Below are positions 1-64,000 of a stretch of 64,000 nt of DNA, piece after piece. The position numbers were made by a program, and so were the translations under genes. The notes beneath the pieces were generated by a model, which was not told the DNA's origin, searched no databases, and saw only the letters and a program-made list of their open reading frames with translations. How positions within the stretch are numbered: the first letter of the stretch is position 1; the number at the start of each line of letters is the position of its first letter. This DNA is from a virus, in IMG/VR virus record IMGVR_UViG_3300039106_000244, positions 32,001 through 96,000 of that record. One strand, 5' to 3'.

Positions 1-1000
1 ATGCATGACTAGTTCTTATATTATACACATCTAAATGTAATCCGAGTCGGTTCCATATAATATTATAATCATCCGACCCAAATGTTCTATGTAAGTCGAC
101 TTGTCCTACTTGCGGATGGCCGATTGTCAATGATTTATCATTTGGATCAAATCCATTATCTATTAGCCATTGAGTGAAATCTGTGAGCTCTTTTTTCATC
201 CAAGAAAAATTACCAGGACTAAGTGCCCACTCAATATCAAAATCTCCGGCGGCTTCGGTTTGTGATCGCATCGCCGATGTCGTTAAATCATCAATGGTAT
301 GCCCTCCTTTACCTTCATCACGAAAGACTTCGTAATGATGCTTGCCAATGGCTTTATTGACTCCAACAAATACGCCACCTGCTGGTCTATTTAAACTTTC
401 AATTCCAAATAATTCAAAGTCATTAGCATCCAATGTAAATCGTGGTGCATTCAACCAACACATTAATTGACTAGGTCGACGCCATTCCGGCGCATGAATT
501 GCTTTACGCATACTTAATACAAGCGACTCATACTCGTGACATAATAAATTTAGCTGGCGGATGTGCCATTTAATAGTATCAGTGGCCTGATTATAATATT
601 TAGACATGTGTCCACTTACACCTTGTAAATCTTCAAAGTATCTATGTAAATGATTTAATTTGTCGTGTACTAATTTGCCACCTTCGAGAAATTCGCCAAC
701 CGGACCGGGCACTATAGTATTTTCTACAGTAAAATGATCAGTAATTTGGTATCCAAGGTCTGCTTGATTTATTGCAGCTATTGATAAATTGATTTGATTA
801 GTAATATATTCTGCATTACGTTCCGATTCGATAAATCCGTGAAAGCAGTAATTTTTCTCAAGGTGATAGTTATTTTCTATTAGATTGTTTAGGGCCGATA
901 GCCATTTACGACTAAGCGAGCTATCAAATATATCAATATATACTGTTAAGAGTTTATTAGTTTTATTATTTTTTAAATCAATTTCAATTTGATCAAGCAA
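1..1000 (-). CDS. Hypothetical protein, 3'-truncated by window edge (>=333 aa; MLDQIEIDLKNNKTNKLLTVYIDIFDSSLSRKWLSALNNL...)
   Basis: Hand translation: open frame from TTG at 998-1000 (overlapping the upstream gene's stop) to the window start. Absent from the ORF track because it has no stop in the window. Confidence 0.8.
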   Translation of the reverse strand, partial: MLDQIEIDLKNNKTNKLLTVYIDIFDSSLSRKWLSALNNLIENNYHLEKNYCFHGFIESERNAEYITNQINLSIAAINQADLGYQITDHFTVENTIVPGPVGEFLEGGKLVHDKLNHLHRYFEDLQGVSGHMSKYYNQATDTIKWHIRQLNLLCHEYESLVLSMRKAIHAPEWRRPSQLMCWLNAPRFTLDANDFELFGIESLNRPAGGVFVGVNKAIGKHHYEVFRDEGKGGHTIDDLTTSAMRSQTEAAGDFDIEWALSPGNFSWMKKELTDFTQWLIDNGFDPNDKSLTIGHPQVGQVDLHRTFGSDDYNIIWNRLGLHLDVYNIRTSHA

Positions 1001-2294
1001 TGTTGTTGTACCACTCATATACTTCCGGTCTCTCTTTTAAGATGTCTGCTAATGTATACGTATCACCACGAATACTTTCTAATTGTAGCACACGAGCCTT
1101 ACCTTTTGCAAGACTTACTTTATATGTATCTGGCCATTGCTCATCAAATGTCGGTCGTGATTTTAACTGTACAAGTATATCTTGCATAGCACCAGAAGTT
1201 TGTGGTATTAGTTCATCTAACCATGGATGTAATAACTTGCGCGGCAGTGCCAAGGGACTAAGAATAATATCAGGGCTAAAGCTAAAAACAACTTTAGCCA
1301 ATATATCTACTTTTTCTTCGTTAGCAAGCTGGGTAATGTTAATAACTTCAAACATTCCCGGCATTGTGAGTGTGAAGTCGATTCGCATTTGTCTGCGGTT
1401 AGTTGCAATTTTAACTCCTTCACGGAAGTTTTCAAGCCATTGACTATAATTAAGTCCTGTTCTAATATATTCGCCAATGCGACCAGTTCCGTCGAGACTG
1501 GCACAGATTTGCCAGTCACGTAACCTAGATAAAATATCGCTGAAGAGATTGATGCCACGATAGTCGATGCGGCTAAGATTAGTATTGTACCTTGCATAAG
1601 CATTCTTTCCATCTCCCAAATCAATTATGCGTTTCATATAACGCCAATGCTGTTCGTACATTAAGGGCTCACCGCCAACCCAATATACTTCCTCAACTTG
1701 ATGATTCTCGACTGCTTGAGCAAACTCCTGTTCAATTTGACTATCTTGAAATTTTGATATTTCGCTTCTCACTTCGGGCTTCATCCAATTATTCTTTGGA
1801 TTGTGCCAATTGATCATATTATGTTGTTTTTGTTCAGTTTCCCAAGCACTTGACAACATATCGCCACACATGCGACATTTAAAGTTACATAAGTTACTAA
1901 ATCTATAATCCCAACTTATAGGACGCATAGTTGTATAACCTGTTTCGTCTGTTGTTTCTATTACTTGCAAATATTTATTTTCGAACATTTGATCAAAATA
2001 ACTACGGTAAACTGATGTATTCAACAGCTTATCATTACATACTTCGCACTCTGGGAGGGTTTCCCCAGCAATCATGCGACGACGGACCGACCGCATGTGC
2101 TCGCTATTCCAGTGTTCATCCAGAGTTATTGGAATGTATTTGCCCGTTCCGGCTTTTGTATCAATATACTGCTGAAAGTTTTGCGCAGGTTCGCGACTAG
2201 CACAGCACATACGTCTTTCTGTGACAGGGCTTAAATAGGTATGGAGAAATGGCGCAAAACAGAAATTCTCTGGCGGCTTTTTAGGAATTGACAT
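993..2294 (-). CDS. Radical SAM protein with N-terminal Cys-rich (twitch/SPASM-like) segment
   Basis: CNFKCRMC (CxxxCxxC), GGEP, YNTN and SLDG motifs; N-terminal CFAPF...CC...CEVC. Confidence 0.9.
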   Translation of the reverse strand: MSIPKKPPENFCFAPFLHTYLSPVTERRMCCASREPAQNFQQYIDTKAGTGKYIPITLDEHWNSEHMRSVRRRMIAGETLPECEVCNDKLLNTSVYRSYFDQMFENKYLQVIETTDETGYTTMRPISWDYRFSNLCNFKCRMCGDMLSSAWETEQKQHNMINWHNPKNNWMKPEVRSEISKFQDSQIEQEFAQAVENHQVEEVYWVGGEPLMYEQHWRYMKRIIDLGDGKNAYARYNTNLSRIDYRGINLFSDILSRLRDWQICASLDGTGRIGEYIRTGLNYSQWLENFREGVKIATNRRQMRIDFTLTMPGMFEVINITQLANEEKVDILAKVVFSFSPDIILSPLALPRKLLHPWLDELIPQTSGAMQDILVQLKSRPTFDEQWPDTYKVSLAKGKARVLQLESIRGDTYTLADILKERPEVYEWYNNIA

Positions 2295-4836
2295 AACCCA
2301 TTGCTAGTGCAATTTCCTTATGTGTTGTTAGCATACTTTGTTCGCGATATGCATCTGTCTGTTGCATTTTTTGTAAGAATTCTGTACCATCACTTCCTGC
2401 GCCGTTTTCAATGAACTGAATTATTTTATCAATTTCAACACGATGCTTAACATTAAATGGGTAATCATTCAATCTATCTATAACTAATTTTTGTGCGGCT
2501 GGTGTCATACGATTAATACACATAACATTTGGGTCATGCAACATATTAAAATGCACCATGTCAAATTGTTGAGTATTAACCCAGTCACATAGCTCAGGTA
2601 GATAGTAAACATTTTGTATGTTTATAGTCATGCATACCTGTGTTTGAATTAGATTAGTTTTCATTGCATTAAATTTTATAACATTGGTTTTTACTTCGTC
2701 CCACACAGCACCATAACGTTCATATTCAAATCGTGCTTCGATATTATCTATGCTAACTGCAATTTCAATGTTTCTAAATTTACCCCATAAACTTACTTCT
2801 TCGTCTGAGGGATATACAGTACCATTAGTATTATAATGTATATCTATACGTTTACTATATCCATGTTCTACTGCATAACGTAATAGTTTAAAGTGTTCTT
2901 CAATTAAGAATGGTTCGCCACCTGTAAATTCAAAGTACTTGATGTTTGGTAATAGTTCTTTTAAATTTTCCCAGAACACTTCACTTTCTCTTGGCCAAGT
3001 TCCTTCTTGTAAGAACATGTATGCACTATGTTGTTTGCGGTCATATCCTTGTACGTCTTTGTATTTTCTAGCTTCGTAATCAATTTCTTCTTTGGCCCAT
3101 TTACTGCTAGACCACGAGCCACATATACGACATTTAAGATTACAGATGTTGCCTAGCTTAAGATCAATAAACCAAAGTTGGTCAGGTTTATCATTCTTCC
3201 AATCAACAATAGGATAAAACTCTTTAAGTCTAATTCTGCTATTAATACGCTTACTAACTATACCGGCATCTTCTTCCTTCCAGCAACGATTACATGTAGA
3301 TGGCTTTTCACCCCGACGGAATTGTTGTCGTAAGTCTTGCATATATTCACTGTTGTAAATTTCTGCCAATGAACTTTCTTTTAGCTTATACGGTGTACCA
3401 TCACTTTTAGTAATCTCATCTGTTGCTAAACAACATGGGCGAGCTGTGCCAACCGGACTTGCTTCAATACTAACCCACGGTAACATACAAATATTATCGT
3501 GTGTCTTGTTAATACCTAAATGATCACGTAACTCTTTATATTCCGGAAACACTTCTTCAAATGTTTCTTTTCTCATTGAATCAGTTTGATCATTTATCTT
3601 AAAGAATTCTTTTAATAAGTGACTTTTGTCGTCTTGATACATAAATGTAATAATAGCTTTATAACCCGAGATAGCTCGTTGCAATTGATCTTGTGGTGCA
3701 AGCCATGCGATATGTTCTTCGACACGTTGTTTAATTCTATCTTTAAATTGAATTGGTAATACATCAATACGATCGCGTTCCGGACTCTGTAGAATGTTTA
3801 CGTTCCAATCCATTGCTTTAATTAAGCCAAGTTCGACCCATTCTTTATGGAATTCTGTTAAATGCCATGCATTAAGTATACTAACTGTACTGCTAACATA
3901 AAAGTCAACATTAGGACAAATTTCAATCATTTTGCGGCGATTTTCTACTGTTTCTGCCCAGTCTTGACCCTTGCGGATATATTCTCCACGAAGATAAGAA
4001 TCATCTAAACTTGCGCCTACACTTACTACATCAAATAGTTTCCAGTATTCAAACACCATCTTATCTTTAAGACGAATGTGACTAAAGTTTGTATTATATA
4101 CTAATCTAACATGGAACATTTTACGTTTAACTAATTCTTCTAGTATACGATAATGTTCTTCCATGATAAGTGGCTCACCACCAGCAAAGTAAATTTGTTC
4201 TAAGTAAGGGATATGTTCTTGCATCTGCTCCCACATATCATCTTTCTCTTTACCAGCAAACATAATTTGTGGGTGATTTAACTTACCAAATAGTTTTGTT
4301 TCTTCGGCAAACCAACTACTACTAAACAAACTACCACATGTTCTGCAGCTGAAGTTACATAGATTACTAAAGCGTATGTCATAGTAGCGTAATTTAAAAT
4401 CATCTAAACTACCATCTGGATTAGTTTTGTCTGTTAGTGCAATATGATGTCCGAAGTTTTTATTTTGGCTATTGCGCATTGAAAAGAAGCCGTTGTCTTC
4501 TTGTTCATAACAACGTGTACATTCTTTAGAAGGCTTATCTTCTAACATATTGATACGCATTTGTTTGTACGGAGTACCATTCCATACTTCTGCCATTGTA
4601 TTTTCTTTAAGATTACCTATAGGCAAATGCATCTCACCTAAACAACAAGGATATGCTCTGCCATCTGGGATACCATGCATGTGTGTCCACGGTATCATAC
4701 AGAAATATTTACTTTCTATTAATTTATATGTATGGTCTTCTGTTAAATCATCTTCATGTATGTACACTGGCTTACGTGTATTGTAATTGTGATTTTTATG
4801 ATGTACTGTTAATTTCTTGCTTGGCTCATCGCTCAT
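2281..4836 (-). CDS. Tandem double radical SAM protein (2 x [twitch/SPASM-like + rSAM])
   Basis: Two CxxxCxxC motifs (CNFSCRTC, CNLKCRIC), two GGEP motifs, two CMxPW...PCC...CxxC segments. Confidence 0.9.
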   Translation of the reverse strand: MSDEPSKKLTVHHKNHNYNTRKPVYIHEDDLTEDHTYKLIESKYFCMIPWTHMHGIPDGRAYPCCLGEMHLPIGNLKENTMAEVWNGTPYKQMRINMLEDKPSKECTRCYEQEDNGFFSMRNSQNKNFGHHIALTDKTNPDGSLDDFKLRYYDIRFSNLCNFSCRTCGSLFSSSWFAEETKLFGKLNHPQIMFAGKEKDDMWEQMQEHIPYLEQIYFAGGEPLIMEEHYRILEELVKRKMFHVRLVYNTNFSHIRLKDKMVFEYWKLFDVVSVGASLDDSYLRGEYIRKGQDWAETVENRRKMIEICPNVDFYVSSTVSILNAWHLTEFHKEWVELGLIKAMDWNVNILQSPERDRIDVLPIQFKDRIKQRVEEHIAWLAPQDQLQRAISGYKAIITFMYQDDKSHLLKEFFKINDQTDSMRKETFEEVFPEYKELRDHLGINKTHDNICMLPWVSIEASPVGTARPCCLATDEITKSDGTPYKLKESSLAEIYNSEYMQDLRQQFRRGEKPSTCNRCWKEEDAGIVSKRINSRIRLKEFYPIVDWKNDKPDQLWFIDLKLGNICNLKCRICGSWSSSKWAKEEIDYEARKYKDVQGYDRKQHSAYMFLQEGTWPRESEVFWENLKELLPNIKYFEFTGGEPFLIEEHFKLLRYAVEHGYSKRIDIHYNTNGTVYPSDEEVSLWGKFRNIEIAVSIDNIEARFEYERYGAVWDEVKTNVIKFNAMKTNLIQTQVCMTINIQNVYYLPELCDWVNTQQFDMVHFNMLHDPNVMCINRMTPAAQKLVIDRLNDYPFNVKHRVEIDKIIQFIENGAGSDGTEFLQKMQQTDAYREQSMLTTHKEIALAMGYVNS

Positions 4837-6209
4837 AGTGTGTCGTACCAGTCTGCTAATTGTGTAAATGTATATTTAAAGTCTTTGCCACGACGTTGGT
4901 CGTATTGTTGATAAAAGTTCTTAAAGTCACGCTGTAGTACCTCGCGTGCCAATGCTTCGCTATGCGGAGTATCCACTGTTTCTAAGTATGTAATTAATCG
5001 TCGTAGTTGATTATATTCATATTCATGCATAAAATCTACAGCAACATCGCCGAAGATACGCAATTCATCTGCGTATTGTTTACGCATTTCTAACGGTAAT
5101 ATCAATGGGCTTTGGAAACTAGGAAAACGTAAGATGTTAAGGCTAAAGTTAATTGCATCCTCGCCGTACTTCTTTTTAAGATTAACAATCATCCATAAGA
5201 ATTCTGTTAAGCTCGATAAGCACAATGCATTAATGGTACACATAACATGAAGCCCACGTAATCGTTTACTATCTAATAACCACATAACATTTTGACACCA
5301 CTGATCCCAATCTAGTCCATCACGAATATATATTGCATGTCTACCGATGCTTTCGTTGCTAGTGTATAAATCTAATTCAGTACCTTCTGTGCTATCTAAT
5401 AATCGTTCTAATACTTCGCGGTCAACTCCTAGATTACTATTAATAGCTAAACGTGTTTTACTAGTGCCTTTGTTTTCTTTAAACCAATCAAACAGGCGCC
5501 ATGTGTAACCCGACATCAATGGCTCGCCGCCGGTAATGCGTAATTCTTTTAATGTTTTGTGTAAGTCTGTTTCCCACCATTTGAAGAACGCTTCCACATA
5601 TGGATTAACTTCATTGAGTTTGAACAGTTGACTACTATCATGAACGTGAGTAAAATGATTCCTACCGTCTGATACCAAACCTGTGTATGCACCGCTTGTT
5701 TTAATGTCTCTGACCCAGGCGCTACTAAAAGCAGGGTTGCAGTAACTACAAGCAAATTGGCAAGTGCGGTCAAAAGAAATTTCCAATGTTTGCAAATTAA
5801 CGTCTTCGTTTGCAGGTAAATTGTATGCATAATCTAAATCCTCATCATTATAAATTACTGTTTTGTATACACGGTCACTAATCGGTACAGGAACATCTAC
5901 ACCATTGTACTTAGAACCCTTGTACATGTCTTCTATCTTCCAGCAGTAATCACACCCTGCAGGTCGTTCACCCTCTTGCATTTGCTTACGTTCTAATTTC
6001 TTTTGTGGCGTGTTATGTAATGCACTTGGGTTTGTTTTAATTGCTTCTAAGTCAATTGCATGAGGTAATGGATGATGACAACTTGTAGTCTGACCTGAGC
6101 CCAACCATATAGTTGCATTGTACCATTTAGCCGCACAGAAACTAGCTGACTTAATGTCAATTACTCTACGCTTATATTGTATATCTGATTCGTTATTAAT
6201 TCTCGGCAT
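4833..6209 (-). CDS. Radical SAM protein
   Basis: CQFACSYC, TGGEP; N-terminal CAAKW...SCHH...CDYC. Confidence 0.9.
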   Translation of the reverse strand: MPRINNESDIQYKRRVIDIKSASFCAAKWYNATIWLGSGQTTSCHHPLPHAIDLEAIKTNPSALHNTPQKKLERKQMQEGERPAGCDYCWKIEDMYKGSKYNGVDVPVPISDRVYKTVIYNDEDLDYAYNLPANEDVNLQTLEISFDRTCQFACSYCNPAFSSAWVRDIKTSGAYTGLVSDGRNHFTHVHDSSQLFKLNEVNPYVEAFFKWWETDLHKTLKELRITGGEPLMSGYTWRLFDWFKENKGTSKTRLAINSNLGVDREVLERLLDSTEGTELDLYTSNESIGRHAIYIRDGLDWDQWCQNVMWLLDSKRLRGLHVMCTINALCLSSLTEFLWMIVNLKKKYGEDAINFSLNILRFPSFQSPLILPLEMRKQYADELRIFGDVAVDFMHEYEYNQLRRLITYLETVDTPHSEALAREVLQRDFKNFYQQYDQRRGKDFKYTFTQLADWYDTL

Positions 6210-6251
6210 TTAGTAATTATAGCAGGAACAATGAAGATTGTATATCTTTTT

Positions 6252-6319
6252 GATAAATAAAAATGCAGTTCACGGAAGTGGAATTCCTAACTGCTCTAAC
6301 GTTCAGGAGAACAATCAGC
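6252..6319 (+). promoter_or_regulatory. TAAATA late-promoter-like box plus structured leader of the endonuclease gene
   Basis: GATAAATA 6252-6259; stem GCAGTT/AACTGC with inner GGAA/TTCC; GTTC-AGGA-GAAC hairpin over the SD; ATG at 6320. Confidence 0.55.
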
Positions 6320-6913
6320 ATGAATATTTATCAATCAACAGAAGTGCGACCATACATTTATATCTGCACACATAAAACAACTGGAAAATTTTACATCGGA
6401 TATAGAGAAGCAAATAAAATTGCATCACATCTAGATTTTCCTTTATATAAGACTTCCTCTAAAATTGTCAGACCAGATTTTGATAATTACACCTGGATTA
6501 TATTTGCTGAATTCTTAAATGGCGAATCCGCATATCAAATTGAGCAACAACTAATTTTCGAAAACTGGAGTAACCCTTTATTAATAAATCAACATCAGAG
6601 AGTACACGCTTCGACTCCTCTCAGAGGAAGTAGGAAAAATGCAGTATTATCTGACGCTACTAAAAAGAAAATTTCCGACGCAAATAAAGGTAAGAAGAGG
6701 TCAACAGAATTTAAAGAAAGAATGGCTATTTTACACCAAGGCAAAAAACATTCACTAGAATCAATTACAAAAATGAAAATGCGAACAATGTCAGACTCAG
6801 CAAAAGCTCATTTATCGAGTATTAATAAAGGAAAAATAATGTCAGCTGAAACTAAAGAGAAACTTCGTCAAGCTAATCTAGGCAAAAAAAGAGGAAAGTA
6901 TAAAAAAGACTGA
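6320..6913 (+). mobile_element. Free-standing GIY-YIG-type homing endonuclease with NUMOD3-like repeats, inverted within the operon
   Basis: YIY...FYIG N-terminal motif; basic repeats SDATKKKISDANKG and SAETKEKLRQANLGKK. SD AGGAG supports the 6320 start rather than 6263. Confidence 0.8.
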
Positions 6914-6915
6914 CT

Positions 6916-8304
6916 TTAGTTCGAAGCGTGATAGTTGCACTCCTGCCAGAAGTCTGTCATCTGTGGGAACGTTTTCAAAAAGTTTAAGCCTCTGCGTTTA
7001 TCGTATTCATTGAAGAACTTATAAAAGTCTGCTCTTTGTAGTGTAACATATTCCTTAGGTAGTTCACAACCTTGTTTCATCCAATCTACATTACGTTCCA
7101 TACGTTGTATTTCGTAATCCTTAAAGCCTTCAAAGTTATCAGCAGTTTCATCTGCTTGATTTGCTCGCATAAACGTAACAACATCTTCTAATATGCGAAC
7201 ATAACTTGCTGGAAGTATTTGTAAACTTTGATAGGTTGGGCTACGTAATAGTGGCGTATCGAACCACACACGTTGATAAGTTGTGCTGTATTTGTTACGC
7301 ATCTCTAATATCTGTGTCAATAAAAGTTTTAGTCCAAGTACGTTTAAATTGTTCATTGTAATAATAAACGTTAGGCTATTGCGGTATGGCACTACTGCTA
7401 GGAAATCGTTAGTATAGCGCATGACTCTGTCCCATTGTAGACCATCGCGTATATATTCTGCATGTCTAGGAAGTCCGCTATCTAAGCTAACATACTGCAT
7501 AAAGTGTTCAATGCGTTCACCAGTGCATAGTTGTTTTACTTTGTCTAGGTACTTGTCAAACAGTTCGGGCTCAACACTAAAGTTACTAGTAACGTCTACG
7601 TGCAGATCACTCTTGGGTAAGGCAAGTATGTAATCAAATACACGATGTGTATTCTTATCCATAAGCGGTTCGCCACCAGTCATTCTAAAGTGTTTTAGCT
7701 TAGGGTACAGCTCGGGCCACCAACGCCAAAATGCTTCAACATACGGGTTAGATTCACGTACTGGGATTGGCTTGCGTCGACCTTGAAAGTGTTCAGGCGC
7801 ATTGTGTGGTACGCTTGTTGGATACGCACCCCAACGATCAATGTCTTTGCCCCACTCCGTTGAATACTGTGGACTGCAATATGAACAAGCTAAGTTACAG
7901 CCGTGACTAAAGTTTACTTCGACATAACTTGGCACAACGTCTTGGTCCCATGGTGCGTTTACTATTTCTTCATAGTGTTCGGCCGCCCACGGTTCACCAC
8001 TGCGATAGTGTCTATCGCTTAGTTGTTTGTTATCTTCTGCACTCCAACAGTAACTACATTCTGCTGGGCGTATTTGCTCTAGCATAAGTTTACGTTGCTG
8101 TTTCTTGTAATCAGTGTTATGTAGCGCACCTGGATTGAATAACAATGGAGCACTATCAATCTCATGTAAGGGCGGATGATAACAACTATTTGTTAGTCCA
8201 GTTGGCAGATGTAAACTTACTTGTTGCCACTTAGCCAAGCAGAGTGCAGGACCTAATTTATCCTTCATGTCTTCTGCAGCTGTCAGGAAATCACTTTTGC
8301 TCAT
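6916..8304 (-). CDS. Radical SAM protein (paralog of 4833-6209)
   Basis: CNLACSYC, TGGEP; N-terminal CLAKW...SCYH...CSYC. Confidence 0.9.
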   Translation of the reverse strand: MSKSDFLTAAEDMKDKLGPALCLAKWQQVSLHLPTGLTNSCYHPPLHEIDSAPLLFNPGALHNTDYKKQQRKLMLEQIRPAECSYCWSAEDNKQLSDRHYRSGEPWAAEHYEEIVNAPWDQDVVPSYVEVNFSHGCNLACSYCSPQYSTEWGKDIDRWGAYPTSVPHNAPEHFQGRRKPIPVRESNPYVEAFWRWWPELYPKLKHFRMTGGEPLMDKNTHRVFDYILALPKSDLHVDVTSNFSVEPELFDKYLDKVKQLCTGERIEHFMQYVSLDSGLPRHAEYIRDGLQWDRVMRYTNDFLAVVPYRNSLTFIITMNNLNVLGLKLLLTQILEMRNKYSTTYQRVWFDTPLLRSPTYQSLQILPASYVRILEDVVTFMRANQADETADNFEGFKDYEIQRMERNVDWMKQGCELPKEYVTLQRADFYKFFNEYDKRRGLNFLKTFPQMTDFWQECNYHASN

Positions 8305-9427
8305 TGATTAATATTTTTTGTAATTCGTTTAACGAAGATGCTTCATAGTAATTATACATGCAATTCTTTGCAAAGTCAATATTTTTTTTGAATCTATTAA
8401 GATTATTATACCACAGTGTTTTAGTATTATCTAAATTAATTAATAATTCTCGGTTCAATTCAATGGCAGAAATTATCCGATCTAATGGATTCTCAATGGT
8501 GTCGTAACTGTGATTAATAATATCATCAAACATATCAAACCCTACTCGTCTTAAATGCTTAACTGTTCTAACAGGTGCTAGCACAATCGGAAAATTGGCG
8601 CCATATATATTTTGTAGGAATTTTTCAGTTAAGAAACTACTTGGTTCACAAAAATTTGATTCTGTGATAATTTCTACAAATGTGTGTTGGTATATAGGTT
8701 TAAGATATAAATTAAAATTATTAACATTATCATTGAGTGATTGTTTGAACGTAGCATTGACTTTATTAAAATCAAACTTAATACCATTTCCTTGTTTTGC
8801 TTTTTGAAATCCCACAAGTATAGTATCTAAATATAAATTCTGTTGTTGCGTAGTTAACTGCCAATTACATAAATCTAGCCATGAATTATATTTTTTATCT
8901 ATCGATTGATAATTAAAAGTAATATAACCATATTGGTCAAGATCCATTCCTAATAGATAACTAACTGTAGTATAACGATGTGGTCGTAAACCACGATTTA
9001 AACACATAAAGGTAGTTAAATTATCATTGCTCTTATCTAATACACTTTCTCTATGATGTGTATGTTGCATTTGCAGGCCACCGTGACAAATTAAATGTAC
9101 ATTATTAGCAGCAATTTCTCTATCCAAATAATCCATTGCTGTGGATATTATAAATGTAGTAGCTGGATTTTTTAATGCAATATCAAGTAATACCTGCGCA
9201 TGTACTGTTCTTGTTTGTGTTGGATTATAATCAGAATGATATTGTAAATTATCTACAATGAATAATAATACCAAAGAAGATTCAAATTTTTCCTGTATTA
9301 AATCTTCGAACACCTCATTAAATGAAGCAAAGTAATATGCTTCGGCATTGTTGGGCAACGTTGTAACCATTTTCTTAAATAATTCAAAATACCATTCATC
9401 AAATGGCAGTCGTTTAAATATCTTCAT
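8291..9427 (-). CDS. Putative glycosyltransferase (GT-B, GT10/fucosyltransferase-like C-terminus)
   Basis: CLNR..RPHR and EIITES..FLTEK..FPI..LRRVGFDMFDDIINHSYD, a motif shared with three paralogs in the window. Confidence 0.55.
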   Translation of the reverse strand: MKIFKRLPFDEWYFELFKKMVTTLPNNAEAYYFASFNEVFEDLIQEKFESSLVLLFIVDNLQYHSDYNPTQTRTVHAQVLLDIALKNPATTFIISTAMDYLDREIAANNVHLICHGGLQMQHTHHRESVLDKSNDNLTTFMCLNRGLRPHRYTTVSYLLGMDLDQYGYITFNYQSIDKKYNSWLDLCNWQLTTQQQNLYLDTILVGFQKAKQGNGIKFDFNKVNATFKQSLNDNVNNFNLYLKPIYQHTFVEIITESNFCEPSSFLTEKFLQNIYGANFPIVLAPVRTVKHLRRVGFDMFDDIINHSYDTIENPLDRIISAIELNRELLINLDNTKTLWYNNLNRFKKNIDFAKNCMYNYYEASSLNELQKILINEQK

Positions 9428-10454
9428 TGAATATTTCTTGTATTTGATTAATTGATAAATTTAAAAAATTATTATAATTATGATCCAATATTAATTGCAT
9501 ATCATTGAGTTTAGTATGTAAAGTTTCCACTGGCCAATTAGATATACTATTCAATAATTTTTCAATGTGAGTAATACGATCATGAATACCCACTAAATCA
9601 TATTCTTCGGACCAAAATTCAGCAAATGTTTTAAATCCCAGCTTACGTAGGTTAGCAAGGTAATTAGGATTTGACATCACAATAAACGGACGTTTTGCTA
9701 TAATACAGCGCCACAGCTTTTCTGTCACTAGAAAACAATTACCACTTACATTTGGTTCACATATAATATCAACAAATATATCATTGTAATATTGTAAAAG
9801 ATTTAAATTAGTTGGATGCTGAATTGGGTAATAACTATTTTCGTGTTGAAATGTACCATTTTTACAATTATCTAAATTTTGTAAATATTCTATATCTATT
9901 GTACGTGGACACGTTTTAATAAATTCCACAGCATCAACAACTATATCACATTTAAAATTTATTAAATCATCGAGTCCAATATAACCATTGCCATTGGCAT
10001 TTTCTCTCAATGGATCATAATGATATGTTTGTATGGTTTTATTGTTATAATACTTGTTTAATATAGTTGCGATCCATAATCTATACCAATTACTTCTACT
10101 AGAGAAATTAGCAAAATGTTTAGTAGGAGTTGTGTTGATATTAAGTACTTTGTTATGTAGCCATTCTTGTATTCCGTTCACTTCATACCACGACGATGCT
10201 TGCTTATTGATAATATAATCAGGATGTTGTTCTATCATATTGCCTGTATTAATTGTTATCTGATTCTTATTATAACCTGTACGTAGACAAAATTCATCTA
10301 ACAATCTATATAATCCTAGTGCAGTAGCACACGATCCCTCGGGCGCAAAATCTATTTCTATAGTCTGTTTATTAATGTAACATTTGTACAAAAATTCAGT
10401 CAGCAATTCTTTGCGCCAAATCTTTCTATCTAATGTTTGTACATGTATTTTCAT
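9414..10454 (-). CDS. Putative glycosyltransferase (GT10-like C-terminal motif)
   Basis: DIICEP..VTEK..RPFI..LRKLGFKTF..WSEEYD. Confidence 0.55.
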   Translation of the reverse strand: MKIHVQTLDRKIWRKELLTEFLYKCYINKQTIEIDFAPEGSCATALGLYRLLDEFCLRTGYNKNQITINTGNMIEQHPDYIINKQASSWYEVNGIQEWLHNKVLNINTTPTKHFANFSSRSNWYRLWIATILNKYYNNKTIQTYHYDPLRENANGNGYIGLDDLINFKCDIVVDAVEFIKTCPRTIDIEYLQNLDNCKNGTFQHENSYYPIQHPTNLNLLQYYNDIFVDIICEPNVSGNCFLVTEKLWRCIIAKRPFIVMSNPNYLANLRKLGFKTFAEFWSEEYDLVGIHDRITHIEKLLNSISNWPVETLHTKLNDMQLILDHNYNNFLNLSINQIQEIFNEDI

Positions 10455-11302
10455 TTAATTTTTCTTCTTGTTACATTTTCTAAATGTATAATTTTAGATT
10501 CGATATCAGCGGTTGTAGGGCACATACTACAAACATTAGCAGCTTTTCCAAAATTCTCTAGAAACGTAGTAAGTTCTAATTCTGAACAGTCTGCTCCTAT
10601 TCCTGTTTGTAAATATTGTGCCCATTGCTCGCTATTAGGATTATTAAATCGTTCCAATGTTTCTGCTAATAAACCGCTTGTACTGCATTTATAAATCCGA
10701 CCATTATGCATCAATGGACACGTTTGTTGACAACAAATGTCAAATGCTTGTGCTGGGTTGTTAGTATGTGGTTGCATATTTTCATACGAACCTTTAAATG
10801 TCTTCCAGAATATGTCAGGTCGTTTAACATGAAATCGAAAGTTATTTGCTGTTTTATAACGTGCTACTCCGTATTCAGTAACAGGCTCCCAATCGTAACT
10901 ATCAAATATACGTTGTATAATTAATTCTAATTCTGGATTAGGTTGATGTACTGCAATCTTAAATACGCAGTTACCTACTTCGGCTAAATGTTTAACTATA
11001 TCAAACTTTTTATTTAATAATAATCCGTTTGTAGTAAATCGTATTTGTGAATCAGGCATTAGTTCACGTATCCCAAATATCCATTCATTTACTTCTGGGC
11101 TTATAGTAGGCTCACCCCCGAGTATTCCAAAATCAGGTATATCCACCCGTTCCAACCAGGATTCTAGCCAGGCCTTGCCCTGACGCCAAGGTACATATCC
11201 TTCGTGTTGTAAATCACTATAGTTTGTACAACCAGTGCAACTTAAATTGCACACCTGAGTAATCATTGTTTCAACAAACGGAAGTGTTGGCTTTACATCC
11301 AT
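10451..11302 (-). CDS. Radical SAM protein with C-terminal Cys cluster
   Basis: CNLSCTGC, GGEP, TTNG; C-terminal CC..CP..YKC..CSMCP. Confidence 0.88.
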   Translation of the reverse strand: MDVKPTLPFVETMITQVCNLSCTGCTNYSDLQHEGYVPWRQGKAWLESWLERVDIPDFGILGGEPTISPEVNEWIFGIRELMPDSQIRFTTNGLLLNKKFDIVKHLAEVGNCVFKIAVHQPNPELELIIQRIFDSYDWEPVTEYGVARYKTANNFRFHVKRPDIFWKTFKGSYENMQPHTNNPAQAFDICCQQTCPLMHNGRIYKCSTSGLLAETLERFNNPNSEQWAQYLQTGIGADCSELELTTFLENFGKAANVCSMCPTTADIESKIIHLENVTRRKIK

Positions 11303-12027
11303 CCTAATTCCTTAACTAACGGATGGAGTATTTTATTGTACCAATTAGCATTACCTTCTGCTGCATGATGGCCAAACCAGCCAGACCCTTTTTCCCAATC
11401 CTCAGCGGCCGGTCTGATATTATCTGCTTCGTTAACTGAATGACATGTATTATCAAATATAATGCATTCTTTGAGAGATTTTATCTTTAGCATTATGTTT
11501 TTACTCACTGGCCAGTCCGGCTCATACCTGATGGGAATAGTTAAATTAACAATTACAAATTTTGCCGAATGGGCCTTTAATAAATTGTATATTAATAATA
11601 TCTTATCACATGTTATTGTTTCTTGCCAGCTGTGATAATAATTTGCCATAAAATATTTTTCTTGTGCAAATATCTCATGAAAATCAAATTGTTGGGTTCC
11701 GCCCACTGATTCTGTATTATACTTCTGCTGTTGAAAGTTTTGATTAAATGTTGAATACGGCCATTGTGTTAATCTATTAGATTCTCTATAGATAGCTAGT
11801 CTTGCAACTGGAGGAATACCAATAACATAATATCCTTGAGAAAAATCAAATGATTCATTACATATTATATGTATAATCTGATCTAGACTAAATCCACTGT
11901 GACTGTAATTAACTATATTATCTACTTTCAAATCTCTGGCTAGCAATCCCCAGAAACTATCTGCAGGTGCTACACAGAAGTTAGGAGTAGAAAACGAATC
12001 TCCAAAAACATATAATGTTTTATTCAT
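11293..12027 (-). CDS. SGNH/GDSL-like hydrolase or acyltransferase
   Basis: N-terminal VFGDSFS block I; C-terminal GHH..EGN catalytic His region. Confidence 0.65.
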   Translation of the reverse strand: MNKTLYVFGDSFSTPNFCVAPADSFWGLLARDLKVDNIVNYSHSGFSLDQIIHIICNESFDFSQGYYVIGIPPVARLAIYRESNRLTQWPYSTFNQNFQQQKYNTESVGGTQQFDFHEIFAQEKYFMANYYHSWQETITCDKILLIYNLLKAHSAKFVIVNLTIPIRYEPDWPVSKNIMLKIKSLKECIIFDNTCHSVNEADNIRPAAEDWEKGSGWFGHHAAEGNANWYNKILHPLVKELGWM

Positions 12028-12991
12028 GTATTCTTGTAATATCCGATGTGAATTGTTGATTGATTAATAATTGATAATTGTGTTCAATAGTTGCTTGTAG
12101 TTTATTATTTAACTCATCTAATTGTTGTAGAGATAGATTTGATAATTGATCAATCAGCGATAGTATTGAAAAATATCTATTCTTTCCGGTTAAATCATCA
12201 TATGATTCACTCCAGCAATCTGCAAATGTCTTAAATCCCATTTGTTGTAAGTATCTTAGGTAGAATAACGGAGCCATTACAATAAATGGTTTACGACACA
12301 ATATAGCCCGGGCTATTTTTTCTGTAGGATAAAAACTGTTGCCGTTAACGTTAGGTTCGACTACTAGGTCGACAAATATATCCTTGTAAAGATAATTTAT
12401 CTCGTTGTTATAATCATATCTGCGTAAATTATGATTATGTGCAAAATCTGTGGCCTGATATTGATTGATATTAGTTAATAATGCAATGACCTTAGGCATA
12501 ATTTCCGGATGCCATCCATATAATTTTTGTAACTCAAAATTCTTACGATTATCTTCTTGTGTATTGTTAAAGCGTACCTTGATAACTGCTTGTGCCGGGT
12601 TTACGTAACTAGCAATGCCCAATCTGCTAGCACTCGGTCTGCCATAAAAACACCCAAATATTTTTTGTTTTGTCCATGAATAATCATATGCATGATCAAA
12701 TGTAGAAAGATCCCATCGGAGCCAATGGTTCCAATCGTATGGTTCTTGAATACTATATCGATGATGGTGTTCTACGATATTAGCAGTTAAAATAGTAACA
12801 GACGTAAATGTAAATAAATCAAGGATATCATATACTCCACAAAATCGTAAACAGTGAGATTCTTGATTTACAACTAATTTAATATCTGTATGTTCATTTT
12901 CTTTGCAGAATCTAACAAATGGTATTATATTATCTAATTGATCATTTTCTAACTGCAATGTATATGTATTCATTATTTGCAGAATTCCCAA
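12020..12991 (-). CDS. Putative glycosyltransferase (GT10-like C-terminal motif)
   Basis: DLVVEP..PTEK..KPFI..LQQMGFKTF..WSESYD; probable start at MNTY. Confidence 0.55.
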   Translation of the reverse strand: MGILQIMNTYTLQLENDQLDNIIPFVRFCKENEHTDIKLVVNQESHCLRFCGVYDILDLFTFTSVTILTANIVEHHHRYSIQEPYDWNHWLRWDLSTFDHAYDYSWTKQKIFGCFYGRPSASRLGIASYVNPAQAVIKVRFNNTQEDNRKNFELQKLYGWHPEIMPKVIALLTNINQYQATDFAHNHNLRRYDYNNEINYLYKDIFVDLVVEPNVNGNSFYPTEKIARAILCRKPFIVMAPLFYLRYLQQMGFKTFADCWSESYDDLTGKNRYFSILSLIDQLSNLSLQQLDELNNKLQATIEHNYQLLINQQFTSDITRIHE

Positions 12992-13731
12992 TTATACGTA
13001 TCTTGATAGGCCCAATGTAATTTTCTCCAACAATTTAATATTGTAATAGCTGTTTGGTCAAGTCGTATTCCAAATATACTCATTAATTTTTCTATTATTA
13101 AATTAGGATCTGCTGTTATTAACTCCTCAATTGATAACACCGGAATATGTTTATTAACTTCTAAAAATTGTTTTTGCTGTCTCTCGAGTATTTCTCTCAT
13201 GTTAATAGTATTCATTTTGAAATATTCGTGTTGTCCATTTTCTGATATAAATTGTGTTACTTGTTCTTCTTTATTATCATTAAATGAAAAATCCATCATT
13301 GCTTTATTATTGCCATCTACACATTTAAAATGCAATGCTCTAACTTGCCATTCTAATCCTTGAGCTGTCAATGGTGTAATATACAACATGGTTGTATCTT
13401 TAAAAAAATTATCAAATTCAGAATTTATATCCCATAGTAGAGAATGGTTTAATATTACTATTGGACTTGTAATTTTATAACGAGATTGTTTATATGTATT
13501 GTAATCAAGTGCAAGCGTGGAATCTACACCCGATATAGGATTAATAAAATCTAAGTTCCGTTCAGTGACCCACCAGCCCGATAATGAGTCAGTGGCATAT
13601 TGTGCTAAAATTGTATCGTATCTATCGCAAGATTGCTCGGGCCAATATACATCTTTACTAGTTAATAGAAGATTTCTTACTAAGTTTCCGGCGGCGCCAA
13701 CATTAGCAATTAAGAATAAATCTTTAATCAT
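12973..13731 (-). CDS. Hypothetical protein, possibly sulfotransferase/P-loop-like
   Basis: N-terminal beta strand followed by GAAGNLVRNLL, resembling a PAPS-binding loop; weak evidence. Confidence 0.4.
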   Translation of the reverse strand: MIKDLFLIANVGAAGNLVRNLLLTSKDVYWPEQSCDRYDTILAQYATDSLSGWWVTERNLDFINPISGVDSTLALDYNTYKQSRYKITSPIVILNHSLLWDINSEFDNFFKDTTMLYITPLTAQGLEWQVRALHFKCVDGNNKAMMDFSFNDNKEEQVTQFISENGQHEYFKMNTINMREILERQQKQFLEVNKHIPVLSIEELITADPNLIIEKLMSIFGIRLDQTAITILNCWRKLHWAYQDTYNWEFCK

Positions 13732-14624
13732 TCTCTAGCCATTATGCCTCTATTTTTAAATACGCTTTTATAATGGTGCTTAAAGAATCTACTTTGGTCT
13801 GCTGTAAGATGCGGAGCGGCTAATCCTAATTTTACATTTAAGGTATGTGACATTTCATTACATTCTTCTACTAGATTATACACCTTATGTTGATGCCAAA
13901 TATTATTCAGTGCATCAAAGTCCTGCACTTCTCTATAATCCCAATCTGTAATCATGGTCATGTATGTACCAAGTTTTGCACCGTACATTGCCCAATCACC
14001 ATGCTCTACATCCATGCCTACGTTGTGCCATATACTTAAATGATCATAGTTGCGAGCATGTACACGTTGTTCAAACTCTTGTAGGCTCGGTTTTGTACCA
14101 CGATCTAAACACATTTTAACACCTTCTCTAAAGCCTGCTCGCCATGCCTGATATGGAGATTGATTTGGGTATGTTGTGCTATAGCAATCATTCATTGCCC
14201 AATAGTTAGGATGAAAACAAAACTCAACCGCTGTATCATCTGCACCATCACTTGCCTCATGTGTACGCATGTTGTTAACAAAGTCTTTGGTCCAACAACT
14301 CATGCCACCGTTGCCATACATAAGTCCGTTGATGTGATTACGTGCTTTCCATCGAAATACTACATCTTTATTAGTATCATCTAATGTAAGTTGTAGGTTG
14401 AAAAATTCTGGGTCAGGTAAGTTATCACCGTCAATTAGTACAAAGCGTTCTGTATCACTTGCGGCTGCGGCTGCTTTATGTGCGGCATCACTGCCTTTAA
14501 CTCCATCTACACGTTTGGCCCACGGAACCATATTTTGAATCTTAATCCAAAACTCTTCTTTTTTGGGTTCATCGTAACTTAGGTAAATGCAATCTAAGTC
14601 TGCAATATCAACGATTTGTGTCAT
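13728..14624 (-). CDS. Putative GT-A fold glycosyltransferase
   Basis: YLSYDEP, VDGVKGSDAAHKAAA, FVLIDGDN (DxD), YGNGG, AWRAGFREGVK. Confidence 0.6.
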   Translation of the reverse strand: MTQIVDIADLDCIYLSYDEPKKEEFWIKIQNMVPWAKRVDGVKGSDAAHKAAAAASDTERFVLIDGDNLPDPEFFNLQLTLDDTNKDVVFRWKARNHINGLMYGNGGMSCWTKDFVNNMRTHEASDGADDTAVEFCFHPNYWAMNDCYSTTYPNQSPYQAWRAGFREGVKMCLDRGTKPSLQEFEQRVHARNYDHLSIWHNVGMDVEHGDWAMYGAKLGTYMTMITDWDYREVQDFDALNNIWHQHKVYNLVEECNEMSHTLNVKLGLAAPHLTADQSRFFKHHYKSVFKNRGIMARE

Positions 14625-14964
14625 AGTATTCTATATCCTGATAGGTGTCAGTTGGTTCTAATATTAATCCTGCATGGTTCTTTACTGTGGCATAACCCTC
14701 AGAGCTACTTACTAATTGTATACGATACCCAGGATTGTTGTCAATCTTTTTCAGTTTACCATCTACAATTGTATAGCGGAAGTAGTTGTTATATTCATCT
14801 TTGCTAACAATAATATACATTGTATCTGTTGGGTGATTTATCATTGTACACATTGTAATGATTCCATCTTCGGTATAATGTAATCTATATTCTTTAACTT
14901 CTTCAACCGCAGGTTTAAGCATTGCTAATGCTTTTTCAAATTCACTTAAGGAGTTCATGTTCAT
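14608..14964 (-). CDS. Hypothetical protein
   Basis: 118-aa ORF overlapping both neighbours in the operon. Confidence 0.7.
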   Translation of the reverse strand: MNMNSLSEFEKALAMLKPAVEEVKEYRLHYTEDGIITMCTMINHPTDTMYIIVSKDEYNNYFRYTIVDGKLKKIDNNPGYRIQLVSSSEGYATVKNHAGLILEPTDTYQDIEYYDTNR

Positions 14965-15796
14965 ACTCCTTAACTAATTCATCTGTAACCCAAGACTTTT
15001 CATGATAGTGAATAGGGTGATATTGATTTGTATTTGCTATACGTATCATTGGCAAATCTGTTTCACACACAACTAACTCGGGCCATGGCGTACTAGTCCA
15101 CGAGTTAATTGCAGGCTTCATGTGTACAAAGTTAATAAAGTCCATCGGCAATGTACAATCTTCTATGCCAAGTAACTTTGCAGTTAACGCATAAACAACA
15201 TCAGTGGTTGGATTGTCATCTCGGCAGTTAAGCAATACATTATCACGTAGATGTGCCCAATTTTTAAATATTTGTTCTGCTAGTGTAAAGAACTGTGTCG
15301 CTTCTCTTGTATATCTAAAATACATTAGTCCGCTGTAGGTGTCAGGTAATTCATTGTCATCGAACAACTTTCTATATTCACGCGATGCACTTAATTCTTG
15401 CTTATAATTTCTACAGCCCGAGCTTAATACAACATTCTTTAATCTAAAAGTAGTCCACCAATGTGCAATACTTCTTGTAAACACAATATCGCTTTCAAGT
15501 TTAATTGTTTCTTTGAATGGAGTAAGATAAAATACCTGCCACTCGTTACTTAACTTCCAAGTTTCAACTTGTGCTAAGTCATTCTCAATTGTAATTACAT
15601 AATCAAATACTTTGCGGTGCTGTTCTGTTACTTGCTCTAATGTATTCTTATCAACTGCTACTGCATATAAACTGCCAGGCATTGTTAATTTAATGCTCAT
15701 TGCCTGTACGTAAGCAAGACGCAAATAATCAACATCTGCTGTGTTTTGTGCAATAGTCATAAAACCTTGCTGTGCTTGATGTGGAGTTATGCGCAT
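14942..15796 (-). CDS. Putative GT-A (GT8-like) glycosyltransferase
   Basis: DYLRLAY..AMSIK, TPFKETIKLESDIVF (variant DxD), FVHMKP, HYH. Confidence 0.6.
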   Translation of the reverse strand: MRITPHQAQQGFMTIAQNTADVDYLRLAYVQAMSIKLTMPGSLYAVAVDKNTLEQVTEQHRKVFDYVITIENDLAQVETWKLSNEWQVFYLTPFKETIKLESDIVFTRSIAHWWTTFRLKNVVLSSGCRNYKQELSASREYRKLFDDNELPDTYSGLMYFRYTREATQFFTLAEQIFKNWAHLRDNVLLNCRDDNPTTDVVYALTAKLLGIEDCTLPMDFINFVHMKPAINSWTSTPWPELVVCETDLPMIRIANTNQYHPIHYHEKSWVTDELVKEYEHELLK

Positions 15797-16563
15797 ATTG
15801 TATCTACTAGTTTATCAAATTCTGCACTTAATAAGTAATCTTTATCCATTATGTGTACGTTTTGCTTGGCAACGACATGTGCTATATTTTCTTCACGTAC
15901 AACCATCTTTTCACCTGTTATTTCGATGTTTTTAACTAGTTTATCTATAGTTAGCATAGTGAAAGGGATACTTTGCGATAGGTCAGTTGTGTAACCACTA
16001 ATAATGTTATTAGCAATTGCAAATGCGTAATCGTTGCGGAAATTATTTTCTCTTAATTGATACAACTTTTGATAGTAAGCATAGTTGCGTTCAATTCTGC
16101 CCACTAAGTCAAATAATGCTTTTGTTTTATCTGTGCGTTTAAAGGTTATAGCAGTTGCCCATACATAATCTAAACTTAGTTGCCCCATATTACCCGACAT
16201 TGATTGTGTAGGACTTTGATTGTGATGCATTAATCTATAATCAATAGTTGTATTAAGTATGTTTAATAAACTTGTATCAAACTGTAAGTAATCACTGTCA
16301 AGTAATATAGTTTCATCATATGGGCTAAGTTCATAAGCACGATATCTACCACCATTCTTCCATTGTGTGCCGCTGGCATAACCAGTTCGATGGTTGTCTG
16401 CGGAATCTACGCCAGTGTTGGTTATAATTGTAGTGGGTAGATTTAATGTATGCTTTATTAGTCGTGCGGCTTGCTCAGCGATTTTAACGTAATCAACTGT
16501 ATCTGTATTGACTGCAAATAGTATTACGCCCTTAGACTTTTCTTGCACGTTTAATTTCTTCAA
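15787..16563 (-). CDS. Putative GT-A (GT8-like) glycosyltransferase, paralog of 14942-15796
   Basis: YELSPYDETILLDSDYL (DxD), FRNDYAFAIA, VHIMDK. Confidence 0.6.
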   Translation of the reverse strand: MKKLNVQEKSKGVILFAVNTDTVDYVKIAEQAARLIKHTLNLPTTIITNTGVDSADNHRTGYASGTQWKNGGRYRAYELSPYDETILLDSDYLQFDTSLLNILNTTIDYRLMHHNQSPTQSMSGNMGQLSLDYVWATAITFKRTDKTKALFDLVGRIERNYAYYQKLYQLRENNFRNDYAFAIANNIISGYTTDLSQSIPFTMLTIDKLVKNIEITGEKMVVREENIAHVVAKQNVHIMDKDYLLSAEFDKLVDTICA

Positions 16564-16849
16564 ATTGAATATGCCATGCGTTCATGGCCAGTTGATAATG
16601 TTGTGTGGCTAACTCTAACATTGCTATCCTATTAACTTTAATTGGATTTTGATAAGTATCTTCTATAACCATTTCGTACAAGTCATATAAGTTTAGAAAC
16701 GCTATTAGCTCAGGCGTAGCTTTAAATAGCCCGCCACTAAGTGTAAAATGCAAATCACTTTGTATTTTTTCTCTGAGTATGCGTTTGTTTGTTTGATAAT
16801 CTGTCGCTTGTTTAATTTGAGCAACTAGTTGATTGATTTCTGTTGTCAT
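16532..16849 (-). CDS. Hypothetical protein, first gene of the enzyme operon
   Basis: 105-aa ORF immediately downstream of the promoter/terminator module. Confidence 0.7.
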   Translation of the reverse strand: MTTEINQLVAQIKQATDYQTNKRILREKIQSDLHFTLSGGLFKATPELIAFLNLYDLYEMVIEDTYQNPIKVNRIAMLELATQHYQLAMNAWHIQFEEIKRARKV

Positions 16850-16864
16850 AATAGTAATTAGCCA

Positions 16865-16896
16865 TAAAAATAGGTAAGTGTAAATAACTTACCTAT
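16865..16896 (-). terminator. Intrinsic terminator ending the tail-fibre transcript
   Basis: Perfect 10-bp inverted repeat ATAGGTAAGT/ACTTACCTAT (16870-16896) followed by a T run on the minus strand. Confidence 0.7.
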
Positions 16897-16925
16897 ATTA
16901 TATTACATTTATATTAATATGTCAA
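16897..16925 (-). promoter_or_regulatory. Consensus sigma70 promoter TTGACA-N17-TATAAT driving the enzyme operon
   Basis: Minus strand reads TTGACA TATTAATATAAATGTAA TATAAT. Confidence 0.8.
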
Positions 16926-17888
16926 CTATGCAATAGTTGGCGTACCCCACGAATTAGTTGTAAGATATGTCGATTCCGGGAATACAATATCAATACGGTG
17001 GTTAACTGTTACATTTAATGCGCTATCAAACGCACTATGCCCTGGTGAATCTAAATACATCGAAAATACGATTTGTAAGCCGTGGTCTCCATTCCCCGAT
17101 ACATTTTGCGCACTAGTAAACATACGAAGATAAAAATTATCAGTTGTGTAACTAGCAGTGGTACTAGTAATTTGAAAATGGTTAGTAGTAAGAGATGCTG
17201 GTAATTGTCTATATCCTGCAGCAGTATTATTAGTAACCAATGTACCGCCAGTGCCGGTTCGACCACCATTGCTATTATTTCTAAAAGCAGTTAGCCCGCC
17301 AAAGTTTGTAGCCATTAATGTAACAGCATCGCCACTACGTGCTGTGCCATTATTATTAGTAACACTAGAAATTACTAAATTTATTTGTCCGCCGGCATTA
17401 AAGAAATAACGTGCGGCATCACCACTGGCAAAAGAAACTGTACGCTGAACAAAGTCTGCAGCATACGCAACACCTGCAGCAGCTGTTATACCTGTTGCAA
17501 AATTAGCACCTGTTAGCGTCGAACCTTGTGCTGCAAATGATGCTAAGTTTGTATTGATTGTTGTTACTGCGGTATTGACATTAGCAAAATATGTAATAGT
17601 TTGCCCAGCGGTATAGTTGCCACTCAATACCGCACCAGCACCACTTTGATGACCTAATGCGCCATTAAGTAATGTTAGTAGACCACTCCATTGTGTCGCT
17701 GTTACTAGTGCAGAGCTTGCAACTGTATTAATTGCAGTAATAGTTTGTCCGTATCCTGCAGCGTCAGTGCCAACTCCCATAACATACGCAATGTTTTTAG
17801 TAACACTGGTGTAGGTACCTTGTGTTCCACCCCACGCCAATGCGTTATAGTCTGTTGCTGAAATTAGGCCGCCTGATGCGTATGACAT
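16926..17888 (-). CDS. Virion structural protein (tail fibre/baseplate-associated)
   Basis: MSYASGGLISATDYN start; T/S/G/A-rich; ARYFFNAGG motif; located in the tail gene cluster. Confidence 0.6.
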   Translation of the reverse strand: MSYASGGLISATDYNALAWGGTQGTYTSVTKNIAYVMGVGTDAAGYGQTITAINTVASSALVTATQWSGLLTLLNGALGHQSGAGAVLSGNYTAGQTITYFANVNTAVTTINTNLASFAAQGSTLTGANFATGITAAAGVAYAADFVQRTVSFASGDAARYFFNAGGQINLVISSVTNNNGTARSGDAVTLMATNFGGLTAFRNNSNGGRTGTGGTLVTNNTAAGYRQLPASLTTNHFQITSTTASYTTDNFYLRMFTSAQNVSGNGDHGLQIVFSMYLDSPGHSAFDSALNVTVNHRIDIVFPESTYLTTNSWGTPTIA

Positions 17889-17972
17889 ATTACTTCGATT
17901 TCCTTTATAATTTGATTAGGTGATACCAGTAATATATTTAGTCTGGTCCATCTAACGAAGATTATTTATATA

Positions 17973-19214
17973 CTAGTTTAATGCCACCCAGGCAGCACCA
18001 GTATATCCATAAAATGTAGTACCAGCAGTTACAAATACTTGCATACCTGCGGCTGGCGAAGTTATTGCAGCGTCACGTGCTGATGTTGTTGCATATACCG
18101 CATTTTTTACATATCCACTAATAGTTACATTAGTTGCAGTAACATTACCTGTAACATTACCTGTAACATTTCCCCAAAGTGTAGTAGCATATACATTAGC
18201 AAATTTAGTGGCATTTGCACCGATATCTATTGTATTGTTTGCATTTGGCAATAGTGTATTTGATGCAACTATAACACCTTGAGTTAACGTATAACCAGTT
18301 ATAGTTACGTTACCGGTGATACTTGCAGTACCTTGTCCAATAAAATTGCCAGATACTGTAACTGCTCCTGTTGTACCATTGATACCGAGTGCTTTTGTAC
18401 TTACTCCGCCTTTATTAACCCATAAATTCATATCACTATTGTTAGTACTATTTGTTAGACTAACAGAACCACTTGCAGATGCAATAGTTAAATCAGTGCC
18501 AACTACTATGCCGCCGCCGGCTGTAATGCGATATGCAGTACTTACATTCTGATCGCTACGTAAATACGATGAAATATTGTTTAGGGTTAATGAGCTACTA
18601 GCATTACCTGTAAATTGTGCACCTGGTACAGCAAGTTCTGCGGCTAAATTTAAGCCAGGTTTAACTGTTGCAAATCCTAAAATTGATGTTTGTGGAGTAA
18701 ATGTAGCATCTTTGCTTAGAATAGCAATTACGCTATTTGAAATATAGAATTTAACAATAACATGACTAATTGAGCTACTATCTAAAATAGTTTCAACTAT
18801 AGCACCAGATGTTCCAGATGCCGATGTATACGTTGGGCCAATGGTTATCCATGCACTTCCACTCCATATCTTAAGTTGCGCATTGTTAGTGTCCCACCAT
18901 AAATCTCCTGTAACAGGACCAACCGGTGAACTACTAGCCGAGGTAGAACTGCTGATAGGTTTCCATATACTGCCATTATAAATTTTTAATACACTATTTG
19001 TACTATCATACCATAATTGCCCAGTTAGCGCAGGCGACGGAGATGCTGTATTAGAAAAATTTTCTAATAATTTAATATAATTTTCATTTAGAAAAATGCC
19101 ATATCCGGCATAGTTTTTACCAATTAGAGTTAAACTAGTAGCCGAAGAATTAATTGTACCATCTACAATAGTTGCAATTGTTACTCCGGCTGTTGTGGTT
19201 ACGTTATATGACAT
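17973..19214 (-). CDS. Tail fibre-like structural protein
   Basis: N-terminus LTLIGKNYAGYG..LLENF..GQLWYD shared with 19247-20620; GNVT repeats. Confidence 0.65.
   Translation of the reverse strand: MSYNVTTTAGVTIATIVDGTINSSATSLTLIGKNYAGYGIFLNENYIKLLENFSNTASPSPALTGQLWYDSTNSVLKIYNGSIWKPISSSTSASSSPVGPVTGDLWWDTNNAQLKIWSGSAWITIGPTYTSASGTSGAIVETILDSSSISHVIVKFYISNSVIAILSKDATFTPQTSILGFATVKPGLNLAAELAVPGAQFTGNASSSLTLNNISSYLRSDQNVSTAYRITAGGGIVVGTDLTIASASGSVSLTNSTNNSDMNLWVNKGGVSTKALGINGTTGAVTVSGNFIGQGTASITGNVTITGYTLTQGVIVASNTLLPNANNTIDIGANATKFANVYATTLWGNVTGNVTGNVTATNVTISGYVKNAVYATTSARDAAITSPAAGMQVFVTAGTTFYGYTGAAWVALN
18139..18170. repeat. 12-bp tandem repeat encoding GNVT
   Basis: gtaacattacct gtaacattacct gtaacatt. 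Confidence 0.8.
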
Positions 19215-19246
19215 TATTTTTACCTATTATGTATTATTTATCTGTG

Positions 19247-20620
19247 TTAAGCGGTGTATTGGAACCAAAAATCGCCATCGTGCGATCCAGAATCATTAAC
19301 TCCTGGATCTGGTGCAGATGTACTTACAAATTTAGCACTGCCACCCCACCATTGTCCTGCTGTTGATACATATTCTGTTGTTGCAATTGCAGCATTACCT
19401 GCACTTTGATATGTTTGTGGTTGTGTTATTGCAACTGCGCCATTTTTTAAATTTAAACCAGTAGCACTTGCAGTCAGTACACTAGTACCATCAATTACTA
19501 AATTGGCACTACCTGTACCTACATCAAGAATTTCTAAATAACTATTTCCTTGATATATTTTATTTTGCAAGAATCCAGCATTATTAACAACGAATTCTGT
19601 TGTAGCAATTTGTGTTGTTGCTGTACCAGCAATTGCTGTAGCGGCTGTTGGAACTCCGCCTAATACTGGAGAAGTAGCAAAACTATCATCTACATAATTT
19701 TTTGTAGCAATACCTAACGTCGTTGTTGGGTCATTATTAACTTCAATTACCCCAGCAGTTGCATCGATATGCAAATATTGTATACTATTTGTAATTAAAC
19801 TGATATTACCATTGGTAGAATTATTTGTTATAGTTGCATCGGCTCCGGTTACCGCCAATGATAAGTCTAACCCAGCACCTATTGTAATTCCACTATCGTT
19901 TGCAATACGTAAGTTACCAGTACCGGTATTGTTAATATCTGTACGGAAATAATTACTAGCAATAATGCCGCCTAAATAACTAGCATTATTTGCAGTGCCC
20001 CAGAAAGTTTCACTACTATGTAAATTGTGGCCAGTTTTAATAGTTGTGAACCCGGTAATTGCAACTAACGGAGTAAACTCGCTATCTTGATTAATAATTG
20101 CGGTACGTGTACCATCGATATACAATGATACAACATTATGAGTTACTGCAACTGTATCCACAATTTGTTCCCAAATTGCGCCACCTTTGCCATGTACTTT
20201 GCTCCATACAGGGCCAACTAATTTCCATCCTGAAGCAGTATACGGGGTTGTTCCATCATAAACGTATAATTGTTCAGCATAAGTATCCCACCAAATGTCG
20301 CCAGAGACAACTGTCGATGGCGCACCAAGTGTACTACTATTTTGTGCTGTTGCACTGCTAATAATTTTAAAATATGTGCCAGTATAAACTTTTAATAATT
20401 TAGCTGCTGTATCCCACCAAAGTTGCCCTGGCAATGGATTGCTTGGTTCAATATCGTATGCAAAATTTTCAACTAGTGCTACTAAATTATCAGTCATTAT
20501 CTGACCATAGTTAGCATAGTTACGACCAACTAATGTTAAACTAGTCTGAGACGTATCCACTGTACCATCTAAAATAGTACCAAGTGTTGTTCCGTTTGTT
20601 TTTCTTATTATATACGACAT
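19247..20620 (-). CDS. Tail fibre-like structural protein
   Basis: LTLVGRNYANYG..LVENF..GQLWWD; ATKNYVD and IATTEFV fibre repeats; GDFWFQY end. Confidence 0.65.
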   Translation of the reverse strand: MSYIIRKTNGTTLGTILDGTVDTSQTSLTLVGRNYANYGQIMTDNLVALVENFAYDIEPSNPLPGQLWWDTAAKLLKVYTGTYFKIISSATAQNSSTLGAPSTVVSGDIWWDTYAEQLYVYDGTTPYTASGWKLVGPVWSKVHGKGGAIWEQIVDTVAVTHNVVSLYIDGTRTAIINQDSEFTPLVAITGFTTIKTGHNLHSSETFWGTANNASYLGGIIASNYFRTDINNTGTGNLRIANDSGITIGAGLDLSLAVTGADATITNNSTNGNISLITNSIQYLHIDATAGVIEVNNDPTTTLGIATKNYVDDSFATSPVLGGVPTAATAIAGTATTQIATTEFVVNNAGFLQNKIYQGNSYLEILDVGTGSANLVIDGTSVLTASATGLNLKNGAVAITQPQTYQSAGNAAIATTEYVSTAGQWWGGSAKFVSTSAPDPGVNDSGSHDGDFWFQYTA

Positions 20621-20633
20621 TTTATTATCCTAG

Positions 20634-21245
20634 TTATGCTATAGTACTTAAATTAGTTAAAGTTGAAATACGCACTGTATAATCAATTTGAATTAGTCTA
20701 TTTAATGATTTTTGTACTGGACTAAAAATCACGTGTGTTAATAATTTACCAAGGCCATCACCCGATGTGCTAAATCCTTTTAAGCCCAATTCATCAAATA
20801 CAAATTGTCCATTCAGATCCTGGCTATTATCAAACACTGCTTGTCCATTTGGTTCGCCGTAGTCTAATAAACAACTTACAATAATATCACTATAAATTTG
20901 ACCAGGCACGTGCGTTATTACTAGTTTATTTCTTAGTGGATCACCATTTGCTGCATTGGTATCATCAACAATTTTGTAATATTGCGGACTATATAAGTCA
21001 GCATTCTGTACATTGGTATTAGTCGGCAGGTATGTAATAACTCCGGTAGGGTCAACTGTAGTACCACCATTGCCAAAATGCATTTCTGTAATAAAATTTA
21101 CACCTTTATTACTTAAACTTTGTGCAATTGCTTCGCTCATGTTTTCATAGTGAATAGCATTGTCTTTGTCAACAAACATTTCATGTGTAATAGGATCGTA
21201 TATTTTTAAAAATCCTCTAATACTAAAATTAGCCATTGATAACAT
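20634..21245 (-). CDS. Baseplate/tail-associated structural protein
   Basis: NAIHYENMS, FDELGL, LLTHVIFSPVQKSLNRLIQIDYTVRI; position next to the giant baseplate gene. Confidence 0.6.
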   Translation of the reverse strand: MLSMANFSIRGFLKIYDPITHEMFVDKDNAIHYENMSEAIAQSLSNKGVNFITEMHFGNGGTTVDPTGVITYLPTNTNVQNADLYSPQYYKIVDDTNAANGDPLRNKLVITHVPGQIYSDIIVSCLLDYGEPNGQAVFDNSQDLNGQFVFDELGLKGFSTSGDGLGKLLTHVIFSPVQKSLNRLIQIDYTVRISTLTNLSTIA

Positions 21246-21397
21246 TATGCTCTCTCCTGTACAAATATTTCTTTAGTTTCAGGATCAAATATTTTAATAT
21301 GCCCTTGAATATGTATACCACCGCGCTCATCAGGTTGCTTAGACGGTGTTGCTGTTGGTTGTGTTTTTATTGTTGAATCTTGCATTTTTTTATCCAT
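21245..21397 (-). CDS. Small 50-aa protein (MDKKMQDSTIKTQPTATPSKQPDERGGIHIQGHIKIFDPETKEIFVQERA)
   Basis: Hand translation; TAAATA box just upstream; stop overlaps the next start (TAATG); below the ORF-track cutoff. Confidence 0.7.
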   Translation of the reverse strand: MDKKMQDSTIKTQPTATPSKQPDERGGIHIQGHIKIFDPETKEIFVQERA

Positions 21398-21446
21398 ATA
21401 CTTATTTATTTCAATCCTACTAACAGTTATTGTATTTACCGTATAT

Positions 21447-24400
21447 CTATGGTGCGATTAATGTTGCTGTACTTGCTTTTAAGAATGTAACCGGTGCAGT
21501 TGTTGCTCCATTAAATCCTGTCCCATCTGTTGCTACTCCGCTACCTAAATTATACCATACGTTGGTTGTATGCAATGATATATTAGCTGCAATAGTTACG
21601 TTACCGTTGCTATCAACAAATGGGTTGCCAGCATCATTTCTACCAACTGGCACAATACTTAATGGATACACATTACCTGTGCTTGTTCCATTTATTATTA
21701 TCGCTGAACTAAGTGATACATTGCTAGTTATTGTAGTTGGATAGATTGCAACATTAGATCCATTAATTGCAATATTACCACCAGCTTTACCAGTAGTTAA
21801 TGTTGTAATTCCATAGTAACTTAATGAAATGTTGCTAACATTAGCACCGCTTGTTAATACTGTTAAATTAGCACCAGTCGATGATTGTGTTATATAATCA
21901 CCAGCAGTTACAGTAACATTTCCACTTAGAGCTACATCATTATTTTGATATGTTAGACTATTTGTATTATTGCGTATAACCAACAACACTCTTGCAACTG
22001 AATCAATACCAGCTACTGTCATTGACGCACCAGATACAGATTGTGTTATTACATCACCAACATTGGCACTTACGTTACCAGTTAATGAAAGATAGTACGA
22101 ACGAGTTGTTGTTACCGTATATGGTGTAATTGTGCTAAGTGAAATATTAGAAACTACATTTGGCACAAGTTGATCAATGCTACCATCAGTTATAAGTGTT
22201 CCAGCAGTGTAAAGTGCTGGTGTACCTGTACCTTGTGTGCCTCGACGTATTTGCCCAAGTGTATTTGTTAATAGATTACGTGTGTAATAAGTTATACGTT
22301 CACCATTAATAAATATCACGCCAGGGATAGCAATTTGTCCTAATCCTACTGTGTCGATAAATGGTGCAGTTAACTTACTTGCATCTGCCACAACAATTGT
22401 AGTGTCGGTTATTGCTAAATTAGAAGCAAGTGTAGTCGAATGTGCAGATGCTATACGTAAATAACTTTCTTCACGCATCATATTGCTAAACATTCTATAG
22501 CCAATTACATCGACATTACCATTGATTTTAGTATACACTTGCATATCTAATGTATCAAATACAATACCCGGTACCAATTCTTCAGGAGCATGGCTCGAGT
22601 ATGTATCGACATACGCACCGCCAGCCACATTAATATCTTCTGCTCGTGTGCCTAATGCTAAATCAGTGTAATCACTGCGTATAATCGAATCAATAGTATA
22701 ATCATCGAGCATCGGTAATCCATCGGCATCGTATTGAATATTATCAAATACACCTTCGTCAAATGGTGTTGGCCCACTAAAGCCAGGTGCTTGGTCAAAA
22801 CCAGCACCTTGTACTTTTACACCCGGATATCCAATACCTCGTAATAATTGGGTTAAATCACGAGCTGGCATTGATGCACCTGGCTCATAATATCCAGTAA
22901 TACGATCATTTGCAGTAGTAAAATCAGATGCATTGTAAATAGTATAATCGGTTGTATGTATGAACGTAGATCCAGATACTATATTTGCAGTTACGATATA
23001 TGCGTTACGAGTTGCTGTTTCTAGCGAGCCGGTATGTGTTACTATATCACCAATTGTATAGGCAGTATTTGCAGACCATTCCTGCACCGAACTTGTATAA
23101 TTAACTCTATCAAATTTTAATGTTGTATTAATACTGCGAACTTGATTATTAGCAAGCATAGCATACGCACGTGCAGGAGTTGTACAACTACCATTAATAA
23201 GCACAGTTGGAGTTACATAATAACCACTACCACCAGCGATGATATCAATTCTAATTACAGTGCCCAGGTCAAAATCAATAATTGCACGTGCAGTTGCACC
23301 GGACGCAGCAAGTCCACCATCGACTATAGTAACTATTGGTTCGGCAGTATAACCACTGCCGCTATACTCCACTACGATACTCTCAACTTTGTAATTTCTA
23401 TTAGCATACCATTGACTATATGTATCAGTTTGCCATAATGCCTCATCTTTAATTATATTTTCGCCACTCGGACTACGGAATATCTGTGTGTCAGTATCAT
23501 AATATGCCGGTACATCAAAATCAGATATGTTACCAGCATACTCATCGGTGCTATTGTAGTTAATTGAATATTCGCGTATTTTAGTCGAATATGGTTTAAC
23601 TTCTGAGATATAATCTTGATAATAAGTTTGATTATCTTTAATATAATTAGGAGTTTGTGCAAGTGTTCGTAGGGTATGAGCTACACTAATAAAACTAGTT
23701 TTAAATATCCAATCAACATATTTTTGTTCATTGAATATGTAATTAACTACAACAAAAAATAATTTATTAAATTCAGAATCTAATTCTCCAACAAAAATAT
23801 CATCTCGTAATGCTGTAATTATATACCGAACTTCGATTGTTGGAGTTGTATTATTAATAAGAGTACCGTTTGATGTTTTTAATTGCACAGTTCCATTTTG
23901 AATGCCTACGACATCAAAGTGATTTTGACTATTAAGTACAAGAAGATTCCATCCGTGGTCCCCACCGCGGCTAACTCTAACTAATACATCGTCACCGACT
24001 TTAACCGGTAATTTCAATGCATCGGTTAATGTATCAACTACATATTCAAGTTGAGTTTCAACTCCGTACCCAGGTGCGTACCAATCAACATAATCCCAAT
24101 ATAAATCTGTTTTATAACTTTGTATTTTAACTACTTCCCATGTATTGTTAATAGACAATTCATAAACTACCCAAAGATTATTACGTGTAGTATCTTGTTC
24201 TACTAATATTTTATAACCAGGGTCTAGTGTAGTTATATCAATCAATTCTAATTCTAATTCTGTTGCAATTTTTAAATCATATTCACCTAATTTAATATTA
24301 GGTTGCGGTTCAGACGCAGTAAGATTAGTTAAATCACAATTTCGTGCAATTGGTGTAGTTATTAATACACTATTAGCATAGTCTATTAGATTAGACCATG

Positions 24401-27400
24401 CTGTGAATCTATCAATAAACATTGTTTGGCGCGGTCTTACTCCGAGTCCAAATTTATCTGCTGTGCTCAATGCCGGATCGGGTACAGTTGCACCTAATAT
24501 ATCAATACCCGCTAAACTATCAATCAATTTATTAATAATTTTTGGAGATATTGCGCTATCTGCATTACCTTTTTGTATTAATTCATATTCACTATGTATA
24601 ATATTAGTATTTTTAATTGTATTATAATCAATATGTAATATAGTATTTTGTGATGATAGATAATCAACTATGTTGTATACAATAAGTGCATTATTTTGTA
24701 TAATTGCCGCGTATGGAACTCCTTGATTTTTAGGATTTTCAATTATATCTTGTACCGCAAGAATTGGTATATGTCTAAATTCATTATTTGGGTCAACTGT
24801 TGTTTTATTTTTAACCCAATAAAAATATTTAATACCAATAATATTAGTGATTGGATCAACGAAAATAAGTTCGACGTATGCAGAATCATCTTCGTATTTT
24901 GGTTGGCCTTCGCCGCCATTTGCAACATACATACTAGGTAGGTATGCACTTTCTACCCATTCAAGCACTTCGACAATTGAACCCGGAAATAATTTGCCCC
25001 AGTTGATACTACGATACGTTAAGGTATCTTGTTCGTAATCTATATAACTAAGTAAACTCAAATTCCACCATACTTGGCCAACTTGATTACTGTTCCAGAA
25101 TATATTATCGTTTAAATTAACTGCATTATTTGTTCCGCGGTTGTATACCGCCGGATCGTACCCAGTTTTATATGATATTTCTTGTTCTGCTAATCCAGAT
25201 ATCTTACCCTTTGCAGGGTCAATAAATTCCAGTGTTTTTAAAATAGTATTTGATAAATTACTATATAGATACAATCTGCTAATAGATTCAATGTCTACTG
25301 TAGGTTGTTGATAACGTAATAAACTCCACCCACGTTTGCCAGTTGGATTACTAAACACGTATATGCTTCCGCCATCTGTGATTGTTGTATCATCGCTTGG
25401 TGCACTCACTACAATGTGTCCGCCAATTACATCAATTGCAGCACCAAAGCCATCGCCGGTATTTAAGTCAGTCGGATCAAGTTGTTGACAAAATGCATAG
25501 CGGCCTGGATGTTCAACTGCATTACGTGGATCATCGTATAATTCATAAGTGTATACGCTTCCACTAGCATTAACACTATCAAAGAATGCTGTAGAAATAT
25601 TATCAAATGTTGTTGCTGTTCCATCATCAAATGTAGTATAATGATTTGTTGTTCCGCGATCACTACTAATCACCAACATATATGCATTACGGGCCAAGAT
25701 AACTTTAGTACCAAAATATTCATTGTTACTATGGTACGGGTTAACAATAATCTGCATGAATGCAAATATAGCCATGCCAGCGTCTTCGTACACGGTGCCA
25801 CTTGCTGATAGGATACGTAAACGATTTTTAGCTACAGTTTTATCACTATTCAATCTTAAATAACCTGCTTCATTAACTGCGGTGATACCTAATAGATTAG
25901 CGTCATTGATATCTTGTACTAAACTATCTAAACTTGTACCGGTTACAGTAATTTGGAAGTTATCTAACCGAATTGTATCGCCTGGAGTAAACGTTGGATT
26001 ATGTATATAACCTGTATTAGTACCGTAAAGTGTTCCTCTATTATGGAATTTCCAAACTGCACCGGTGTTGTAAATTGTACCTGCATTGTAATACGGAGCA
26101 CCGATATAGAATGCGCAATTGTTTGAACATATTGTTAACGCCGAACCAAATCGTGCCCCTGCTTGAATTGCACTTAAACTACCATCTAGCGTATCAATGC
26201 CAATTAATCTTTCTAATAGAGTAAATTTATTAGTTTCAATTTTTACAACTTTACCTACCCCAAGTGGCACAAATAAAGTTATTTCATTTGTTCCAGTTTT
26301 TGTATAATTAAATATTTCAATATCATCAACTGTTACTTTATGTACATCGGCTATTATTTCTTGCGTAGTATATACTGTACCATTTGTGCTATTAAATGCT
26401 TCGATTACACGATCATATACATATACTGCACCAGCCTGTGCAAGTGTCACTCCAGTTGACCCAATTACGCCATCTCCTGGTGCACCAACTCCGAGTTGTG
26501 CTCCGTTCAAACTTGCATCAATGCAATATCCAAACTCACTGCCTGCAGGTCCAGAAATAGTTTCAACTAATGTGTAATACGGACCTTGTGAAATTGTAAA
26601 TGTGCCATTTACATTACCCGATATAAATGTTATTGTTTGTCCACTTATAGTATAATCGATTCTTGGAATATATGTACGTGTTGCACTTGTTACTAATACC
26701 GAATTAGCATCAGTTGAGCTAACTATTGTATCACGAGTAAACGGTACTGTTATTGTAGATACGGAACCAGATGTAGTAACATTTCCGGTAGCTTCAGTTA
26801 CAAAGCGTTGTAAGCCATATACATAAACTTTTGGAGTTGCTTCATATGGTGCACTAACGTATAACCAGTGTCCTAACTCATCAAATGCGAATCCTGTACC
26901 AAATTTGCCACCGGTTGCACTTACATTACCGGCAATAACCTGTCCACGAACCCAATTTTCAGTGCTAGCAGTTTCTTTATATATGTACATTAATCCGACA
27001 TTAGCAGCACCGCCTAACCCAGAACTTGTTGGTGCGCTAATTGCTAGTGTTTCTCTTGTGTCGACTCCATCATTGATAAACGAATCAACTGCGGTATCAA
27101 TATGTGAACCAAATGTAAATGTGTTTGCACCATCTGGTATTATCGAAGTTGTTTCAACATATACATTAGATGCATTTTTTTCAAATATATTTACTGCACC
27201 TGTATTAGTTGAGACAGATAAATTTGCGTATAATGTAGTACCAGTAAAAATAGTTTGTTCAGCGTTATCAATCATTTTTAATGATCGGCCAAAACCTATG
27301 TTTGCAGAGTATTCGCTAGTATTTTTTACAAGGCGTTGGCCCATAGACCACGGATGTGTTTTTTCATACACTTTCCATGTACCACTTGGCTGTGTACCAA

Positions 27401-30400
27401 ATGGTTGCCCTTGTACTGCATTAGTTTCTGCATCATCATCAATCCAAATCTTTTCACCTATGTGCCAGCCGTGCGGTGGTACATATAGACGTGCAGTTTC
27501 CATGTAATCAAATCGTAAACTGTGTAAGTTAAATAACATACCATTACCATCAATAGTAGTTAATTGTGCTGTATCTCCAGAATATTTAACTAATATATTT
27601 GTAAGATCGAGTACTTCCTCAACTTGATAGAAGCCATCAAATGCTGTATTAAAATTGCGAGTCATGAACACATCGCCTACAAGTAATCCGTGTAGTTTAT
27701 TTGTAGTAAATGTTATATAACCATCAAGTGAATTAGATACTAAAATAATATTATTGTCAGTTTCTGTTATTCTATAAACATTCCAATTTTGAGTGAAATC
27801 TTTGGCGCACCAAATAGTATAACCGGTGCCCATTGCATTTAATCTATCATCTAAATTTACAAAATTAGCAAGATCAAATATAGTAGTCGATACATCATTT
27901 ATATTTACATAACCAGCAGTTAAAATATCATTACTATAATCACTATGTGCATCTCTGTTTAATGCAATCGTGCCATTATACTGTTCAGTTGATTTATATA
28001 ATTGTGACTTATTAAATATAGTCACACCATTTCCACTAGTATCGGTTACAAATGAAGCTGTTGCAGGATTAACACTAAATGCTTTTTCATCTAATGCAAG
28101 TTCTACATATGGATTTATATTTAATGCACCATACTCACCTGTCCGTATTGCCCACTCTTCGTAAAAATTAATTGAGTTACCGGTATTATTAAATTCTGCA
28201 TTAATTAATTGATTAACTGCATTAGCAGAACCTTTTTGTTTAATGAATCCTTTATATAATTCAATCTGAGTAGTATCACTTAATCCAAGGTCTGCTAAGT
28301 ATTGACGTGGTTTAAATCCAATTAAACCATGACTATATCTGATTTGATCCGAATCATTAAAGGTTGTGTGCGAATTATAATATAATTGAGATTTAGCCGC
28401 AATAGTAGCAAAATTTGGCATTAATCCTTTTTTAATCTCACTTGCTGCAATTTGTTTCCAGTATGCAAACGCAAACTCAATAGTTGCTGATATGTTTTGT
28501 AATGCAACATAAAATTGATTTTTATATTGTACTAAATCACCTTTTAAATAATCCTTGCCACCTTGCCACACATCTATAGCACCAGAATTATACATAAAGC
28601 CCGGTGCATTTAAGCTGCCATCCCAGTCTGCAGTTTTTTGTCCAATTAATTTTAATCTAAATTGTCTATTGCCAAGTTCGGGTTTATATATTACATCGTT
28701 GAATACAGTAGTATTATCAAATATCAACACATGTTCATATTGTACTAGATTTAATTCAATGTATCCTATAACCGCATCATTTGTTAATGTTATTTTAAAT
28801 GAAGTAGGACTACGTAATACATTATAATTTGTAGTTTTAACTAAAGTAAAATTCTGATCTAACACTCTCGAACCATGTTGATTATCTGTAATTGCATCTG
28901 TAATTGCACCTACTGTAACTACATTCAATACATTAGCAACCGGTGATAATACCAAGATGCTGCCTGCAGCCCAACCTTGTTGTGCCCAAAATATGAATTC
29001 TTTAATTGACAATTTCCAGTTACGTGTTTCGCCTAGTTGTTCATCAGTGTCGTTAAATGTAAACCCTTGTGCCATTAAATGTCGTTCGTAACTAATTAAG
29101 AAATCGGCTATTTGTTGTTGACTATTAAACTCGTATCCATATGGAACTGTTAATTTTAAGTTCTGATAATCTTTAAACACAGTTACAGAATTATTTAATA
29201 CATTAATTTTATATGCATTTGAGTTAATTACACTTGGAATAATAGTAAAGTACGGGTTAGATAAATTATATCCACGTACACTATATCCATTTGTAGTTTT
29301 TTCAATGATCACGCCACTGTATGCTATTTTTTCCACAGGAGTTGATTTATATAAATGTACATTATAATTTTCGTTTGGAATAATAATACTATCATTTGTA
29401 CTTGTTGGGGAACTTTGTTCTGCCAATACCTGTAGATATTTTTGATCACTAAATCCTGCCATTTTATATGCAAGATTAATTTCGTAATTTTTTAGTAATG
29501 GAGTAATAATAGTAGATGGATCAATGCCTTGATTTACTAAGAAATCTGCAATCCAGTTTATATAACCTGCTGTTCTTACTACTGTGCCAGATGATGTATC
29601 ACCATTAAATGTTAATGATGTTTGTTTAATATGATCATTGGTATCAGTTAGATATTGTCCTATATTCTTATTCATTGAATAGCGTGAAACATCTATCAAT
29701 AAGCCAAAGTATCTAGCAGGCTTTGCCAATGCAAGTGCTTGTTGCATAGCAAATGGGAAATCACTGCTATTACGCCATGCTGTTTCAACTGGACCTTCGT
29801 GTCCTACTGCCCATGATGTTGCGGCTCTAATAGAATTAAATGATGCTGTCATAATCGATGCTGGATTCTTTAAGAATCCGTGATCGTCAACTGGGATAGC
29901 AGTTGACAGCCCGGGACGAATAAAGTTAGGTGCTATACCAGCATTTTCGCCTCTTCTGATTAATCCTGCTTCTAAATCATCCCATAATAATTTATTACCG
30001 CCGGTGTATGGTGCAGGACCGTACTCTTCTTCCCACCAAGCTGGTTTTATCGCAAACCCTAACATTTCCCATGGTGTCTGATGTGGGCGAATTGTATCAT
30101 AATAATATTGATAACATGCTCGCCAACTACCCGGCAATGCTTCTCCACTAATTCTATCAACAAAGCGACTATAGTTCCATGTAAATGGATCATTACTTTC
30201 AAAAGTATCATTTACTGTGAAATCAATTTTGTTATTACCTATCCAATTTAAAAAACTCTTAGATAATAATTGATTAACTTCTGTTAATGAATAATCATCA
30301 TTTCTAAATTTTCCAGATTTAACAGAATAAATGTCTTGGTAGCTACCATTATCAAGTAATTTAATATTATTGTATATACGTTTTTCTAATTCTAATACAA

Positions 30401-33400
30401 AATCATCTCTGTAATCACCAAATGCCGGTGTGATACTACCATCGTGACCGCGTATAACATTAATAGTAGTGCGATAAGTATCATCTAAAAAGATTTCTGG
30501 TAGAAATTTAGGATATAGACCTAATTTAGTAGGTGTCTCCGGAACATAACATCCATTGGTATCGGCATATTCTACTATTTTAATAATATCATCAACTTCT
30601 AATGTAACAGTGTTAGCAATTGTTATTGCCGGGCGGTCTGTATCAAAGGTGTAATCTCTACCTAGCATTAATTGTATATCATTTAAATATACAAGTATCG
30701 CCTTGTTACTTAATGCATACGCATCAAATACTGTAGTAATTTCATACGAACGTACCAATGGGTCAAATACAGTATACCCAGTACCATTAACAATATTTTT
30801 TAATGTACCATAGGGTATCATATCACTATAAAACCAAGGGAATGTTTTATTTTTAATCTTGTTAATTTCTGTTAATATTAAATCTACACTTGAAGCAGGA
30901 TCAGTTGGCTGTATGCCAGATAACGTTGCACTTAGTTCTAAGAATTTATTTTTAAATCGTGCATATTCTTGTTGTGCATATCGTGTTGCATCAATGAAAT
31001 TTGTAGTATCGTTTAACAAGAATAATATCGCATTAGATACTGGGGCACTATGTTGTAATATATTACCACCCTGTGATTTAATCTCAATATCTCTGAGATT
31101 GCTACTTCCGAATATATCTCCTACTAATTCAGTACTACGTTGACTTAATTCAACTAAATGATTTCTAAGTTGACCAAGGGTCAACGATGTAAGATTAATA
31201 TTTTGTGCATTTAAATCTAAATTTTGAGGAACTTGATATTGTCCTATTTTACTTATTTCATCACTAAAAACTAAAATATCAATCTTATCGCCAATTACAG
31301 GAGCAACAGATAATGTTATTGCATTGTTTATAATCGACCAATTTGATTGTTGTACAAATATGTTATTTTTATAAACCCTAATATGCGGAACTATATCTGA
31401 TGGTAATACCGTAACATCAATTTTAAATGGACTATTAGTTCCATCATAGTTATAGGTAATAAGTTGTTCCTGATGCAATGGTTCATTTACTGTTGCCCAG
31501 TTATTTTTTGGAATAACTGTATTTCTATCTACTATTTGTTGTAAAAAACCAGTGGTAATATGTTTGTTATATTGAGTTTGCTCAACAATATAACTAAACA
31601 TATCTGTATCAAAATAATTAGTAAATTCAATATTACCTTGAGTTTGAAATGTTGTATATTTTAATGGAAATGCCAATACTGTATCAATTAACGTACTTGT
31701 GCTAGTTCTATTATATCCAAATAATTTTGTACCCAAGAATGTACTAGATGAATATAGTGATAAACTTGTTCCATTTGCGTCGTATACATCAAATAACGGA
31801 TCTTGTTGTAAACCGGTTTTCTGTTGGCTTTCAATCCATATATCACCATTATACCACCACTGAGTTCCTTTATGAATTCCTGAGGTTACTACTACAGTAT
31901 CGTATATTTCGTTAGTGGCATCGTTAGCCGGATTTAAATTTATGTATATAGGACCGGTTAATAATCCATTGGTATCAATTTGAATTTGTACCAAATTAAT
32001 TACATAGATTTTATTGCGGACAACAGGATCAATATCAGATGCAAATATAATTCGCATGCCGTCATATAATGTAACCCCAGCAATAACAGTTAATTCTTGA
32101 CCGTGTAATTCATTAAATGCATCTCGTGTAGTTGTATCTAAAATACTAATCGCTTGTTTTCCAATTCTACCAAAATTGAATAATTGTAAATCTTCTTCAA
32201 ATTGTATGATCGGACGTTGCGCACGTAAAGTCTGATTATAAATTGGTTGAACACTATTGTATGTCGCAGTGAGACTAATTATCTCACTATGAAACCAACG
32301 ATTACTACGTGACCATGCATTTAAATCTTTGCTTGCTCGATTAATGGTAATATAATCTGCATTAGCAGCATTACCTGGTAGTCCGTTGGGGTAATTTAAT
32401 GCTATTTCATCATTGTATAGTTCAGGAGTAACCAATGCTGTTACATCGATTAATCGAATGCCCGCTGATGTTCCTACTCCTTCTACATAATATTCTTTAT
32501 TCCGATATGCAATAGGTGTAACATCAGTACTAAAATTTATTTTTAGCCCACTAGTAAACGATATACCGTTAGGACTAGTATACGTTGATTTTCTTAAAAT
32601 GTCAACTTCTACGTCGATATCCCACCCGGTTATGTCAACTAGTTTAATTGCAGTATACATCGATGGGTCGGTTCCATCTTGAATATATAATGTATCCTGG
32701 ATACTTGATATAACTGGCACAACATGCAAGAAAGTATCATAATCTTTAAAGAATTCTTTATTAGCATTTACAAGTCCTGATCTAATATATACTTTTTCGT
32801 CAAGTAATATATCTTGTATGTGGACTAAACGAATTAATGGGTTTGCCGCTGTAGCATCAACAAATTGTATGCGCCATACTCCAAATCGATCAGCATCTGG
32901 AATAATATCTCCGGCATTATAGCCAGGAATAGTTAAGTTAGTTACAGGATCGATAACCGCTGGAATTGTCCATGCAGCTTCGCCATAATTAGTTAATAAT
33001 TCTTGATTAACAAAAATCATAGTTTGACCATCAAGTTGGCCAGTGAGTCCCGCATATTGTGGATATGTTTCAATAAATTGACTTAGATATTGATTTTGTA
33101 TAGTGTCATAGGCTATAGGAAGTGCATAATCAACTGACGCTACTACATTCATTGATACATATCTATTTTGTGCAGTTGTTTGCGGAACATTAAATGTAAT
33201 TGTACCGACGTCTAACCCATTATTAACAACACCGAGTACCTCTCGGGTACTAACTGTCGGAGTTGCATTTACTTTCCCATCAATGCCCAGTTCGGTTTGT
33301 ATCCAAAATCCTATGCCAGGTTGATTAACTTCAAATGTATACTGGCCTCCACGTGCAAGTATAATTGTATCTTTTATTGTTCCGTTTGCGCTAATGTTGT

Positions 33401-33896
33401 AACGAACAATATTTGTATTACGAGTCACTGTAAATGCAGTTTCTAATTCAACTCCACTTGTATTAACATTAACTGGATCTGGCCCATTTTCTAACCAATA
33501 ATACTGACTGAAATTAACAAATTTATCAAATGAAATTTGTGGATCGAAACTATAGTATTCCCCATCGAATAATTTTTTATGATTTGGAGTTAATCCACTA
33601 TAATATTCAAGTTTATTTAATAAATCAACATAACTAGCAAAGAATGTAATTTCCTTCTGATCATTACGAACTACAATGCTCGGCTCAAGTTGATACTTTT
33701 GTCTTTCGGCAGAGTTCTCAATTATATAACTATCTTTGCTTTTATAAGTTGGCGCAAATGTTCTTCCGATATATCCATATATGTTTCTTAAATTTGGCTC
33801 TGTTACCAATTGGTCCATTGTTGCCGATAAAAACTTATTGTTAGTATCAGTTTGGAATATGATAGGAAGTAAATTTGAAGTCTTTTTTGTCGCCAT
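21447..33896 (-). CDS. Giant (4149 aa) baseplate wedge/adhesin-like virion protein
   Basis: Follows the gp6-like gene; VKPYSTKIRE wedge-like motif; FG-GAP-like repeats; two W-x5-Y-xx-GD-xV (CBM5/12-like) motifs; GSGY repeats. Confidence 0.7.
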   Translation of the reverse strand: MATKKTSNLLPIIFQTDTNNKFLSATMDQLVTEPNLRNIYGYIGRTFAPTYKSKDSYIIENSAERQKYQLEPSIVVRNDQKEITFFASYVDLLNKLEYYSGLTPNHKKLFDGEYYSFDPQISFDKFVNFSQYYWLENGPDPVNVNTSGVELETAFTVTRNTNIVRYNISANGTIKDTIILARGGQYTFEVNQPGIGFWIQTELGIDGKVNATPTVSTREVLGVVNNGLDVGTITFNVPQTTAQNRYVSMNVVASVDYALPIAYDTIQNQYLSQFIETYPQYAGLTGQLDGQTMIFVNQELLTNYGEAAWTIPAVIDPVTNLTIPGYNAGDIIPDADRFGVWRIQFVDATAANPLIRLVHIQDILLDEKVYIRSGLVNANKEFFKDYDTFLHVVPVISSIQDTLYIQDGTDPSMYTAIKLVDITGWDIDVEVDILRKSTYTSPNGISFTSGLKINFSTDVTPIAYRNKEYYVEGVGTSAGIRLIDVTALVTPELYNDEIALNYPNGLPGNAANADYITINRASKDLNAWSRSNRWFHSEIISLTATYNSVQPIYNQTLRAQRPIIQFEEDLQLFNFGRIGKQAISILDTTTRDAFNELHGQELTVIAGVTLYDGMRIIFASDIDPVVRNKIYVINLVQIQIDTNGLLTGPIYINLNPANDATNEIYDTVVVTSGIHKGTQWWYNGDIWIESQQKTGLQQDPLFDVYDANGTSLSLYSSSTFLGTKLFGYNRTSTSTLIDTVLAFPLKYTTFQTQGNIEFTNYFDTDMFSYIVEQTQYNKHITTGFLQQIVDRNTVIPKNNWATVNEPLHQEQLITYNYDGTNSPFKIDVTVLPSDIVPHIRVYKNNIFVQQSNWSIINNAITLSVAPVIGDKIDILVFSDEISKIGQYQVPQNLDLNAQNINLTSLTLGQLRNHLVELSQRSTELVGDIFGSSNLRDIEIKSQGGNILQHSAPVSNAILFLLNDTTNFIDATRYAQQEYARFKNKFLELSATLSGIQPTDPASSVDLILTEINKIKNKTFPWFYSDMIPYGTLKNIVNGTGYTVFDPLVRSYEITTVFDAYALSNKAILVYLNDIQLMLGRDYTFDTDRPAITIANTVTLEVDDIIKIVEYADTNGCYVPETPTKLGLYPKFLPEIFLDDTYRTTINVIRGHDGSITPAFGDYRDDFVLELEKRIYNNIKLLDNGSYQDIYSVKSGKFRNDDYSLTEVNQLLSKSFLNWIGNNKIDFTVNDTFESNDPFTWNYSRFVDRISGEALPGSWRACYQYYYDTIRPHQTPWEMLGFAIKPAWWEEEYGPAPYTGGNKLLWDDLEAGLIRRGENAGIAPNFIRPGLSTAIPVDDHGFLKNPASIMTASFNSIRAATSWAVGHEGPVETAWRNSSDFPFAMQQALALAKPARYFGLLIDVSRYSMNKNIGQYLTDTNDHIKQTSLTFNGDTSSGTVVRTAGYINWIADFLVNQGIDPSTIITPLLKNYEINLAYKMAGFSDQKYLQVLAEQSSPTSTNDSIIIPNENYNVHLYKSTPVEKIAYSGVIIEKTTNGYSVRGYNLSNPYFTIIPSVINSNAYKINVLNNSVTVFKDYQNLKLTVPYGYEFNSQQQIADFLISYERHLMAQGFTFNDTDEQLGETRNWKLSIKEFIFWAQQGWAAGSILVLSPVANVLNVVTVGAITDAITDNQHGSRVLDQNFTLVKTTNYNVLRSPTSFKITLTNDAVIGYIELNLVQYEHVLIFDNTTVFNDVIYKPELGNRQFRLKLIGQKTADWDGSLNAPGFMYNSGAIDVWQGGKDYLKGDLVQYKNQFYVALQNISATIEFAFAYWKQIAASEIKKGLMPNFATIAAKSQLYYNSHTTFNDSDQIRYSHGLIGFKPRQYLADLGLSDTTQIELYKGFIKQKGSANAVNQLINAEFNNTGNSINFYEEWAIRTGEYGALNINPYVELALDEKAFSVNPATASFVTDTSGNGVTIFNKSQLYKSTEQYNGTIALNRDAHSDYSNDILTAGYVNINDVSTTIFDLANFVNLDDRLNAMGTGYTIWCAKDFTQNWNVYRITETDNNIILVSNSLDGYITFTTNKLHGLLVGDVFMTRNFNTAFDGFYQVEEVLDLTNILVKYSGDTAQLTTIDGNGMLFNLHSLRFDYMETARLYVPPHGWHIGEKIWIDDDAETNAVQGQPFGTQPSGTWKVYEKTHPWSMGQRLVKNTSEYSANIGFGRSLKMIDNAEQTIFTGTTLYANLSVSTNTGAVNIFEKNASNVYVETTSIIPDGANTFTFGSHIDTAVDSFINDGVDTRETLAISAPTSSGLGGAANVGLMYIYKETASTENWVRGQVIAGNVSATGGKFGTGFAFDELGHWLYVSAPYEATPKVYVYGLQRFVTEATGNVTTSGSVSTITVPFTRDTIVSSTDANSVLVTSATRTYIPRIDYTISGQTITFISGNVNGTFTISQGPYYTLVETISGPAGSEFGYCIDASLNGAQLGVGAPGDGVIGSTGVTLAQAGAVYVYDRVIEAFNSTNGTVYTTQEIIADVHKVTVDDIEIFNYTKTGTNEITLFVPLGVGKVVKIETNKFTLLERLIGIDTLDGSLSAIQAGARFGSALTICSNNCAFYIGAPYYNAGTIYNTGAVWKFHNRGTLYGTNTGYIHNPTFTPGDTIRLDNFQITVTGTSLDSLVQDINDANLLGITAVNEAGYLRLNSDKTVAKNRLRILSASGTVYEDAGMAIFAFMQIIVNPYHSNNEYFGTKVILARNAYMLVISSDRGTTNHYTTFDDGTATTFDNISTAFFDSVNASGSVYTYELYDDPRNAVEHPGRYAFCQQLDPTDLNTGDGFGAAIDVIGGHIVVSAPSDDTTITDGGSIYVFSNPTGKRGWSLLRYQQPTVDIESISRLYLYSNLSNTILKTLEFIDPAKGKISGLAEQEISYKTGYDPAVYNRGTNNAVNLNDNIFWNSNQVGQVWWNLSLLSYIDYEQDTLTYRSINWGKLFPGSIVEVLEWVESAYLPSMYVANGGEGQPKYEDDSAYVELIFVDPITNIIGIKYFYWVKNKTTVDPNNEFRHIPILAVQDIIENPKNQGVPYAAIIQNNALIVYNIVDYLSSQNTILHIDYNTIKNTNIIHSEYELIQKGNADSAISPKIINKLIDSLAGIDILGATVPDPALSTADKFGLGVRPRQTMFIDRFTAWSNLIDYANSVLITTPIARNCDLTNLTASEPQPNIKLGEYDLKIATELELELIDITTLDPGYKILVEQDTTRNNLWVVYELSINNTWEVVKIQSYKTDLYWDYVDWYAPGYGVETQLEYVVDTLTDALKLPVKVGDDVLVRVSRGGDHGWNLLVLNSQNHFDVVGIQNGTVQLKTSNGTLINNTTPTIEVRYIITALRDDIFVGELDSEFNKLFFVVVNYIFNEQKYVDWIFKTSFISVAHTLRTLAQTPNYIKDNQTYYQDYISEVKPYSTKIREYSINYNSTDEYAGNISDFDVPAYYDTDTQIFRSPSGENIIKDEALWQTDTYSQWYANRNYKVESIVVEYSGSGYTAEPIVTIVDGGLAASGATARAIIDFDLGTVIRIDIIAGGSGYYVTPTVLINGSCTTPARAYAMLANNQVRSINTTLKFDRVNYTSSVQEWSANTAYTIGDIVTHTGSLETATRNAYIVTANIVSGSTFIHTTDYTIYNASDFTTANDRITGYYEPGASMPARDLTQLLRGIGYPGVKVQGAGFDQAPGFSGPTPFDEGVFDNIQYDADGLPMLDDYTIDSIIRSDYTDLALGTRAEDINVAGGAYVDTYSSHAPEELVPGIVFDTLDMQVYTKINGNVDVIGYRMFSNMMREESYLRIASAHSTTLASNLAITDTTIVVADASKLTAPFIDTVGLGQIAIPGVIFINGERITYYTRNLLTNTLGQIRRGTQGTGTPALYTAGTLITDGSIDQLVPNVVSNISLSTITPYTVTTTRSYYLSLTGNVSANVGDVITQSVSGASMTVAGIDSVARVLLVIRNNTNSLTYQNNDVALSGNVTVTAGDYITQSSTGANLTVLTSGANVSNISLSYYGITTLTTGKAGGNIAINGSNVAIYPTTITSNVSLSSAIIINGTSTGNVYPLSIVPVGRNDAGNPFVDSNGNVTIAANISLHTTNVWYNLGSGVATDGTGFNGATTAPVTFLKASTATLIAP

Positions 33897-33925
33897 GTTA
33901 TTATAATCTCAAGTGTTATATGTAT

Positions 33926-36900
33926 TTAAGCCAGTACAGTTTGGTTGATTTGCGCCGCAGTAATAGCAGTAATTATTTGCACATTATCTACCGTTGCAGC
34001 ACTTACAATAATTTCATTATAGCTTGCATTAATTTGTAGCAAGCTACCAAATATACTAGATTCGCTAGATGGTACAATTGTAATACTTGCAATATTTGGT
34101 GCAAGTACGCTATGCAAATATGCACTTAACTCACTAAAATAAAATGTTTCGCCAAAGTCCCAATTTGCAACATCAAAATAATTGTTAATTGCAGTAATTA
34201 CTCCAGTTTTAATATCATTATCACTAATAACAATACTGGAATTTTTTACAACTTTAAAGGTTGCTTGTAGTGATGTAGGTGCCTTTGCACCAAATATTGG
34301 TTTAAACTTAGCAGGATTGTAAATAATAGTATCTGTCAGGTTTTTATAATTATCCAATGTACTAAATTCTGTACTTAGTGATTCTACACTAGGAGCAGTA
34401 GGCTCGGCTACTACACCAGTAGTATCTCGAATCCATGCTGTATAATCAGTTGAATATTGTTTTGTTAACAAATATAAGTCAATGATATTATTTGGACTAG
34501 GGTCAATACGACGATAGTTTGGACTATTATGTCTATATTGGAAATATAAATCTTGTCTACCAACTTTTGCAGTGTATCCAGATACTTCAGTTAGTGCATA
34601 CGATGCACCAGTTACTACTAATTGATAAAATTTATTCTCTGGTGCAATATAGAATAGTTGCCCGGATTCATACAAGGTTGAATCAACTTGTGCTTCGATT
34701 AATGTTGCATATAACGAGTTCACTAGACTATTACTCACTAAAGTTTGTGTAACAAAATTATTATATCCATATGTAGCTTGGAAATATACATATTTGTCTT
34801 GACTGTTTATGTCCGGATTAACAATTAGTTCAAATAATTCCGGATTGTCTAAAATACTATTATTATCGATATCTGCAAATGTAACTAATATTTTACTAGG
34901 ATTTTCATAGCCATCAACTTCAATAATGTTTTTATAGATATACCACGTATAATCTAGCGCCAATGGGGTTGAATTGTCTGGGTTGGAATTTACTTTTAAT
35001 ACTTTAATATTATCGTGTACTGTTAATCCAGTCACCGGGTTATATACCTTTACAGTATTATCAAAATAAAAATTAGTTTCGTTTGCGCTTTCAAATATAT
35101 AATTCATTCCACAGTAAGAAACATTATATGTTTGTCCTATCGGTTCAAATCGAATTAACCAACTTGCATCTAACCCGGTACTGCTAGTATTACCAGTATA
35201 AGCAAGACTAAACTCACCAATATTTAAATCCCCAGGCAATATTATTACCCATGTTGTAGTATTGATATCATATCGTAAACCAAAGTCTTCGTATGCCTGT
35301 ATATAACCTACTATAGAATCTACTAGTGCAGGCGAAAACCCTGTGTTAAATACTGCATATACTGTAGTTGCTATTGCACCATTTGGTACTTGTTCACCTA
35401 AAACAACCGGACCGGCGCCTGTTGATAGATTACCAACTCCACCATTTGTACCATCACCAACAACTTGCTGAACTGATGCATATATGTAATATTTGTCGCC
35501 TGCTTTACTAGGGGTACCTGTTTGGATACTATTTCGTGAATCAAAATAGTTTCCAGTACCTGCACTAAATTTAATTATAGAATTTTGTTTAATATATCTA
35601 TTATTATTTGCAACTACGTCGCCTATTTGTAGTATAGCATTATTTGAATCTACTAGATATCCAGTGGTTCCATTTGTTACTGTAGTTGAATGGTGCCAGT
35701 ATGCATCACTAATAGTAATAGTAGGATATTTGCTGTAAAAAAATTGTAATGTTTCTTGTGATGAAACAATTGGGTTTACTTTATTATAAATTGCTTTGTA
35801 AATATCATTTTTTGTATTATAATCAAACGAAAAGGTGTTAATAAATGGGTCACGATATAATACACCGTCTTCAGCAAAGATGTTTGTACTTGAATATTTT
35901 CCAGTTGTATCAACCACATCTAAATAACGACTAATACCACTCGATGTACGGTTAACTGCCTTAACTTTAAGTATATTACTAAACAATGTATATGGAAGAA
36001 TATTATAATCTTCGCCTGTTACCATACGATCTTGTGTATAATATTGTTGTGGTGCTTTTTGACGTATATCTTCAAGTGATTCACGTGAGCTAGCATTAGC
36101 AACTGTATAACGCAAACTTGCACGTATAGTCATAGTTTCGACTCTACCAGTTCTACTTGTATAATTAACAGGCAGGACCATACCTTGCATTTCATCTGGT
36201 GTGATTTTATAATCGGCACCGTTGCTTACTCTGTAATATAATCTATAGTTACCTTGTGGAATATTTGCGAACGCACCATCGCCAAATACTAAGTCAATTT
36301 GATCGCTTGCACGAGTATTAACTTGATAGATAGATTTGCTAGAACTTTTGTTGTAGATAACATTAGTATTACCCACCGACGGTACTTGTGTCCATAATGC
36401 ACTTGGTTGACTTTGTGAATCTAAACTATACAACCAAATATCGGTATTATTAATGTTATCTACATTAATACTATATACGCGATTTGGTGTGCTCTCTTGG
36501 AATGTGAAATCAATCGTTTTTAATTCGCCTTGTTTAAAATACGTAAAGAACCCAGTATTTGTACTTGTATTACCTAAATTATCATTTTTATACAATAGAT
36601 TAAATGGCTGACCTGGCAACGGTGCGCTTTCGTATATATAAGTTTTTCCAACACTTGTTGGACTAACCATTTCAAATTTAGTAGTTGTGCCTTCAATTTT
36701 AGTTGTAAAACTATACGTCGCAATAATGCCAGGTACTAAATTTATTTGATATTCATCATTAGTTATACCATTAATAAGTTGAGTGCTACCGGGTTTACCA
36801 ATCGATTGTGTCGACAATAGTCCGGCATTAATTATTGCTGTAAATTGTTCATACCAATTATCGTTTGCTGAATCTGACCAATCAATTACTAACCCTGCTA

Positions 36901-37309
36901 AATTAATACCATTGCTATCATAGACAGTTTCAGTTGTACTTACACTATCAACTTTCAAAAAACCACTTGATGGAATATTACGTTTAGGATTATAAGAAAT
37001 TAGTTTAGCAAGTTTAAGAATACTATCACGGCGTTGTGCAGTATCCATGAAGTTTTCACGTGCGTTTAAGTCGCCACGGAATGCCAGTGATTGTCCTAGG
37101 AATGCAATTAAATCAATAAGTGCAATAAATTCACTTGATTCGATAAAGTCATTAAAATCTTCTGGATAGTATAAACGTAAATAATCAATCATCGACTTAC
37201 GAAGTGTTTCGTAGTCATAGCTTTGAAAGTCCGCATTACGGAAGGTTTGATATAGTTTAGTCCAGTCTTCTGCAACTAATAAACCCGATTGTCTTGTAGT
37301 AATAGCCAT
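33926..37309 (-). CDS. gp6: Baseplate wedge subunit (T4 gp6-like)
   Basis: SYDYETLRKSMIDYL, ENFMDTAQRRDSILKLAKLISYNPKR, FGDG, RESLEDIRQKAP..QDRMVTGEDY. Confidence 0.8.
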   Translation of the reverse strand: MAITTRQSGLLVAEDWTKLYQTFRNADFQSYDYETLRKSMIDYLRLYYPEDFNDFIESSEFIALIDLIAFLGQSLAFRGDLNARENFMDTAQRRDSILKLAKLISYNPKRNIPSSGFLKVDSVSTTETVYDSNGINLAGLVIDWSDSANDNWYEQFTAIINAGLLSTQSIGKPGSTQLINGITNDEYQINLVPGIIATYSFTTKIEGTTTKFEMVSPTSVGKTYIYESAPLPGQPFNLLYKNDNLGNTSTNTGFFTYFKQGELKTIDFTFQESTPNRVYSINVDNINNTDIWLYSLDSQSQPSALWTQVPSVGNTNVIYNKSSSKSIYQVNTRASDQIDLVFGDGAFANIPQGNYRLYYRVSNGADYKITPDEMQGMVLPVNYTSRTGRVETMTIRASLRYTVANASSRESLEDIRQKAPQQYYTQDRMVTGEDYNILPYTLFSNILKVKAVNRTSSGISRYLDVVDTTGKYSSTNIFAEDGVLYRDPFINTFSFDYNTKNDIYKAIYNKVNPIVSSQETLQFFYSKYPTITISDAYWHHSTTVTNGTTGYLVDSNNAILQIGDVVANNNRYIKQNSIIKFSAGTGNYFDSRNSIQTGTPSKAGDKYYIYASVQQVVGDGTNGGVGNLSTGAGPVVLGEQVPNGAIATTVYAVFNTGFSPALVDSIVGYIQAYEDFGLRYDINTTTWVIILPGDLNIGEFSLAYTGNTSSTGLDASWLIRFEPIGQTYNVSYCGMNYIFESANETNFYFDNTVKVYNPVTGLTVHDNIKVLKVNSNPDNSTPLALDYTWYIYKNIIEVDGYENPSKILVTFADIDNNSILDNPELFELIVNPDINSQDKYVYFQATYGYNNFVTQTLVSNSLVNSLYATLIEAQVDSTLYESGQLFYIAPENKFYQLVVTGASYALTEVSGYTAKVGRQDLYFQYRHNSPNYRRIDPSPNNIIDLYLLTKQYSTDYTAWIRDTTGVVAEPTAPSVESLSTEFSTLDNYKNLTDTIIYNPAKFKPIFGAKAPTSLQATFKVVKNSSIVISDNDIKTGVITAINNYFDVANWDFGETFYFSELSAYLHSVLAPNIASITIVPSSESSIFGSLLQINASYNEIIVSAATVDNVQIITAITAAQINQTVLA

Positions 37310-37359
37310 ACTATTTCCCTGTTATAATGTATTTATTTAAGGAAAAAGTACGTAGTTTA

Positions 37360-37737
37360 TTAGCGAGCAGTAAGTGTTCTGGTCTGATTATTGAATCTTA
37401 AATTCATTAGATTTGTTTGATTTGTTTGTAAATAACGTAGTTCGAGTTCAATTTGAATGCCTGTTTCGAATTCAGTAACAATGACATTATCAATTGATAC
37501 TCGTGGATCATACGCAGCAATTGCTTTGATATCAGCTATAATTGCACCTTTGAGTTCGGCTGTAAATGGGTCATATAATACGTTCCAAATAATGGTGCCA
37601 AAGTTTGGATTCATCAATTTCTCACCTTTGCGAATGTGAAAGTGATTTACTAAATCTTGCTTAATCAACTCAAAGTCAGTTAACCGAAACTTTTTATTTC
37701 GCCCAACTGTTGAGAATCCTTTATATAAAATAGCCAT
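37360..37737 (-). CDS. gp25: Baseplate wedge/sheath initiator (gp25-like)
   Basis: IKQDLVNHF..RKGEKLMNPNFGT..YDPRV. Confidence 0.85.
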   Translation of the reverse strand: MAILYKGFSTVGRNKKFRLTDFELIKQDLVNHFHIRKGEKLMNPNFGTIIWNVLYDPFTAELKGAIIADIKAIAAYDPRVSIDNVIVTEFETGIQIELELRYLQTNQTNLMNLRFNNQTRTLTAR

Positions 37738-37756
37738 AATAATATTTATCCTAGGG

Positions 37757-39853
37757 TTATGTGGATTTAATTGGTTGATCTAGCGTTGCCATTTTTGGTG
37801 CTAATACTGATATAGCATATTTGCCCTTGGCAAAATAATTATCACCGGTGGTACCGTATTGATCTGTTTTGCTACTACCACCGCGCCAGGCTTTTGCGCC
37901 GCCTGCGCCTAATAAATGACTGACTGCTAATAATCCTGCAACATCTTCGGGTGGAGTATCTTTAGTTACAGTACCAATATTACATAATGTTTTGTAATTG
38001 CGTTTAGTATAAGCGCACATTGCGGCTTCTTGTACAGCAGGGCTTGCTAGGAATTTTTCTAAACTGTCGATACCATCTTTGCCAATCCAGTTATTTGGAT
38101 TATTCATTTGACTATTACTCTTACATGATCGTTTAACATAACCGCCGTCAATTAGTGCCGGATAACCAAATTGATATTTCCCCACAAACCCAATTGTGTT
38201 AACTACATCATATTTTCCGTTACTTTCGCTTTTACCTATCACTGCATAATATGCTGTCATTTGCGCAGAATTTAATTCACCCATTGCACAATCAGTAGTA
38301 GGTTGGTTACGTAGATCAACTTCGGTTGCTGGATTTTTAATAGGTGATATTGTTGTTTTAGTTGCGTCGGTTGTACCTGTGTACTTAGCTGCAGGTTGTT
38401 GTCCTGGTGATTCGGGTTCAGCAAATGGTGCAGCTTCGCCACGTCTAAATGGCTCGTGAGTAGGAGCAACAACAACTATTGATGATAAGCTACCAGTGCT
38501 GGTATATAAGCCAACCGATGTATTAAGTACAGTATCGGGTAAGCTATTAATTTTTATTTCTTTAGGCTTTTCAACAGTTTTTGCACCACCGCTGTTCTGT
38601 TTAATCAGTGATCCGGTATGTGCTATATCACCCGATGATTTCATTGATATACTAGCCGAATCAACATTAAACGGTGAATCACTTTGTAAGCCTATAGTGC
38701 CCGAGGCACCCACAGTAACTACACCAGTAGACAACATATTAAAACTACCGCAGTCAATTTGAAATTTACTGCCTGATTTCATGTTTATTTTATTAGCAGC
38801 ATTAAGATTTATATTAGTATCTGAATGTAAATTAATAGATCCTTTACTTCTAACATTAAATCCATTATTAGTAAAGATATTAATTGCACCATCTGTAGTT
38901 AGTTCAACCCAACTTGTTCCGTCACCGTGGGCAATATATAATGTATTGTCCGTGTCGTTCATCATTATTTGATGTCCGGTTGCAGTGCGCAATCTAACTA
39001 ATTGATTATTTCCAATAGCATCACCGTCGTCCATCACAAATGTATGACCGCCTTTGCGAGTTGTGTATCGATAGTCGTCTTCGGTAAGTGTACCTGCTTT
39101 TACTTTAGCATTATATATATCAGGGTTATCGGCTGGGTCGTCGGCGTAAGGACGACCGGGTGTACTAATACCAAAAACATTGCTCGGGCTTTCACGCTGG
39201 CTGCTACTAGTAATTGTACCGCGGGCAGTATCTCTGTCTAATCCTTGTGTTTTTAATATAGAATATTGTTGTTCGTGTATTGGTTTAGGATTGTCAATAA
39301 AATTCGGTTTTGCGCTTAAATCTTTATTAATTTCATTATATTCAACTACTGGAGCAACAGTTCCTGCTGCATACGAGGTTAATGTATCAGCCGATGCTCC
39401 TGATATATCAATCTTATTACTACTTGCCAATCCTGGCATCATATGTCTGCTAACATGCGAATTAACACATGCAATAAAATATCCACGTAAAGGATCACCT
39501 GCAATGAATATTACAATTACTTCTACTCCGACATCCGGTGGTACCATCCACATGCCATATGTATGTGGTACATTTCTAAATTTGTTATCTATATTAGGTT
39601 TATCTGCATACTTTGATGCAATATCAGTGGTACCCATAAATGGGCTAGCATAACTAACTGTTCTCCAGTTTGCTGATTCATCTGGATCACCACCTAGGTC
39701 TGGTATCCATACTTGCAATCTCCCTGCACGTGTAGGGTCAAGATTGTTTTTAACAATACCAATGTATGGGTGTGGGTCAACTCTAGTTGCCGCGGCTTCT
39801 TCTCTGCGTAAACTTTTAATAACCTTATTACCGACTCTATGATCTATTGCCAT
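37757..39853 (-). CDS. gp5: Baseplate hub/tail spike (gp5/VgrG-like) with C-terminal lysozyme-like domain
   Basis: OB-fold DPTRAGRLQVWIP..PPDVGVEV; GHTFVMDD, GHQIMMND; beta-helix repeats; C-terminal ES.G.Y...GKYQFG. Confidence 0.8.
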   Translation of the reverse strand: MAIDHRVGNKVIKSLRREEAAATRVDPHPYIGIVKNNLDPTRAGRLQVWIPDLGGDPDESANWRTVSYASPFMGTTDIASKYADKPNIDNKFRNVPHTYGMWMVPPDVGVEVIVIFIAGDPLRGYFIACVNSHVSRHMMPGLASSNKIDISGASADTLTSYAAGTVAPVVEYNEINKDLSAKPNFIDNPKPIHEQQYSILKTQGLDRDTARGTITSSSQRESPSNVFGISTPGRPYADDPADNPDIYNAKVKAGTLTEDDYRYTTRKGGHTFVMDDGDAIGNNQLVRLRTATGHQIMMNDTDNTLYIAHGDGTSWVELTTDGAINIFTNNGFNVRSKGSINLHSDTNINLNAANKINMKSGSKFQIDCGSFNMLSTGVVTVGASGTIGLQSDSPFNVDSASISMKSSGDIAHTGSLIKQNSGGAKTVEKPKEIKINSLPDTVLNTSVGLYTSTGSLSSIVVVAPTHEPFRRGEAAPFAEPESPGQQPAAKYTGTTDATKTTISPIKNPATEVDLRNQPTTDCAMGELNSAQMTAYYAVIGKSESNGKYDVVNTIGFVGKYQFGYPALIDGGYVKRSCKSNSQMNNPNNWIGKDGIDSLEKFLASPAVQEAAMCAYTKRNYKTLCNIGTVTKDTPPEDVAGLLAVSHLLGAGGAKAWRGGSSKTDQYGTTGDNYFAKGKYAISVLAPKMATLDQPIKST

Positions 39854-39875
39854 TTATTAATTTCCTTATTTTTGA

Positions 39876-42800
39876 TTAAACCGCTCTTGAATATGCATCT
39901 AATGCATTAACGTATGCAGTTTGTGCGGCTTTATTGGCTGCGTCCAATGGCGCATATTTAGCTTGAGCAGTTGCTAACTGAGTTTCTGCTGCAGCCAAGG
40001 ATTGTTGATTATTAGCAATTAATGGGTCAGCTTCAGCTTGTGTTAGTACTCCCCGTGCTACTCTGTCAGGGTATCTATCGAGGTTAGCACGTATGGTTTC
40101 AATTCTAGATTGAATTTGCATAACTGCATCTAACGCAGTATTTGCTGCAGATTGTGCTTGATCTCTTGCAGCTCTAGCTTGATCAGCTGTAGCCTTTAAT
40201 GCTAATTTAGCATCACTCATTGGAGCTACACTCGGTGGTGGAACAGCAATCGGTTCTGTTTGTGTAGTTATTGCAGTTTCTGGTGCTGTTGCATCAACTT
40301 TAGCCAACTCTTTCTCTTCAGCAGTTTGTAGTGGAGCCACAGTGTCAGCAACTGGCGCACTACCGGGTGCCTTATCATCACCTGTTGTTTTTGTTGAGAA
40401 GTCTGGACTATCTTTTGCAACATCTGCATTAGTTAATAATGGAGTAGCAGCAGTCACTTCTCGATTAGTATCAACAATTGAGCTATCAGTTGGTTCAAGC
40501 GATGATTGACGAGGTAAACGAACCATATCTATAACTTGTTCAAATTTTCCGCCTGTAAAAGTACTCGATACTGTAAGCACACGATACATACCCGAAAACA
40601 AACTTGTTTTATATTTAGGATCAAAATTCATCATGCCTGTGGATTCATTGATATCGACTGGGCTCTTAACTGTTACTTGAACATATATTTCACCTTGGTC
40701 CATGTGTAAACTTCCGTTTGCAATTAGTCGCGGATCTATCCCTGTAGAATCAACCTGATCCGATACCTTAGTTAGTATCGGCGGATAAAATACATCGTCC
40801 TGTTTGATATATTGCGGATCACCAATTATTCTTAATTTTGCTTGTAGCATGTCACCACCGGCTGTTGTATATAACGATGATTCAACGTCAGCTAGTGATA
40901 TTGCTTCTACTGTTACAGCACCACCAGTGGCATGCCGTTGAGTGTCTGCTATTTTAGATTTTATTCCAGATGGTGCAATTGAATTTGCTTGCTGTGTTTC
41001 TTGTGAGAGCGGAGCATTTTTGGTTTCATCTATATTTAAATTTTGTGTCTTAGACATATTTTCTCTATATGCCGTCATTGCAGTATAATATAATGCGTTA
41101 AACTCAACATTAAAATCGAGTACATCATTATTTTTTCCGGTATACCAATAATTATGTACTTTACAAGGGTTAGTCCAAACCCCTTGAGGAGCATCGGGTA
41201 TTTTTGTATTATATACCGTGTATGGCAATATATGGTATGTAATTTCTCGTGACCACGTTTCTTGTTTTATATTATAGTCTAATAATTTTACAGTTGGAAC
41301 AACTTTATACCATTTCAATGGTTCAGCACTTTTCTTATTAAGATATTCTTTATATGCCTTGCCGTCGCCACCAAACGCCGATGCTGGTTTTACTTGTCCT
41401 TGTAAATAATGAGTGTGACGCATTGCAAATGAAATAACCTGATCTATACTTGTACCGGTATTAATTGCAAATACGCGAACATTATGCTCAAGTAATGTAC
41501 CTTCACTGCCGCGGATCGATAGTCTGTTCTCTTCACTTGCCATTGGAGTTTGAGCTGAACTTAATGTTTCAGAATTAAGATTAAATCCGCCTTCTTTTTT
41601 AATATCATCGTGAATTTTAAAATAATACTTGTCCATGATTGTAGTCGAATCTTTAGCAGCTAAATCTGCATAATATGCATTAATTGCGCCGCTGTATGAT
41701 TTTACTTTATAAATTGCATCTTTGCCTAGTATAACGTCAGTCGTTTCTTTACTCACTAATAGTGACGGGGCATACGTTAATTGTCCATCTGGTCCTATTA
41801 GATTACCCGTGCGTCCAGCTATAGTGGCAATTCCTCGACCATTGGCGCCGGCTGTGGGCGCTGCACGTAAAATAGTCGATGCTTTTAATTCTCGATTTGC
41901 TTTTAACTGGGCGGCTAGATTTTCTTCCTCATTGCTTTTGAAAAAACTTTCAATATCGCCGGCTGTTATTTCAAAGTTAGCTGGTGTAGTAACTGTTGAT
42001 AAATTCCATGCAGAATGGCTATACGGGCATGCTTCCATTTGATATTCTGCACCTTTTGCAGATGCTTTTATATCCATTTTTAATATCTGAATTGGAATCC
42101 GTTTTGTATGATCTGGTATAATACCAACAATTTCACCAGCATCATTTGTACCAAAGAAATCAATCTGTAACATATAAGGTTGTGCGATATAATTCACCGA
42201 TCCAATATCGTGTGCGAGATCAATTATACGATTAAGCAACGTAATACCATACGGTTCAATAATCGAAAATTTAAGATTTATTGCATTAGTAGCACGTGAA
42301 TGGTCATTTAATCCAATTACTGTAGTCATGTCGAGATGTTCGAAGTAAAAATCATCAGCAAAAAATGGTGCACGTTTAAACATTGACATACCATTATCAT
42401 TATTATATCGGCCTGCACTTGCTATAATAACCCGATTTGATTGATAAGTTTTATTGTTTTCCATCATTTTATTATATTCATCAATAGTCATCATAGCTAA
42501 ACTTAATCCATATGTATACAATGGATAAGCAAGTAACGGATTAGGTAACGGTGGTCTTTTTTTATTAGTTTCTGTATTTGCTTTTATTGGTTCGCTATGT
42601 GCAACTTCGGATGCGGTTGATGTAGCTGTATCTACTACTGCTGGTGGGTTGTTTGCTATTCTTGCATCTTCGGTTTTTGAAACTTTAGGCACTCTCGACA
42701 GTGCTTCATTTTGCTGTGCTCTAAGTTTCTCAAATTCATTTTGAAATTGCGATTGGTTTATTTTTCCACTGTTTAAATCATTTGCTAGATTAACCTGATA

Positions 42801-42911
42801 TTGTGTATATTGTTGATTAATTCGGTCAGCTGATCCAGCTGCCGGCGGCGGAGTAGATGCCAATTTATTTGCGGCAGTATCTTGCGTTTGCGGTGGTTTT
42901 ACTAAGGCCAT
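39876..42911 (-). CDS. Baseplate hub-like virion protein with C-terminal coiled coil
   Basis: Lies between gp53-like and gp5; FSIIEPYG, IIGDPQYI, FSGMYRVLTVSSTFTGGKFEQ hub-like motifs. Confidence 0.6.
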   Translation of the reverse strand: MALVKPPQTQDTAANKLASTPPPAAGSADRINQQYTQYQVNLANDLNSGKINQSQFQNEFEKLRAQQNEALSRVPKVSKTEDARIANNPPAVVDTATSTASEVAHSEPIKANTETNKKRPPLPNPLLAYPLYTYGLSLAMMTIDEYNKMMENNKTYQSNRVIIASAGRYNNDNGMSMFKRAPFFADDFYFEHLDMTTVIGLNDHSRATNAINLKFSIIEPYGITLLNRIIDLAHDIGSVNYIAQPYMLQIDFFGTNDAGEIVGIIPDHTKRIPIQILKMDIKASAKGAEYQMEACPYSHSAWNLSTVTTPANFEITAGDIESFFKSNEEENLAAQLKANRELKASTILRAAPTAGANGRGIATIAGRTGNLIGPDGQLTYAPSLLVSKETTDVILGKDAIYKVKSYSGAINAYYADLAAKDSTTIMDKYYFKIHDDIKKEGGFNLNSETLSSAQTPMASEENRLSIRGSEGTLLEHNVRVFAINTGTSIDQVISFAMRHTHYLQGQVKPASAFGGDGKAYKEYLNKKSAEPLKWYKVVPTVKLLDYNIKQETWSREITYHILPYTVYNTKIPDAPQGVWTNPCKVHNYWYTGKNNDVLDFNVEFNALYYTAMTAYRENMSKTQNLNIDETKNAPLSQETQQANSIAPSGIKSKIADTQRHATGGAVTVEAISLADVESSLYTTAGGDMLQAKLRIIGDPQYIKQDDVFYPPILTKVSDQVDSTGIDPRLIANGSLHMDQGEIYVQVTVKSPVDINESTGMMNFDPKYKTSLFSGMYRVLTVSSTFTGGKFEQVIDMVRLPRQSSLEPTDSSIVDTNREVTAATPLLTNADVAKDSPDFSTKTTGDDKAPGSAPVADTVAPLQTAEEKELAKVDATAPETAITTQTEPIAVPPPSVAPMSDAKLALKATADQARAARDQAQSAANTALDAVMQIQSRIETIRANLDRYPDRVARGVLTQAEADPLIANNQQSLAAAETQLATAQAKYAPLDAANKAAQTAYVNALDAYSRAV

Positions 42912-42914
42912 CTA

Positions 42915-43220
42915 CTATAACCCCAATGCTGCTATAATAGTTTCTTTTTTAGGAATGAATATTGTTGTGCCTGGTAAGAAATCGAACACCGGGTCTTGTA
43001 TAGTGTTAGGATTGCGCATGGCAAATACCCACCATAACGCACTGTCACCGTATAGGTCATAGGCTAATAAGTCCGGGCGATGTTTATATGTTGCGGCAAT
43101 TCTATATACTACATCAGCGGCCAATGCCGGTATATCTCTAAATGTTGTGACATCTAAAAAGAATCCATAAGTTTCTGTTTTACTATATGGGCTTGTTTGA
43201 CTATATTTAACTGCTGACAT
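42915..43220 (-). CDS. gp53: Baseplate wedge protein (gp53/LysM-like)
   Basis: YKHRPDLLAYDLYGDSALWWVF..NP..DP..IFIP. Confidence 0.75.
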   Translation of the reverse strand: MSAVKYSQTSPYSKTETYGFFLDVTTFRDIPALAADVVYRIAATYKHRPDLLAYDLYGDSALWWVFAMRNPNTIQDPVFDFLPGTTIFIPKKETIIAALGL

Positions 43221-44368
43221 TATATGAATCCTCCTGTGGTAGCAGTTTGTATTAATTTACCTGCTGCAAATGAATCAAGATTGAAATTATCATGTACATT
43301 TTTACGACTGTAGACCGGTTTTAATGTAACCATTATTGTACTCGATGCTGGCACTCGTGTCGATGATGTTACTGCTTTAGTAGGTGCAGTTGTTGGTTTA
43401 CCGGGTACATTAAAATTAGGCCCAATACGCGACCCATTACCTAAAGAATCATTGACTGCACTTATGTTTGGTGCAGTCAATGTTGTTGTTACAACTGGAA
43501 TTTGTATATAATCAACTTCATTTGACATAGTATGTGTAAAGTTAGTTATGACACAAGGCACATGAGGGAAATAATGACTGCCGTAACCATCTAAGAATAC
43601 AATAGGCGGTGGATTTCCTGCATTTGCTCCTTGCCCAAAAAACATTTTTGTAGCTGCTCTAAAAAAGTATATTGCCGCAAGTAAATATTTTCCTTCATCG
43701 ATACCTTGAACAGTAAAATCACCAGTTAATGTAATATCACTTACTTCACTATTGTTATAAAATTGCTGTGAATAGTTACTATGTGTTGGTGAAGTCGGAG
43801 TATAATTAGCAACATGCGACATTTGTATACTTGGTGTATACGGAAAGATTACACCATTTGTATCTTTAAGAGGATCCATTAACGTATTTGCGCCGGCTCC
43901 GGTTGCTTTATAAAATATATTAGCACCAGCGGCTAAACTTATGCGTATTCTCCAATCATCTTCTGATGGTGCTCCACTTCCAGAAGTGTTTGCATCTTGT
44001 ATTGCAATTGATGGTACGCTTTGTGTTCCGGATGTCGCTGCATTTGGGGGTAATAGAAGTCTTCTCGCATCTGCTGAATCATACGATGCACCACCTTGTC
44101 CATTATTTGGATCATTGTCGTATGTTCCAGCAACATATCCGCCACGAGAATCATATGATCCGGCTAGCGCACTACCTTGGTCATAATTTTGTGATTTAAA
44201 TGAGTCGCCACCAATTGATGTTGCGCCAGTTAAATAGGCACTAGGACTACTAGGATTATATCCTCCGCCATTGCTTAATGCTTGGTCACCAGTTGGCTTT
44301 AGAGCAAAATTAGGAGCAGTTCCGCTAGTATTATCAAATATAGGTGCATCTGTAGGATTTAGAGCCAT
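43220..44368 (-). CDS. Tail tube initiator/baseplate-tube junction-like protein with low-complexity N-terminus
   Basis: GVIFPYTPSI, YNNSEVSDI, GNPPPIVFLDGYG..VPCVITNF; context. Confidence 0.55.
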   Translation of the reverse strand: MALNPTDAPIFDNTSGTAPNFALKPTGDQALSNGGGYNPSSPSAYLTGATSIGGDSFKSQNYDQGSALAGSYDSRGGYVAGTYDNDPNNGQGGASYDSADARRLLLPPNAATSGTQSVPSIAIQDANTSGSGAPSEDDWRIRISLAAGANIFYKATGAGANTLMDPLKDTNGVIFPYTPSIQMSHVANYTPTSPTHSNYSQQFYNNSEVSDITLTGDFTVQGIDEGKYLLAAIYFFRAATKMFFGQGANAGNPPPIVFLDGYGSHYFPHVPCVITNFTHTMSNEVDYIQIPVVTTTLTAPNISAVNDSLGNGSRIGPNFNVPGKPTTAPTKAVTSSTRVPASSTIMVTLKPVYSRKNVHDNFNLDSFAAGKLIQTATTGGFI

Positions 44369-44440
44369 AGTAAAAACCTCTTTTATAGTGTATTTATTGC
44401 CGGAGAAATAGTAGCCGTTAAAGATTACCGCATAAATAGG

Positions 44441-44470
44441 TTGTATAGCGCAATGCTGTTATGTTATACT
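44441..44470 (+). promoter_or_regulatory. Putative sigma70 promoter (extended -10) for gp55
   Basis: TTGTAT-N18-TATACT with TG at the extended -10 position. Confidence 0.5.
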
Positions 44471-44490
44471 AATTAAAAGGAACCAATACT

Positions 44491-45384
44491 GTGGCTCGCA
44501 AACTTAATTACCTTAATAATAAAGATATATTAAAAGAAATCGCAAAAAGTAAATTAGCATATTGTAGTTTTATCAATAAAGAAGTAACTAGTTATGATGC
44601 AATTATATCTAGTGTTAGTGCAATTACCAAAAAATCAATAGCAGAAGCAAGGGCAACACGTGCAACCAGGTTAGCAAAAGAAGCACAAGAAGCCGAACTG
44701 TTACTAGGCAACAAACGCAAATTAGATGAATTTGCAATCCCTGTAGAAAATATCCCAGTTACTGACATTGTATTTCGTGTTATGACGTGGGAGCATATAC
44801 CAATCGATGAAGTTAAACAGAAAAAATCCGATGCTAAAGCACAAGAAGCATACGACGAAGACTTATTTGAAACTGAATATGATGAACCCGCTGTTAAAGT
44901 TAAAGGTGCTACTAAGTACGTTAAACTAAATTTTCCTCCATTCTTTCATTATTCAGTAACTGAAGACTTAACTCCAGTTATTGTTGGCAAAAGTCATTGG
45001 AAGGGTGATTTAGAAACTGGTAAGTTCAGTAGAGATCACGGACAGATGACTGCTAAGTTAGCTCATATGTTTGTTAAACTATGTGAACGCTATGCTACAC
45101 GTAGTAACTGGCGTGGTTATACATACAATGACGAAATGCGTTCACAAGCATTACTTCAATTAAGTCAGATCGGGCTACAGTTCGATGAAAGTAAATCAGA
45201 CAATCCATTTGCTTATTACACAGCCGCAATTACAAATAGCTTTACTCGTGTATTAAACATCGAAAAGCGTAATCAAAACATCCGTGATGATATCTTAGAG
45301 ATGAATAACTATGCACCTAGCTACACACGTCAGAATCAAGGTGGTGGCAGTTGGGGTGGTGGTGGACACGGAGCAGACGAGTAA
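44491..45384 (+). CDS. gp55: Late-transcription sigma factor (T4 gp55-like)
   Basis: NYLNNKDILKEI, NWRGYTYNDEM, FDESKSDNPFAYYT..NSF.R.LNIEK; directly upstream of gp47/gp46. Confidence 0.85.
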   Translation: MARKLNYLNNKDILKEIAKSKLAYCSFINKEVTSYDAIISSVSAITKKSIAEARATRATRLAKEAQEAELLLGNKRKLDEFAIPVENIPVTDIVFRVMTWEHIPIDEVKQKKSDAKAQEAYDEDLFETEYDEPAVKVKGATKYVKLNFPPFFHYSVTEDLTPVIVGKSHWKGDLETGKFSRDHGQMTAKLAHMFVKLCERYATRSNWRGYTYNDEMRSQALLQLSQIGLQFDESKSDNPFAYYTAAITNSFTRVLNIEKRNQNIRDDILEMNNYAPSYTRQNQGGGSWGGGGHGADE

Positions 45385-45401
45385 TTTGGCAATATTTTCT
45401 T

Positions 45402-45431
45402 TTGACTTCACTGGGTTAAGTATTATACACT
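45402..45431 (+). promoter_or_regulatory. Putative sigma70 promoter for gp47
   Basis: TTGACT-N18-TACACT, ending 6 nt before the ATG. Confidence 0.45.
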
Positions 45432-45437
45432 AATTAT

Positions 45438-46454
45438 ATGGCAAATTTATTTAAAAAAGCAGCGATTCTGACTGACGTGCATTTTGGCTTAAAGTCAAAT
45501 AGTCAAACACATAATGATGATTGTTTAAACTTTGTTAAGTGGTTTATTAGCAAAGCTAAAGAAGAAGGTTGTGATGTTTGCTTTATGTTAGGTGACTGGC
45601 ATAATAATCGAGCGGCAATTAATATCATCACGTTAAACTACAGTCTAACAGCGTTAGAGTTGTTGGGCAAAGCGTTTGAACGTGTTATATTCATTCCGGG
45701 CAATCACGACCTATACTATAGAGATAAGCGTGATATACAGTCAGCTGAGTGGGCGCGACATATTCCTAACATCGAAATTATCAATGACTTCTATCAAGAG
45801 GGTGATGTAAGCATAGTCCCTTGGCTAGTAGGTGACGATCATAAGAAGATACAAAAGATTAATGCAAAATATATGTTTGGGCACTTTGAGTTACCGGGCT
45901 ACTATATGAACGCCATGGTGCAGATGCCAGAACACGGTGAAATCAGACGTGAAGACTTTGGACACATTGATCATGTCTATAGCGGACACTTCCATAAACG
46001 TCAAACTGGTAAGAACATTACCTACGTTGGTAATGCATTCCCACACAACTATGCAGACGCAGGTGATGACGAACGTGGCATGATGATATTAGAGTGGGGC
46101 AATGAGCCAACGTTTCATGCCTGGCCTGACCAACCAAAGTATCGTGTGTATACATTAAGTGGTATACTGCAAAACCCGGATACTTTATTGCAAAAGGGCA
46201 TGCACTGTCGAGTAAACATTGATGTGGATATTTCATACGAAGAAGCAACCTTTATTAAAGAAACATTTGTAGGTACATACAATTTGCGTGAGCTTACACT
46301 AATACCAGTTAAGCATACCGATGTTGGTACAGATATTATGCTAGGTAATATTCAATTCGAAAGTATCGATACTATCGTAACAAGTCAACTAACAGCTATT
46401 AATAGTGATCATTATAATCCAGTATTGTTATTAGATATCTATAGGAATCTATGA
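45438..46454 (+). CDS. gp47: Recombination endonuclease subunit (Mre11/SbcD, T4 gp47)
   Basis: DVHFG, LGDWH, GNHD, GHF, SGHFH metallophosphoesterase motifs. Confidence 0.92.
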   Translation: MANLFKKAAILTDVHFGLKSNSQTHNDDCLNFVKWFISKAKEEGCDVCFMLGDWHNNRAAINIITLNYSLTALELLGKAFERVIFIPGNHDLYYRDKRDIQSAEWARHIPNIEIINDFYQEGDVSIVPWLVGDDHKKIQKINAKYMFGHFELPGYYMNAMVQMPEHGEIRREDFGHIDHVYSGHFHKRQTGKNITYVGNAFPHNYADAGDDERGMMILEWGNEPTFHAWPDQPKYRVYTLSGILQNPDTLLQKGMHCRVNIDVDISYEEATFIKETFVGTYNLRELTLIPVKHTDVGTDIMLGNIQFESIDTIVTSQLTAINSDHYNPVLLLDIYRNL

Positions 46455-47161
46455 AGATATATGCAAATGGTTGTAGTTTTACCTACGGAGATGATTTAAT
46501 CTCACCATTGCAATCTGCATGGCCATCTTTATTAGCCGATAAATTAAGTGGAATAATTACAAACGATGCAGTTAGCGGTGGTACAAATAGTAGAACTATG
46601 TATCGTACAATTAAAAATATCCAATATGATTACGATTTATACTTAATTGCATGGACTACATATTCAAGATTTACATTTTATAAAAGCGATAATAATTTTG
46701 AAACAAATTTTAATCCACAGTTAATACATCGTTTATATTCAAATAAACATTTTTACACAACATGGGGTAATACATTATATAAACATTGGTATAATGAATT
46801 ATACGCCTTTAAATTATGGTTGCAACAAATTATACAGCTACAATCATTATTAAGTAATAAAAATTATATCATGATTAATACTATGAATAATAATATCGCG
46901 AGATGGACTGTTGATAAAGAATTATTCAATGAATCAGTTAAGTCATTGATTAATTTTGATATTATGAAAGATGAACAAATACTTGCTGAATTTGAAGAAA
47001 TACAATATTATATAAGTATCATAGATTTTTCTAAGTTTTACAAATGGAACGGATTCTATATAACCCAATTATGTTCACAATTTAAGTGCGGTCCCACTGG
47101 ACACATATTAGAAGATGGACATGCTCATTTAGCGGAATTAATATACAAACATGTCATTTAA
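46451..47161 (+). CDS. SGNH-like protein inserted between gp47 and gp46
   Basis: YANGCSFTYG, AVSGGTN, AWT..SR, GHILEDGH; very AT-rich. Confidence 0.65.
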   Translation: MKIYANGCSFTYGDDLISPLQSAWPSLLADKLSGIITNDAVSGGTNSRTMYRTIKNIQYDYDLYLIAWTTYSRFTFYKSDNNFETNFNPQLIHRLYSNKHFYTTWGNTLYKHWYNELYAFKLWLQQIIQLQSLLSNKNYIMINTMNNNIARWTVDKELFNESVKSLINFDIMKDEQILAEFEEIQYYISIIDFSKFYKWNGFYITQLCSQFKCGPTGHILEDGHAHLAELIYKHVI

Positions 47162-48923
47162 AATAAAAAATCTCACGGTGAAAAATTTCATGAGCGTTGG
47201 TAATGCCACGCAGGCAGTGGACTTTGATCGCAACGATCTCACGTTAGTGTTAGGCGTTAACGTTGACTTAGGCGGAGATGATAGTGGTGCACGTAACGGT
47301 ACTGGTAAAACAACTATCATTAATGCACTAAGCTATAGTTTGTTTGGGCAGGCGTTAACTAATATTAAACGTGATAACTTAATTAATAAAACCAATGGTA
47401 AAAACATGTTAGTTACTGTTGAGTTCGAGCATAACGGGCAAGACTATAAGATTGAACGTGGGCGTAAGCCAAACGTAATGAAGTTTTACGTAGGTGACGA
47501 AGAAAAAGAAATTACAGATGAGAGTCAAGGCGATAGTAGAGAAACACAAGCTGAGATTGAACGCTTGTTAAGCATGTCGCACAATATGTTCAAACACATT
47601 GTTGCGCTTAATACATATACCGAGCCATTCTTAAGTCTTAAATCTAATGATCAGCGTGAGATTATCGAGCAGTTACTTGGTATTACTGTGTTAAGCGAAA
47701 AAGCAGAAAAACTTAAAGAGCTAGGTCGTGCTACTAAAGAAGCAATTCAGCAAGAAGAATACAAAATTAAGGCGATTGCAGACGCAAATGAGCGTATTAA
47801 AGAGCAAATTGAGAGCTTAAAACGTCGACAAACTATGTGGACTACTAAGCACACAGATGACACAGTAAAACTACAAAATGCATTAACAGAGTTGCTTAAA
47901 ATTGATATCGAACAAGAGCTCGTGGCACACAAAGGGCTTACTGCATACAATCAAAAGCGTAAAGATATTGCCGATTTAACTACAGCATTAACTCGCGCAC
48001 GTGCAGATCAAGAACGTGAACGCAAACGTGCAGACAAGTTAACCGCAGAAATAGCTACGCTAGAAAGCCATCAATGTCATACGTGCGGACAAGCATTCCA
48101 CGATGATAAGCACGAAGCTGTCTTAACTGCTAAGAAAGTTGAACTCAGCGATGCTACTATATCATTCGAAGCACACGGTGCTACTATTGCAGATTTAGAG
48201 TTTGCACTCACTGAGTTAGGTGTATTAGGTGCGCAACCAAAAGTCTTTTACGATAAAGAAGCAGATGCGTTTCATCATAAGGGTTCTATTACAAGTTTAG
48301 AAACACAGTTAGCAACTAAAACCGCAGAAGTCGACCCGTATGCCGAACAGATTGAAGAGATGACGCATACTGCTATGGCGGACACTGATTATACTACAAT
48401 GAATGAGCTTGTTAAGTTAAAGGAACATCAAGACTTCTTGTTAAAACTATTAACTAACAAAGATAGCTTTATCCGTAAACGTATTATTGATCAAAACTTG
48501 TCGCATTTGAATGCACGATTAAGTCAATACTTAGATCGTATCGGCTTACCGCACACAGTAACGTTCTTAAATGATTTAAGCGTTGAAATTACAGAACTAG
48601 GGCGTGAGTTAGACTTTGATAACTTGTCACGTGGAGAACGTAATCGCTTGATACTAAGTTTAAGTTGGGCGTTCCGTGATGTATGGGAGAGTTTATACAA
48701 TCCAATCAACTTATTGTTTATCGACGAACTTATCGACAGTGGTATGGACAGTAGCGGAGTTGAAAGTTCATTGGGCATACTTAAAAAGATGTCACGTGAG
48801 CATGAAAAAAGTATTTGGCTTGTATCGCACAAAGACGAACTTGCAGGGCGAGTTAACAATATTATGACAGTAACAAAAGAGAACGGGTTTACCTCATATA
48901 GTACAGACGTAGAAGTAATTTAA
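47151..48923 (+). CDS. gp46: Recombination ATPase subunit (Rad50/SbcC, T4 gp46)
   Basis: KNFMSVGN, Walker A NGTGKTT, CHTC zinc hook, LSRGE signature, LFIDE Walker B, VSH. Confidence 0.92.
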   Translation: MSFKIKNLTVKNFMSVGNATQAVDFDRNDLTLVLGVNVDLGGDDSGARNGTGKTTIINALSYSLFGQALTNIKRDNLINKTNGKNMLVTVEFEHNGQDYKIERGRKPNVMKFYVGDEEKEITDESQGDSRETQAEIERLLSMSHNMFKHIVALNTYTEPFLSLKSNDQREIIEQLLGITVLSEKAEKLKELGRATKEAIQQEEYKIKAIADANERIKEQIESLKRRQTMWTTKHTDDTVKLQNALTELLKIDIEQELVAHKGLTAYNQKRKDIADLTTALTRARADQERERKRADKLTAEIATLESHQCHTCGQAFHDDKHEAVLTAKKVELSDATISFEAHGATIADLEFALTELGVLGAQPKVFYDKEADAFHHKGSITSLETQLATKTAEVDPYAEQIEEMTHTAMADTDYTTMNELVKLKEHQDFLLKLLTNKDSFIRKRIIDQNLSHLNARLSQYLDRIGLPHTVTFLNDLSVEITELGRELDFDNLSRGERNRLILSLSWAFRDVWESLYNPINLLFIDELIDSGMDSSGVESSLGILKKMSREHEKSIWLVSHKDELAGRVNNIMTVTKENGFTSYSTDVEVI

Positions 48924-48978
48924 TTTACCACCCACCGTACGGTGGTTAAATACACATAACAACAAGGAGAAGTAAAAC

Positions 48979-49164
48979 ATGTCAATTCATGAAGAAATTT
49001 TGGCGGCAGTAGAATTATACGTTTCAGAATCAGAAAAATTTGAAGTTAAGGGTGTTAAGGCTGCAGCGGCACGTGCTCGTGGTGCATTAGGCGATTTAGG
49101 TAAGTTAACTAAAGCTCGTCGTGCAGAAATTCAAGACAAGAAAAATAGTTTAGCTGCAAAATAA
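48979..49164 (+). CDS. Small histone H1-like (Hc1-type) DNA-binding protein
   Basis: EKFEVKGVKAAAARARGAL..L.K..R.EIQ pattern; strong SD AAGGAG. Confidence 0.65.
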   Translation: MSIHEEILAAVELYVSESEKFEVKGVKAAAARARGALGDLGKLTKARRAEIQDKKNSLAAK

Positions 49165-49171
49165 ATAACGT

Positions 49172-49612
49172 ATGACATACGAATTTCCCTGGATCTATAA
49201 TGGTACACTTTTTGATTCAGGGGATATCGGTGAATATTACGGCTTCATTTATAGAATAACAAATCTCACAAACGGACACGATTACGTGGGCCGCAAATAT
49301 TTTAAAACTATTAAAAAAAGACCACCATTAAAAGGCAAGAAGAACAAACGTCTAGAAACAATCGAAACTGATTGGAAAGATTATTGGGGTTCATCAAGTC
49401 GGTTAGTAGCAGATATATTAGAACTAGGCAAGGAACAGTTTAAACGCGAAATTATACATCTATGTAGCAGTCGCGGAGAAACTAATTATATGGAAGCGCA
49501 TTATCAATTTAAGGAAGAAGTACTGTTAAGAGAAGATAACTATAATGGTATTATACAACTTAAACTAGGTAAAAACTCCGTTAAAGATGTAAAGATTAAT
49601 AAAACTAGTTGA
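49172..49612 (+). CDS. GIY-YIG family nuclease (catalytic domain only)
   Basis: GFIYRITNLTNGHDYVGRK, WKDYWGSS, FKREI, E and YN motifs. Confidence 0.8.
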   Translation: MTYEFPWIYNGTLFDSGDIGEYYGFIYRITNLTNGHDYVGRKYFKTIKKRPPLKGKKNKRLETIETDWKDYWGSSSRLVADILELGKEQFKREIIHLCSSRGETNYMEAHYQFKEEVLLREDNYNGIIQLKLGKNSVKDVKINKTS

Positions 49613-49637
49613 CCAATAACATTAAACGTATTACAAT
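49609..49637 (+). promoter_or_regulatory. Sigma70 promoter TTGACC-N17-TACAAT
   Basis: Near-consensus elements with 17-nt spacing and no downstream ORF on this strand. Confidence 0.65.
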
Positions 49638-49643
49638 AAACAC

Positions 49644-50208
49644 ATATCTCTCAGACACCAAGTCATTCTCATAGAAACAAATTCCAACTCCGTAGTAAAG
49701 TAGTAAATGTTTTAACAGCCCTATTGCAGATTAAGTTCTGTATTCAGAGGAGATCTCGGTCGCATAATGGCCCCGAGTGGAACGTGTAGACTAGACTACA
49801 CACTGAATGGCGAATTGGTATTGTGCTATAAAAAGCGAATCAACAATATAAAAATTAGGTGTAAAAACCAAATGATTTGGGCACTGTGAAAAAGATACAA
49901 CCCATATGATGACATAGTTTGGCTAACTACGGATTATGCATCAACCGTCGTAATAAAGCAAGAGTAGGGAGTACAGGGCGACCGCTTCCGTGTAAATGAA
50001 TATAATCTCTTTTAGTTAGTGTGATGAAGCACTCGGATGAAGTGATCTGTTACATTTTACCTCGGATAGGTAAAGTGTGACTATAATCTGGATGAAGCAG
50101 TTCTAAAGTCAAAAGCGAAACAGTAATATTAAAGTAATTTAAATTAATTAGATTAGAAAAAAAAGCATTGAGCGACAGCGAAATGCAGATGTCGTTAGAC
50201 ATCTTTTA
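49644..50208 (+). ncRNA. Candidate large structured non-coding RNA (~560 nt), family unassigned
   Basis: ORF-free 625-nt gap with its own promoter, many stems with G-U pairs, and a terminal hairpin followed by Ts. Confidence 0.55.
50187..50207 (+). terminator. Putative terminator hairpin
   Basis: AGATGTC-GTTA-GACATCT followed by TTT. Confidence 0.5.
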
Positions 50209-50237
50209 AGGATAAGATACAATATAGTCTTTTGCTC

Positions 50238-51038
50238 TTATAATGACTTTGATAACTTAGCTAATTTCTTACGTAATTTAGATTCTTGTATAGCTTTTAT
50301 ATGTGCTGCTGACTTTGGTTTACGCATCTTTTGTTTTGTTTCTTCTGACTTTGGTTTACGCATCTTTTGTTTTGTTTCTTCTGACATAGCACCTTTACTA
50401 ACTCCTTTATTTGCTAAACTTAATTTAGCCTTATGTTCAGTAGATTTTGCAGTTGTTCCTTTACCACTACGATTAGCTGATATTTTAGTTGCAATAACTA
50501 ATTTTTCTTCTAAAGTTTTTTCCTTCCTATTAAGTTGTGCAATACTCATACGTTCTTTCTGTTCCGCTGTTCTTTTTTTGCCTATACAAGATGTACTACG
50601 TTTATCTATAGTTTCTTGCGAATGTACTCTTCCTTTTCCTGCTGTAGATATTTTAGCTTTCTGTTCCGCTGACATAGTGCGACCTGTAAGTCTAGCAGAA
50701 TGTATTTTACTAAATTCTTCTTTAAGATTGGCAAATACACGACTGGTAATTTTAGTAATATATCGTTCTTGTTGATGAGTGCGTGATACACGTCGCATAC
50801 CATTTAATGCATATATCATTTTTTCACGATTGCTACCTGTTGTTATTTTAATCAACAACCAGTGACATATAAAATGCTCGCGCCCTGACAAATGAACAAG
50901 ATTATTCTTGCTATCTTGTCCTCCGATTGATTTTGGTATGATGTGATGTTTTTCACTGTAAGAAAGCGGGGTTGATCTCAATTGCGCATTACTGACAATT
51001 GCATCATACCACCGCTTGTATTTGTTTTCGATAAACAT
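50238..51038 (-). mobile_element. HNH homing endonuclease with NUMOD3-like repeats
   Basis: EKHHIIPKSIGG..NLVHLSGREHFICHWLL; repeated SxE.K.K.S basic motifs; TAAATA box and SD upstream. Confidence 0.85.
50309..50385. repeat. Perfect 36-bp tandem duplication encoding SEETKQKMRKPK x2
   Basis: ctgactttggtttacgcatcttttgttttgtttctt repeated twice, plus ctgac. Confidence 0.9.
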
Positions 51039-51096
51039 ATAAATCTCCTATATGTTTATTTATCTGCTTTACTTAAAAATGTGGATTACTTATGTT

Positions 51097-51327
51097 TTAG
51101 AAAAACGGGAGGCCACTTTTTTTGGTCGTTTCCATGTTCTCTTTAATTATTTTTGATACTAATTCTCGTTCTTGCTGACTTAACATCATTGCATCTTCGT
51201 AACTTATTCCTCCTCGCATATACCAGGAAATTCGCAACGCATCATCTTTATAGGCCCTTATCTCTTTTTCGTAGCCTGCTAATAGCTCTACGATTGCATC
51301 GTTATCTAGTGCTAAGAGCCTACTGCG
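51097..51327 (-). CDS. -1 frame extension of the gp26-like gene (gp51/tail chaperone T-like; RSRLLALDNDAIVELLAGYEKEIRAYKDDALRISWYMRGGISYEDAMMLSQQERELVSKIIKENMETTKKSGLPFF)
   Basis: Hand translation; 76 open codons starting at slippery T TTT TTC; no early ATG of its own. Confidence 0.7.
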   Translation of the reverse strand, partial: RSRLLALDNDAIVELLAGYEKEIRAYKDDALRISWYMRGGISYEDAMMLSQQERELVSKIIKENMETTKKSGLPFF

Positions 51328-52175
51328 AAAAAACTTGCAAAATCAAATTCAACAGCTACGCTAAATTCTGCTTCACAACTATGACAACTAACTTCGATTG
51401 GTTTAATACCGCCTTGCTTGCCTAATTCTGTTAATTTAGCTTTAACTTTTTTAATTACTTTAGAATCACAATTACTATAAAATTCATTAATAAAAGCATC
51501 ATCGGATACAATAGTACCATCGGGTAATTCTATATAATCAGTGCTACCGGTTAACAATGCTACATTTAAATCAATGATTTTAGTTAATTGTTGATCAAAT
51601 ATTTTTTTAGCTTCGTCTGGATTATCATTTAACTGACTTAATGTTTTCATTATTTGCTGTTCTTCAAAAGCAATCATATTTGATTTATTAACATTGAAAT
51701 ATGCTTGTGGTTTAAGTTTGATATTTAAATTATCAACTGAGACTTTTTGTGTATAAACAGGAGATTCGATATTGCTTAATACAACTCCTAAGTCGATTGC
51801 ATAATCACTTGTTTCACTGCACTTTGGACAAGTTGCACCAAAGTCCATTTGATTGCCATAACTTGCGATACGTATTGCAATAATTGCAGAATCAACATCA
51901 ATACTAGGCATCATCCATGCATTCTTAATACTTGGGCAACAACTTTCAATTACATTAACAACACCTTGCCCGTTGAGCAGTGCATCGGGAGTTTTAAGAG
52001 TAATTTCATCTTTAGTACTCATTGGCAACACAGCAATTTCATTGTTTAACGGTAAGTCAATTGAACCTTCAGGCCAATGCGTACCACCACTTGGCAGTTT
52101 TAAATATAACGCTGGTTGACGAAAGTGCTTTGCTAACGGATTGTGCGGTGTAATTGGTTGAGTTTGATTCACCAT
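51312..52175 (-). CDS. Baseplate hub assembly protein/tail chaperone (T4 gp26-like)
   Basis: NPL..FRQP..LKLPSGG, MSTKDEI..LLNG, IRIASYG, CPKC and CHSC. Confidence 0.7.
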   Translation of the reverse strand: MVNQTQPITPHNPLAKHFRQPALYLKLPSGGTHWPEGSIDLPLNNEIAVLPMSTKDEITLKTPDALLNGQGVVNVIESCCPSIKNAWMMPSIDVDSAIIAIRIASYGNQMDFGATCPKCSETSDYAIDLGVVLSNIESPVYTQKVSVDNLNIKLKPQAYFNVNKSNMIAFEEQQIMKTLSQLNDNPDEAKKIFDQQLTKIIDLNVALLTGSTDYIELPDGTIVSDDAFINEFYSNCDSKVIKKVKAKLTELGKQGGIKPIEVSCHSCEAEFSVAVEFDFASFFAVGS

Positions 52176-52186
52176 GATTTATTTCC

Positions 52187-52221
52187 TATAAATAATTGAT
52201 ATACTATATTGTATATTTATA
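52187..52221. promoter_or_regulatory. Pair of oppositely oriented T4-type late promoters (TATAAATA)
   Basis: TATAAATA on + at 52187-52194 and on - at 52214-52221, between divergent genes. Confidence 0.7.
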
Positions 52222-52248
52222 GCGTTAAAAGTGGGAGTAAAAAAAGTT

Positions 52249-54768
52249 ATGGCTGATGTTGATGCAGATAAGTTAAACGAAGCATATGAACATATGAGAA
52301 AATTCGCCGATATGTTTGGTGCGACTACCCCTGAGCTAGATAAATTTATTAAAGTTACAAGTAAAGGGCATAAAGAATTTAAAAAGGAAATTGATGCTCT
52401 TAATAAAGAAATTAAGAAAGGCAAAGCTGGCTACGAACAGCAGAAACAAAAATTAGATGAATTAAACGATGCTCTCGAAGAGTTAGGTGATACTACCAAT
52501 AACGCTGCAAAAACAACTGAAAAACACCGATTATTAGCTGAACGTGATGCACTTGCACATTCTGCATTAATGCGTGGTGTAATGGAAGATACAGCCGAAG
52601 GAGTGAGCAACTCAGCAGTATCGATGACACAAGGTGCCGGTGCATTTGTTAAAGGTCTGCAGGCAAATCAATCAGCGGCACAATTGTCTGGCGATTTATT
52701 TAAAGTAGGTATCGACGTTGCGGCTGCAGGTATGAAAACTGCTGGCGGTATGGCTGAAAAATTCGGCGACAAAATGATGAATTCTGCTAACCCGTTTGTT
52801 GCTGCTATAGGTATGGTTACAAGTGGTGTAGGCATGCTTGCTCAAGCATCTGCAGAAACTGCCGCCAAGATAGCTAAATTTGGGGTTGATGTACTACAAG
52901 CAGAAGTAGAAAAAACATACAAAGCATTTAATTCAATGAGTGCTAGTGGTGCTATGTTTGCAGATGGCATGACTGGCATGCGTAATGCCGCAGGCAAAGC
53001 AGGGCTAACAGTTGATTTATTTGCTGGTGTATTAAAAAATCAAAGTGCAAACATAGCTGCAAGTGGTTTAGGCATGAATGAAGGTGCTAAACGTATCGGC
53101 GGAGCATTAACAGCTGGTGGCGACAAAATGAAAAAGAGTTTGTTGTCACTTGGATTTAGTTTTGAGGAACAGGCAGAATTAGTAGCCGAAACAATGAAAG
53201 ACATGCGTGGGGTTTCAACTGGCCCGCTAAAAGCAAGTAATCAACAAGTAGCAGAACAAACTCAAAAATATGCAGAAAATCTTCGTGTTATTACCGCTAT
53301 AACCGGTGAAGATGCTAAGAAGAAAATGGAAGAAACCCGTAATCAAGCTAATCAGTTAATGTTCCAGCAAAAATTAGCAGGCATGGATGAAACTCAACGT
53401 AAAAATATTATCAATGCTATGGGTAATATGAGTAAACAACAGCAGACAGATTACATGGATATGATAAATTTTGGTTCGATTATCAATACCACTGGTGCTG
53501 TATTATCATCAACTATACCCGAGTATGGAAAATCTATTAGAGATTCGGTTGAGGCCACTAAAAATAATACACTCGATGATGTAAAACAACGCCAAATAAA
53601 TGCAGCACATCATGATGCAATGAATAGACAATTAATTGCAAATACAGGCACCGCTGCTGCAGGTGCTGCAGGGTTAAGCGGTGTAGCCAGTGAAAACGCA
53701 ACTGCAAGCATGGATCTTTTAAATTTTAATAAAACCCAAACTGCCGAAGCTATAAAACAAGCCGAAGCCGATAGAGCAGCACAAGAAAAAACAGCAGATG
53801 GATTAACTCAAGGTGTAGTAGATGCAGAAACTGCAGCTATGGAATTAAAAAAATCTCTTCAGACAATATTAACTCCGGCAATTATGGATTTTGCTAATGT
53901 TTCTAAAAAAATGTTACAAACTGTTAAGGATACCTTGCACGAACTAGGGTATGATAAAACTAAAGAGCAAAAAGCTAAAGATGCCGACAATACCAAAGCA
54001 ATGAAAGCGCAATACGATAAAACTAATCCGTTAAATTCTAGTGCTCAATATGATGCTGACGTAAAAGCCTGGAATGACAAACAAAAAGATATTAACAATC
54101 TAAATGAGTTACGAAAGACTGGGACTAAAGAAGAAGTAGATGCAGAAATAAAACGCCAAGCAGATGCGAAAAAAGGCCAACAAATGTTATACGATGCCGG
54201 CCTGAGTCAAATTGACCCAAGCAAACCAAGTATAGTAGAAAACTATATGAACGGTATAACTGCCCACGATAAGGGTGGTTCTATCGATTCTGGTAAATTA
54301 GGGTTAGTAGGCGAAAAAGGTCCAGAACTTATCAGTGGGCCTGCAAATGTATTAAGTACAACATCATCTGAAAAACTACTTAATGTACTTAATGCTATGA
54401 AACTGCAATCTGGTACGTTAACCGGTGATGATGGCATGGACAAATCTGTTACATCATCAGAAGCCCTGCGTGGAATAATAGCAAATGAATTAAAAGGATT
54501 TGAATCATTCTCACAAAAACAAATACAAGATGCAATAGGTATTACTAAAGTAGGTAATATGTCAAGTTCATTAGGCGGTTACCAATCAGATTTACATAAT
54601 ACTCCAGCAACTGAACAGTCACGTGATACTACAGCACTTCCTAGTAAATCAGATAATAGTGCAATAGCTGCTACGTTACATGAGCAAAATGGATTATTGT
54701 CGAGCATACTTGCATCACTGAATAAAGGCAATAGTTTGTCGTCAGGAATTTTGCAGAACAGCTACTAA
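52249..54768 (+). CDS. Tape measure protein-like
   Basis: Long helical A/G/M/Q-rich protein with C-terminal GG..GLVGEKGPEL motif; adjacent to the frameshifting chaperone; SD GGGAG favours ATG 52249. Confidence 0.7.
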   Translation: MADVDADKLNEAYEHMRKFADMFGATTPELDKFIKVTSKGHKEFKKEIDALNKEIKKGKAGYEQQKQKLDELNDALEELGDTTNNAAKTTEKHRLLAERDALAHSALMRGVMEDTAEGVSNSAVSMTQGAGAFVKGLQANQSAAQLSGDLFKVGIDVAAAGMKTAGGMAEKFGDKMMNSANPFVAAIGMVTSGVGMLAQASAETAAKIAKFGVDVLQAEVEKTYKAFNSMSASGAMFADGMTGMRNAAGKAGLTVDLFAGVLKNQSANIAASGLGMNEGAKRIGGALTAGGDKMKKSLLSLGFSFEEQAELVAETMKDMRGVSTGPLKASNQQVAEQTQKYAENLRVITAITGEDAKKKMEETRNQANQLMFQQKLAGMDETQRKNIINAMGNMSKQQQTDYMDMINFGSIINTTGAVLSSTIPEYGKSIRDSVEATKNNTLDDVKQRQINAAHHDAMNRQLIANTGTAAAGAAGLSGVASENATASMDLLNFNKTQTAEAIKQAEADRAAQEKTADGLTQGVVDAETAAMELKKSLQTILTPAIMDFANVSKKMLQTVKDTLHELGYDKTKEQKAKDADNTKAMKAQYDKTNPLNSSAQYDADVKAWNDKQKDINNLNELRKTGTKEEVDAEIKRQADAKKGQQMLYDAGLSQIDPSKPSIVENYMNGITAHDKGGSIDSGKLGLVGEKGPELISGPANVLSTTSSEKLLNVLNAMKLQSGTLTGDDGMDKSVTSSEALRGIIANELKGFESFSQKQIQDAIGITKVGNMSSSLGGYQSDLHNTPATEQSRDTTALPSKSDNSAIAATLHEQNGLLSSILASLNKGNSLSSGILQNSY

Positions 54769-54770
54769 GC

Positions 54771-54778
54771 TATAAATA
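54771..54778 (+). promoter_or_regulatory. T4-type late promoter upstream of portal
   Basis: TATAAATA. Confidence 0.7.
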
Positions 54779-54802
54779 CACTATCGTAAAGAGAATATAA
54801 AC

Positions 54803-56512
54803 ATGGCATGGAAAAAATACTTCAGAACCGCAAATACTGGTGGACAACTAAGTCCAATTAGTGGAATTAACAATGCATCTGACCCGAGTTATCGTAACTA
54901 TCAAAGCCAATTACCTGAGGTATACATCGGCCATCCAAATCGCACAGAACGTTATAATCAATATGAATCCATGGATATGGACAGTGAAGTTAATGCCGCC
55001 CTTGATATTATTGCAGAATTTTGCACACAACCAAACACAGAAAATGGTACAGGCTTTGACTTATATTTTAAAGAAGACCCAACAGATAACGAAATTAAAC
55101 TACTTAAAGATCAATTGCTACAATGGGTTAATTTAAATCAATTAAACAAACGTCTATTCAAACTTGTTCGTAATACATTAAAGTATGGCGACCAAGTATT
55201 TCTACGTGACCCGGAAACATTTAAATTATACTGGACAGAAATGGGCAGTGTAATCAAAGTTATTGTTAATGAAGCAGAAGGCAAAGAGCCAGAACAATAT
55301 GTAATTAAAAATCTTAATCTTAACTTTCAAAACTTAACTGCAACAGCATTAAGCTCAAGCGACACTTATACAAACCATCCACAACAAGGTGGGTCAGGCG
55401 GGTCGGGTTCGTATGTACAACCTAATGTACCATACAGTGGTGGTTCACGTTTTAGCCATGCACAAAACGAAGCAGTACTTGATGCAGAACATGTAGTGCA
55501 TATTAGTTTAACTGAAGGCTTAGATGTTAACTGGCCATTTGGTACAAGTATCCTTGAAAGTATCTTTAAGATCTTTAAACAAAAAGAATTATTAGAAGAT
55601 GCTATTATTATCTATCGTGTACAACGTGCTCCTGAACGTCGTATATTTAAAATCGATGTAGGTAATATGCCAACACATATGGCAATGGCCTTTGTGGATA
55701 GAATTAAAAATGAAGTACATCAACGTCGCATACCAACACAAACTGGTGGTGGACAAAATATGATGGATGCAACGTATAATCCACTATCAACAAACGAAGA
55801 CTTTTTCTTCCCAGTGGGTGCCGAAGGGCGTGGCTCAACAGTTGAAGCATTACCAGGCGGCAGCAACTTAGGTGAGATTACCGACTTACGTTTCTTTACT
55901 AACAAAATGTTTAGAGGTTTGCGTATTCCTAGTAGTTATTTGCCAACAGGCGCAGATGATAGCTCATCTACATTCAATGATGGACGTAGTACAACTGCGT
56001 TAATTCAAGAATGGCGCTTTAATCAATATTGTATGCGTTTACAAACTATGATAGTTGAAAAACTAGATACAGAGTTTAAAATGTTTATGCGATGGAGAGG
56101 CATTAACATCGATGGACAGTTATTTGAATTAAGACTAAACGAACCGCAAAACTTTGCAAAATATCGTCAAGCAGAAGTTGATGCGCAACGTATACAAGCA
56201 TTTACTCAACTTGAGCAAATTCCATATTTAAGTAAACGTTTCTTACTCACTCGTTACTTAGATTTAAGTGAAGAAGAAATGCAAGAAAATGATCAATTGT
56301 GGGCAGAAGAGCACAACGACACACCAGATACTACAGATACAGATGCAAGTCTACGTGCAGTTGGTGTAACGCCAGCTGGTATTGAAACAGACATAGGTAA
56401 TTTAGAAATGCCCGAATTAGGTGCAGAAACAGCCCCGGGCGTAGAACCAGGCGGATTACCTGCAACAGGAGCCGCACCAGCAGCACCAGCTGGCGCACCT
56501 CCAGGTTTATAA
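54803..56512 (+). CDS. gp20: Portal protein (T4 gp20)
   Basis: YESMDMDSEVNAALDII, LLEDAIIIYRVQRAPERRIFKIDVGNMP, EDFFFP..GRGS.VE.LPGG. Confidence 0.95.
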   Translation: MAWKKYFRTANTGGQLSPISGINNASDPSYRNYQSQLPEVYIGHPNRTERYNQYESMDMDSEVNAALDIIAEFCTQPNTENGTGFDLYFKEDPTDNEIKLLKDQLLQWVNLNQLNKRLFKLVRNTLKYGDQVFLRDPETFKLYWTEMGSVIKVIVNEAEGKEPEQYVIKNLNLNFQNLTATALSSSDTYTNHPQQGGSGGSGSYVQPNVPYSGGSRFSHAQNEAVLDAEHVVHISLTEGLDVNWPFGTSILESIFKIFKQKELLEDAIIIYRVQRAPERRIFKIDVGNMPTHMAMAFVDRIKNEVHQRRIPTQTGGGQNMMDATYNPLSTNEDFFFPVGAEGRGSTVEALPGGSNLGEITDLRFFTNKMFRGLRIPSSYLPTGADDSSSTFNDGRSTTALIQEWRFNQYCMRLQTMIVEKLDTEFKMFMRWRGINIDGQLFELRLNEPQNFAKYRQAEVDAQRIQAFTQLEQIPYLSKRFLLTRYLDLSEEEMQENDQLWAEEHNDTPDTTDTDASLRAVGVTPAGIETDIGNLEMPELGAETAPGVEPGGLPATGAAPAAPAGAPPGL

Positions 56513-56532
56513 CATAGTAGATAAATAATATT

Positions 56533-56757
56533 ATGTATATAACCGAAATATTTAATGCCGAATTAGTGCAACAGCACCAAACTGAAGAGGAAGATAATAC
56601 TCCTCTAAAGTTGTCTGACCTGCGCAAAACTAAATTAACATTAACACAATTACATCGTTTACGTATTATGAATGATGTGCGTAGATTAGAGAAAGAGCAA
56701 GACTTAGAAAAAGTAAGATCGCAATACAAACCGGCAGAAGTTGCGCCACCAATGTAA
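56533..56757 (+). CDS. Small head-module protein
   Basis: 74-aa ORF after portal with TAAATA box; RKTKLTL.QL..LR motif. Confidence 0.65.
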   Translation: MYITEIFNAELVQQHQTEEEDNTPLKLSDLRKTKLTLTQLHRLRIMNDVRRLEKEQDLEKVRSQYKPAEVAPPM

Positions 56758-56883
56758 TTATCAATCAAATTCAATCAAAAAACACGCATTTAACTTCAAT
56801 TTTTCAATAAAACAGTAAATAATATTACAGAGATATTACGAATTGTTATATCTCACCTAGACATACCATTTAAGGAGTTCTTT

Positions 56884-57729
56884 ATGAACAAGTATGAACA
56901 ATTAATTGAACACATCATTAATGATGATACAGCTAAGGCTCGCGCATTATTCCACAACATTGTTGTTGAAAAATCACGTGACATCTACGAAAGCCTAATC
57001 GACGAATCGGACTTTGAAGAAGAAGTTGGCGGAAATAAAGTTAAAGGTTTTATGGACGAAGTACAAGTTGATGAGCAAGGTATTAGCGAAGAAGACGAAG
57101 AAGCTGGCGAATTTGAAATTGGCGATGACGATGAAGAAGGCGATAGCGACTTTGACGGCGGCGAAGAATTTGGCGGTGAAGAAGAATTTGGCGGCGAAGA
57201 ACAAGGCGAAGCAGAAATTGAAGATCGCGTAGTTGATCTTGAAACTGCACTTGATGAATTAAAAGCAGAATTCGATGCATTAATGGCAGGCGAAGAAGGC
57301 GAAGAAGAACATGCAGATATGTTCGGTGGCGATGATGATTTTGGTGGCGAAGAAGAAACTAGTGAATTCAGTGATGATGGCGCTAGCGAATTTGACGAAA
57401 CTATTGTACGTGAATACGTAGAAAAAGTTGCAGCACCAAGCAAAACTGAAGGCGGCGAAGTTGCTCGTGGCGGTTCTGTTAGTGTAAACAAACAATCTAT
57501 CGTTGCTAAGAAAAATGATATGGGCGGTTCATCAGCTAATATCGTACGTGGCGGAACAGAAAACGGTGGCAATGTTAAAAAACCAACAGTAAATAACTTA
57601 GGTAACATTAATGTTCCAGGCGGTAAAGCAGGTTCAGCATTTAAAGGTAAAGCATCACCAAAAGCTGGCGAAGGCCAAACAACTGATGGTAAAGTACCAA
57701 CAAATACTAAAAGCCCGTTAGCAAAATAA
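56884..57729 (+). CDS. Highly acidic prohead core-like protein
   Basis: E/D-rich centre with GGEEF repeats and a basic C-terminus; between portal and protease; SD AAGGAG. Confidence 0.65.
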   Translation: MNKYEQLIEHIINDDTAKARALFHNIVVEKSRDIYESLIDESDFEEEVGGNKVKGFMDEVQVDEQGISEEDEEAGEFEIGDDDEEGDSDFDGGEEFGGEEEFGGEEQGEAEIEDRVVDLETALDELKAEFDALMAGEEGEEEHADMFGGDDDFGGEEETSEFSDDGASEFDETIVREYVEKVAAPSKTEGGEVARGGSVSVNKQSIVAKKNDMGGSSANIVRGGTENGGNVKKPTVNNLGNINVPGGKAGSAFKGKASPKAGEGQTTDGKVPTNTKSPLAK

Positions 57730-57743
57730 TTTAGGATAAGAAA

Positions 57744-58385
57744 ATGGCTTCATACTTAAAAGAAAACTTAACCTTTGACAATGCTAGAATGGAAATTCTA
57801 ACAGAAGAAAGTCATGACGGTAAAGGTAAGAATCTTTATATGAAAGGCATATTCATTCAAGGTGGCGTTAAAAACCACAACGAACGAGTGTATCCAGTAA
57901 ATGAAATTGAAAAAGCTGTATCAAATGTTAATGAACAAATCAAGGGTGGCTATAGCGTCTTAGGCGAAGTAGATCACCCAGATGATTTGAAAATTAACTT
58001 AGACCGTGTAAGTCATATGATTACAGATATGTGGATGGACGGTCCAAACGGCTTCGGTAAATTAAAGGTTCTCCCAACTCCAATGGGTAAGTTAGTAGAA
58101 ACAATGTTGGAAAGTGGAGTTAAACTTGGTGTTAGTTCTAGAGGTAGCGGCAACGTTAGCGAAAGTAACGGTCAAGTAAGTGACTTTGAAATAGTCACAG
58201 TAGATGTAGTTGCGCAACCTAGTGCTCCTAATGCATACCCAACAGCGATTTACGAAGGACTGATGAATATGCGTGGTGGTGCTAAGGCATTCGAAATTGC
58301 TCGTGAAGCAAGCGCAGATCAAAAGGTACAAAAGTATTTAAAAGAGCAAGTCACTCGCTTAATTAAAGATTTAAAATTAAAATAG
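57744..58385 (+). CDS. gp21: Prohead protease (T4 gp21)
   Basis: GIFIQG..KNHNERVYP, GEVDHP, GVSSRGSG, DVVAQPSAP.AY. Confidence 0.93.
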   Translation: MASYLKENLTFDNARMEILTEESHDGKGKNLYMKGIFIQGGVKNHNERVYPVNEIEKAVSNVNEQIKGGYSVLGEVDHPDDLKINLDRVSHMITDMWMDGPNGFGKLKVLPTPMGKLVETMLESGVKLGVSSRGSGNVSESNGQVSDFEIVTVDVVAQPSAPNAYPTAIYEGLMNMRGGAKAFEIAREASADQKVQKYLKEQVTRLIKDLKLK

Positions 58386-58394
58386 GAGATCAGT

Positions 58395-59495
58395 ATGTTA
58401 ACAGCTATCAAGCCATTGTTAGATAGTGGCATCATTAACGAAGATACTCAAGCAGCTATTACTGAAGCTTGGGAATCACAAATTAATGAAGCTCGTGAAA
58501 CTGTTCGTGCAGAATTGCGCGAAGAATTCGCTAGCCGCTATGAACATGACAAAAATGTTATGGTTGAAGCTCTAGACAAAATGGTTACTGAAAGTCTTAC
58601 TGCCGAACTTAATGAGTTCGCTAGTGAGAAACAAGCTCTTGCAGAAGACCGCGTGAAATTTAAACGTCATATGGTCGAAAGCGCAAGCAAATTTAATAAC
58701 TTTTTAGTTAGTAAATTAGCAGAAGAAATCAAAGAATTACGTTCAGATCGCAAAGTTCAAACTGAAGCAACTGCTAAGTTAGAAAAATTTGTTATCAAAG
58801 CGTTAGCTGAAGAAATCAAAGAGTTCGATGCTGACAAGAAAGCAGTAGTTGAAACTAAAGTTAAACTAGTAGCAGAAGCTAAACAAAAATTAGCTAAACT
58901 ACAAGAAGCTTTTGTTACACGTTCAGCTAAACTTGTTAAAGAATCAGTAGCACAAAATCTAGGCACAGAACTGACACAATTAAAAGAAGATATCCAATCT
59001 GCTCGTGAGAACATGTTTGGTCGTCGCTTATTCGAAGCATTTGCTAGCGAATTCTCAGTAACTCATTTAAATGAGAACAAAGAAATTGCTAAATTGCATC
59101 AAACTATTGCAGCTGTTAAAGCTGATTTAGCTGAAAGCAAAAAAGTAATTGCACAAAAACAAGCATTAGTTGAGTCAAAAGACCGTGAAGTAAAAGTAAT
59201 TGTTGAAAGTGCTACCCGTAAGGAAACACTTAATGGATTACTAAAAACGTTAAACACAGAGAAAGCAAGCGTAATGGCTAGTTTACTCGAAGGTGTGCAA
59301 ACAGCAAAATTGCAATCTGCATACGACAAGTATCTACCAGCAGTTTTAAACAACTCACAAGCACCAGTAAAGGCTGAAAAGTCTGTACTAGCTGAGAGTC
59401 GTGTAGAAGTAACTGGTGATAAATCTGCTAAAACAACTATTTCAGAATCCAACAACAACGTTGTTGAACTAAAACGTTTAGCAGGGCTAAAGTAA
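58395..59495 (+). CDS. gp22: Prohead scaffold/core protein (T4 gp22-like)
   Basis: E/K/A-rich coiled coil between protease and capsid; GRRLFEAF. Confidence 0.8.
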   Translation: MLTAIKPLLDSGIINEDTQAAITEAWESQINEARETVRAELREEFASRYEHDKNVMVEALDKMVTESLTAELNEFASEKQALAEDRVKFKRHMVESASKFNNFLVSKLAEEIKELRSDRKVQTEATAKLEKFVIKALAEEIKEFDADKKAVVETKVKLVAEAKQKLAKLQEAFVTRSAKLVKESVAQNLGTELTQLKEDIQSARENMFGRRLFEAFASEFSVTHLNENKEIAKLHQTIAAVKADLAESKKVIAQKQALVESKDREVKVIVESATRKETLNGLLKTLNTEKASVMASLLEGVQTAKLQSAYDKYLPAVLNNSQAPVKAEKSVLAESRVEVTGDKSAKTTISESNNNVVELKRLAGLK

Positions 59496-59525
59496 TACAA
59501 AACTTATAAAAGGAAAATAAAGAAA

Positions 59526-60701
59526 ATGACAACCCAACTATTAGAAGGCCGTTGGAACGAAACTAAGGATGCCCTGTTAGAAGGTCTACAAGGTTCAAAA
59601 CGTTCTACTATGGCTGTAATTTTAGAAAACACACGTAAGCATTTGACAGAAAACGCAACAGCTGGTGCTACAGCAGTAGGTAACGTAGCAACATTAAATC
59701 GCGTAATTCTTCCAGTGATTCGTCGTGTAATGCCAACAGTTATTGCAAATGAAATCGTTGGTGTACAACCAATGACAGGTCCAGTTGCACAAATCCATAC
59801 ATTACGTGTACGTTACGCTGATAGCGTTTCTGCAGGTACTTCTGGTGCTGATGCAGCAGTTGCTGGCGGTGAAGCTCTATCACCATTCAACATTGCAACA
59901 ACATACTCAGGTGCATCAACTGGTAAAGCTACTTCAACAGCTTCATTAGAAGGTGTTGCTGGTAACCGTATCAATGTACAAATCTTGAAACAAGTTGTTG
60001 AAGCTAAAACACGTAAACTAAGCGCACGTTGGACTTTTGAGGCAGCTCAAGATGCACAATCAATGCACGGTTTAGATGTTGAAGCAGAAATCATGGCAGC
60101 TTTAGCACAAGAAATTACTGTTGAAATCGATCAAGAAGTTTTAGCTTCATTAACATCATTAGCTTCAACAGCTTCTGACAACTACAACCAAGCTACTGTT
60201 TCTGGTACTGCTACATTCGTTGGTGACGAACACGCTGCTTTAGCTGTTTTAATCAACCGTTCTGCTAACAAAATTGCACAACGTACACGTCGTGGCGCTG
60301 GTAACTGGGCAGTTGTAAGTCCATCAGCTTTAACAGTGTTACAATCTGCAACTACTTCAGCTTTTGCTCGTAGTACAGAAGGTACATTTGAAGCTCCTAC
60401 AAACACTAAATTCGTTGGTACTTTAAACAGTGCTATGAAAGTTTATGTTAACACATACGCTTCAAACGACACAGTGTTAGTTGGTTACAAAGGTTCTTCA
60501 GAATCAGACGCAGCAGCGTTTTACTGCCCATACGTTCCATTAATGAGTTCTGGTGTTGTGTTAGATCCATCAACATTCGAACCAGTAGTGGGCTTTATGA
60601 CACGTTATGGTTATGTTGAATTAAGTAACACTGCATCATCTCTTGGTAATGCAGCTGATTACTTAGAAAAAATCACAGTAGCAAATCTATCATTCCAATA
60701 A
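59526..60701 (+). CDS. gp23: Major capsid protein (T4 gp23)
   Basis: RRVMP..IANEIVGVQPMTGP, AKTRKL.ARWT.EAAQD, TRRGAGN, FYCPYVPL, TRYG. Confidence 0.97.
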   Translation: MTTQLLEGRWNETKDALLEGLQGSKRSTMAVILENTRKHLTENATAGATAVGNVATLNRVILPVIRRVMPTVIANEIVGVQPMTGPVAQIHTLRVRYADSVSAGTSGADAAVAGGEALSPFNIATTYSGASTGKATSTASLEGVAGNRINVQILKQVVEAKTRKLSARWTFEAAQDAQSMHGLDVEAEIMAALAQEITVEIDQEVLASLTSLASTASDNYNQATVSGTATFVGDEHAALAVLINRSANKIAQRTRRGAGNWAVVSPSALTVLQSATTSAFARSTEGTFEAPTNTKFVGTLNSAMKVYVNTYASNDTVLVGYKGSSESDAAAFYCPYVPLMSSGVVLDPSTFEPVVGFMTRYGYVELSNTASSLGNAADYLEKITVANLSFQ

Positions 60702-60727
60702 GATTTATTTCTTAAAGGTATTATAAT

Positions 60728-60753
60728 AAAAAAGCCCCGCAAGGGGCTTTTTT
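60728..60753. terminator. Bidirectional intrinsic terminator
   Basis: AAAAAA GCCCC GCAA GGGGC TTTTTT between convergent genes. Confidence 0.9.
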
Positions 60754-60761
60754 GTTGACTG

Positions 60762-61337
60762 TCAATCTTCCTCATACCAATCATCATCGTCTTCGTCGTA
60801 ATAACGTTCATCTATGTAACTTCCTTTCTTATCATAGTCTTGATAGTATGCTTCGTTTGGTGTCATGATACGGAACTTACCCGCATACTTCATAGCCGCT
60901 ATAGTTACTTCGTATTTGTCTAATAAGTCGCATACAATAAAGCTACTGCCACATCCACCTACTATACGCTTAATAGGACTGTACTTAAATTCATCTGCTT
61001 GTAAAGCTCGATGAAATTCACCTCCGCCGTTGGCAATGATACGAGCATGTACTATTTTAGGGTGTGGTAAGTTACGGTCTAAAAATTTAAGTTTAGAGAT
61101 AGTAGCATTGTTATCCGAGTCAATAACAAGTTTACACTTTTTAAATTTTAGGGAACCTTTTGTGTGCGGATTGTCACTTGTCTCCTTTGTGCTCCAAGGA
61201 ATATTAGCATCCACGTGGTTGACATATAGAGTTACCCCATGTGCTTTGAGAACCCACATAGGAATTGTTGGGTCTTCGAGGTGCTTTTTGTTGAAATGAA
61301 AAACTAGGTCTTTTACTTGATATTCAATCTATAACAT
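60762..61337 (-). CDS. Hypothetical protein (191 codons) with in-frame TAG at codon 3: ML*IEYQVKDLVFHFNKKHLEDPTIPMWVLKAHG...
   Basis: SD TAAGGA, 7 nt, then ATG TTA TAG, in frame with the tracked ORF 60762-61259, whose ATG has no SD. Confidence 0.7.
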
Positions 61338-61368
61338 TTTAATTTCCTTATAAAAAAGTATTTAGTTA

Positions 61369-61442
61369 TGGTGCGTTAGGTGGGATTCAAACCCACTATC
61401 TTCGGCTTTAGAGACCGTTGCTAGTCGTATAGCTTCTAACGC
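61369..61442 (-). tRNA. Atypical tRNA with CUA anticodon (amber suppressor-type)
   Basis: GCGTTAG-AA-GCTA TACGAC TAGC-A-ACGGT CTCTAAA GCCGA-AGATA-GTGGG TTTGAAT CCCAC-CTAACGC-A-CCA: complete cloverleaf with encoded CCA. Confidence 0.85.
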
Positions 61443-61446
61443 AATA

Positions 61447-61480
61447 TATTTATATTAACATTAATAATACACAAAGTCAA
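61447..61480 (-). promoter_or_regulatory. Promoter(s) for the tRNA: late TATAAATA box and possible sigma70 TTGACT-N17-TAATAT
   Basis: TATAAATA at 61447-61454, 4 nt from the tRNA 5' end; TTGACT at 61475-61480. Confidence 0.6.
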
Positions 61481-61498
61481 CCAATACTAAATATTTTA

Positions 61499-62599
61499 AT
61501 GAAATTATACGATTGGAAGTTAGATGAAATATCAATAGATTGTGATACGTCGGCTAGATTAGTATCATATCAAGGTCAGATATTTCGAGATCTATTTTAT
61601 AAAATTAATTTAGATTGTGATATATGTTTCTTAGACCCTGGGTTAAAAGATGTTTGTTTTAATGATAATGATATTATAACTACTGCAACTAATATTAATA
61701 ATTCAAATATTAATATGATTGTCTATTTAATGTGTGATCATAACTGGATGAGTCCGACCCATTGTAATTTAGATGCTAGTACGCACAAATTATTATCATT
61801 AATAACTAAACCAACAATTCACATAGTATGGGATTATTTTTCGGAATTAACAAGTCAGCAGATAAGATATCCAATTTGGACTACAATGTGTGCCAAGCGG
61901 CAAATACACCAAACTAATTTATCCTTGCCGAGAAAATATTTATATTCGTGTTTATCAAATATAGTTAAACCATTTCGTATTATTAATTTATTGGAATTTC
62001 AAAAATCTGCGTATTATAATAAATCATTAATAACATTTAATGCACCAACGGGTGCGCTATATAATGAGTTATCGAGTTACGGAATGCAATATGTTACTCA
62101 ATTTGAAGATATTATACCATTATTGCCAATTAATACCGCAAGCTCAATAACTGACATTGCATTAGTTAGCGTAGTTAACAATGAGGTTATATATGATTAT
62201 AGCGGAAGTGCCTATCAAAATACTTATGTAAACATAATATTAGAAACTGGATATACAGATAAATTTTTTAGCGAAAAAACATTTAAACCTATACTTGCTA
62301 ATCAATTTTTTGTGATTATTGCAGGGAAAGGTGCGGTAGCTGTACTTAGAGAATTAGGATTTGATACATATGATGATATAATTGATCATCGTAGATATGA
62401 TAACTCACCTGACAATACACGAATACAAGATGTACATACATTATTGCATGATATGCAACATTATAATTGGGAACAAATATATAAAGATACCGTAGAACGA
62501 CGTGAGAAAAATAGACAACTTCTATTAAACTTAACATTTGAAAAAAACTTTATAACAGAATTAACACATATAATAGAGACAATTGTTAAACCTACATAA
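61499..62599 (+). CDS. Putative glycosyltransferase (GT10-like C-terminal motif), orphan paralog of the left-hand cluster
   Basis: SCLS..KPFR, NIILET..FFSEKTFKPI..LRELGFDTYDDIIDH..YD. Confidence 0.55.
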   Translation: MKLYDWKLDEISIDCDTSARLVSYQGQIFRDLFYKINLDCDICFLDPGLKDVCFNDNDIITTATNINNSNINMIVYLMCDHNWMSPTHCNLDASTHKLLSLITKPTIHIVWDYFSELTSQQIRYPIWTTMCAKRQIHQTNLSLPRKYLYSCLSNIVKPFRIINLLEFQKSAYYNKSLITFNAPTGALYNELSSYGMQYVTQFEDIIPLLPINTASSITDIALVSVVNNEVIYDYSGSAYQNTYVNIILETGYTDKFFSEKTFKPILANQFFVIIAGKGAVAVLRELGFDTYDDIIDHRRYDNSPDNTRIQDVHTLLHDMQHYNWEQIYKDTVERREKNRQLLLNLTFEKNFITELTHIIETIVKPT

Positions 62600-62684
62600 A
62601 TACTATAGTTCGCTCTTGAATGAGAGTTTATGCAGTACCCCACTGCGTAGGCGTTAGAACGCTAAATTAAACAAGGAGAAACAA
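62597..62684 (+). promoter_or_regulatory. TAAATA box plus three-hairpin 5' leader
   Basis: CTCT/AGAG, TATGCAGT/ACTGCGTA and GCGTT/AACGC stems, then SD AAGGAG. Confidence 0.55.
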
Positions 62685-63626
62685 ATGGGACGTCCTATTA
62701 AGAAAAAGTTTTTTGGTACAGATATTGTTAATGATGGGTTAACATACAGTGCCGCAGGTGGTGAAGGTATTGCAAGTATTACGTACACAGCTCGTGGTAC
62801 AAACTACTCACAAGGGCTAACAGCTACAGTAGCAGTTAGTCCAATTGGTGGTACACGTGCAGTTCTTACACCAATTGCAGTATTTACAGCAAACGGTGCA
62901 ATCAATAGTGCAACTATTGCTACAGCAGGTACAGGCTATACTGCAGCACCAGTAATTACTTTAGTTAAACCAGCAAACGTAGTAGTTACAGGTAGTACAT
63001 TCGCAGCAGGTAATGTTTTAACAGTTTCAAGCACAACAGGTTTATATGTTGGTATGGCGGCAAACACAGGTTTTGCAGCTACAACTAAAATCTCGTCAAT
63101 TGGAACAGGTAATGTTACAATGAGTGCTGCTAACACTGGTTCAACTTCAACAACTATCAGCTTTGGTGATATTGGTACAACAGGTTCATTAACAGCAGTT
63201 CTTGCAGCAGTTAACGTTACAGCAAACACAATCCAAGCCAACGCATGGATTAACGGTGGTACAATTGGTTCGCAAGCTGATATTGTTTCACAACGTTCAT
63301 CACGTCGTTATAGAGTTACAAATGCAGATGGTACTGGTGTAGCTCGATTAGTTCCAACTGGTGTTAACGGTGTTAATAGCCCAACAGTAGCGCAAGTTGT
63401 TGCCGCAGGCGGTCCAACTGCTACAGGTGAAATGACACTTCTTGCAACTGATAGTGCTGGTGGTGTATATCTAGTTGGTAAACTTGAATCACGTACATGT
63501 TTAGTATATCCAGCTGCAATTGGCGGAAGTGCTGGTACACAATTTGCTGCGAACTCGCATGTAACTTGGACTTCAACTGGAACAGCAACAGTAAACGTAA
63601 GCGTTAAACTTAAAACAAACGACTAA
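62685..63626 (+). CDS. Virion structural protein (T/A/G/V-rich, head-decoration or fibre-like)
   Basis: MGRPIKKKFFG start; GTGYTAAP repeat; strong SD and terminator; follows the capsid gene. Confidence 0.6.
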   Translation: MGRPIKKKFFGTDIVNDGLTYSAAGGEGIASITYTARGTNYSQGLTATVAVSPIGGTRAVLTPIAVFTANGAINSATIATAGTGYTAAPVITLVKPANVVVTGSTFAAGNVLTVSSTTGLYVGMAANTGFAATTKISSIGTGNVTMSAANTGSTSTTISFGDIGTTGSLTAVLAAVNVTANTIQANAWINGGTIGSQADIVSQRSSRRYRVTNADGTGVARLVPTGVNGVNSPTVAQVVAAGGPTATGEMTLLATDSAGGVYLVGKLESRTCLVYPAAIGGSAGTQFAANSHVTWTSTGTATVNVSVKLKTND

Positions 63627-63639
63627 TTATCTTAGTTTT

Positions 63640-63668
63640 AAAATAGCATCTTCGGATGCTATTTTTTT
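63640..63668 (+). terminator. Intrinsic terminator with cUUCGg loop
   Basis: AAAATAGCATC TTCG GATGCTATTTT TTT. Confidence 0.9.
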
Positions 63669-63718
63669 GACTATACTATCTACAATGTAGCATAAATAAT
63701 AGAAACTAGGATATTTAA

Positions 63719-64000
63719 ATGGCCGCTGTTAAAAGACTTAATACCTCGTATACGATTGATACCACCGATGTTTACATCACTGGTAACTTAACGGTACAAG
63801 GAGCACAAACTACAATTTCAACCACTAACATGGCAATCAAGGATAATATTGTTGTCCTGAATGAAGGTGAAGCAGGCGCCGGAGTAACATTAGGTACTGC
63901 TGGTATGCTAATTAATCGTGGGTCAGCAACTAACGTTGCTATACGATGGACTGAAACAAATGGTGGATCGTGGCAAATTTCAAATGCGGCAGGCACATTT
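63719..64000 (+). CDS. Structural protein, truncated by window end (MAAVKRLNTSYTIDTTDVYITGNLTVQG...)
   Basis: Hand translation, open to the edge; GNLTVQG..KDNIVVLN.GE.G.G motif; TAAATA box and SD upstream. Confidence 0.75.
   Translation, partial: MAAVKRLNTSYTIDTTDVYITGNLTVQGAQTTISTTNMAIKDNIVVLNEGEAGAGVTLGTAGMLINRGSATNVAIRWTETNGGSWQISNAAGTF

What the first reader, a model, noticed from the sequence alone, without database searches (positions are those of the whole stretch)
49609..50208. Unassigned ~560-nt structured RNA with its own promoter and terminator, between two nucleases
Seen: the only large ORF-free gap in a densely packed window, preceded by TTGACC-N17-TACAAT. It contains a multibranch element (ATTCAG 49742/CTGAAT 49803 enclosing CTCGG/CCGAG and GTGTAG/CTACAC) and a TGATG..CATCA stem whose loop sequence CTAACTA (49923-29) is complementary to TAGTTAG (50013-19), a possible pseudoknot. 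There is also a GG-GCGA-CC GNRA hairpin, a 14-bp stem with two G-U pairs (50049-50081) and a terminal hairpin. It has no tmRNA or RNase P hallmarks. Inference: a novel large phage ncRNA, possibly partnering the adjacent catalytic-domain-only GIY-YIG protein. A replication origin transcript is an alternative.
Basis: partly seen in the sequence, partly recalled or inferred. Interest (0 to 1): 0.75.

Follow-up and report, generated by a model that had tools for sequence, protein, structure and literature searches.

The report
Large structured RNA in jumbo phages
The gap holds a real, roughly 500-base folded RNA that is conserved in many uncultured freshwater jumbo phages, partly overlaps an old orphan RNA motif, and carries two identical sequence segments that always change together and that nothing yet explains.

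Summary
The 625-nt ORF-free gap (49613-50237) holds a real structured RNA on the + strand, about 49700-50207. It is conserved in 64 of 80 loci found through the neighbouring SbcC gene, and in 77 of 78 further IMG/VR loci found through a 19-nt core pattern. Compensatory changes support about a dozen helices and two pseudoknots: 94-96% of cells paired, against 29-49% when partners are slid. The "GNRA hairpin" is really one strand of a second pseudoknot. The "own promoter" is not supported: its -10 lies in a relic of the GIY-YIG gene's 3' coding end, and in close relatives the GIY-YIG stop codon abuts the RNA. The HNH gene is a lineage-specific insertion. The window's RNA matches no Rfam family. 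In a sister clade, however, the homologous 5' domain is Rfam RF01718 (Polynucleobacter-1, an orphan motif from 2010) in 9 of 9 loci scanned. The conserved core of about 320 nt is undescribed. Its oddest feature is two segments, CUC+X and UCU+X, whose 7-nt X is identical in 100 of 102 distinct RNAs but differs between RNAs (15 variants). Function is unknown. Synteny with a small nuclease gene is strong but not universal.

The parts
49172..49612 (+). GIY-YIG-domain-only protein gene (146 aa), the conserved upstream neighbour
   Evidence: PF19835 SegE_GIY-YIG, 3.9e-36. phrog_447. tblastn hit in 69 of 80 SbcC-ascertained loci. Adjacent in 60 of 77 RNA-ascertained loci.
49609..49637 (+). Sigma-70-like match TTGACC-N17-TACAAT; not conserved and probably not the RNA's promoter
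   Evidence: 10 of 12 match, but 13 sites against 10.3 +/- 3.0 expected. The -10 lies in the coding relic. Absent where the ORF abuts the RNA.
49629..49685 (+). Relic of the 3' coding end of a different GIY-YIG allele
   Evidence: Aligns to profile columns 1-57, which in clades B and C lie inside the GIY-YIG ORF. The frame-1 translation reads YYNKHISLRH against the relatives' YYNGQISVRVHGSH.
49700..50207 (+). The structured RNA as a whole: variable 5' domain plus conserved core plus terminator. The 5' end is approximate.
   Evidence: nhmmer hits on the + strand only, in 64 of 80 and 77 of 78 loci. In L003 a 232-aa ORF is inserted just upstream of the position equal to about 49700. Covariation.
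49718..49811 (+). 5' domain. Closing helix GCC 49718-20 / GGC 49809-11; hairpin 49726-30 / 49737-41; three-way junction 49742-47 / 49803-08 with arms 49755-59 / 49773-77 and 49784-89 / 49796-801.
   Evidence: 94.1% paired against 29-43% slid; the junction helices have 4 of 6, 4 of 5 and 3 of 6 pairs changed on both sides. It occupies the position of RF01718 in clade C but does not itself match RF01718.
49878..49904 (+). Hairpin 49878-81 / 49901-04, whose loop holds the conserved CUGUGAAAAAGAUACAA
   Evidence: Co-varies in clade B, 3 of 5 pairs. The loop sequence is also conserved in the divergent L103, L094 and L156.
49907..49943 (+). Stem S1 (49907-11 / 49939-43 and 49914-18 / 49933-37); its loop supplies the 5' strand of pseudoknot 1
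   Evidence: Clade C: 10 of 12 pairs changed on both sides. Clade B: 100% paired.
49923..50019 (+). Pseudoknot 1: 49923-29 pairs with 50013-19
   Evidence: 95.2% paired with 5 of 7 pairs compensatory in clade C. 92.5% paired with 3 of 8 in clade B. A complementary run of 7 or more in 79 of 112 cognate pairs, against 19% of non-cognate pairs.
49947..49982 (+).
   Evidence: 100% paired in clades B and C. Nine distinct complementary combinations across clades; 4.3% and 3.9% of non-cognate pairs score 4 of 4.
49960..50011 (+). Helix P-B (49960-64 / 50007-11) enclosing P-C (49967-71 / 49985-89) and the variable hairpin P-D (49991-94 / 50001-04). P-C carries the most conserved stretch, GGUACMGG..ACCGCYUC.
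   Evidence: P-B has 4 of 5 pairs compensatory in clade C. The core pattern finds at least 120 IMG/VR contigs.
50032..50042 (+). Twin segment, copy 1: CUC + X (X = GGAUGAA in the window)
   Evidence: Identity covariation with copy 2: 50 of 51, 51 of 51 and 51 of 51 at the three variable positions. X is identical in 100 of 102 distinct RNAs.
50055..50075 (+). Hairpin P-F (50055-62 / 50068-75), extendable in the window to 50049-81
   Evidence: 97.5% paired over 51 sequences; 4 of 8 pairs changed on both sides.
50087..50097 (+). Twin segment, copy 2: UCU + X
50165..50186 (+). Hairpin P-G: outer stem 50165-69 / 50182-86, conserved UGAGC..GCGAA with possible tandem G-A pairs, and inner GC / GC closing a 4-nt loop
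   Evidence: The outer stem pairs 5 of 5 in 72% of 50 cognate pairs, against 9.9% of non-cognate pairs. Inner pairs are 94.1% paired.
50187..50207 (+). Terminal hairpin 50187-93 / 50198-204 followed by a T run; probable intrinsic terminator, possibly bidirectional
   Evidence: 7 of 8 pairs changed on both sides over 51 sequences. Not called by the consensus scan. In relatives it abuts the end of the convergent 46-aa ORF.
50238..51038 (-). HNH + NUMOD3 homing-endonuclease-like gene; a lineage-specific insertion, not part of the RNA
   Evidence: Pfam and PHROG hits. An HNH hit appears in only 3 of 77 RNA-ascertained loci. L003 carries three NUMOD3 ORFs around the RNA.

Best explanation
Shown:
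- The gap encodes a structured RNA of about 500 nt, found in a large clade of uncultured freshwater jumbo phages related to PA5oct and Atu_ph07.
- It has a clade-variable 5' domain. In one sister clade that domain is the Rfam motif Polynucleobacter-1.
- It has a conserved 3' core of about 320 nt built around two pseudoknots.
- It ends with a conserved hairpin that has a GA-rich internal loop, followed by a terminator hairpin.

Inferred:
- The RNA is made as the 3' end of the rightward SbcD-SbcC-(Hc1)-GIY-YIG transcript and is ended by its own terminator. It may later be trimmed to a stable RNA.
- It acts in trans as a folded scaffold. The two sequence-identical segments (CUC+X and UCU+X, 55 nt apart) would engage two copies or two repeats of one partner, either a nucleic acid or a dimeric protein.

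What that partner is, and what the RNA does for the phage, is not known.
For: - Conservation is on the + strand only and there is no shared ORF.
- Compensatory changes appear in three independently aligned clades and in the all-clade alignment: 93.7%, 95.8%, 95.1% and 94.1% of cells paired, against 29-49% with slid partners. In every case 0 of 500 shuffles reached the observed covariation score.
- Both pseudoknots co-vary.
- The + strand folds better than shuffles (z = -1.93); the - strand does not.
- RF01718 matches the homologous 5' domain in 9 of 9 clade-C loci scanned.
- The window's sequence alone aligns across that domain (L036, query positions 17-612, E = 6.3e-08).
- Co-transcription: the ORF stop abuts the RNA in close relatives, and RNA-library contigs from 4 studies bridge the ORF-RNA junction.
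- Twin segments: X1 equals X2 in 100 of 102 distinct RNAs, with 15 variants, against 13% for non-cognate pairs. They also change together in very divergent members.
Against: - No direct evidence of a discrete stable transcript, its ends or its strand. The laid runs were assembled contigs, and DNA carry-over cannot be excluded.
- No partner for X was found. There is no complementary site within -900 to +300 nt. X is not enriched in the 117-kb genome or in three large relatives.
- Thermodynamic folding does not show the twin segments to be especially unpaired: 0.45 against 0.41 overall. RNAalifold instead pairs them with each other in a 6-bp helix that shows no compensatory change (helix 7).
- Weinberg et al. 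2010 listed Polynucleobacter-1 as probably cis-regulatory (table row only).
Confidence: 0.55

Rival explanations
1. The RNA is the partner of the small nuclease encoded beside it, acting as a guide, an activating scaffold or an inhibitor. The nuclease is GIY-YIG in most phages and PDDEXK in a few. The twin X segments would set or sense the target specificity.
For: - The GIY-YIG gene lies directly upstream on the same strand in 60 of 77 RNA-ascertained loci, and within 1 kb in 2 more.
- In L103 a PDDEXK_15 nuclease gene takes its place. In L092 a PDDEXK_15 gene lies just downstream of the RNA.
- The 146-aa protein has only the catalytic domain and no DNA-binding domain.
- Its ORF overlaps or abuts the RNA, as in TnpB-type omega-RNA loci (that comparison is recalled, not tested).
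Against: - The protein family is found in 608 phage records. In Melnitz, phiN3 and P-SSM4 it has no large gap after it.
- L094 and L156 carry the RNA core in other contexts.
- No protein column tracks the variable X positions: the top normalised mutual information is 0.27-0.37, against a 95% null of 0.26-0.31, with no correction for phylogeny.
- X varies at only a few positions, unlike true guides.
- The region is a hot spot for mobile nuclease genes, so adjacency may be incidental.
Confidence: 0.15
2. It is a cis-acting 3' untranslated region. It would protect the early recombination-nuclease mRNA from 3' decay, insulate it from the convergent late baseplate genes, or control translation of the nuclease.
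For: - It lies at the end of a transcription unit, convergent with late genes.
- It ends in a conserved terminator.
- It is apparently co-transcribed with the ORF.
- Polynucleobacter-1 was scored as probably cis-regulatory.
Against: - About 500 nt with two co-varying pseudoknots and near-invariant core sequences over deep divergence is far more than known 3' stabilisers need (inference).
- The core also occurs after unrelated genes (L094, L156).
- In L003 a 232-aa ORF separates it from the GIY-YIG gene.
Confidence: 0.15
3. It is a ribozyme or self-processing RNA. The two identical CUC/UCU+X sites would be cut or joined by the same active site, which would explain why they must match.
For: - A complex double-pseudoknot core with near-invariant single-stranded stretches.
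- Two sites required to be identical, each preceded by a helix, then (A)GUGAC, then about 7 nt.
Against: - No internal sequence complementary to X was found.
- No match to any Rfam ribozyme family.
- In one metatranscriptome a 1550-nt contig runs through both sites (X3).
Confidence: 0.1
4. The conserved element works as DNA: a replication origin with iteron-like direct repeats, or a target of the homing endonucleases clustered around it. The RNA folds would be secondary.
For: - Direct repeats that evolve in concert are typical of iterons (recalled).
- The two copies are 55 bp apart.
- Homing-endonuclease-like genes cluster here.
Against: - Dozens of compensatory, strand-specific pair changes including G-U pairs.
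- Folding asymmetry between the strands.
- Composition in the gap is unremarkable: GC 0.27-0.41 in 200-nt windows.
- Only two repeat copies.
Confidence: 0.04
5. It is a decayed protein-coding gene.
For: The first 60-70 nt of the gap are indeed a coding relic.
Against: From about 49700 onward, the stop-to-stop ORFs of 60 aa or more that overlap the element differ in frame and strand between relatives or are absent. Variation follows base pairing, not codons.
Confidence: 0.01

Closest known systems
Polynucleobacter-1 RNA motif (Rfam RF01718; Weinberg et al. 2010, PMC2864571)
   Same: In the sister clade C it is the 5' domain of the same RNA, at the same place, directly after the GIY-YIG gene. 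It scores 81-117 bits against a 37-bit threshold in 9 of 9 loci. Both come from freshwater sources and both have unknown function.
   Different: RF01718 is 141 nt, whereas the full element is about 500 nt and its conserved core lies outside the model. The window's own 5' domain does not match RF01718 even at E up to 10. Nor do 4 clade-A, 8 clade-B and 3 other loci. The published table calls it probably cis-regulatory. I saw only that table row; the supplements are closed.
Large ornate RNAs of unknown function (GOLLD, ROOL, OLE, raiA)
   Same: Several hundred nucleotides, multi-domain, with pseudoknots. GOLLD and ROOL are phage-associated and come from lake metagenomes. They are now known to form RNA-only homo-oligomers (PMC12286853; abstract seen in the search listing). 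Copy 2 of the twin segment, AUCURGAU, is self-complementary, so self-association is conceivable (inference).
   Different: No Rfam match to any of them. It is smaller than GOLLD. It lies at the 3' end of a nuclease gene rather than beside tRNAs (that context is recalled). No multimer evidence exists for it.
Omega RNAs of TnpB/IscB (including HEARO) and other RNA-guided nucleases
   Same: A structured RNA that overlaps or abuts the end of a small nuclease gene. The neighbouring nuclease differs between loci: GIY-YIG or PDDEXK.
   Different: There is no TnpB, IscB or Cas protein. There is no transposon end. The 'variable' part is only 7-8 nt, is duplicated, and varies at few positions. There is no HEARO match.
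Type III toxin-antitoxin RNAs (ToxI-like)
   Same: Pseudoknotted RNA with repeated units kept identical, encoded next to a nuclease (recalled).
   Different: There are no tandem repeats of 30-40 nt; only short A-rich repeats were found. The RNA lies downstream of the nuclease gene, not upstream. The neighbouring proteins belong to DNase-type families.

Membership tests
Rfam RF01718 Polynucleobacter-1 | Match to the covariance model at or above the 37-bit gathering score | tested here: not met
   Window 49400-50400 has no RF01718 hit even at E up to 10, and none in the whole window at gathering. It is met in 9 of 9 clade-C relatives at the homologous position.
Rfam RF01718 Polynucleobacter-1 | Homology of the window's 5' domain to RF01718-bearing sequences | tested here: inconclusive
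   nhmmer with the window's sequence alone aligns L036 over query positions 17-612 (E = 6.3e-08) and L025 over 16-492. Short shared blocks (GGUCGC, GGAAC) are visible. The helices differ, however.
tmRNA | tRNA-like domain and tag reading frame | tested here: not met
   ARAGORN finds no gene in 49000-50600. No Rfam match.
Group I intron | Match to the intron model, and flanking exons of an interrupted gene | tested here: not met
   No Rfam hit. The upstream ORF ends with its own stop codon, and downstream lies a convergent gene.
GOLLD / ROOL / HEARO / OLE / raiA | Match to the Rfam models | tested here: not met
   No hits in the window or in six diverse relatives at E up to 0.5.
Intrinsic terminator | GC-rich hairpin followed by a U run | tested here: inconclusive
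   A 7-bp hairpin plus TTTT is present and co-varies. The consensus scan called none. In many relatives the run after the stem is TTAAAA, not a clean T run.
Sigma-70 promoter of its own | -35 and -10 hexamers conserved upstream of the RNA in relatives | tested here: not met
   Present in the window. It lies in a coding relic. There is no room for it in L012-L016.
RNA-guided nuclease system (OMEGA-like) | Obligate pairing of the RNA with one nuclease family, and a variable guide matching targets | tested here: inconclusive
   Adjacent in 60 of 77 loci, with exceptions. No target was found for X. No protein-RNA covariation beyond the null.
Type III TA antitoxin RNA | Tandem repeats of about 30-45 nt upstream of the toxin gene | tested here: not met
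   Tandem Repeats Finder and the repeat finder show no such array in the gap.

The most novel reading that the evidence does not exclude
The RNA and the small catalytic-domain-only nuclease next to it (GIY-YIG, swapped for PDDEXK in some phages) form a new kind of RNA-directed nuclease system in jumbo phages. The duplicated 7-8-nt X segments would be the programmable specificity element, reading two repeats or both strands of a target. That requirement would explain why both copies must always change together.
Probability: 0.08. Interest if true: 0.95.

Novelty: new variant of a known kind. Interest (0 to 1): 0.7.

Why it matters
Structured RNAs of several hundred nucleotides with pseudoknots are rare, and almost every one studied has turned out to be a ribozyme, a ribonucleoprotein core or an RNA-only assembly.

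- **A full covariation-supported fold.** This gives a starting point for SHAPE or cryo-EM.
- **An unusual constraint.** The two segments are kept identical through at least 15 sequence variants. A small set of mutants could test it.
- **A possible functional link.** The RNA sits beside interchangeable small nuclease genes in the recombination module. This raises the unproven possibility of a link to DNA cutting, homing or defence.

Tried and rejected
- **blastn against isolate phages.** A search of 50,697 records found nothing. PA5oct and Atu_ph07 have other genes after SbcC, so no cultured phage carrying the RNA was found.
- **Bacterial genomes.** The 19-nt core pattern gave only chance hits: 0 of 80 fetched loci match the profile. 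A stricter pattern hit 4 MAG contigs. A Polynucleobacter-1-like pattern hit 5 contigs, and none of those tested reached the RF01718 threshold. So I found no host link and no confirmed cellular copy.
- **A complement of X in cis.** None was consistent across 53 sequences.
- **X as a genome-wide motif.** No enrichment.
- **Pairing of copy 1 with copy 2.** It is possible (96.8% paired) but has no compensatory change and does not explain the identity at positions outside it.
- **Unpaired probabilities.** Uninformative.
- **Mutual information between X and the GIY-YIG protein.** No clear signal.
- **PDB sequence search with the GIY-YIG protein.** No hit at E up to 1.
- **One-shot MAFFT alignment of all clades.** It was too misaligned for column counts in the pseudoknot region, so I counted per clade.
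- **Model R1.** Built from 8 clade-A sequences, it found clades A and B but only 4 clade-C members.
- **PK2 regex test.** In one search the pattern picked the wrong CCG in 39 of 112 rows (the CCGT rows), so its '59 of 112' understates the pairing.
- **Metatranscriptome cover outside the bridged parts.** No conclusion drawn.
Full report
**Setting**

- The window is bases 32001-96000 of a 117-kb IMG/VR virus record that CheckV rates 33% complete.
- Its SbcC-like protein (47151-48923) is closest, among isolates, to Pseudomonas phage PA5oct (50% identity), then Atu_ph07 and the Rak2-like jumbo phages.
- The gene order around the finding is as follows:
  - SbcD (45438-46454)
  - a DUF6071 protein
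  - SbcC
  - a 61-aa Hc1-like protein (48979-49164)
  - a 146-aa protein that is only a SegE-type GIY-YIG domain (49172-49612; PF19835, 3.9e-36)
  - the gap, 49613-50237
  - an HNH + NUMOD3 gene on the other strand (50238-51038)
  - a 46-aa ORF (51097-51237, minus strand)
  - a T4-baseplate-family gene (51312-52175, minus strand)
- The 625-nt gap is the largest ORF-free stretch in the window.

**The observation**

- The hexamers TTGACC-N17-TACAAT are present at 49609-49637. Promoter-like sites are no more common here than in shuffled sequence: 13 against 10.3 +/- 3.0.
- The consensus scan called no terminator.
- The + strand folds somewhat better than shuffles: -130.5 kcal/mol, z = -1.93, with 3 of 100 shuffles as good. 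The - strand does not: z = +0.22.
- Rfam gave only a tRNA elsewhere in the window. In the gap it gave two chance-level snoRNA hits, at E = 2 and E = 6.5.
- ARAGORN found nothing.
- blastn against 50,697 phage records found nothing.

**Conservation**

- I fetched the best 80 IMG/VR loci that encode relatives of the SbcC protein.
- The gap sequence is conserved in 64 of them, always on the same strand and downstream of SbcC. Identity falls to about 70% over 500 nt, and further with a profile.
- Stop-to-stop ORFs of 60 aa or more that overlap the element differ in strand and frame from locus to locus, or are absent.
Of the 78 new loci, 77 match the profile.
- The same pattern in bacterial genomes gave only chance hits: 0 of 80 fetched loci match.
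- The sequences fall into three clades, which I call A (the window's own), B and C, plus a few divergent members.

**Structure**

One alignment of all clades was too misaligned in the pseudoknot region. I therefore counted pairs clade by clade, on MAFFT alignments, with structures that I wrote from the sequences.

| Alignment | Pairs | Cells paired | Slid partners | Pairs changed on both sides | Shuffles reaching the covariation score |
|---|---|---|---|---|---|
| Clade C, 26 sequences | 53 | 93.7% | 38-45% | 28 | 0 of 500 |
| Clade B, 14 sequences | 52 | 95.8% | 36-49% | 15 | 0 of 500 |
| All clades, 51 sequences: P-F, inner P-G, terminator | 18 | 95.1% | 30-43% | 13 | 0 of 500 |
| Clade A 5' domain, 11 sequences | 25 | 94.1% | 29-43% | 11 | 0 of 500 |

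- The shuffle control does not correct for relatedness. The slid controls do keep relatedness, but the structures were derived from these same sequences, which favours them against the slid versions.
- The outer stem of P-G pairs 5 of 5 in 72% of 50 cognate pairs, against 9.9% of non-cognate pairs.
- In window coordinates the fold is:
  - a hairpin, 49878-81 / 49901-04, with a conserved A-rich loop
  - stem S1, whose loop (49923-29) pairs with 50013-19 (pseudoknot 1)
  - helix P-B, enclosing P-C and a variable hairpin
  - pseudoknot 2, between 49947-51 and 49978-82 in the P-C loop
  - hairpin P-F
  - hairpin P-G
  - the terminator hairpin
- Pseudoknot 1 is invariant in clade A. It has 5 of 7 pairs compensatory in clade C and 3 of 8 in clade B. 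Across 112 distinct sequences, a complementary run of 7 or more is found in 79 cognate pairs, against 19% of non-cognate pairs.
- Pseudoknot 2 shows nine different complementary combinations. About 4% of non-cognate pairs score 4 of 4. In one search, 39 of the 112 rows were mis-registered by my pattern, so the raw figure of 59 of 112 understates the pairing.
In relatives its "loop" is ACAA, UCAA or CUGA.

**The ends**

- The stretch 49629-49685 aligns to profile columns that, in clades B and C, lie inside the GIY-YIG ORF.
- Translated, it reads YYNKHISLRH, next to the relatives' C-terminal YYNGQISVRVHGSH. The window's real C-terminus is of another type, NYNGIIQLKLGKNSVKD.
- So the window's subclade keeps a relic of a replaced allele, and the -10 hexamer lies in that relic.
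- In L012-L016 the ORF's stop codon abuts the first helix.
- In the complete 329-kb relative L003, a 232-aa NUMOD3 ORF sits between the relic and the RNA. This places the RNA's 5' edge near window position 49700.
- At the 3' end, most relatives run from the terminator straight into ...CTTAAAAGAATGG, which is the end of the convergent 46-aa ORF (GLPFF*). The window's HNH gene is therefore an insertion.
- Only 3 of 77 RNA-ascertained loci have an HNH hit.
- L003 carries three NUMOD3 ORFs around the RNA. The site is a hot spot for homing-endonuclease-like genes.

**Expression**

- Fourteen runs from 7 studies hold 5-20% of the sampled words. Twelve are on record as RNA, and most are freshwater metatranscriptomes.
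- I laid Logan contigs of four runs from four studies at 85% likeness or more. Contigs of relatives bridge the ORF-RNA junction in all four:
  - X3: 1550 nt at depth 159.5 over 48807-50247, beside contigs of depth 2-39
  - X6: 772 nt over 49241-50020
  - X2: 573 nt over 49506-50036
  - X1: 173 nt over 49532-49700
- Contigs give neither strand nor ends, and DNA can be present in such libraries. This is consistent with co-transcription but does not prove it.

**A known piece**

- Rfam scans of relatives gave RF01718, Polynucleobacter-1, over the full model (1-141) at the position of the 5' domain, directly after the GIY-YIG ORF.
- It was found in 9 of 9 clade-C loci, at 81-117 bits against a 37-bit threshold.
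- It was found in 0 of 4 clade-A, 0 of 8 clade-B and 0 of 3 divergent loci.
- The only paper in the library that names it is Weinberg et al. 2010. I saw one table row there: RNA probable, cis-regulatory probable, Burkholderiales and fresh water/estuary. Its supplements are closed.
- The window's sequence alone aligns across this domain in L036 and L025, but its helices differ and it does not match the model.
- No Rfam family covers the conserved core.
- A 2023 survey of 10,006 candidate structured RNAs in IMG/VR does not mention GIY-YIG or jumbo phages in its main text (find mode only). Its candidate list is in closed supplements and could include this RNA.

**The twin segments**

- After pseudoknot 1 and after P-F come two similar modules: a helix, then (A)GUGAC, then about 7 nt, then CUC+X or UCU+X (50032-42 and 50087-97).
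- In the 51-sequence alignment, the three variable positions of copy 1 share mutual information almost only with the same positions of copy 2, as identities: 50 of 51, 51 of 51 and 51 of 51.
- Over 102 distinct RNAs, the 7-nt X is identical in both copies in 100. Non-cognate pairs are identical in 13%. There are 15 variants.
- Divergent members change both copies together as well: AUGAAGA in L103, ACGAAAU in L156, UGGUAAU in L092.
- This is identity, not complementarity.
- I found no complementary site in cis. X is not enriched in the own genome or in three large relatives. There is no association with the GIY-YIG protein sequence beyond what relatedness would give.
- Copy 2, AUCURGAU, is self-complementary. 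A copy 1-copy 2 helix is possible but shows no compensatory change.
- I cannot explain the constraint. A shared partner, a shared active site, or frequent conversion between the copies are the options I can see.

**Link to the nuclease**

- The GIY-YIG gene lies directly upstream in 60 of 77 RNA-ascertained loci, and within 1 kb in 2 more.
- By my reading of the table, about 9 of the remaining 15 have the RNA at the edge of the locus.
- In L103 a PDDEXK_15 nuclease gene takes its place between SbcC and the RNA. In L092 a PDDEXK_15 gene follows the RNA. L094 and L156 have other neighbours.
- The GIY-YIG family (phrog_447, often mislabelled NAD synthetase) occurs in 608 phage records. In Melnitz, phiN3 and P-SSM4 no large gap follows it.
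- GIY, YVG, Arg, Glu and Asn motifs are visible in the sequence. Assigning them as catalytic residues rests on recall.
- A PDB sequence search found nothing.

**Verdict**

- It is a member of a widespread family of large structured RNAs in jumbo phages. A variable front end of that family was catalogued in 2010 as an orphan motif. The conserved double-pseudoknot core and the twin identical segments are, as far as my searches reach, undescribed.
- The promoter claim and the "two nucleases" framing do not hold.
- Function is unknown. My preferred reading is a trans-acting scaffold released from the 3' end of the nuclease transcript, and I hold it with modest confidence.

Noticed in passing
window 21447-33896 (-): A single ORF of 4149 aa, followed by ORFs of 1127, 698 and 1011 aa on the same strand. 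These are giant structural-type proteins typical of jumbo phages.
   Followed up: no
window 48979-49164 (+): A 61-aa protein matching the chlamydial histone H1-like Hc1 family (PF07432, 4.9e-09), lying between SbcC and the GIY-YIG gene. It was detected in only 3 of the 77 RNA-ascertained loci.
   Followed up: partly
window 50309-50385 (inside the HNH gene, - strand): A perfect 36-nt tandem repeat, 2.1 copies, encoding a repeated ETKQKMRKPKSE stretch in the C-terminal NUMOD3 region of the homing-endonuclease-like protein.
   Followed up: no
window 49629-49685: A relic of the 3' end of a different GIY-YIG allele, left beside the intact gene. It is evidence of allele replacement by recombination at this hot spot.
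   Followed up: yes
L003 8106-11307 (complete 329-kb relative with terminal repeats): Three NUMOD3-bearing ORFs (192, 232 and 248 aa; the last has an HNH domain) surround the GIY-YIG gene and the RNA. One splits them apart by about 730 nt.
   Followed up: partly
L003 about 10240-10300; L031/L028; L049; L055: The variable hairpin P-D carries insertions of 20-65 nt in some relatives. That position evidently tolerates expansion.
   Followed up: no
Phage records H15-H30 (Vibrio phage 2.275.O, Rak2-like E. coli and Salmonella phages): The SbcC match comes in two pieces and covers 86-100% of the query. This suggests an insertion in gp46 of those phages, possibly an intein, an intron or an extra domain.
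   Followed up: no
window 49831-49853 and 50111-50133; 49892-49900 and 50214-50222: Direct repeats within and just after the RNA: AAAAGCGAA... at 83% over 23 nt, and AAGATACAA exact over 9 nt, the second copy lying after the terminator. Their meaning is unknown.
   Followed up: no
window 61372-61442 (-): One tRNA gene (Rfam, 49.7 bits).
   Followed up: no
L323/L324 (Haliscomenobacter MAG), L325 (Nocardioidaceae MAG), L290 (Flavobacteriales MAG): Contigs of 100-183 kb, binned into bacterial MAGs, carry the RNA core pattern. They are probably jumbo-phage contigs that were binned with cells.
   Followed up: partly

What the first reader, a model, noticed from the sequence alone, without database searches (positions are those of the whole stretch)
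60762..61480. Amber-suppressor tRNA directly upstream of a gene with TAG at codon 3: a candidate tRNA-gated expression cassette
Seen: on the minus strand the order is TATAAATA late promoter, tRNA(CUA) at 61442-61369, 31 nt containing SD TAAGGA, then ATG TTA TAG ATT GAA TAT..., open to TGA at 60762. The 23 codons between the TAG and the tracked ATG read as protein (IEYQVKDLVFHFNKKHLEDPTIP), and that downstream ATG has no SD. Other genes, including one of 4149 codons, have no internal TAG, so the genome is not globally recoded. Inference: the protein is made only when the adjacent tRNA is intact and charged. That would be a local translational switch, for example a timing device, a sensor of tRNA cleavage or charging, or an early stage of stop-codon reassignment.
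Basis: partly seen in the sequence, partly recalled or inferred. Interest (0 to 1): 0.92.

Follow-up and report, generated by a model that had tools for sequence, protein, structure and literature searches.

The report
Phage gene gated by own suppressor tRNA
A giant lake phage that otherwise uses the normal genetic code keeps a UAG stop as the third codon of one conserved gene, right behind its own UAG-reading tRNA. About 150 related phage contigs keep the same design, so this protein is very probably made only when that tRNA overrides the stop.

Summary
On the minus strand lie a promoter-like site, a tRNA with anticodon CUA (61442-61369), a 31-nt spacer with a Shine-Dalgarno site, ATG TTA TAG (61337-61329), a 188-codon frame ending at TGA 60762, and a terminator hairpin.

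- **Not an error.** 79 of 80, and 72 of 79, related IMG/VR loci keep an SD, an ATG, 0-10 codons and then TAG. TAA and TGA never fill this position.
- **The N-terminus is real.** The 23 codons after the TAG are among the most conserved in the protein and form a core strand of the predicted fold.
- **The tRNA is linked.** A covarying CUA tRNA lies on the same strand in 75 of 80 records.
- **The code is standard.** TAG ends 14 of 100 large ORFs, including the 4149-codon gene.
- **Not re-initiation.** The codon after the TAG is often not a start codon (ACT, AAA, AAT).
- **The stop follows the anticodon.** In a neighbouring PTH2-like gene, Phosso pairs TAG with a CUA tRNA and Atu_ph07 pairs TGA with a UCA tRNA.

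Best reading: suppressor-tRNA-dependent translation, inferred and not shown at the bench. The protein's function is unknown. This scan found the same family before on other DNA. I found no paper describing it.

The parts
61447..61480 (-). Promoter-like region. A sigma-70-like TTGACT-17-TAATAT site (61480-61452) overlaps TATAAATA (61454-61447), which ends 5 nt before the tRNA's first base.
   Evidence: TATAAATA occurs 6 times in the window against 16 expected by chance. By my reading of the ORF table, 5 of the 6 lie just upstream of a gene start on the matching strand.
61369..61442 (-). tRNA with anticodon CUA (amber suppressor), encoded CCA and discriminator A73. It has an A27-A43 mismatch, no G18G19 and no C56.
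   Evidence: Rfam RF00005 scores 49.7 bits and my own model R1 scores 75.4 bits. Across 39 distinct relatives, 17 of 20 pairs change on both sides while staying paired, and 93.8% of cells are paired against 78.4% in shuffles.
61338..61368 (-). 31-nt spacer with a Shine-Dalgarno site (AAGGA, 61349-61345), 7 nt before the ATG.
   Evidence: Related loci show AAGGA or AGGAG at the same distance before their ATG.
61329..61337 (-). Leader ATG TTA followed by the gate codon TAG (61331-61329).
   Evidence: TAG is kept in 79 of 80 and 72 of 79 related loci, while the leader codons vary in sequence and number.
60762..61328 (-). 188-codon frame after the TAG plus the TGA stop. It has an N-domain (61065-61328, the 'FHFNKKH' domain), a ferredoxin-like C-domain (about 60822-61058) and an acidic tail (60765-60821).
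   Evidence: No Pfam or PHROG family matches.
61257..61259 (-). Internal Met24 (MWVLK), the start that gene callers pick. It is not the true start.
   Evidence: the ORF listing gives 60762..61259. The protein Atlas holds the protein only from residue 24. At least 20 representative proteins start exactly at profile position 24. The upstream residues are conserved.
60728..60753 (.). GC-rich hairpin flanked by an A run and a T run. It is a likely two-way terminator shared with the convergent major head gene.
   Evidence: Folding gives -16 kcal/mol, z-score -3.5, with 0 of 200 shuffles folding as well. The consensus terminator scan did not flag it.

Best explanation
This is a self-contained amber-suppression cassette of a standard-code jumbo phage. 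One transcription unit (promoter, tRNA, gene, terminator) sits inverted in the head-gene module.

1. Ribosomes start at the ATG that has the Shine-Dalgarno site and meet UAG at codon 3.
2. Without the phage's CUA tRNA, release factor 1 ends translation after a dipeptide. The next ATG (Met24) has no ribosome-binding site and would yield a protein lacking a core strand.
3. With the tRNA made, processed and charged, UAG is read as an amino acid and the full 191-residue protein is made.

Output therefore follows the activity of the phage's own suppressor tRNA relative to release factor 1. The gate is regulatory, not structural. Natural alleles exist with a plain ATG at the TAG position, and the leader varies freely.

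**Shown here:** the anatomy, conservation of the TAG, linkage and covariation of the tRNA, coding constraint after the TAG, and the standard code elsewhere in the genome.

**Inferred:** readthrough itself, the amino acid inserted, and the purpose. I favour a delay or dose-matching device for a protein that works with tRNA-end enzymes. The protein's biochemical function is unknown.
For: 1. **The TAG is conserved.** 79 of 80 loci of set 1 and 72 of 79 of set 2 have an ATG, 0-10 codons and then TAG before the conserved frame. TAA and TGA never fill this position, although TAA is the commonest stop in the genome (61 of 100 large ORFs).
2. **The leader drifts but the TAG does not.** Leaders include TTA, AAA, CAA, TCA, GCA, GCC and stretches of up to 8 codons.
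3. **The frame after the TAG is coding.** Invariant residues start at residue 9. Pairwise differing codons split 10864 synonymous to 4274 nonsynonymous. Strand 2-13 of the model has pLDDT 92-94.
4. **The tRNA is linked.** A CUA tRNA lies in 70 of 80 loci, always on the gene's strand, 69 times upstream, and 21 times within 100 nt. Whole-record searches raise this to 75 of 80. Of 66 tRNAs that ARAGORN found in the 80 set-1 loci, 57 were CUA.
5. **The tRNA family is functional.** 17 of 20 pairs change on both sides while staying paired.
6. **The gene avoids TAG as its own stop.** Set 1: TAA 50, TGA 30, TAG 0 of 80. Set 2 gated alleles: TAA 54, TGA 16, TAG 1, and one cut off by a contig end, of 72.
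7. **The context differs from real stops.** The base after the gate TAG is A in 79 of 79 (set 1) and A 61, G 10, C 1, T 0 of 72 (set 2). After genuine TAG stops it is mixed: A3 T5 C3 G3, and T4 C5 A4 G2.
8. **The stop type follows the anticodon in a linked gene.** Phosso's PTH2-like gene reads ATG AAG TAT TAG, and Phosso has a CUA tRNA. Atu_ph07's ortholog reads ATG ATT GGC GAA CAC TTT TGA, and its best match to model R1 is a UCA tRNA.
9. **A cultured phage repeats the design.** Rhizobium phage RHph_I1_18 has an unannotated homolog reading ATG AGT GAG TTC ATG TAG, with a tRNA annotated (cta) 15 nt after its end.
Against: - No experiment or RNA or protein data show readthrough.
- TAG is still the normal stop of 14 of 100 large ORFs in this genome, so an efficient suppressor would extend those proteins.
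- The tRNA is odd. ARAGORN misses it, it lacks the G18G19 and C56 elbow pair, and it has an A27-A43 mismatch. Its charging is unproven and the amino acid is unknown.
- 8 of 159 loci lack the gate, so the gate is dispensable. 6 of those 8 still have the CUA tRNA in the locus, so allele and tRNA do not segregate cleanly.
- 5 of 80 set-1 records and 15 of 72 gated set-2 loci show no CUA tRNA in the sequence I could search. Many of these are contig ends or fragments.
- The loci are metagenome contigs. Many are near-identical (57 distinct proteins among 80), and both sets come from one collection.
Confidence: 0.8

Rival explanations
1. ATG-TTA-TAG is a separate two-codon mini-ORF. Ribosomes terminate at TAG and re-initiate at the adjacent ATT, so the tRNA plays no part in making the protein.
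For: In set 1 the codon after the TAG is ATT in 73 and ATC in 6 of 79 loci. It stays Ile even where four extra residues follow it (L013, L021). ATT is a rare bacterial start codon (recalled).
Against: - In the wider family the codon after the TAG is a non-start codon in at least 17 of 72 loci: AAA 5, ACT 4, AAT 4, AAG 2, AAC 1, CCC 1.
- A mini-ORF could end in any stop, yet 151 of 151 gates are TAG.
- This reading does not explain the same-strand CUA tRNA, the TGA/UCA pairing in Atu_ph07, or why the gene avoids TAG as its own stop.
Confidence: 0.05
2. The TAG is a sequencing error or a nonsense mutation, or the gene simply starts at Met24 (MWVLK). The tRNA is an unrelated neighbour.
For: Gene callers start the protein at Met24. 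Met24 is invariant.
Against: - The TAG is kept in 151 of 159 loci.
- Contigs of four runs cover it with no difference listed.
- The 23 codons between the TAG and Met24 are under purifying selection and form a core strand and helix.
- No Shine-Dalgarno site precedes Met24.
Confidence: 0.03
3. The phage, or part of its genome, uses a TAG-to-sense code (code 15 type), and this gene is just one recoded gene among many.
For: A CUA tRNA is the hallmark of TAG-recoded phages (abstract and section 7 of bioRxiv 10.1101/2021.08.26.457843; passages of PMC13037316).
Against: - Under table 11, 95% of the 117-kb record is coding, and TAG ends 14 of 100 large ORFs.
- No other gene with an ATG and a short leader before a TAG exists in the 117 kb or in a 93%-complete relative of 331,570 bp.
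- TAGs deep inside genes were not screened exhaustively.
Confidence: 0.02
4. The tRNA's main job lies elsewhere, for example extending TAG-ended host or phage proteins or countering a tRNA-targeting host defence. The gated gene is then a passenger: it could keep selection on the tRNA or deal with the tRNA's side effects, and it would not act as a switch.
For: - TAG-less alleles exist and often still keep the tRNA.
- The gated genes sit with tRNA-end enzymes: PTH2-like genes, and a kinase-plus-metallophosphoesterase gene in Phosso.
- The protease gene 57744-58385 ends in TAG and the next gene follows in frame.
Against: - This reading still needs the TAG to be read by the tRNA, so it differs only in purpose.
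- In-frame continuation after TAG stops is not clearly enriched: G000 has TAG 3 of 14, TAA 5 of 61, TGA 1 of 25; G001 has TAG 1 of 15, TAA 22 of 203, TGA 4 of 84.
Confidence: 0.1

Closest known systems
Stop-codon-recoded phages with their own suppressor tRNAs (TAG or TGA read as sense in late, structural and lysis genes; Borges et al., bioRxiv 10.1101/2021.08.26.457843, abstract and section 7 read)
   Same: A phage-encoded suppressor tRNA is needed to translate phage genes that carry in-frame stops. That work proposed that this regulates late expression, and it notes a standard-code phage that had acquired a suppressor tRNA.
   Different: - Here the genome keeps the standard code and uses TAG as a real stop (14 of 100 large ORFs).
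- A single gene is gated, by a single codon.
- The codon sits 2-10 codons after the start, in a fixed purine context.
- The tRNA usually sits in cis on the same strand.
- The state is stable across a large family and is not a step towards recoding.
Orphan CUA suppressor tRNAs of standard-code jumbo phages (XacN1, PMC5852040; RsoM2USA, PMC8504454; passages read)
   Same: Jumbo myoviruses with the standard code carry CUA tRNAs of unknown purpose.
   Different: The XacN1 authors read through the 18 amber stops at gene ends, found nothing, and stated that they could not identify target genes. Here the target is an amber codon at the start of a gene, which gene callers hide by choosing a later ATG. 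tblastn of this protein found no match in XacN1: only 4 phage records matched.
prfB (RF2) autoregulation through an early in-frame UGA (recalled, no paper read)
   Same: A stop codon early in a gene makes the output depend on the balance between termination and an alternative decoding event.
   Different: prfB uses a +1 frameshift and senses its own product.
Synthetic amber-suppressor logic gates (supD tRNA plus T7 RNA polymerase gene with amber codons; recalled, no paper read)
   Same: One input makes a suppressor tRNA, the other makes an mRNA with amber codons, and output needs both.
   Different: That design is engineered. This would be a natural counterpart, with both parts in one transcription unit.
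Lambda bar minigenes and peptidyl-tRNA hydrolase (recalled, no paper read)
   Same: An ATG-NNN-stop start looks like a minigene. In sister phages the gated gene is a PTH2-like hydrolase.
   Different: bar minigenes are not followed in frame by a conserved protein and are not tied to a suppressor tRNA. The link is only a lead.

Membership tests
tRNA (Rfam RF00005) | Cloverleaf scoring above the family's gathering score | tested here: met
   49.7 bits against a gathering score of 29, covering model positions 1-71. ARAGORN found nothing.
tRNA (Rfam RF00005) | Stems supported by compensatory changes in relatives | tested here: met
   17 of 20 pairs change on both sides. 93.8% of cells are paired against 78.4% in shuffles and 34-43% when the partners are slid.
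Amber suppressor tRNA | Anticodon CUA in a 7-nt loop with U33 and a purine at position 37 | tested here: met
   The loop is CUCUAAA. TCTAA is invariant in 39 relatives.
Amber suppressor tRNA | Reads UAG in vivo and is aminoacylated | not testable with these tools
   No RNA, charging or proteome data were available. The inserted amino acid is unknown.
tRNA-Pyl / pyrrolysine system | A pyrrolysyl-tRNA synthetase is present | tested here: not met
   TIGR02367 (PylS_Cterm) found no match in G000 or in the 93%-complete relative G001. The host is unknown.
tRNA-Pyl / pyrrolysine system | tRNA-Pyl shape: 3-nt variable loop, 6-bp anticodon stem, one base between acceptor and D stems (features recalled) | tested here: not met
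   The window tRNA has a 5-nt variable loop, at most 5 anticodon-stem pairs and two bases (AA) after the acceptor stem. Most relatives have a normal GG D-loop and a GTTCGA T-loop. ARAGORN's 'Pyl' label follows the anticodon only.
TAG-recoded (code 15) phage | Many genes interrupted by in-frame TAG, with coding density rescued by reading TAG as sense | tested here: not met
   Coding density is 95% under table 11. One gated gene lies in 117 kb and one in a 331-kb relative.
TAG-recoded (code 15) phage | TAG abandoned as a terminator | tested here: not met
   TAG ends 14 of 100 large ORFs in G000 and 15 of 302 in G001.
TAG-recoded (code 15) phage | Phage-encoded CUA suppressor tRNA | tested here: met
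   It is the only tRNA in the 117-kb record.
PTH2 peptidyl-tRNA hydrolase (PF01981), for the window's protein | Match to the family profile | tested here: not met
   No Pfam family matched at E up to 1. Profile-profile comparison of A2 against the PTH2-like neighbours (A3) gave probability 0.13%.
WW domain (PF00397), for residues about 23-46 | Match above the Pfam gathering score | tested here: not met
   The window's protein has no hit. 17 of 59 family members match below threshold (best E 0.01). The family profile does hit tandem-WW proteins. This is a resemblance only.
OB-fold nucleic-acid-binding domain, for the N-domain | Structural match to solved OB folds | tested here: inconclusive
   The best row has Z 3.6 (rmsd 3.5 over 67 residues). 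Several rows at Z 2.3-3.6 are OB-fold proteins such as PriB, RPA and Stn1.

The most novel reading that the evidence does not exclude
The cassette is a natural tRNA-operated translational gate. It belongs to a wider set of stop-gated genes: this 'FHFNKKH' protein and PTH2-like hydrolases that sit beside it in sister phages, next to an RNA-end kinase/phosphatase in Phosso. These would be the long-sought targets of the orphan suppressor tRNAs of standard-code large phages. The gate codon follows the phage's suppressor (TAG with CUA, TGA with UCA). It sits on the first gene of the unit. It lets the phage set the timing or dose of a tRNA-handling function by the ratio of charged suppressor tRNA to release factor. 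The early position (codons 2-10) and the purine after the stop would be tuned so that failed attempts cost only a short peptide and the tRNA beats the release factor.
Probability: 0.45. Interest if true: 0.88.

Novelty: new variant of a known kind. Interest (0 to 1): 0.8.

Why it matters
- **It names a target.** Suppressor tRNAs in standard-code jumbo phages have had no known targets. The XacN1 paper states this (PMC5852040, passage read).
- **It exposes an annotation error.** Gene callers start these genes at a later Met, or skip them altogether, as in RHph_I1_18. Such cases can be found by looking for an SD, an ATG, a few codons and then TAG in front of conserved sequence.
- **It would be a minimal natural switch.** One tRNA, one codon and one gene would form a natural counterpart of engineered amber-suppression gates.
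- **It offers a natural part set.** The tRNA family has a weakened anticodon stem and comes with a preferred codon context, which may interest work on genetic-code expansion.
- **It can be tested.** Cultured phages carry the design: RHph_I1_18, Phosso, and Atu_ph07 with the TGA/UCA version.

Tried and rejected
**Function of the protein**
- No Pfam or PHROG family matched.
- A profile search of solved-structure sequences gave nothing below E 0.27.
- The protein Atlas gave hits of 0.77-0.78, below the lead level.
- Foldseek against the PDB gave no match at E <= 0.001 for either model.
- VIA-align: the C-domain (residues 91-169) gave only generic ferredoxin-like rows, such as ACT and RRM domains, with Z up to 5.8. 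The N-domain gave Z up to 3.6. No PTH2 structure appeared among the rows listed, which excludes nothing.
- Complex prediction of a PTH2-like protein with the short FHFNKKH protein of the same operon gave 'no answer' (score 0.20 against a mark of 0.32). This is no evidence either way.

**Amino acid inserted**
- Similarity of the suppressor to co-resident tRNAs was inconclusive. It was closest to tRNA-Thr in 3 loci, at 0.69-0.75 identity.
- Alignment with the TAG-less N-extended proteins of Phosso and Atu_ph07 puts Leu opposite the TAG, but that stretch is poorly conserved.
- TAG-less alleles put Met or nothing there.

**Programmed fusions at TAG stops**
- I considered this and dropped it. The numbers are small, and the excess seen in G000 is not seen in G001.

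**Other gated genes**
- The second TAG candidate in G001 (305094, -) translates to low-complexity sequence and was rejected.
- PF01981 found no match in G000, G001 or G003 at E <= 0.01. Divergent PTH2-like genes score only 15 bits, so they could be missed.

**Expression**
- Only one RNA run held any sampled words (4%).

**Literature**
- Searches turned up no description of an N-terminal amber gate with a cis tRNA in a standard-code phage.
The tRNA tables of the XacN1, RsoM2USA and jumbo-phage survey papers could not be checked.

**Co-occurrence for TAG-less alleles**
- The test is unclean. 6 of the 8 TAG-less loci keep the tRNA in the locus, and 7 of the 8 hold a TAG-gated PTH2-like gene just upstream.
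Full report
**1. What is in the window**

Reading the minus strand from 61480 to 60720, the order is:

- a sigma-70-like site, TTGACT-17-TAATAT (61480-61452), overlapping TATAAATA (61454-61447);
- a 74-nt tRNA (61442-61369);
- a 31-nt spacer with AAGGA, 7 nt before the ATG at 61337;
- TTA, then TAG (61331-61329);
- 188 sense codons, then TGA (60764-60762);
- a GC-rich hairpin flanked by A and T runs (60753-60728; -16 kcal/mol, z-score -3.5).

The Rfam tRNA model scores the tRNA at 49.7 bits against a gathering score of 29. Its anticodon loop is CUCUAAA. ARAGORN reports no tRNA in the window, which fits the lack of GG in the D-loop and of C56 in the T-loop. It is the only tRNA in the 117-kb virus record that holds the window. 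That record is a fragment estimated at 33% of a genome.

The neighbours are head genes: portal 54803-56512, prohead protease 57744-58385 and major head protein 59526-60701. The head protein's DNA resembles that of Rak2/PBECO4-like and Phosso-like jumbo phages.

TATAAATA, which I recall as the T4-type late promoter consensus, occurs 6 times in the window against 16 expected. By my reading of the ORF table, 5 of the 6 lie just upstream of a gene start on the right strand. A sigma-70-type promoter is equally readable at the same place.

**2. The code is standard**

Under table 11, 100 non-overlapping ORFs of 100 codons or more cover 95% of the record. Their stops are TAA 61, TGA 25 and TAG 14, and the 4149-codon gene ends in TAG.

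A scan for a start codon plus up to 10 codons plus TAG, followed by a long open frame, finds only this gene as a convincing case in the 117 kb. The same holds in a 93%-complete relative of 331,570 bp. The one other candidate there translates to low-complexity sequence and was rejected.

**3. The TAG is conserved**

The search for related loci found 245 relatives in IMG/VR, and the best 80 were kept. All 80 align from the first residue after the TAG.

- 79 of 80 read SD, ATG, 0-8 codons, TAG, then ATT or ATC.
- The leader codons differ freely, while the TAG does not.
- L007 has a plain ATG at the TAG position, behind GGAGG.

A second search used the N-domain of the Rhizobium phage homolog as query. 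It gave 79 further loci with both short (about 80 aa) and long (about 185 aa) forms. 72 of these are gated, all by TAG. Four contigs and L074 occur in both sets. Many contigs are near-identical: there are 57 distinct proteins in set 1.

As a control, the same scan with TAA or TGA as the gate codon finds gate-like ORFs in 4 and 1 of the 159 loci.

Contigs from four freshwater runs of four studies cover the TAG, and no difference is listed there. 19 rows were not shown, and run X1 may be the source sample.

**4. The true N-terminus lies upstream of Met24**

- In 58 aligned proteins, residues V9 F10 H11 F12 N13 K14 H16 L17 D19 P23 M24 W25 are invariant.
- Over the 24 codons after the TAG, summed entropy by codon position is 7.5, 4.2 and 22.6. 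Pairwise differing codons in the first 23 split 10864 synonymous to 4274 nonsynonymous.
- AlphaFold2 places residues 2-13 as a long core strand. Mean pLDDT is 84 for the whole protein and 91.7 for the N-domain alone.
- Public protein sets hold the protein only from Met24. At least 20 of the 150 listed family representatives start exactly at profile position 24. Gene callers have therefore been misled.

**5. The tRNA travels with the gene**

ARAGORN finds a CUA tRNA in 57 of the 80 set-1 loci. Of the 66 tRNAs it finds in those loci, 57 are CUA.

I built covariance model R1 from 39 distinct sequences. It finds a CUA tRNA in 70 of 80 loci, always on the gene's strand.

| Position relative to the gene | Loci |
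|---|---|
| Upstream, under 100 nt | 21 |
| Upstream, 100-399 nt | 22 |
| Upstream, 400-1299 nt | 17 |
| Upstream, 1300 nt or more | 9 |
| Downstream | 1 |

Whole-record searches add five more loci: L058, L061 and L065 (3.7 kb upstream), L073 (3.1 kb upstream) and L052 (8 kb downstream). That gives 75 of 80. The other five are an 11-kb fragment with no match and four contig ends with under 180 nt of upstream sequence.

In set 2, 57 of 72 gated loci hold a CUA tRNA. 6 of the 15 without have under 1,900 nt of upstream sequence.

The tRNA family is functional by covariation: 17 of 20 pairs change on both sides while staying paired. G1-C72, C2-G71 and the encoded CCA are invariant among the 39, as is A73. 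Some set-2 tRNAs have G73 instead.

Only 6 loci turned up in one genome each of 185,579 prokaryote species. All are MAG contigs. 3 are gated and 5 hold a CUA tRNA. The profile search found 155 representative clusters among 1.84 billion proteins. The family is small and, by these searches, belongs to phages.

**6. Suppression, not re-initiation**

The tidy TAG-ATT of set 1 invites the idea of a mini-ORF followed by an ATT start. The wider family speaks against this.

- After the TAG come ATT 37, ATC 6, GTA 5, AAA 5, ACT 4, GTT 4, AAT 4, ATA 2, AAG 2, GTC 1, AAC 1 and CCC 1. What is conserved is a purine at the next base: A 61, G 10, C 1, T 0.
- Genuine TAG terminators in G000 and G001 show no such bias: A3 T5 C3 G3, and T4 C5 A4 G2. 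A purine after UAG favours suppression in E. coli (recalled).
- A mini-ORF would not need TAG in 151 of 151 cases.
- The gene avoids TAG as its own stop: 0 of 80, and 1 of 72.
- The stop type follows the anticodon in a linked gene. In Phosso, the annotated 'peptidyl tRNA hydrolase' really begins ATG AAG TAT TAG GTT, in frame with its annotated start. The PTH2 profile match starts upstream of that annotated start, and Phosso carries a CUA tRNA.
- In Atu_ph07, the ortholog begins ATG ATT GGC GAA CAC TTT TGA ATT. The phage's best match to model R1 is a UCA tRNA lying between two annotated CDSs.

**7. The gate is regulatory**

TAG-less alleles exist.

- L007 and L172 have Met at the TAG position.
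- Many representative proteins start MVEIACKD, MIELACKE or MTVELACRD.
- In L171, L177, L182, L193, L194 and L195, the FHFNKKH gene starts at a plain ATG. It directly follows a PTH2-like gene (PF01981, E 7.8e-7) that begins ATG-NNN-TAG and sits behind the CUA tRNA.
- L007 and L172 likewise have a gated, weakly PTH2-like ORF about 650 nt upstream (PF01981 at 15 bits, below the cut-off).

So the gate tends to sit on the first gene of the unit. The FHFNKKH domain also keeps company with PTH2-like genes in three distant lineages. In Phosso the operon goes on into a kinase-plus-metallophosphoesterase protein (AAA_33 + Metallophos). I read that pairing as an RNA-end-healing type of enzyme; this is an inference.

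**8. The protein**

The protein has three parts:

- an all-beta N-domain of about 88 residues, with no solved relative (best Z 3.6, with weak OB-like rows);
- a ferredoxin-like C-domain (Z up to 5.8 to ACT and RRM-type domains);
- an acidic tail.

Residues around PMWVLK..G.T.YVNH resemble a WW domain below threshold. 17 of 59 members match PF00397 (best E 0.01), and the family profile hits tandem-WW proteins. No function can be assigned. A role with tRNA or translation is guilt by association only.

**9. The tRNA's oddities**

In 32 of 39 family members the 31-39 pair at the bottom of the anticodon stem is not a standard pair, and in 9 of 39 the top 27-43 pair is not. The window's tRNA has A27-A43.

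Passages of PMC13092985 report that unpinning the top pair of the anticodon stem raised readthrough by CUA-anticodon tRNAs in E. coli. The weak stem may therefore be an adaptation. This is inference.

The window's closest relatives (L005, L006, L011, L012, L017, L018, L014, L021) have lost both G18G19 and C56. This explains why ARAGORN misses them.

That is not borne out. No PylS gene is present, and the variable loop, anticodon stem and acceptor-D junction are not Pyl-like.

**10. Comparison with what is known, and verdict**

Phage suppressor tRNAs that unlock in-frame stops are known from recoded gut phages, where a role in timing late genes has been proposed. What differs here:

- the genome uses the standard code;
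- a single gene is gated by a single early codon;
- the codon context is fixed;
- the tRNA is linked in cis;
- the design is stable across a family.

For standard-code jumbo phages, the literature I could read says the targets are unknown or only guesses at them. Five full-text searches found no description of this design. Supplements were closed.

This scan has noted the same family before in other genomes. I re-tested those claims here and did not rely on them.

I rate the observation as confirmed and the gating reading as well supported but unproven at the bench (0.8). I class it as a new variant of a known kind.

Noticed in passing
L004 432-452 and L097 1501-1575 (Agrobacterium phage Atu_ph07, MF403008.1 430713-430787): The PTH2-like gene has an in-frame TGA at codon 7 upstream of its annotated start. 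A tRNA with anticodon UCA lies between two annotated CDSs of the record and is not listed as a feature there. This is the opal twin of the amber design.
   Followed up: partly
L002 402-413 (Sinorhizobium phage Phosso, PV764938.1): The annotated 'peptidyl tRNA hydrolase' starts too late. The frame runs from ATG AAG TAT TAG, 54 codons upstream, and the PTH2 profile match begins before the annotated Met. The phage has a CUA tRNA 270 kb away.
   Followed up: partly
L003 1473-1719 (Rhizobium phage RHph_I1_18, MN988519.1): An unannotated gene (ATG AGT GAG TTC ATG TAG, then the FHFNK domain) ends 11 nt before a tRNA annotated as Pyl(cta). This phage is cultured and could be used to test the gate.
   Followed up: partly
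window 61369-61442 and alignment A1: The suppressor tRNA family has a weakened anticodon stem: pair 31-39 is not standard in 32 of 39 and pair 27-43 in 9 of 39. The window's own clade has also lost both G18G19 and C56, the elbow pair.
   Followed up: partly
window 57744-58394 and 63719-64303: The prohead protease gene ends in TAG, and the next gene's ATG follows in the same frame three codons later. The same holds for the ORF that starts at 63719. An active amber suppressor would make some fusion protein. No enrichment was seen in the relative G001.
   Followed up: partly
window 61190-61262 (residues about 23-46 of the protein): The motif PMWVLK..G.T.YVNH....PW resembles a WW domain below Pfam's threshold. 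The family profile picks up tandem-WW proteins of 588-1213 aa.
   Followed up: partly
L166/L167 2283 and L170 2190: Homing-endonuclease-like ORFs (one with a GIY-YIG-like motif, one with an HNH-like motif) begin with their own ATG GCA TAG start next to the gated gene. It looks as if the insertion copied the gate.
   Followed up: no
window, six sites (17963, 52187, 52214, 54771, 61447, 61937): TATAAATA is depleted (6 sites against 16 expected). 5 of the 6 lie just upstream of gene starts, as expected of a T4-type late promoter that is selected against elsewhere.
   Followed up: partly
window 50238-51038 (-): A homing-endonuclease gene (phrog_655, E 4e-40) lies near the baseplate-hub and head genes.
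   Followed up: no
L159 2705-2781 and L160 1539-1615: A tRNA-like gene next to a gated allele appears to have an 8-nt anticodon loop that contains CCUA. ARAGORN did not call it a suppressor.
   Followed up: no
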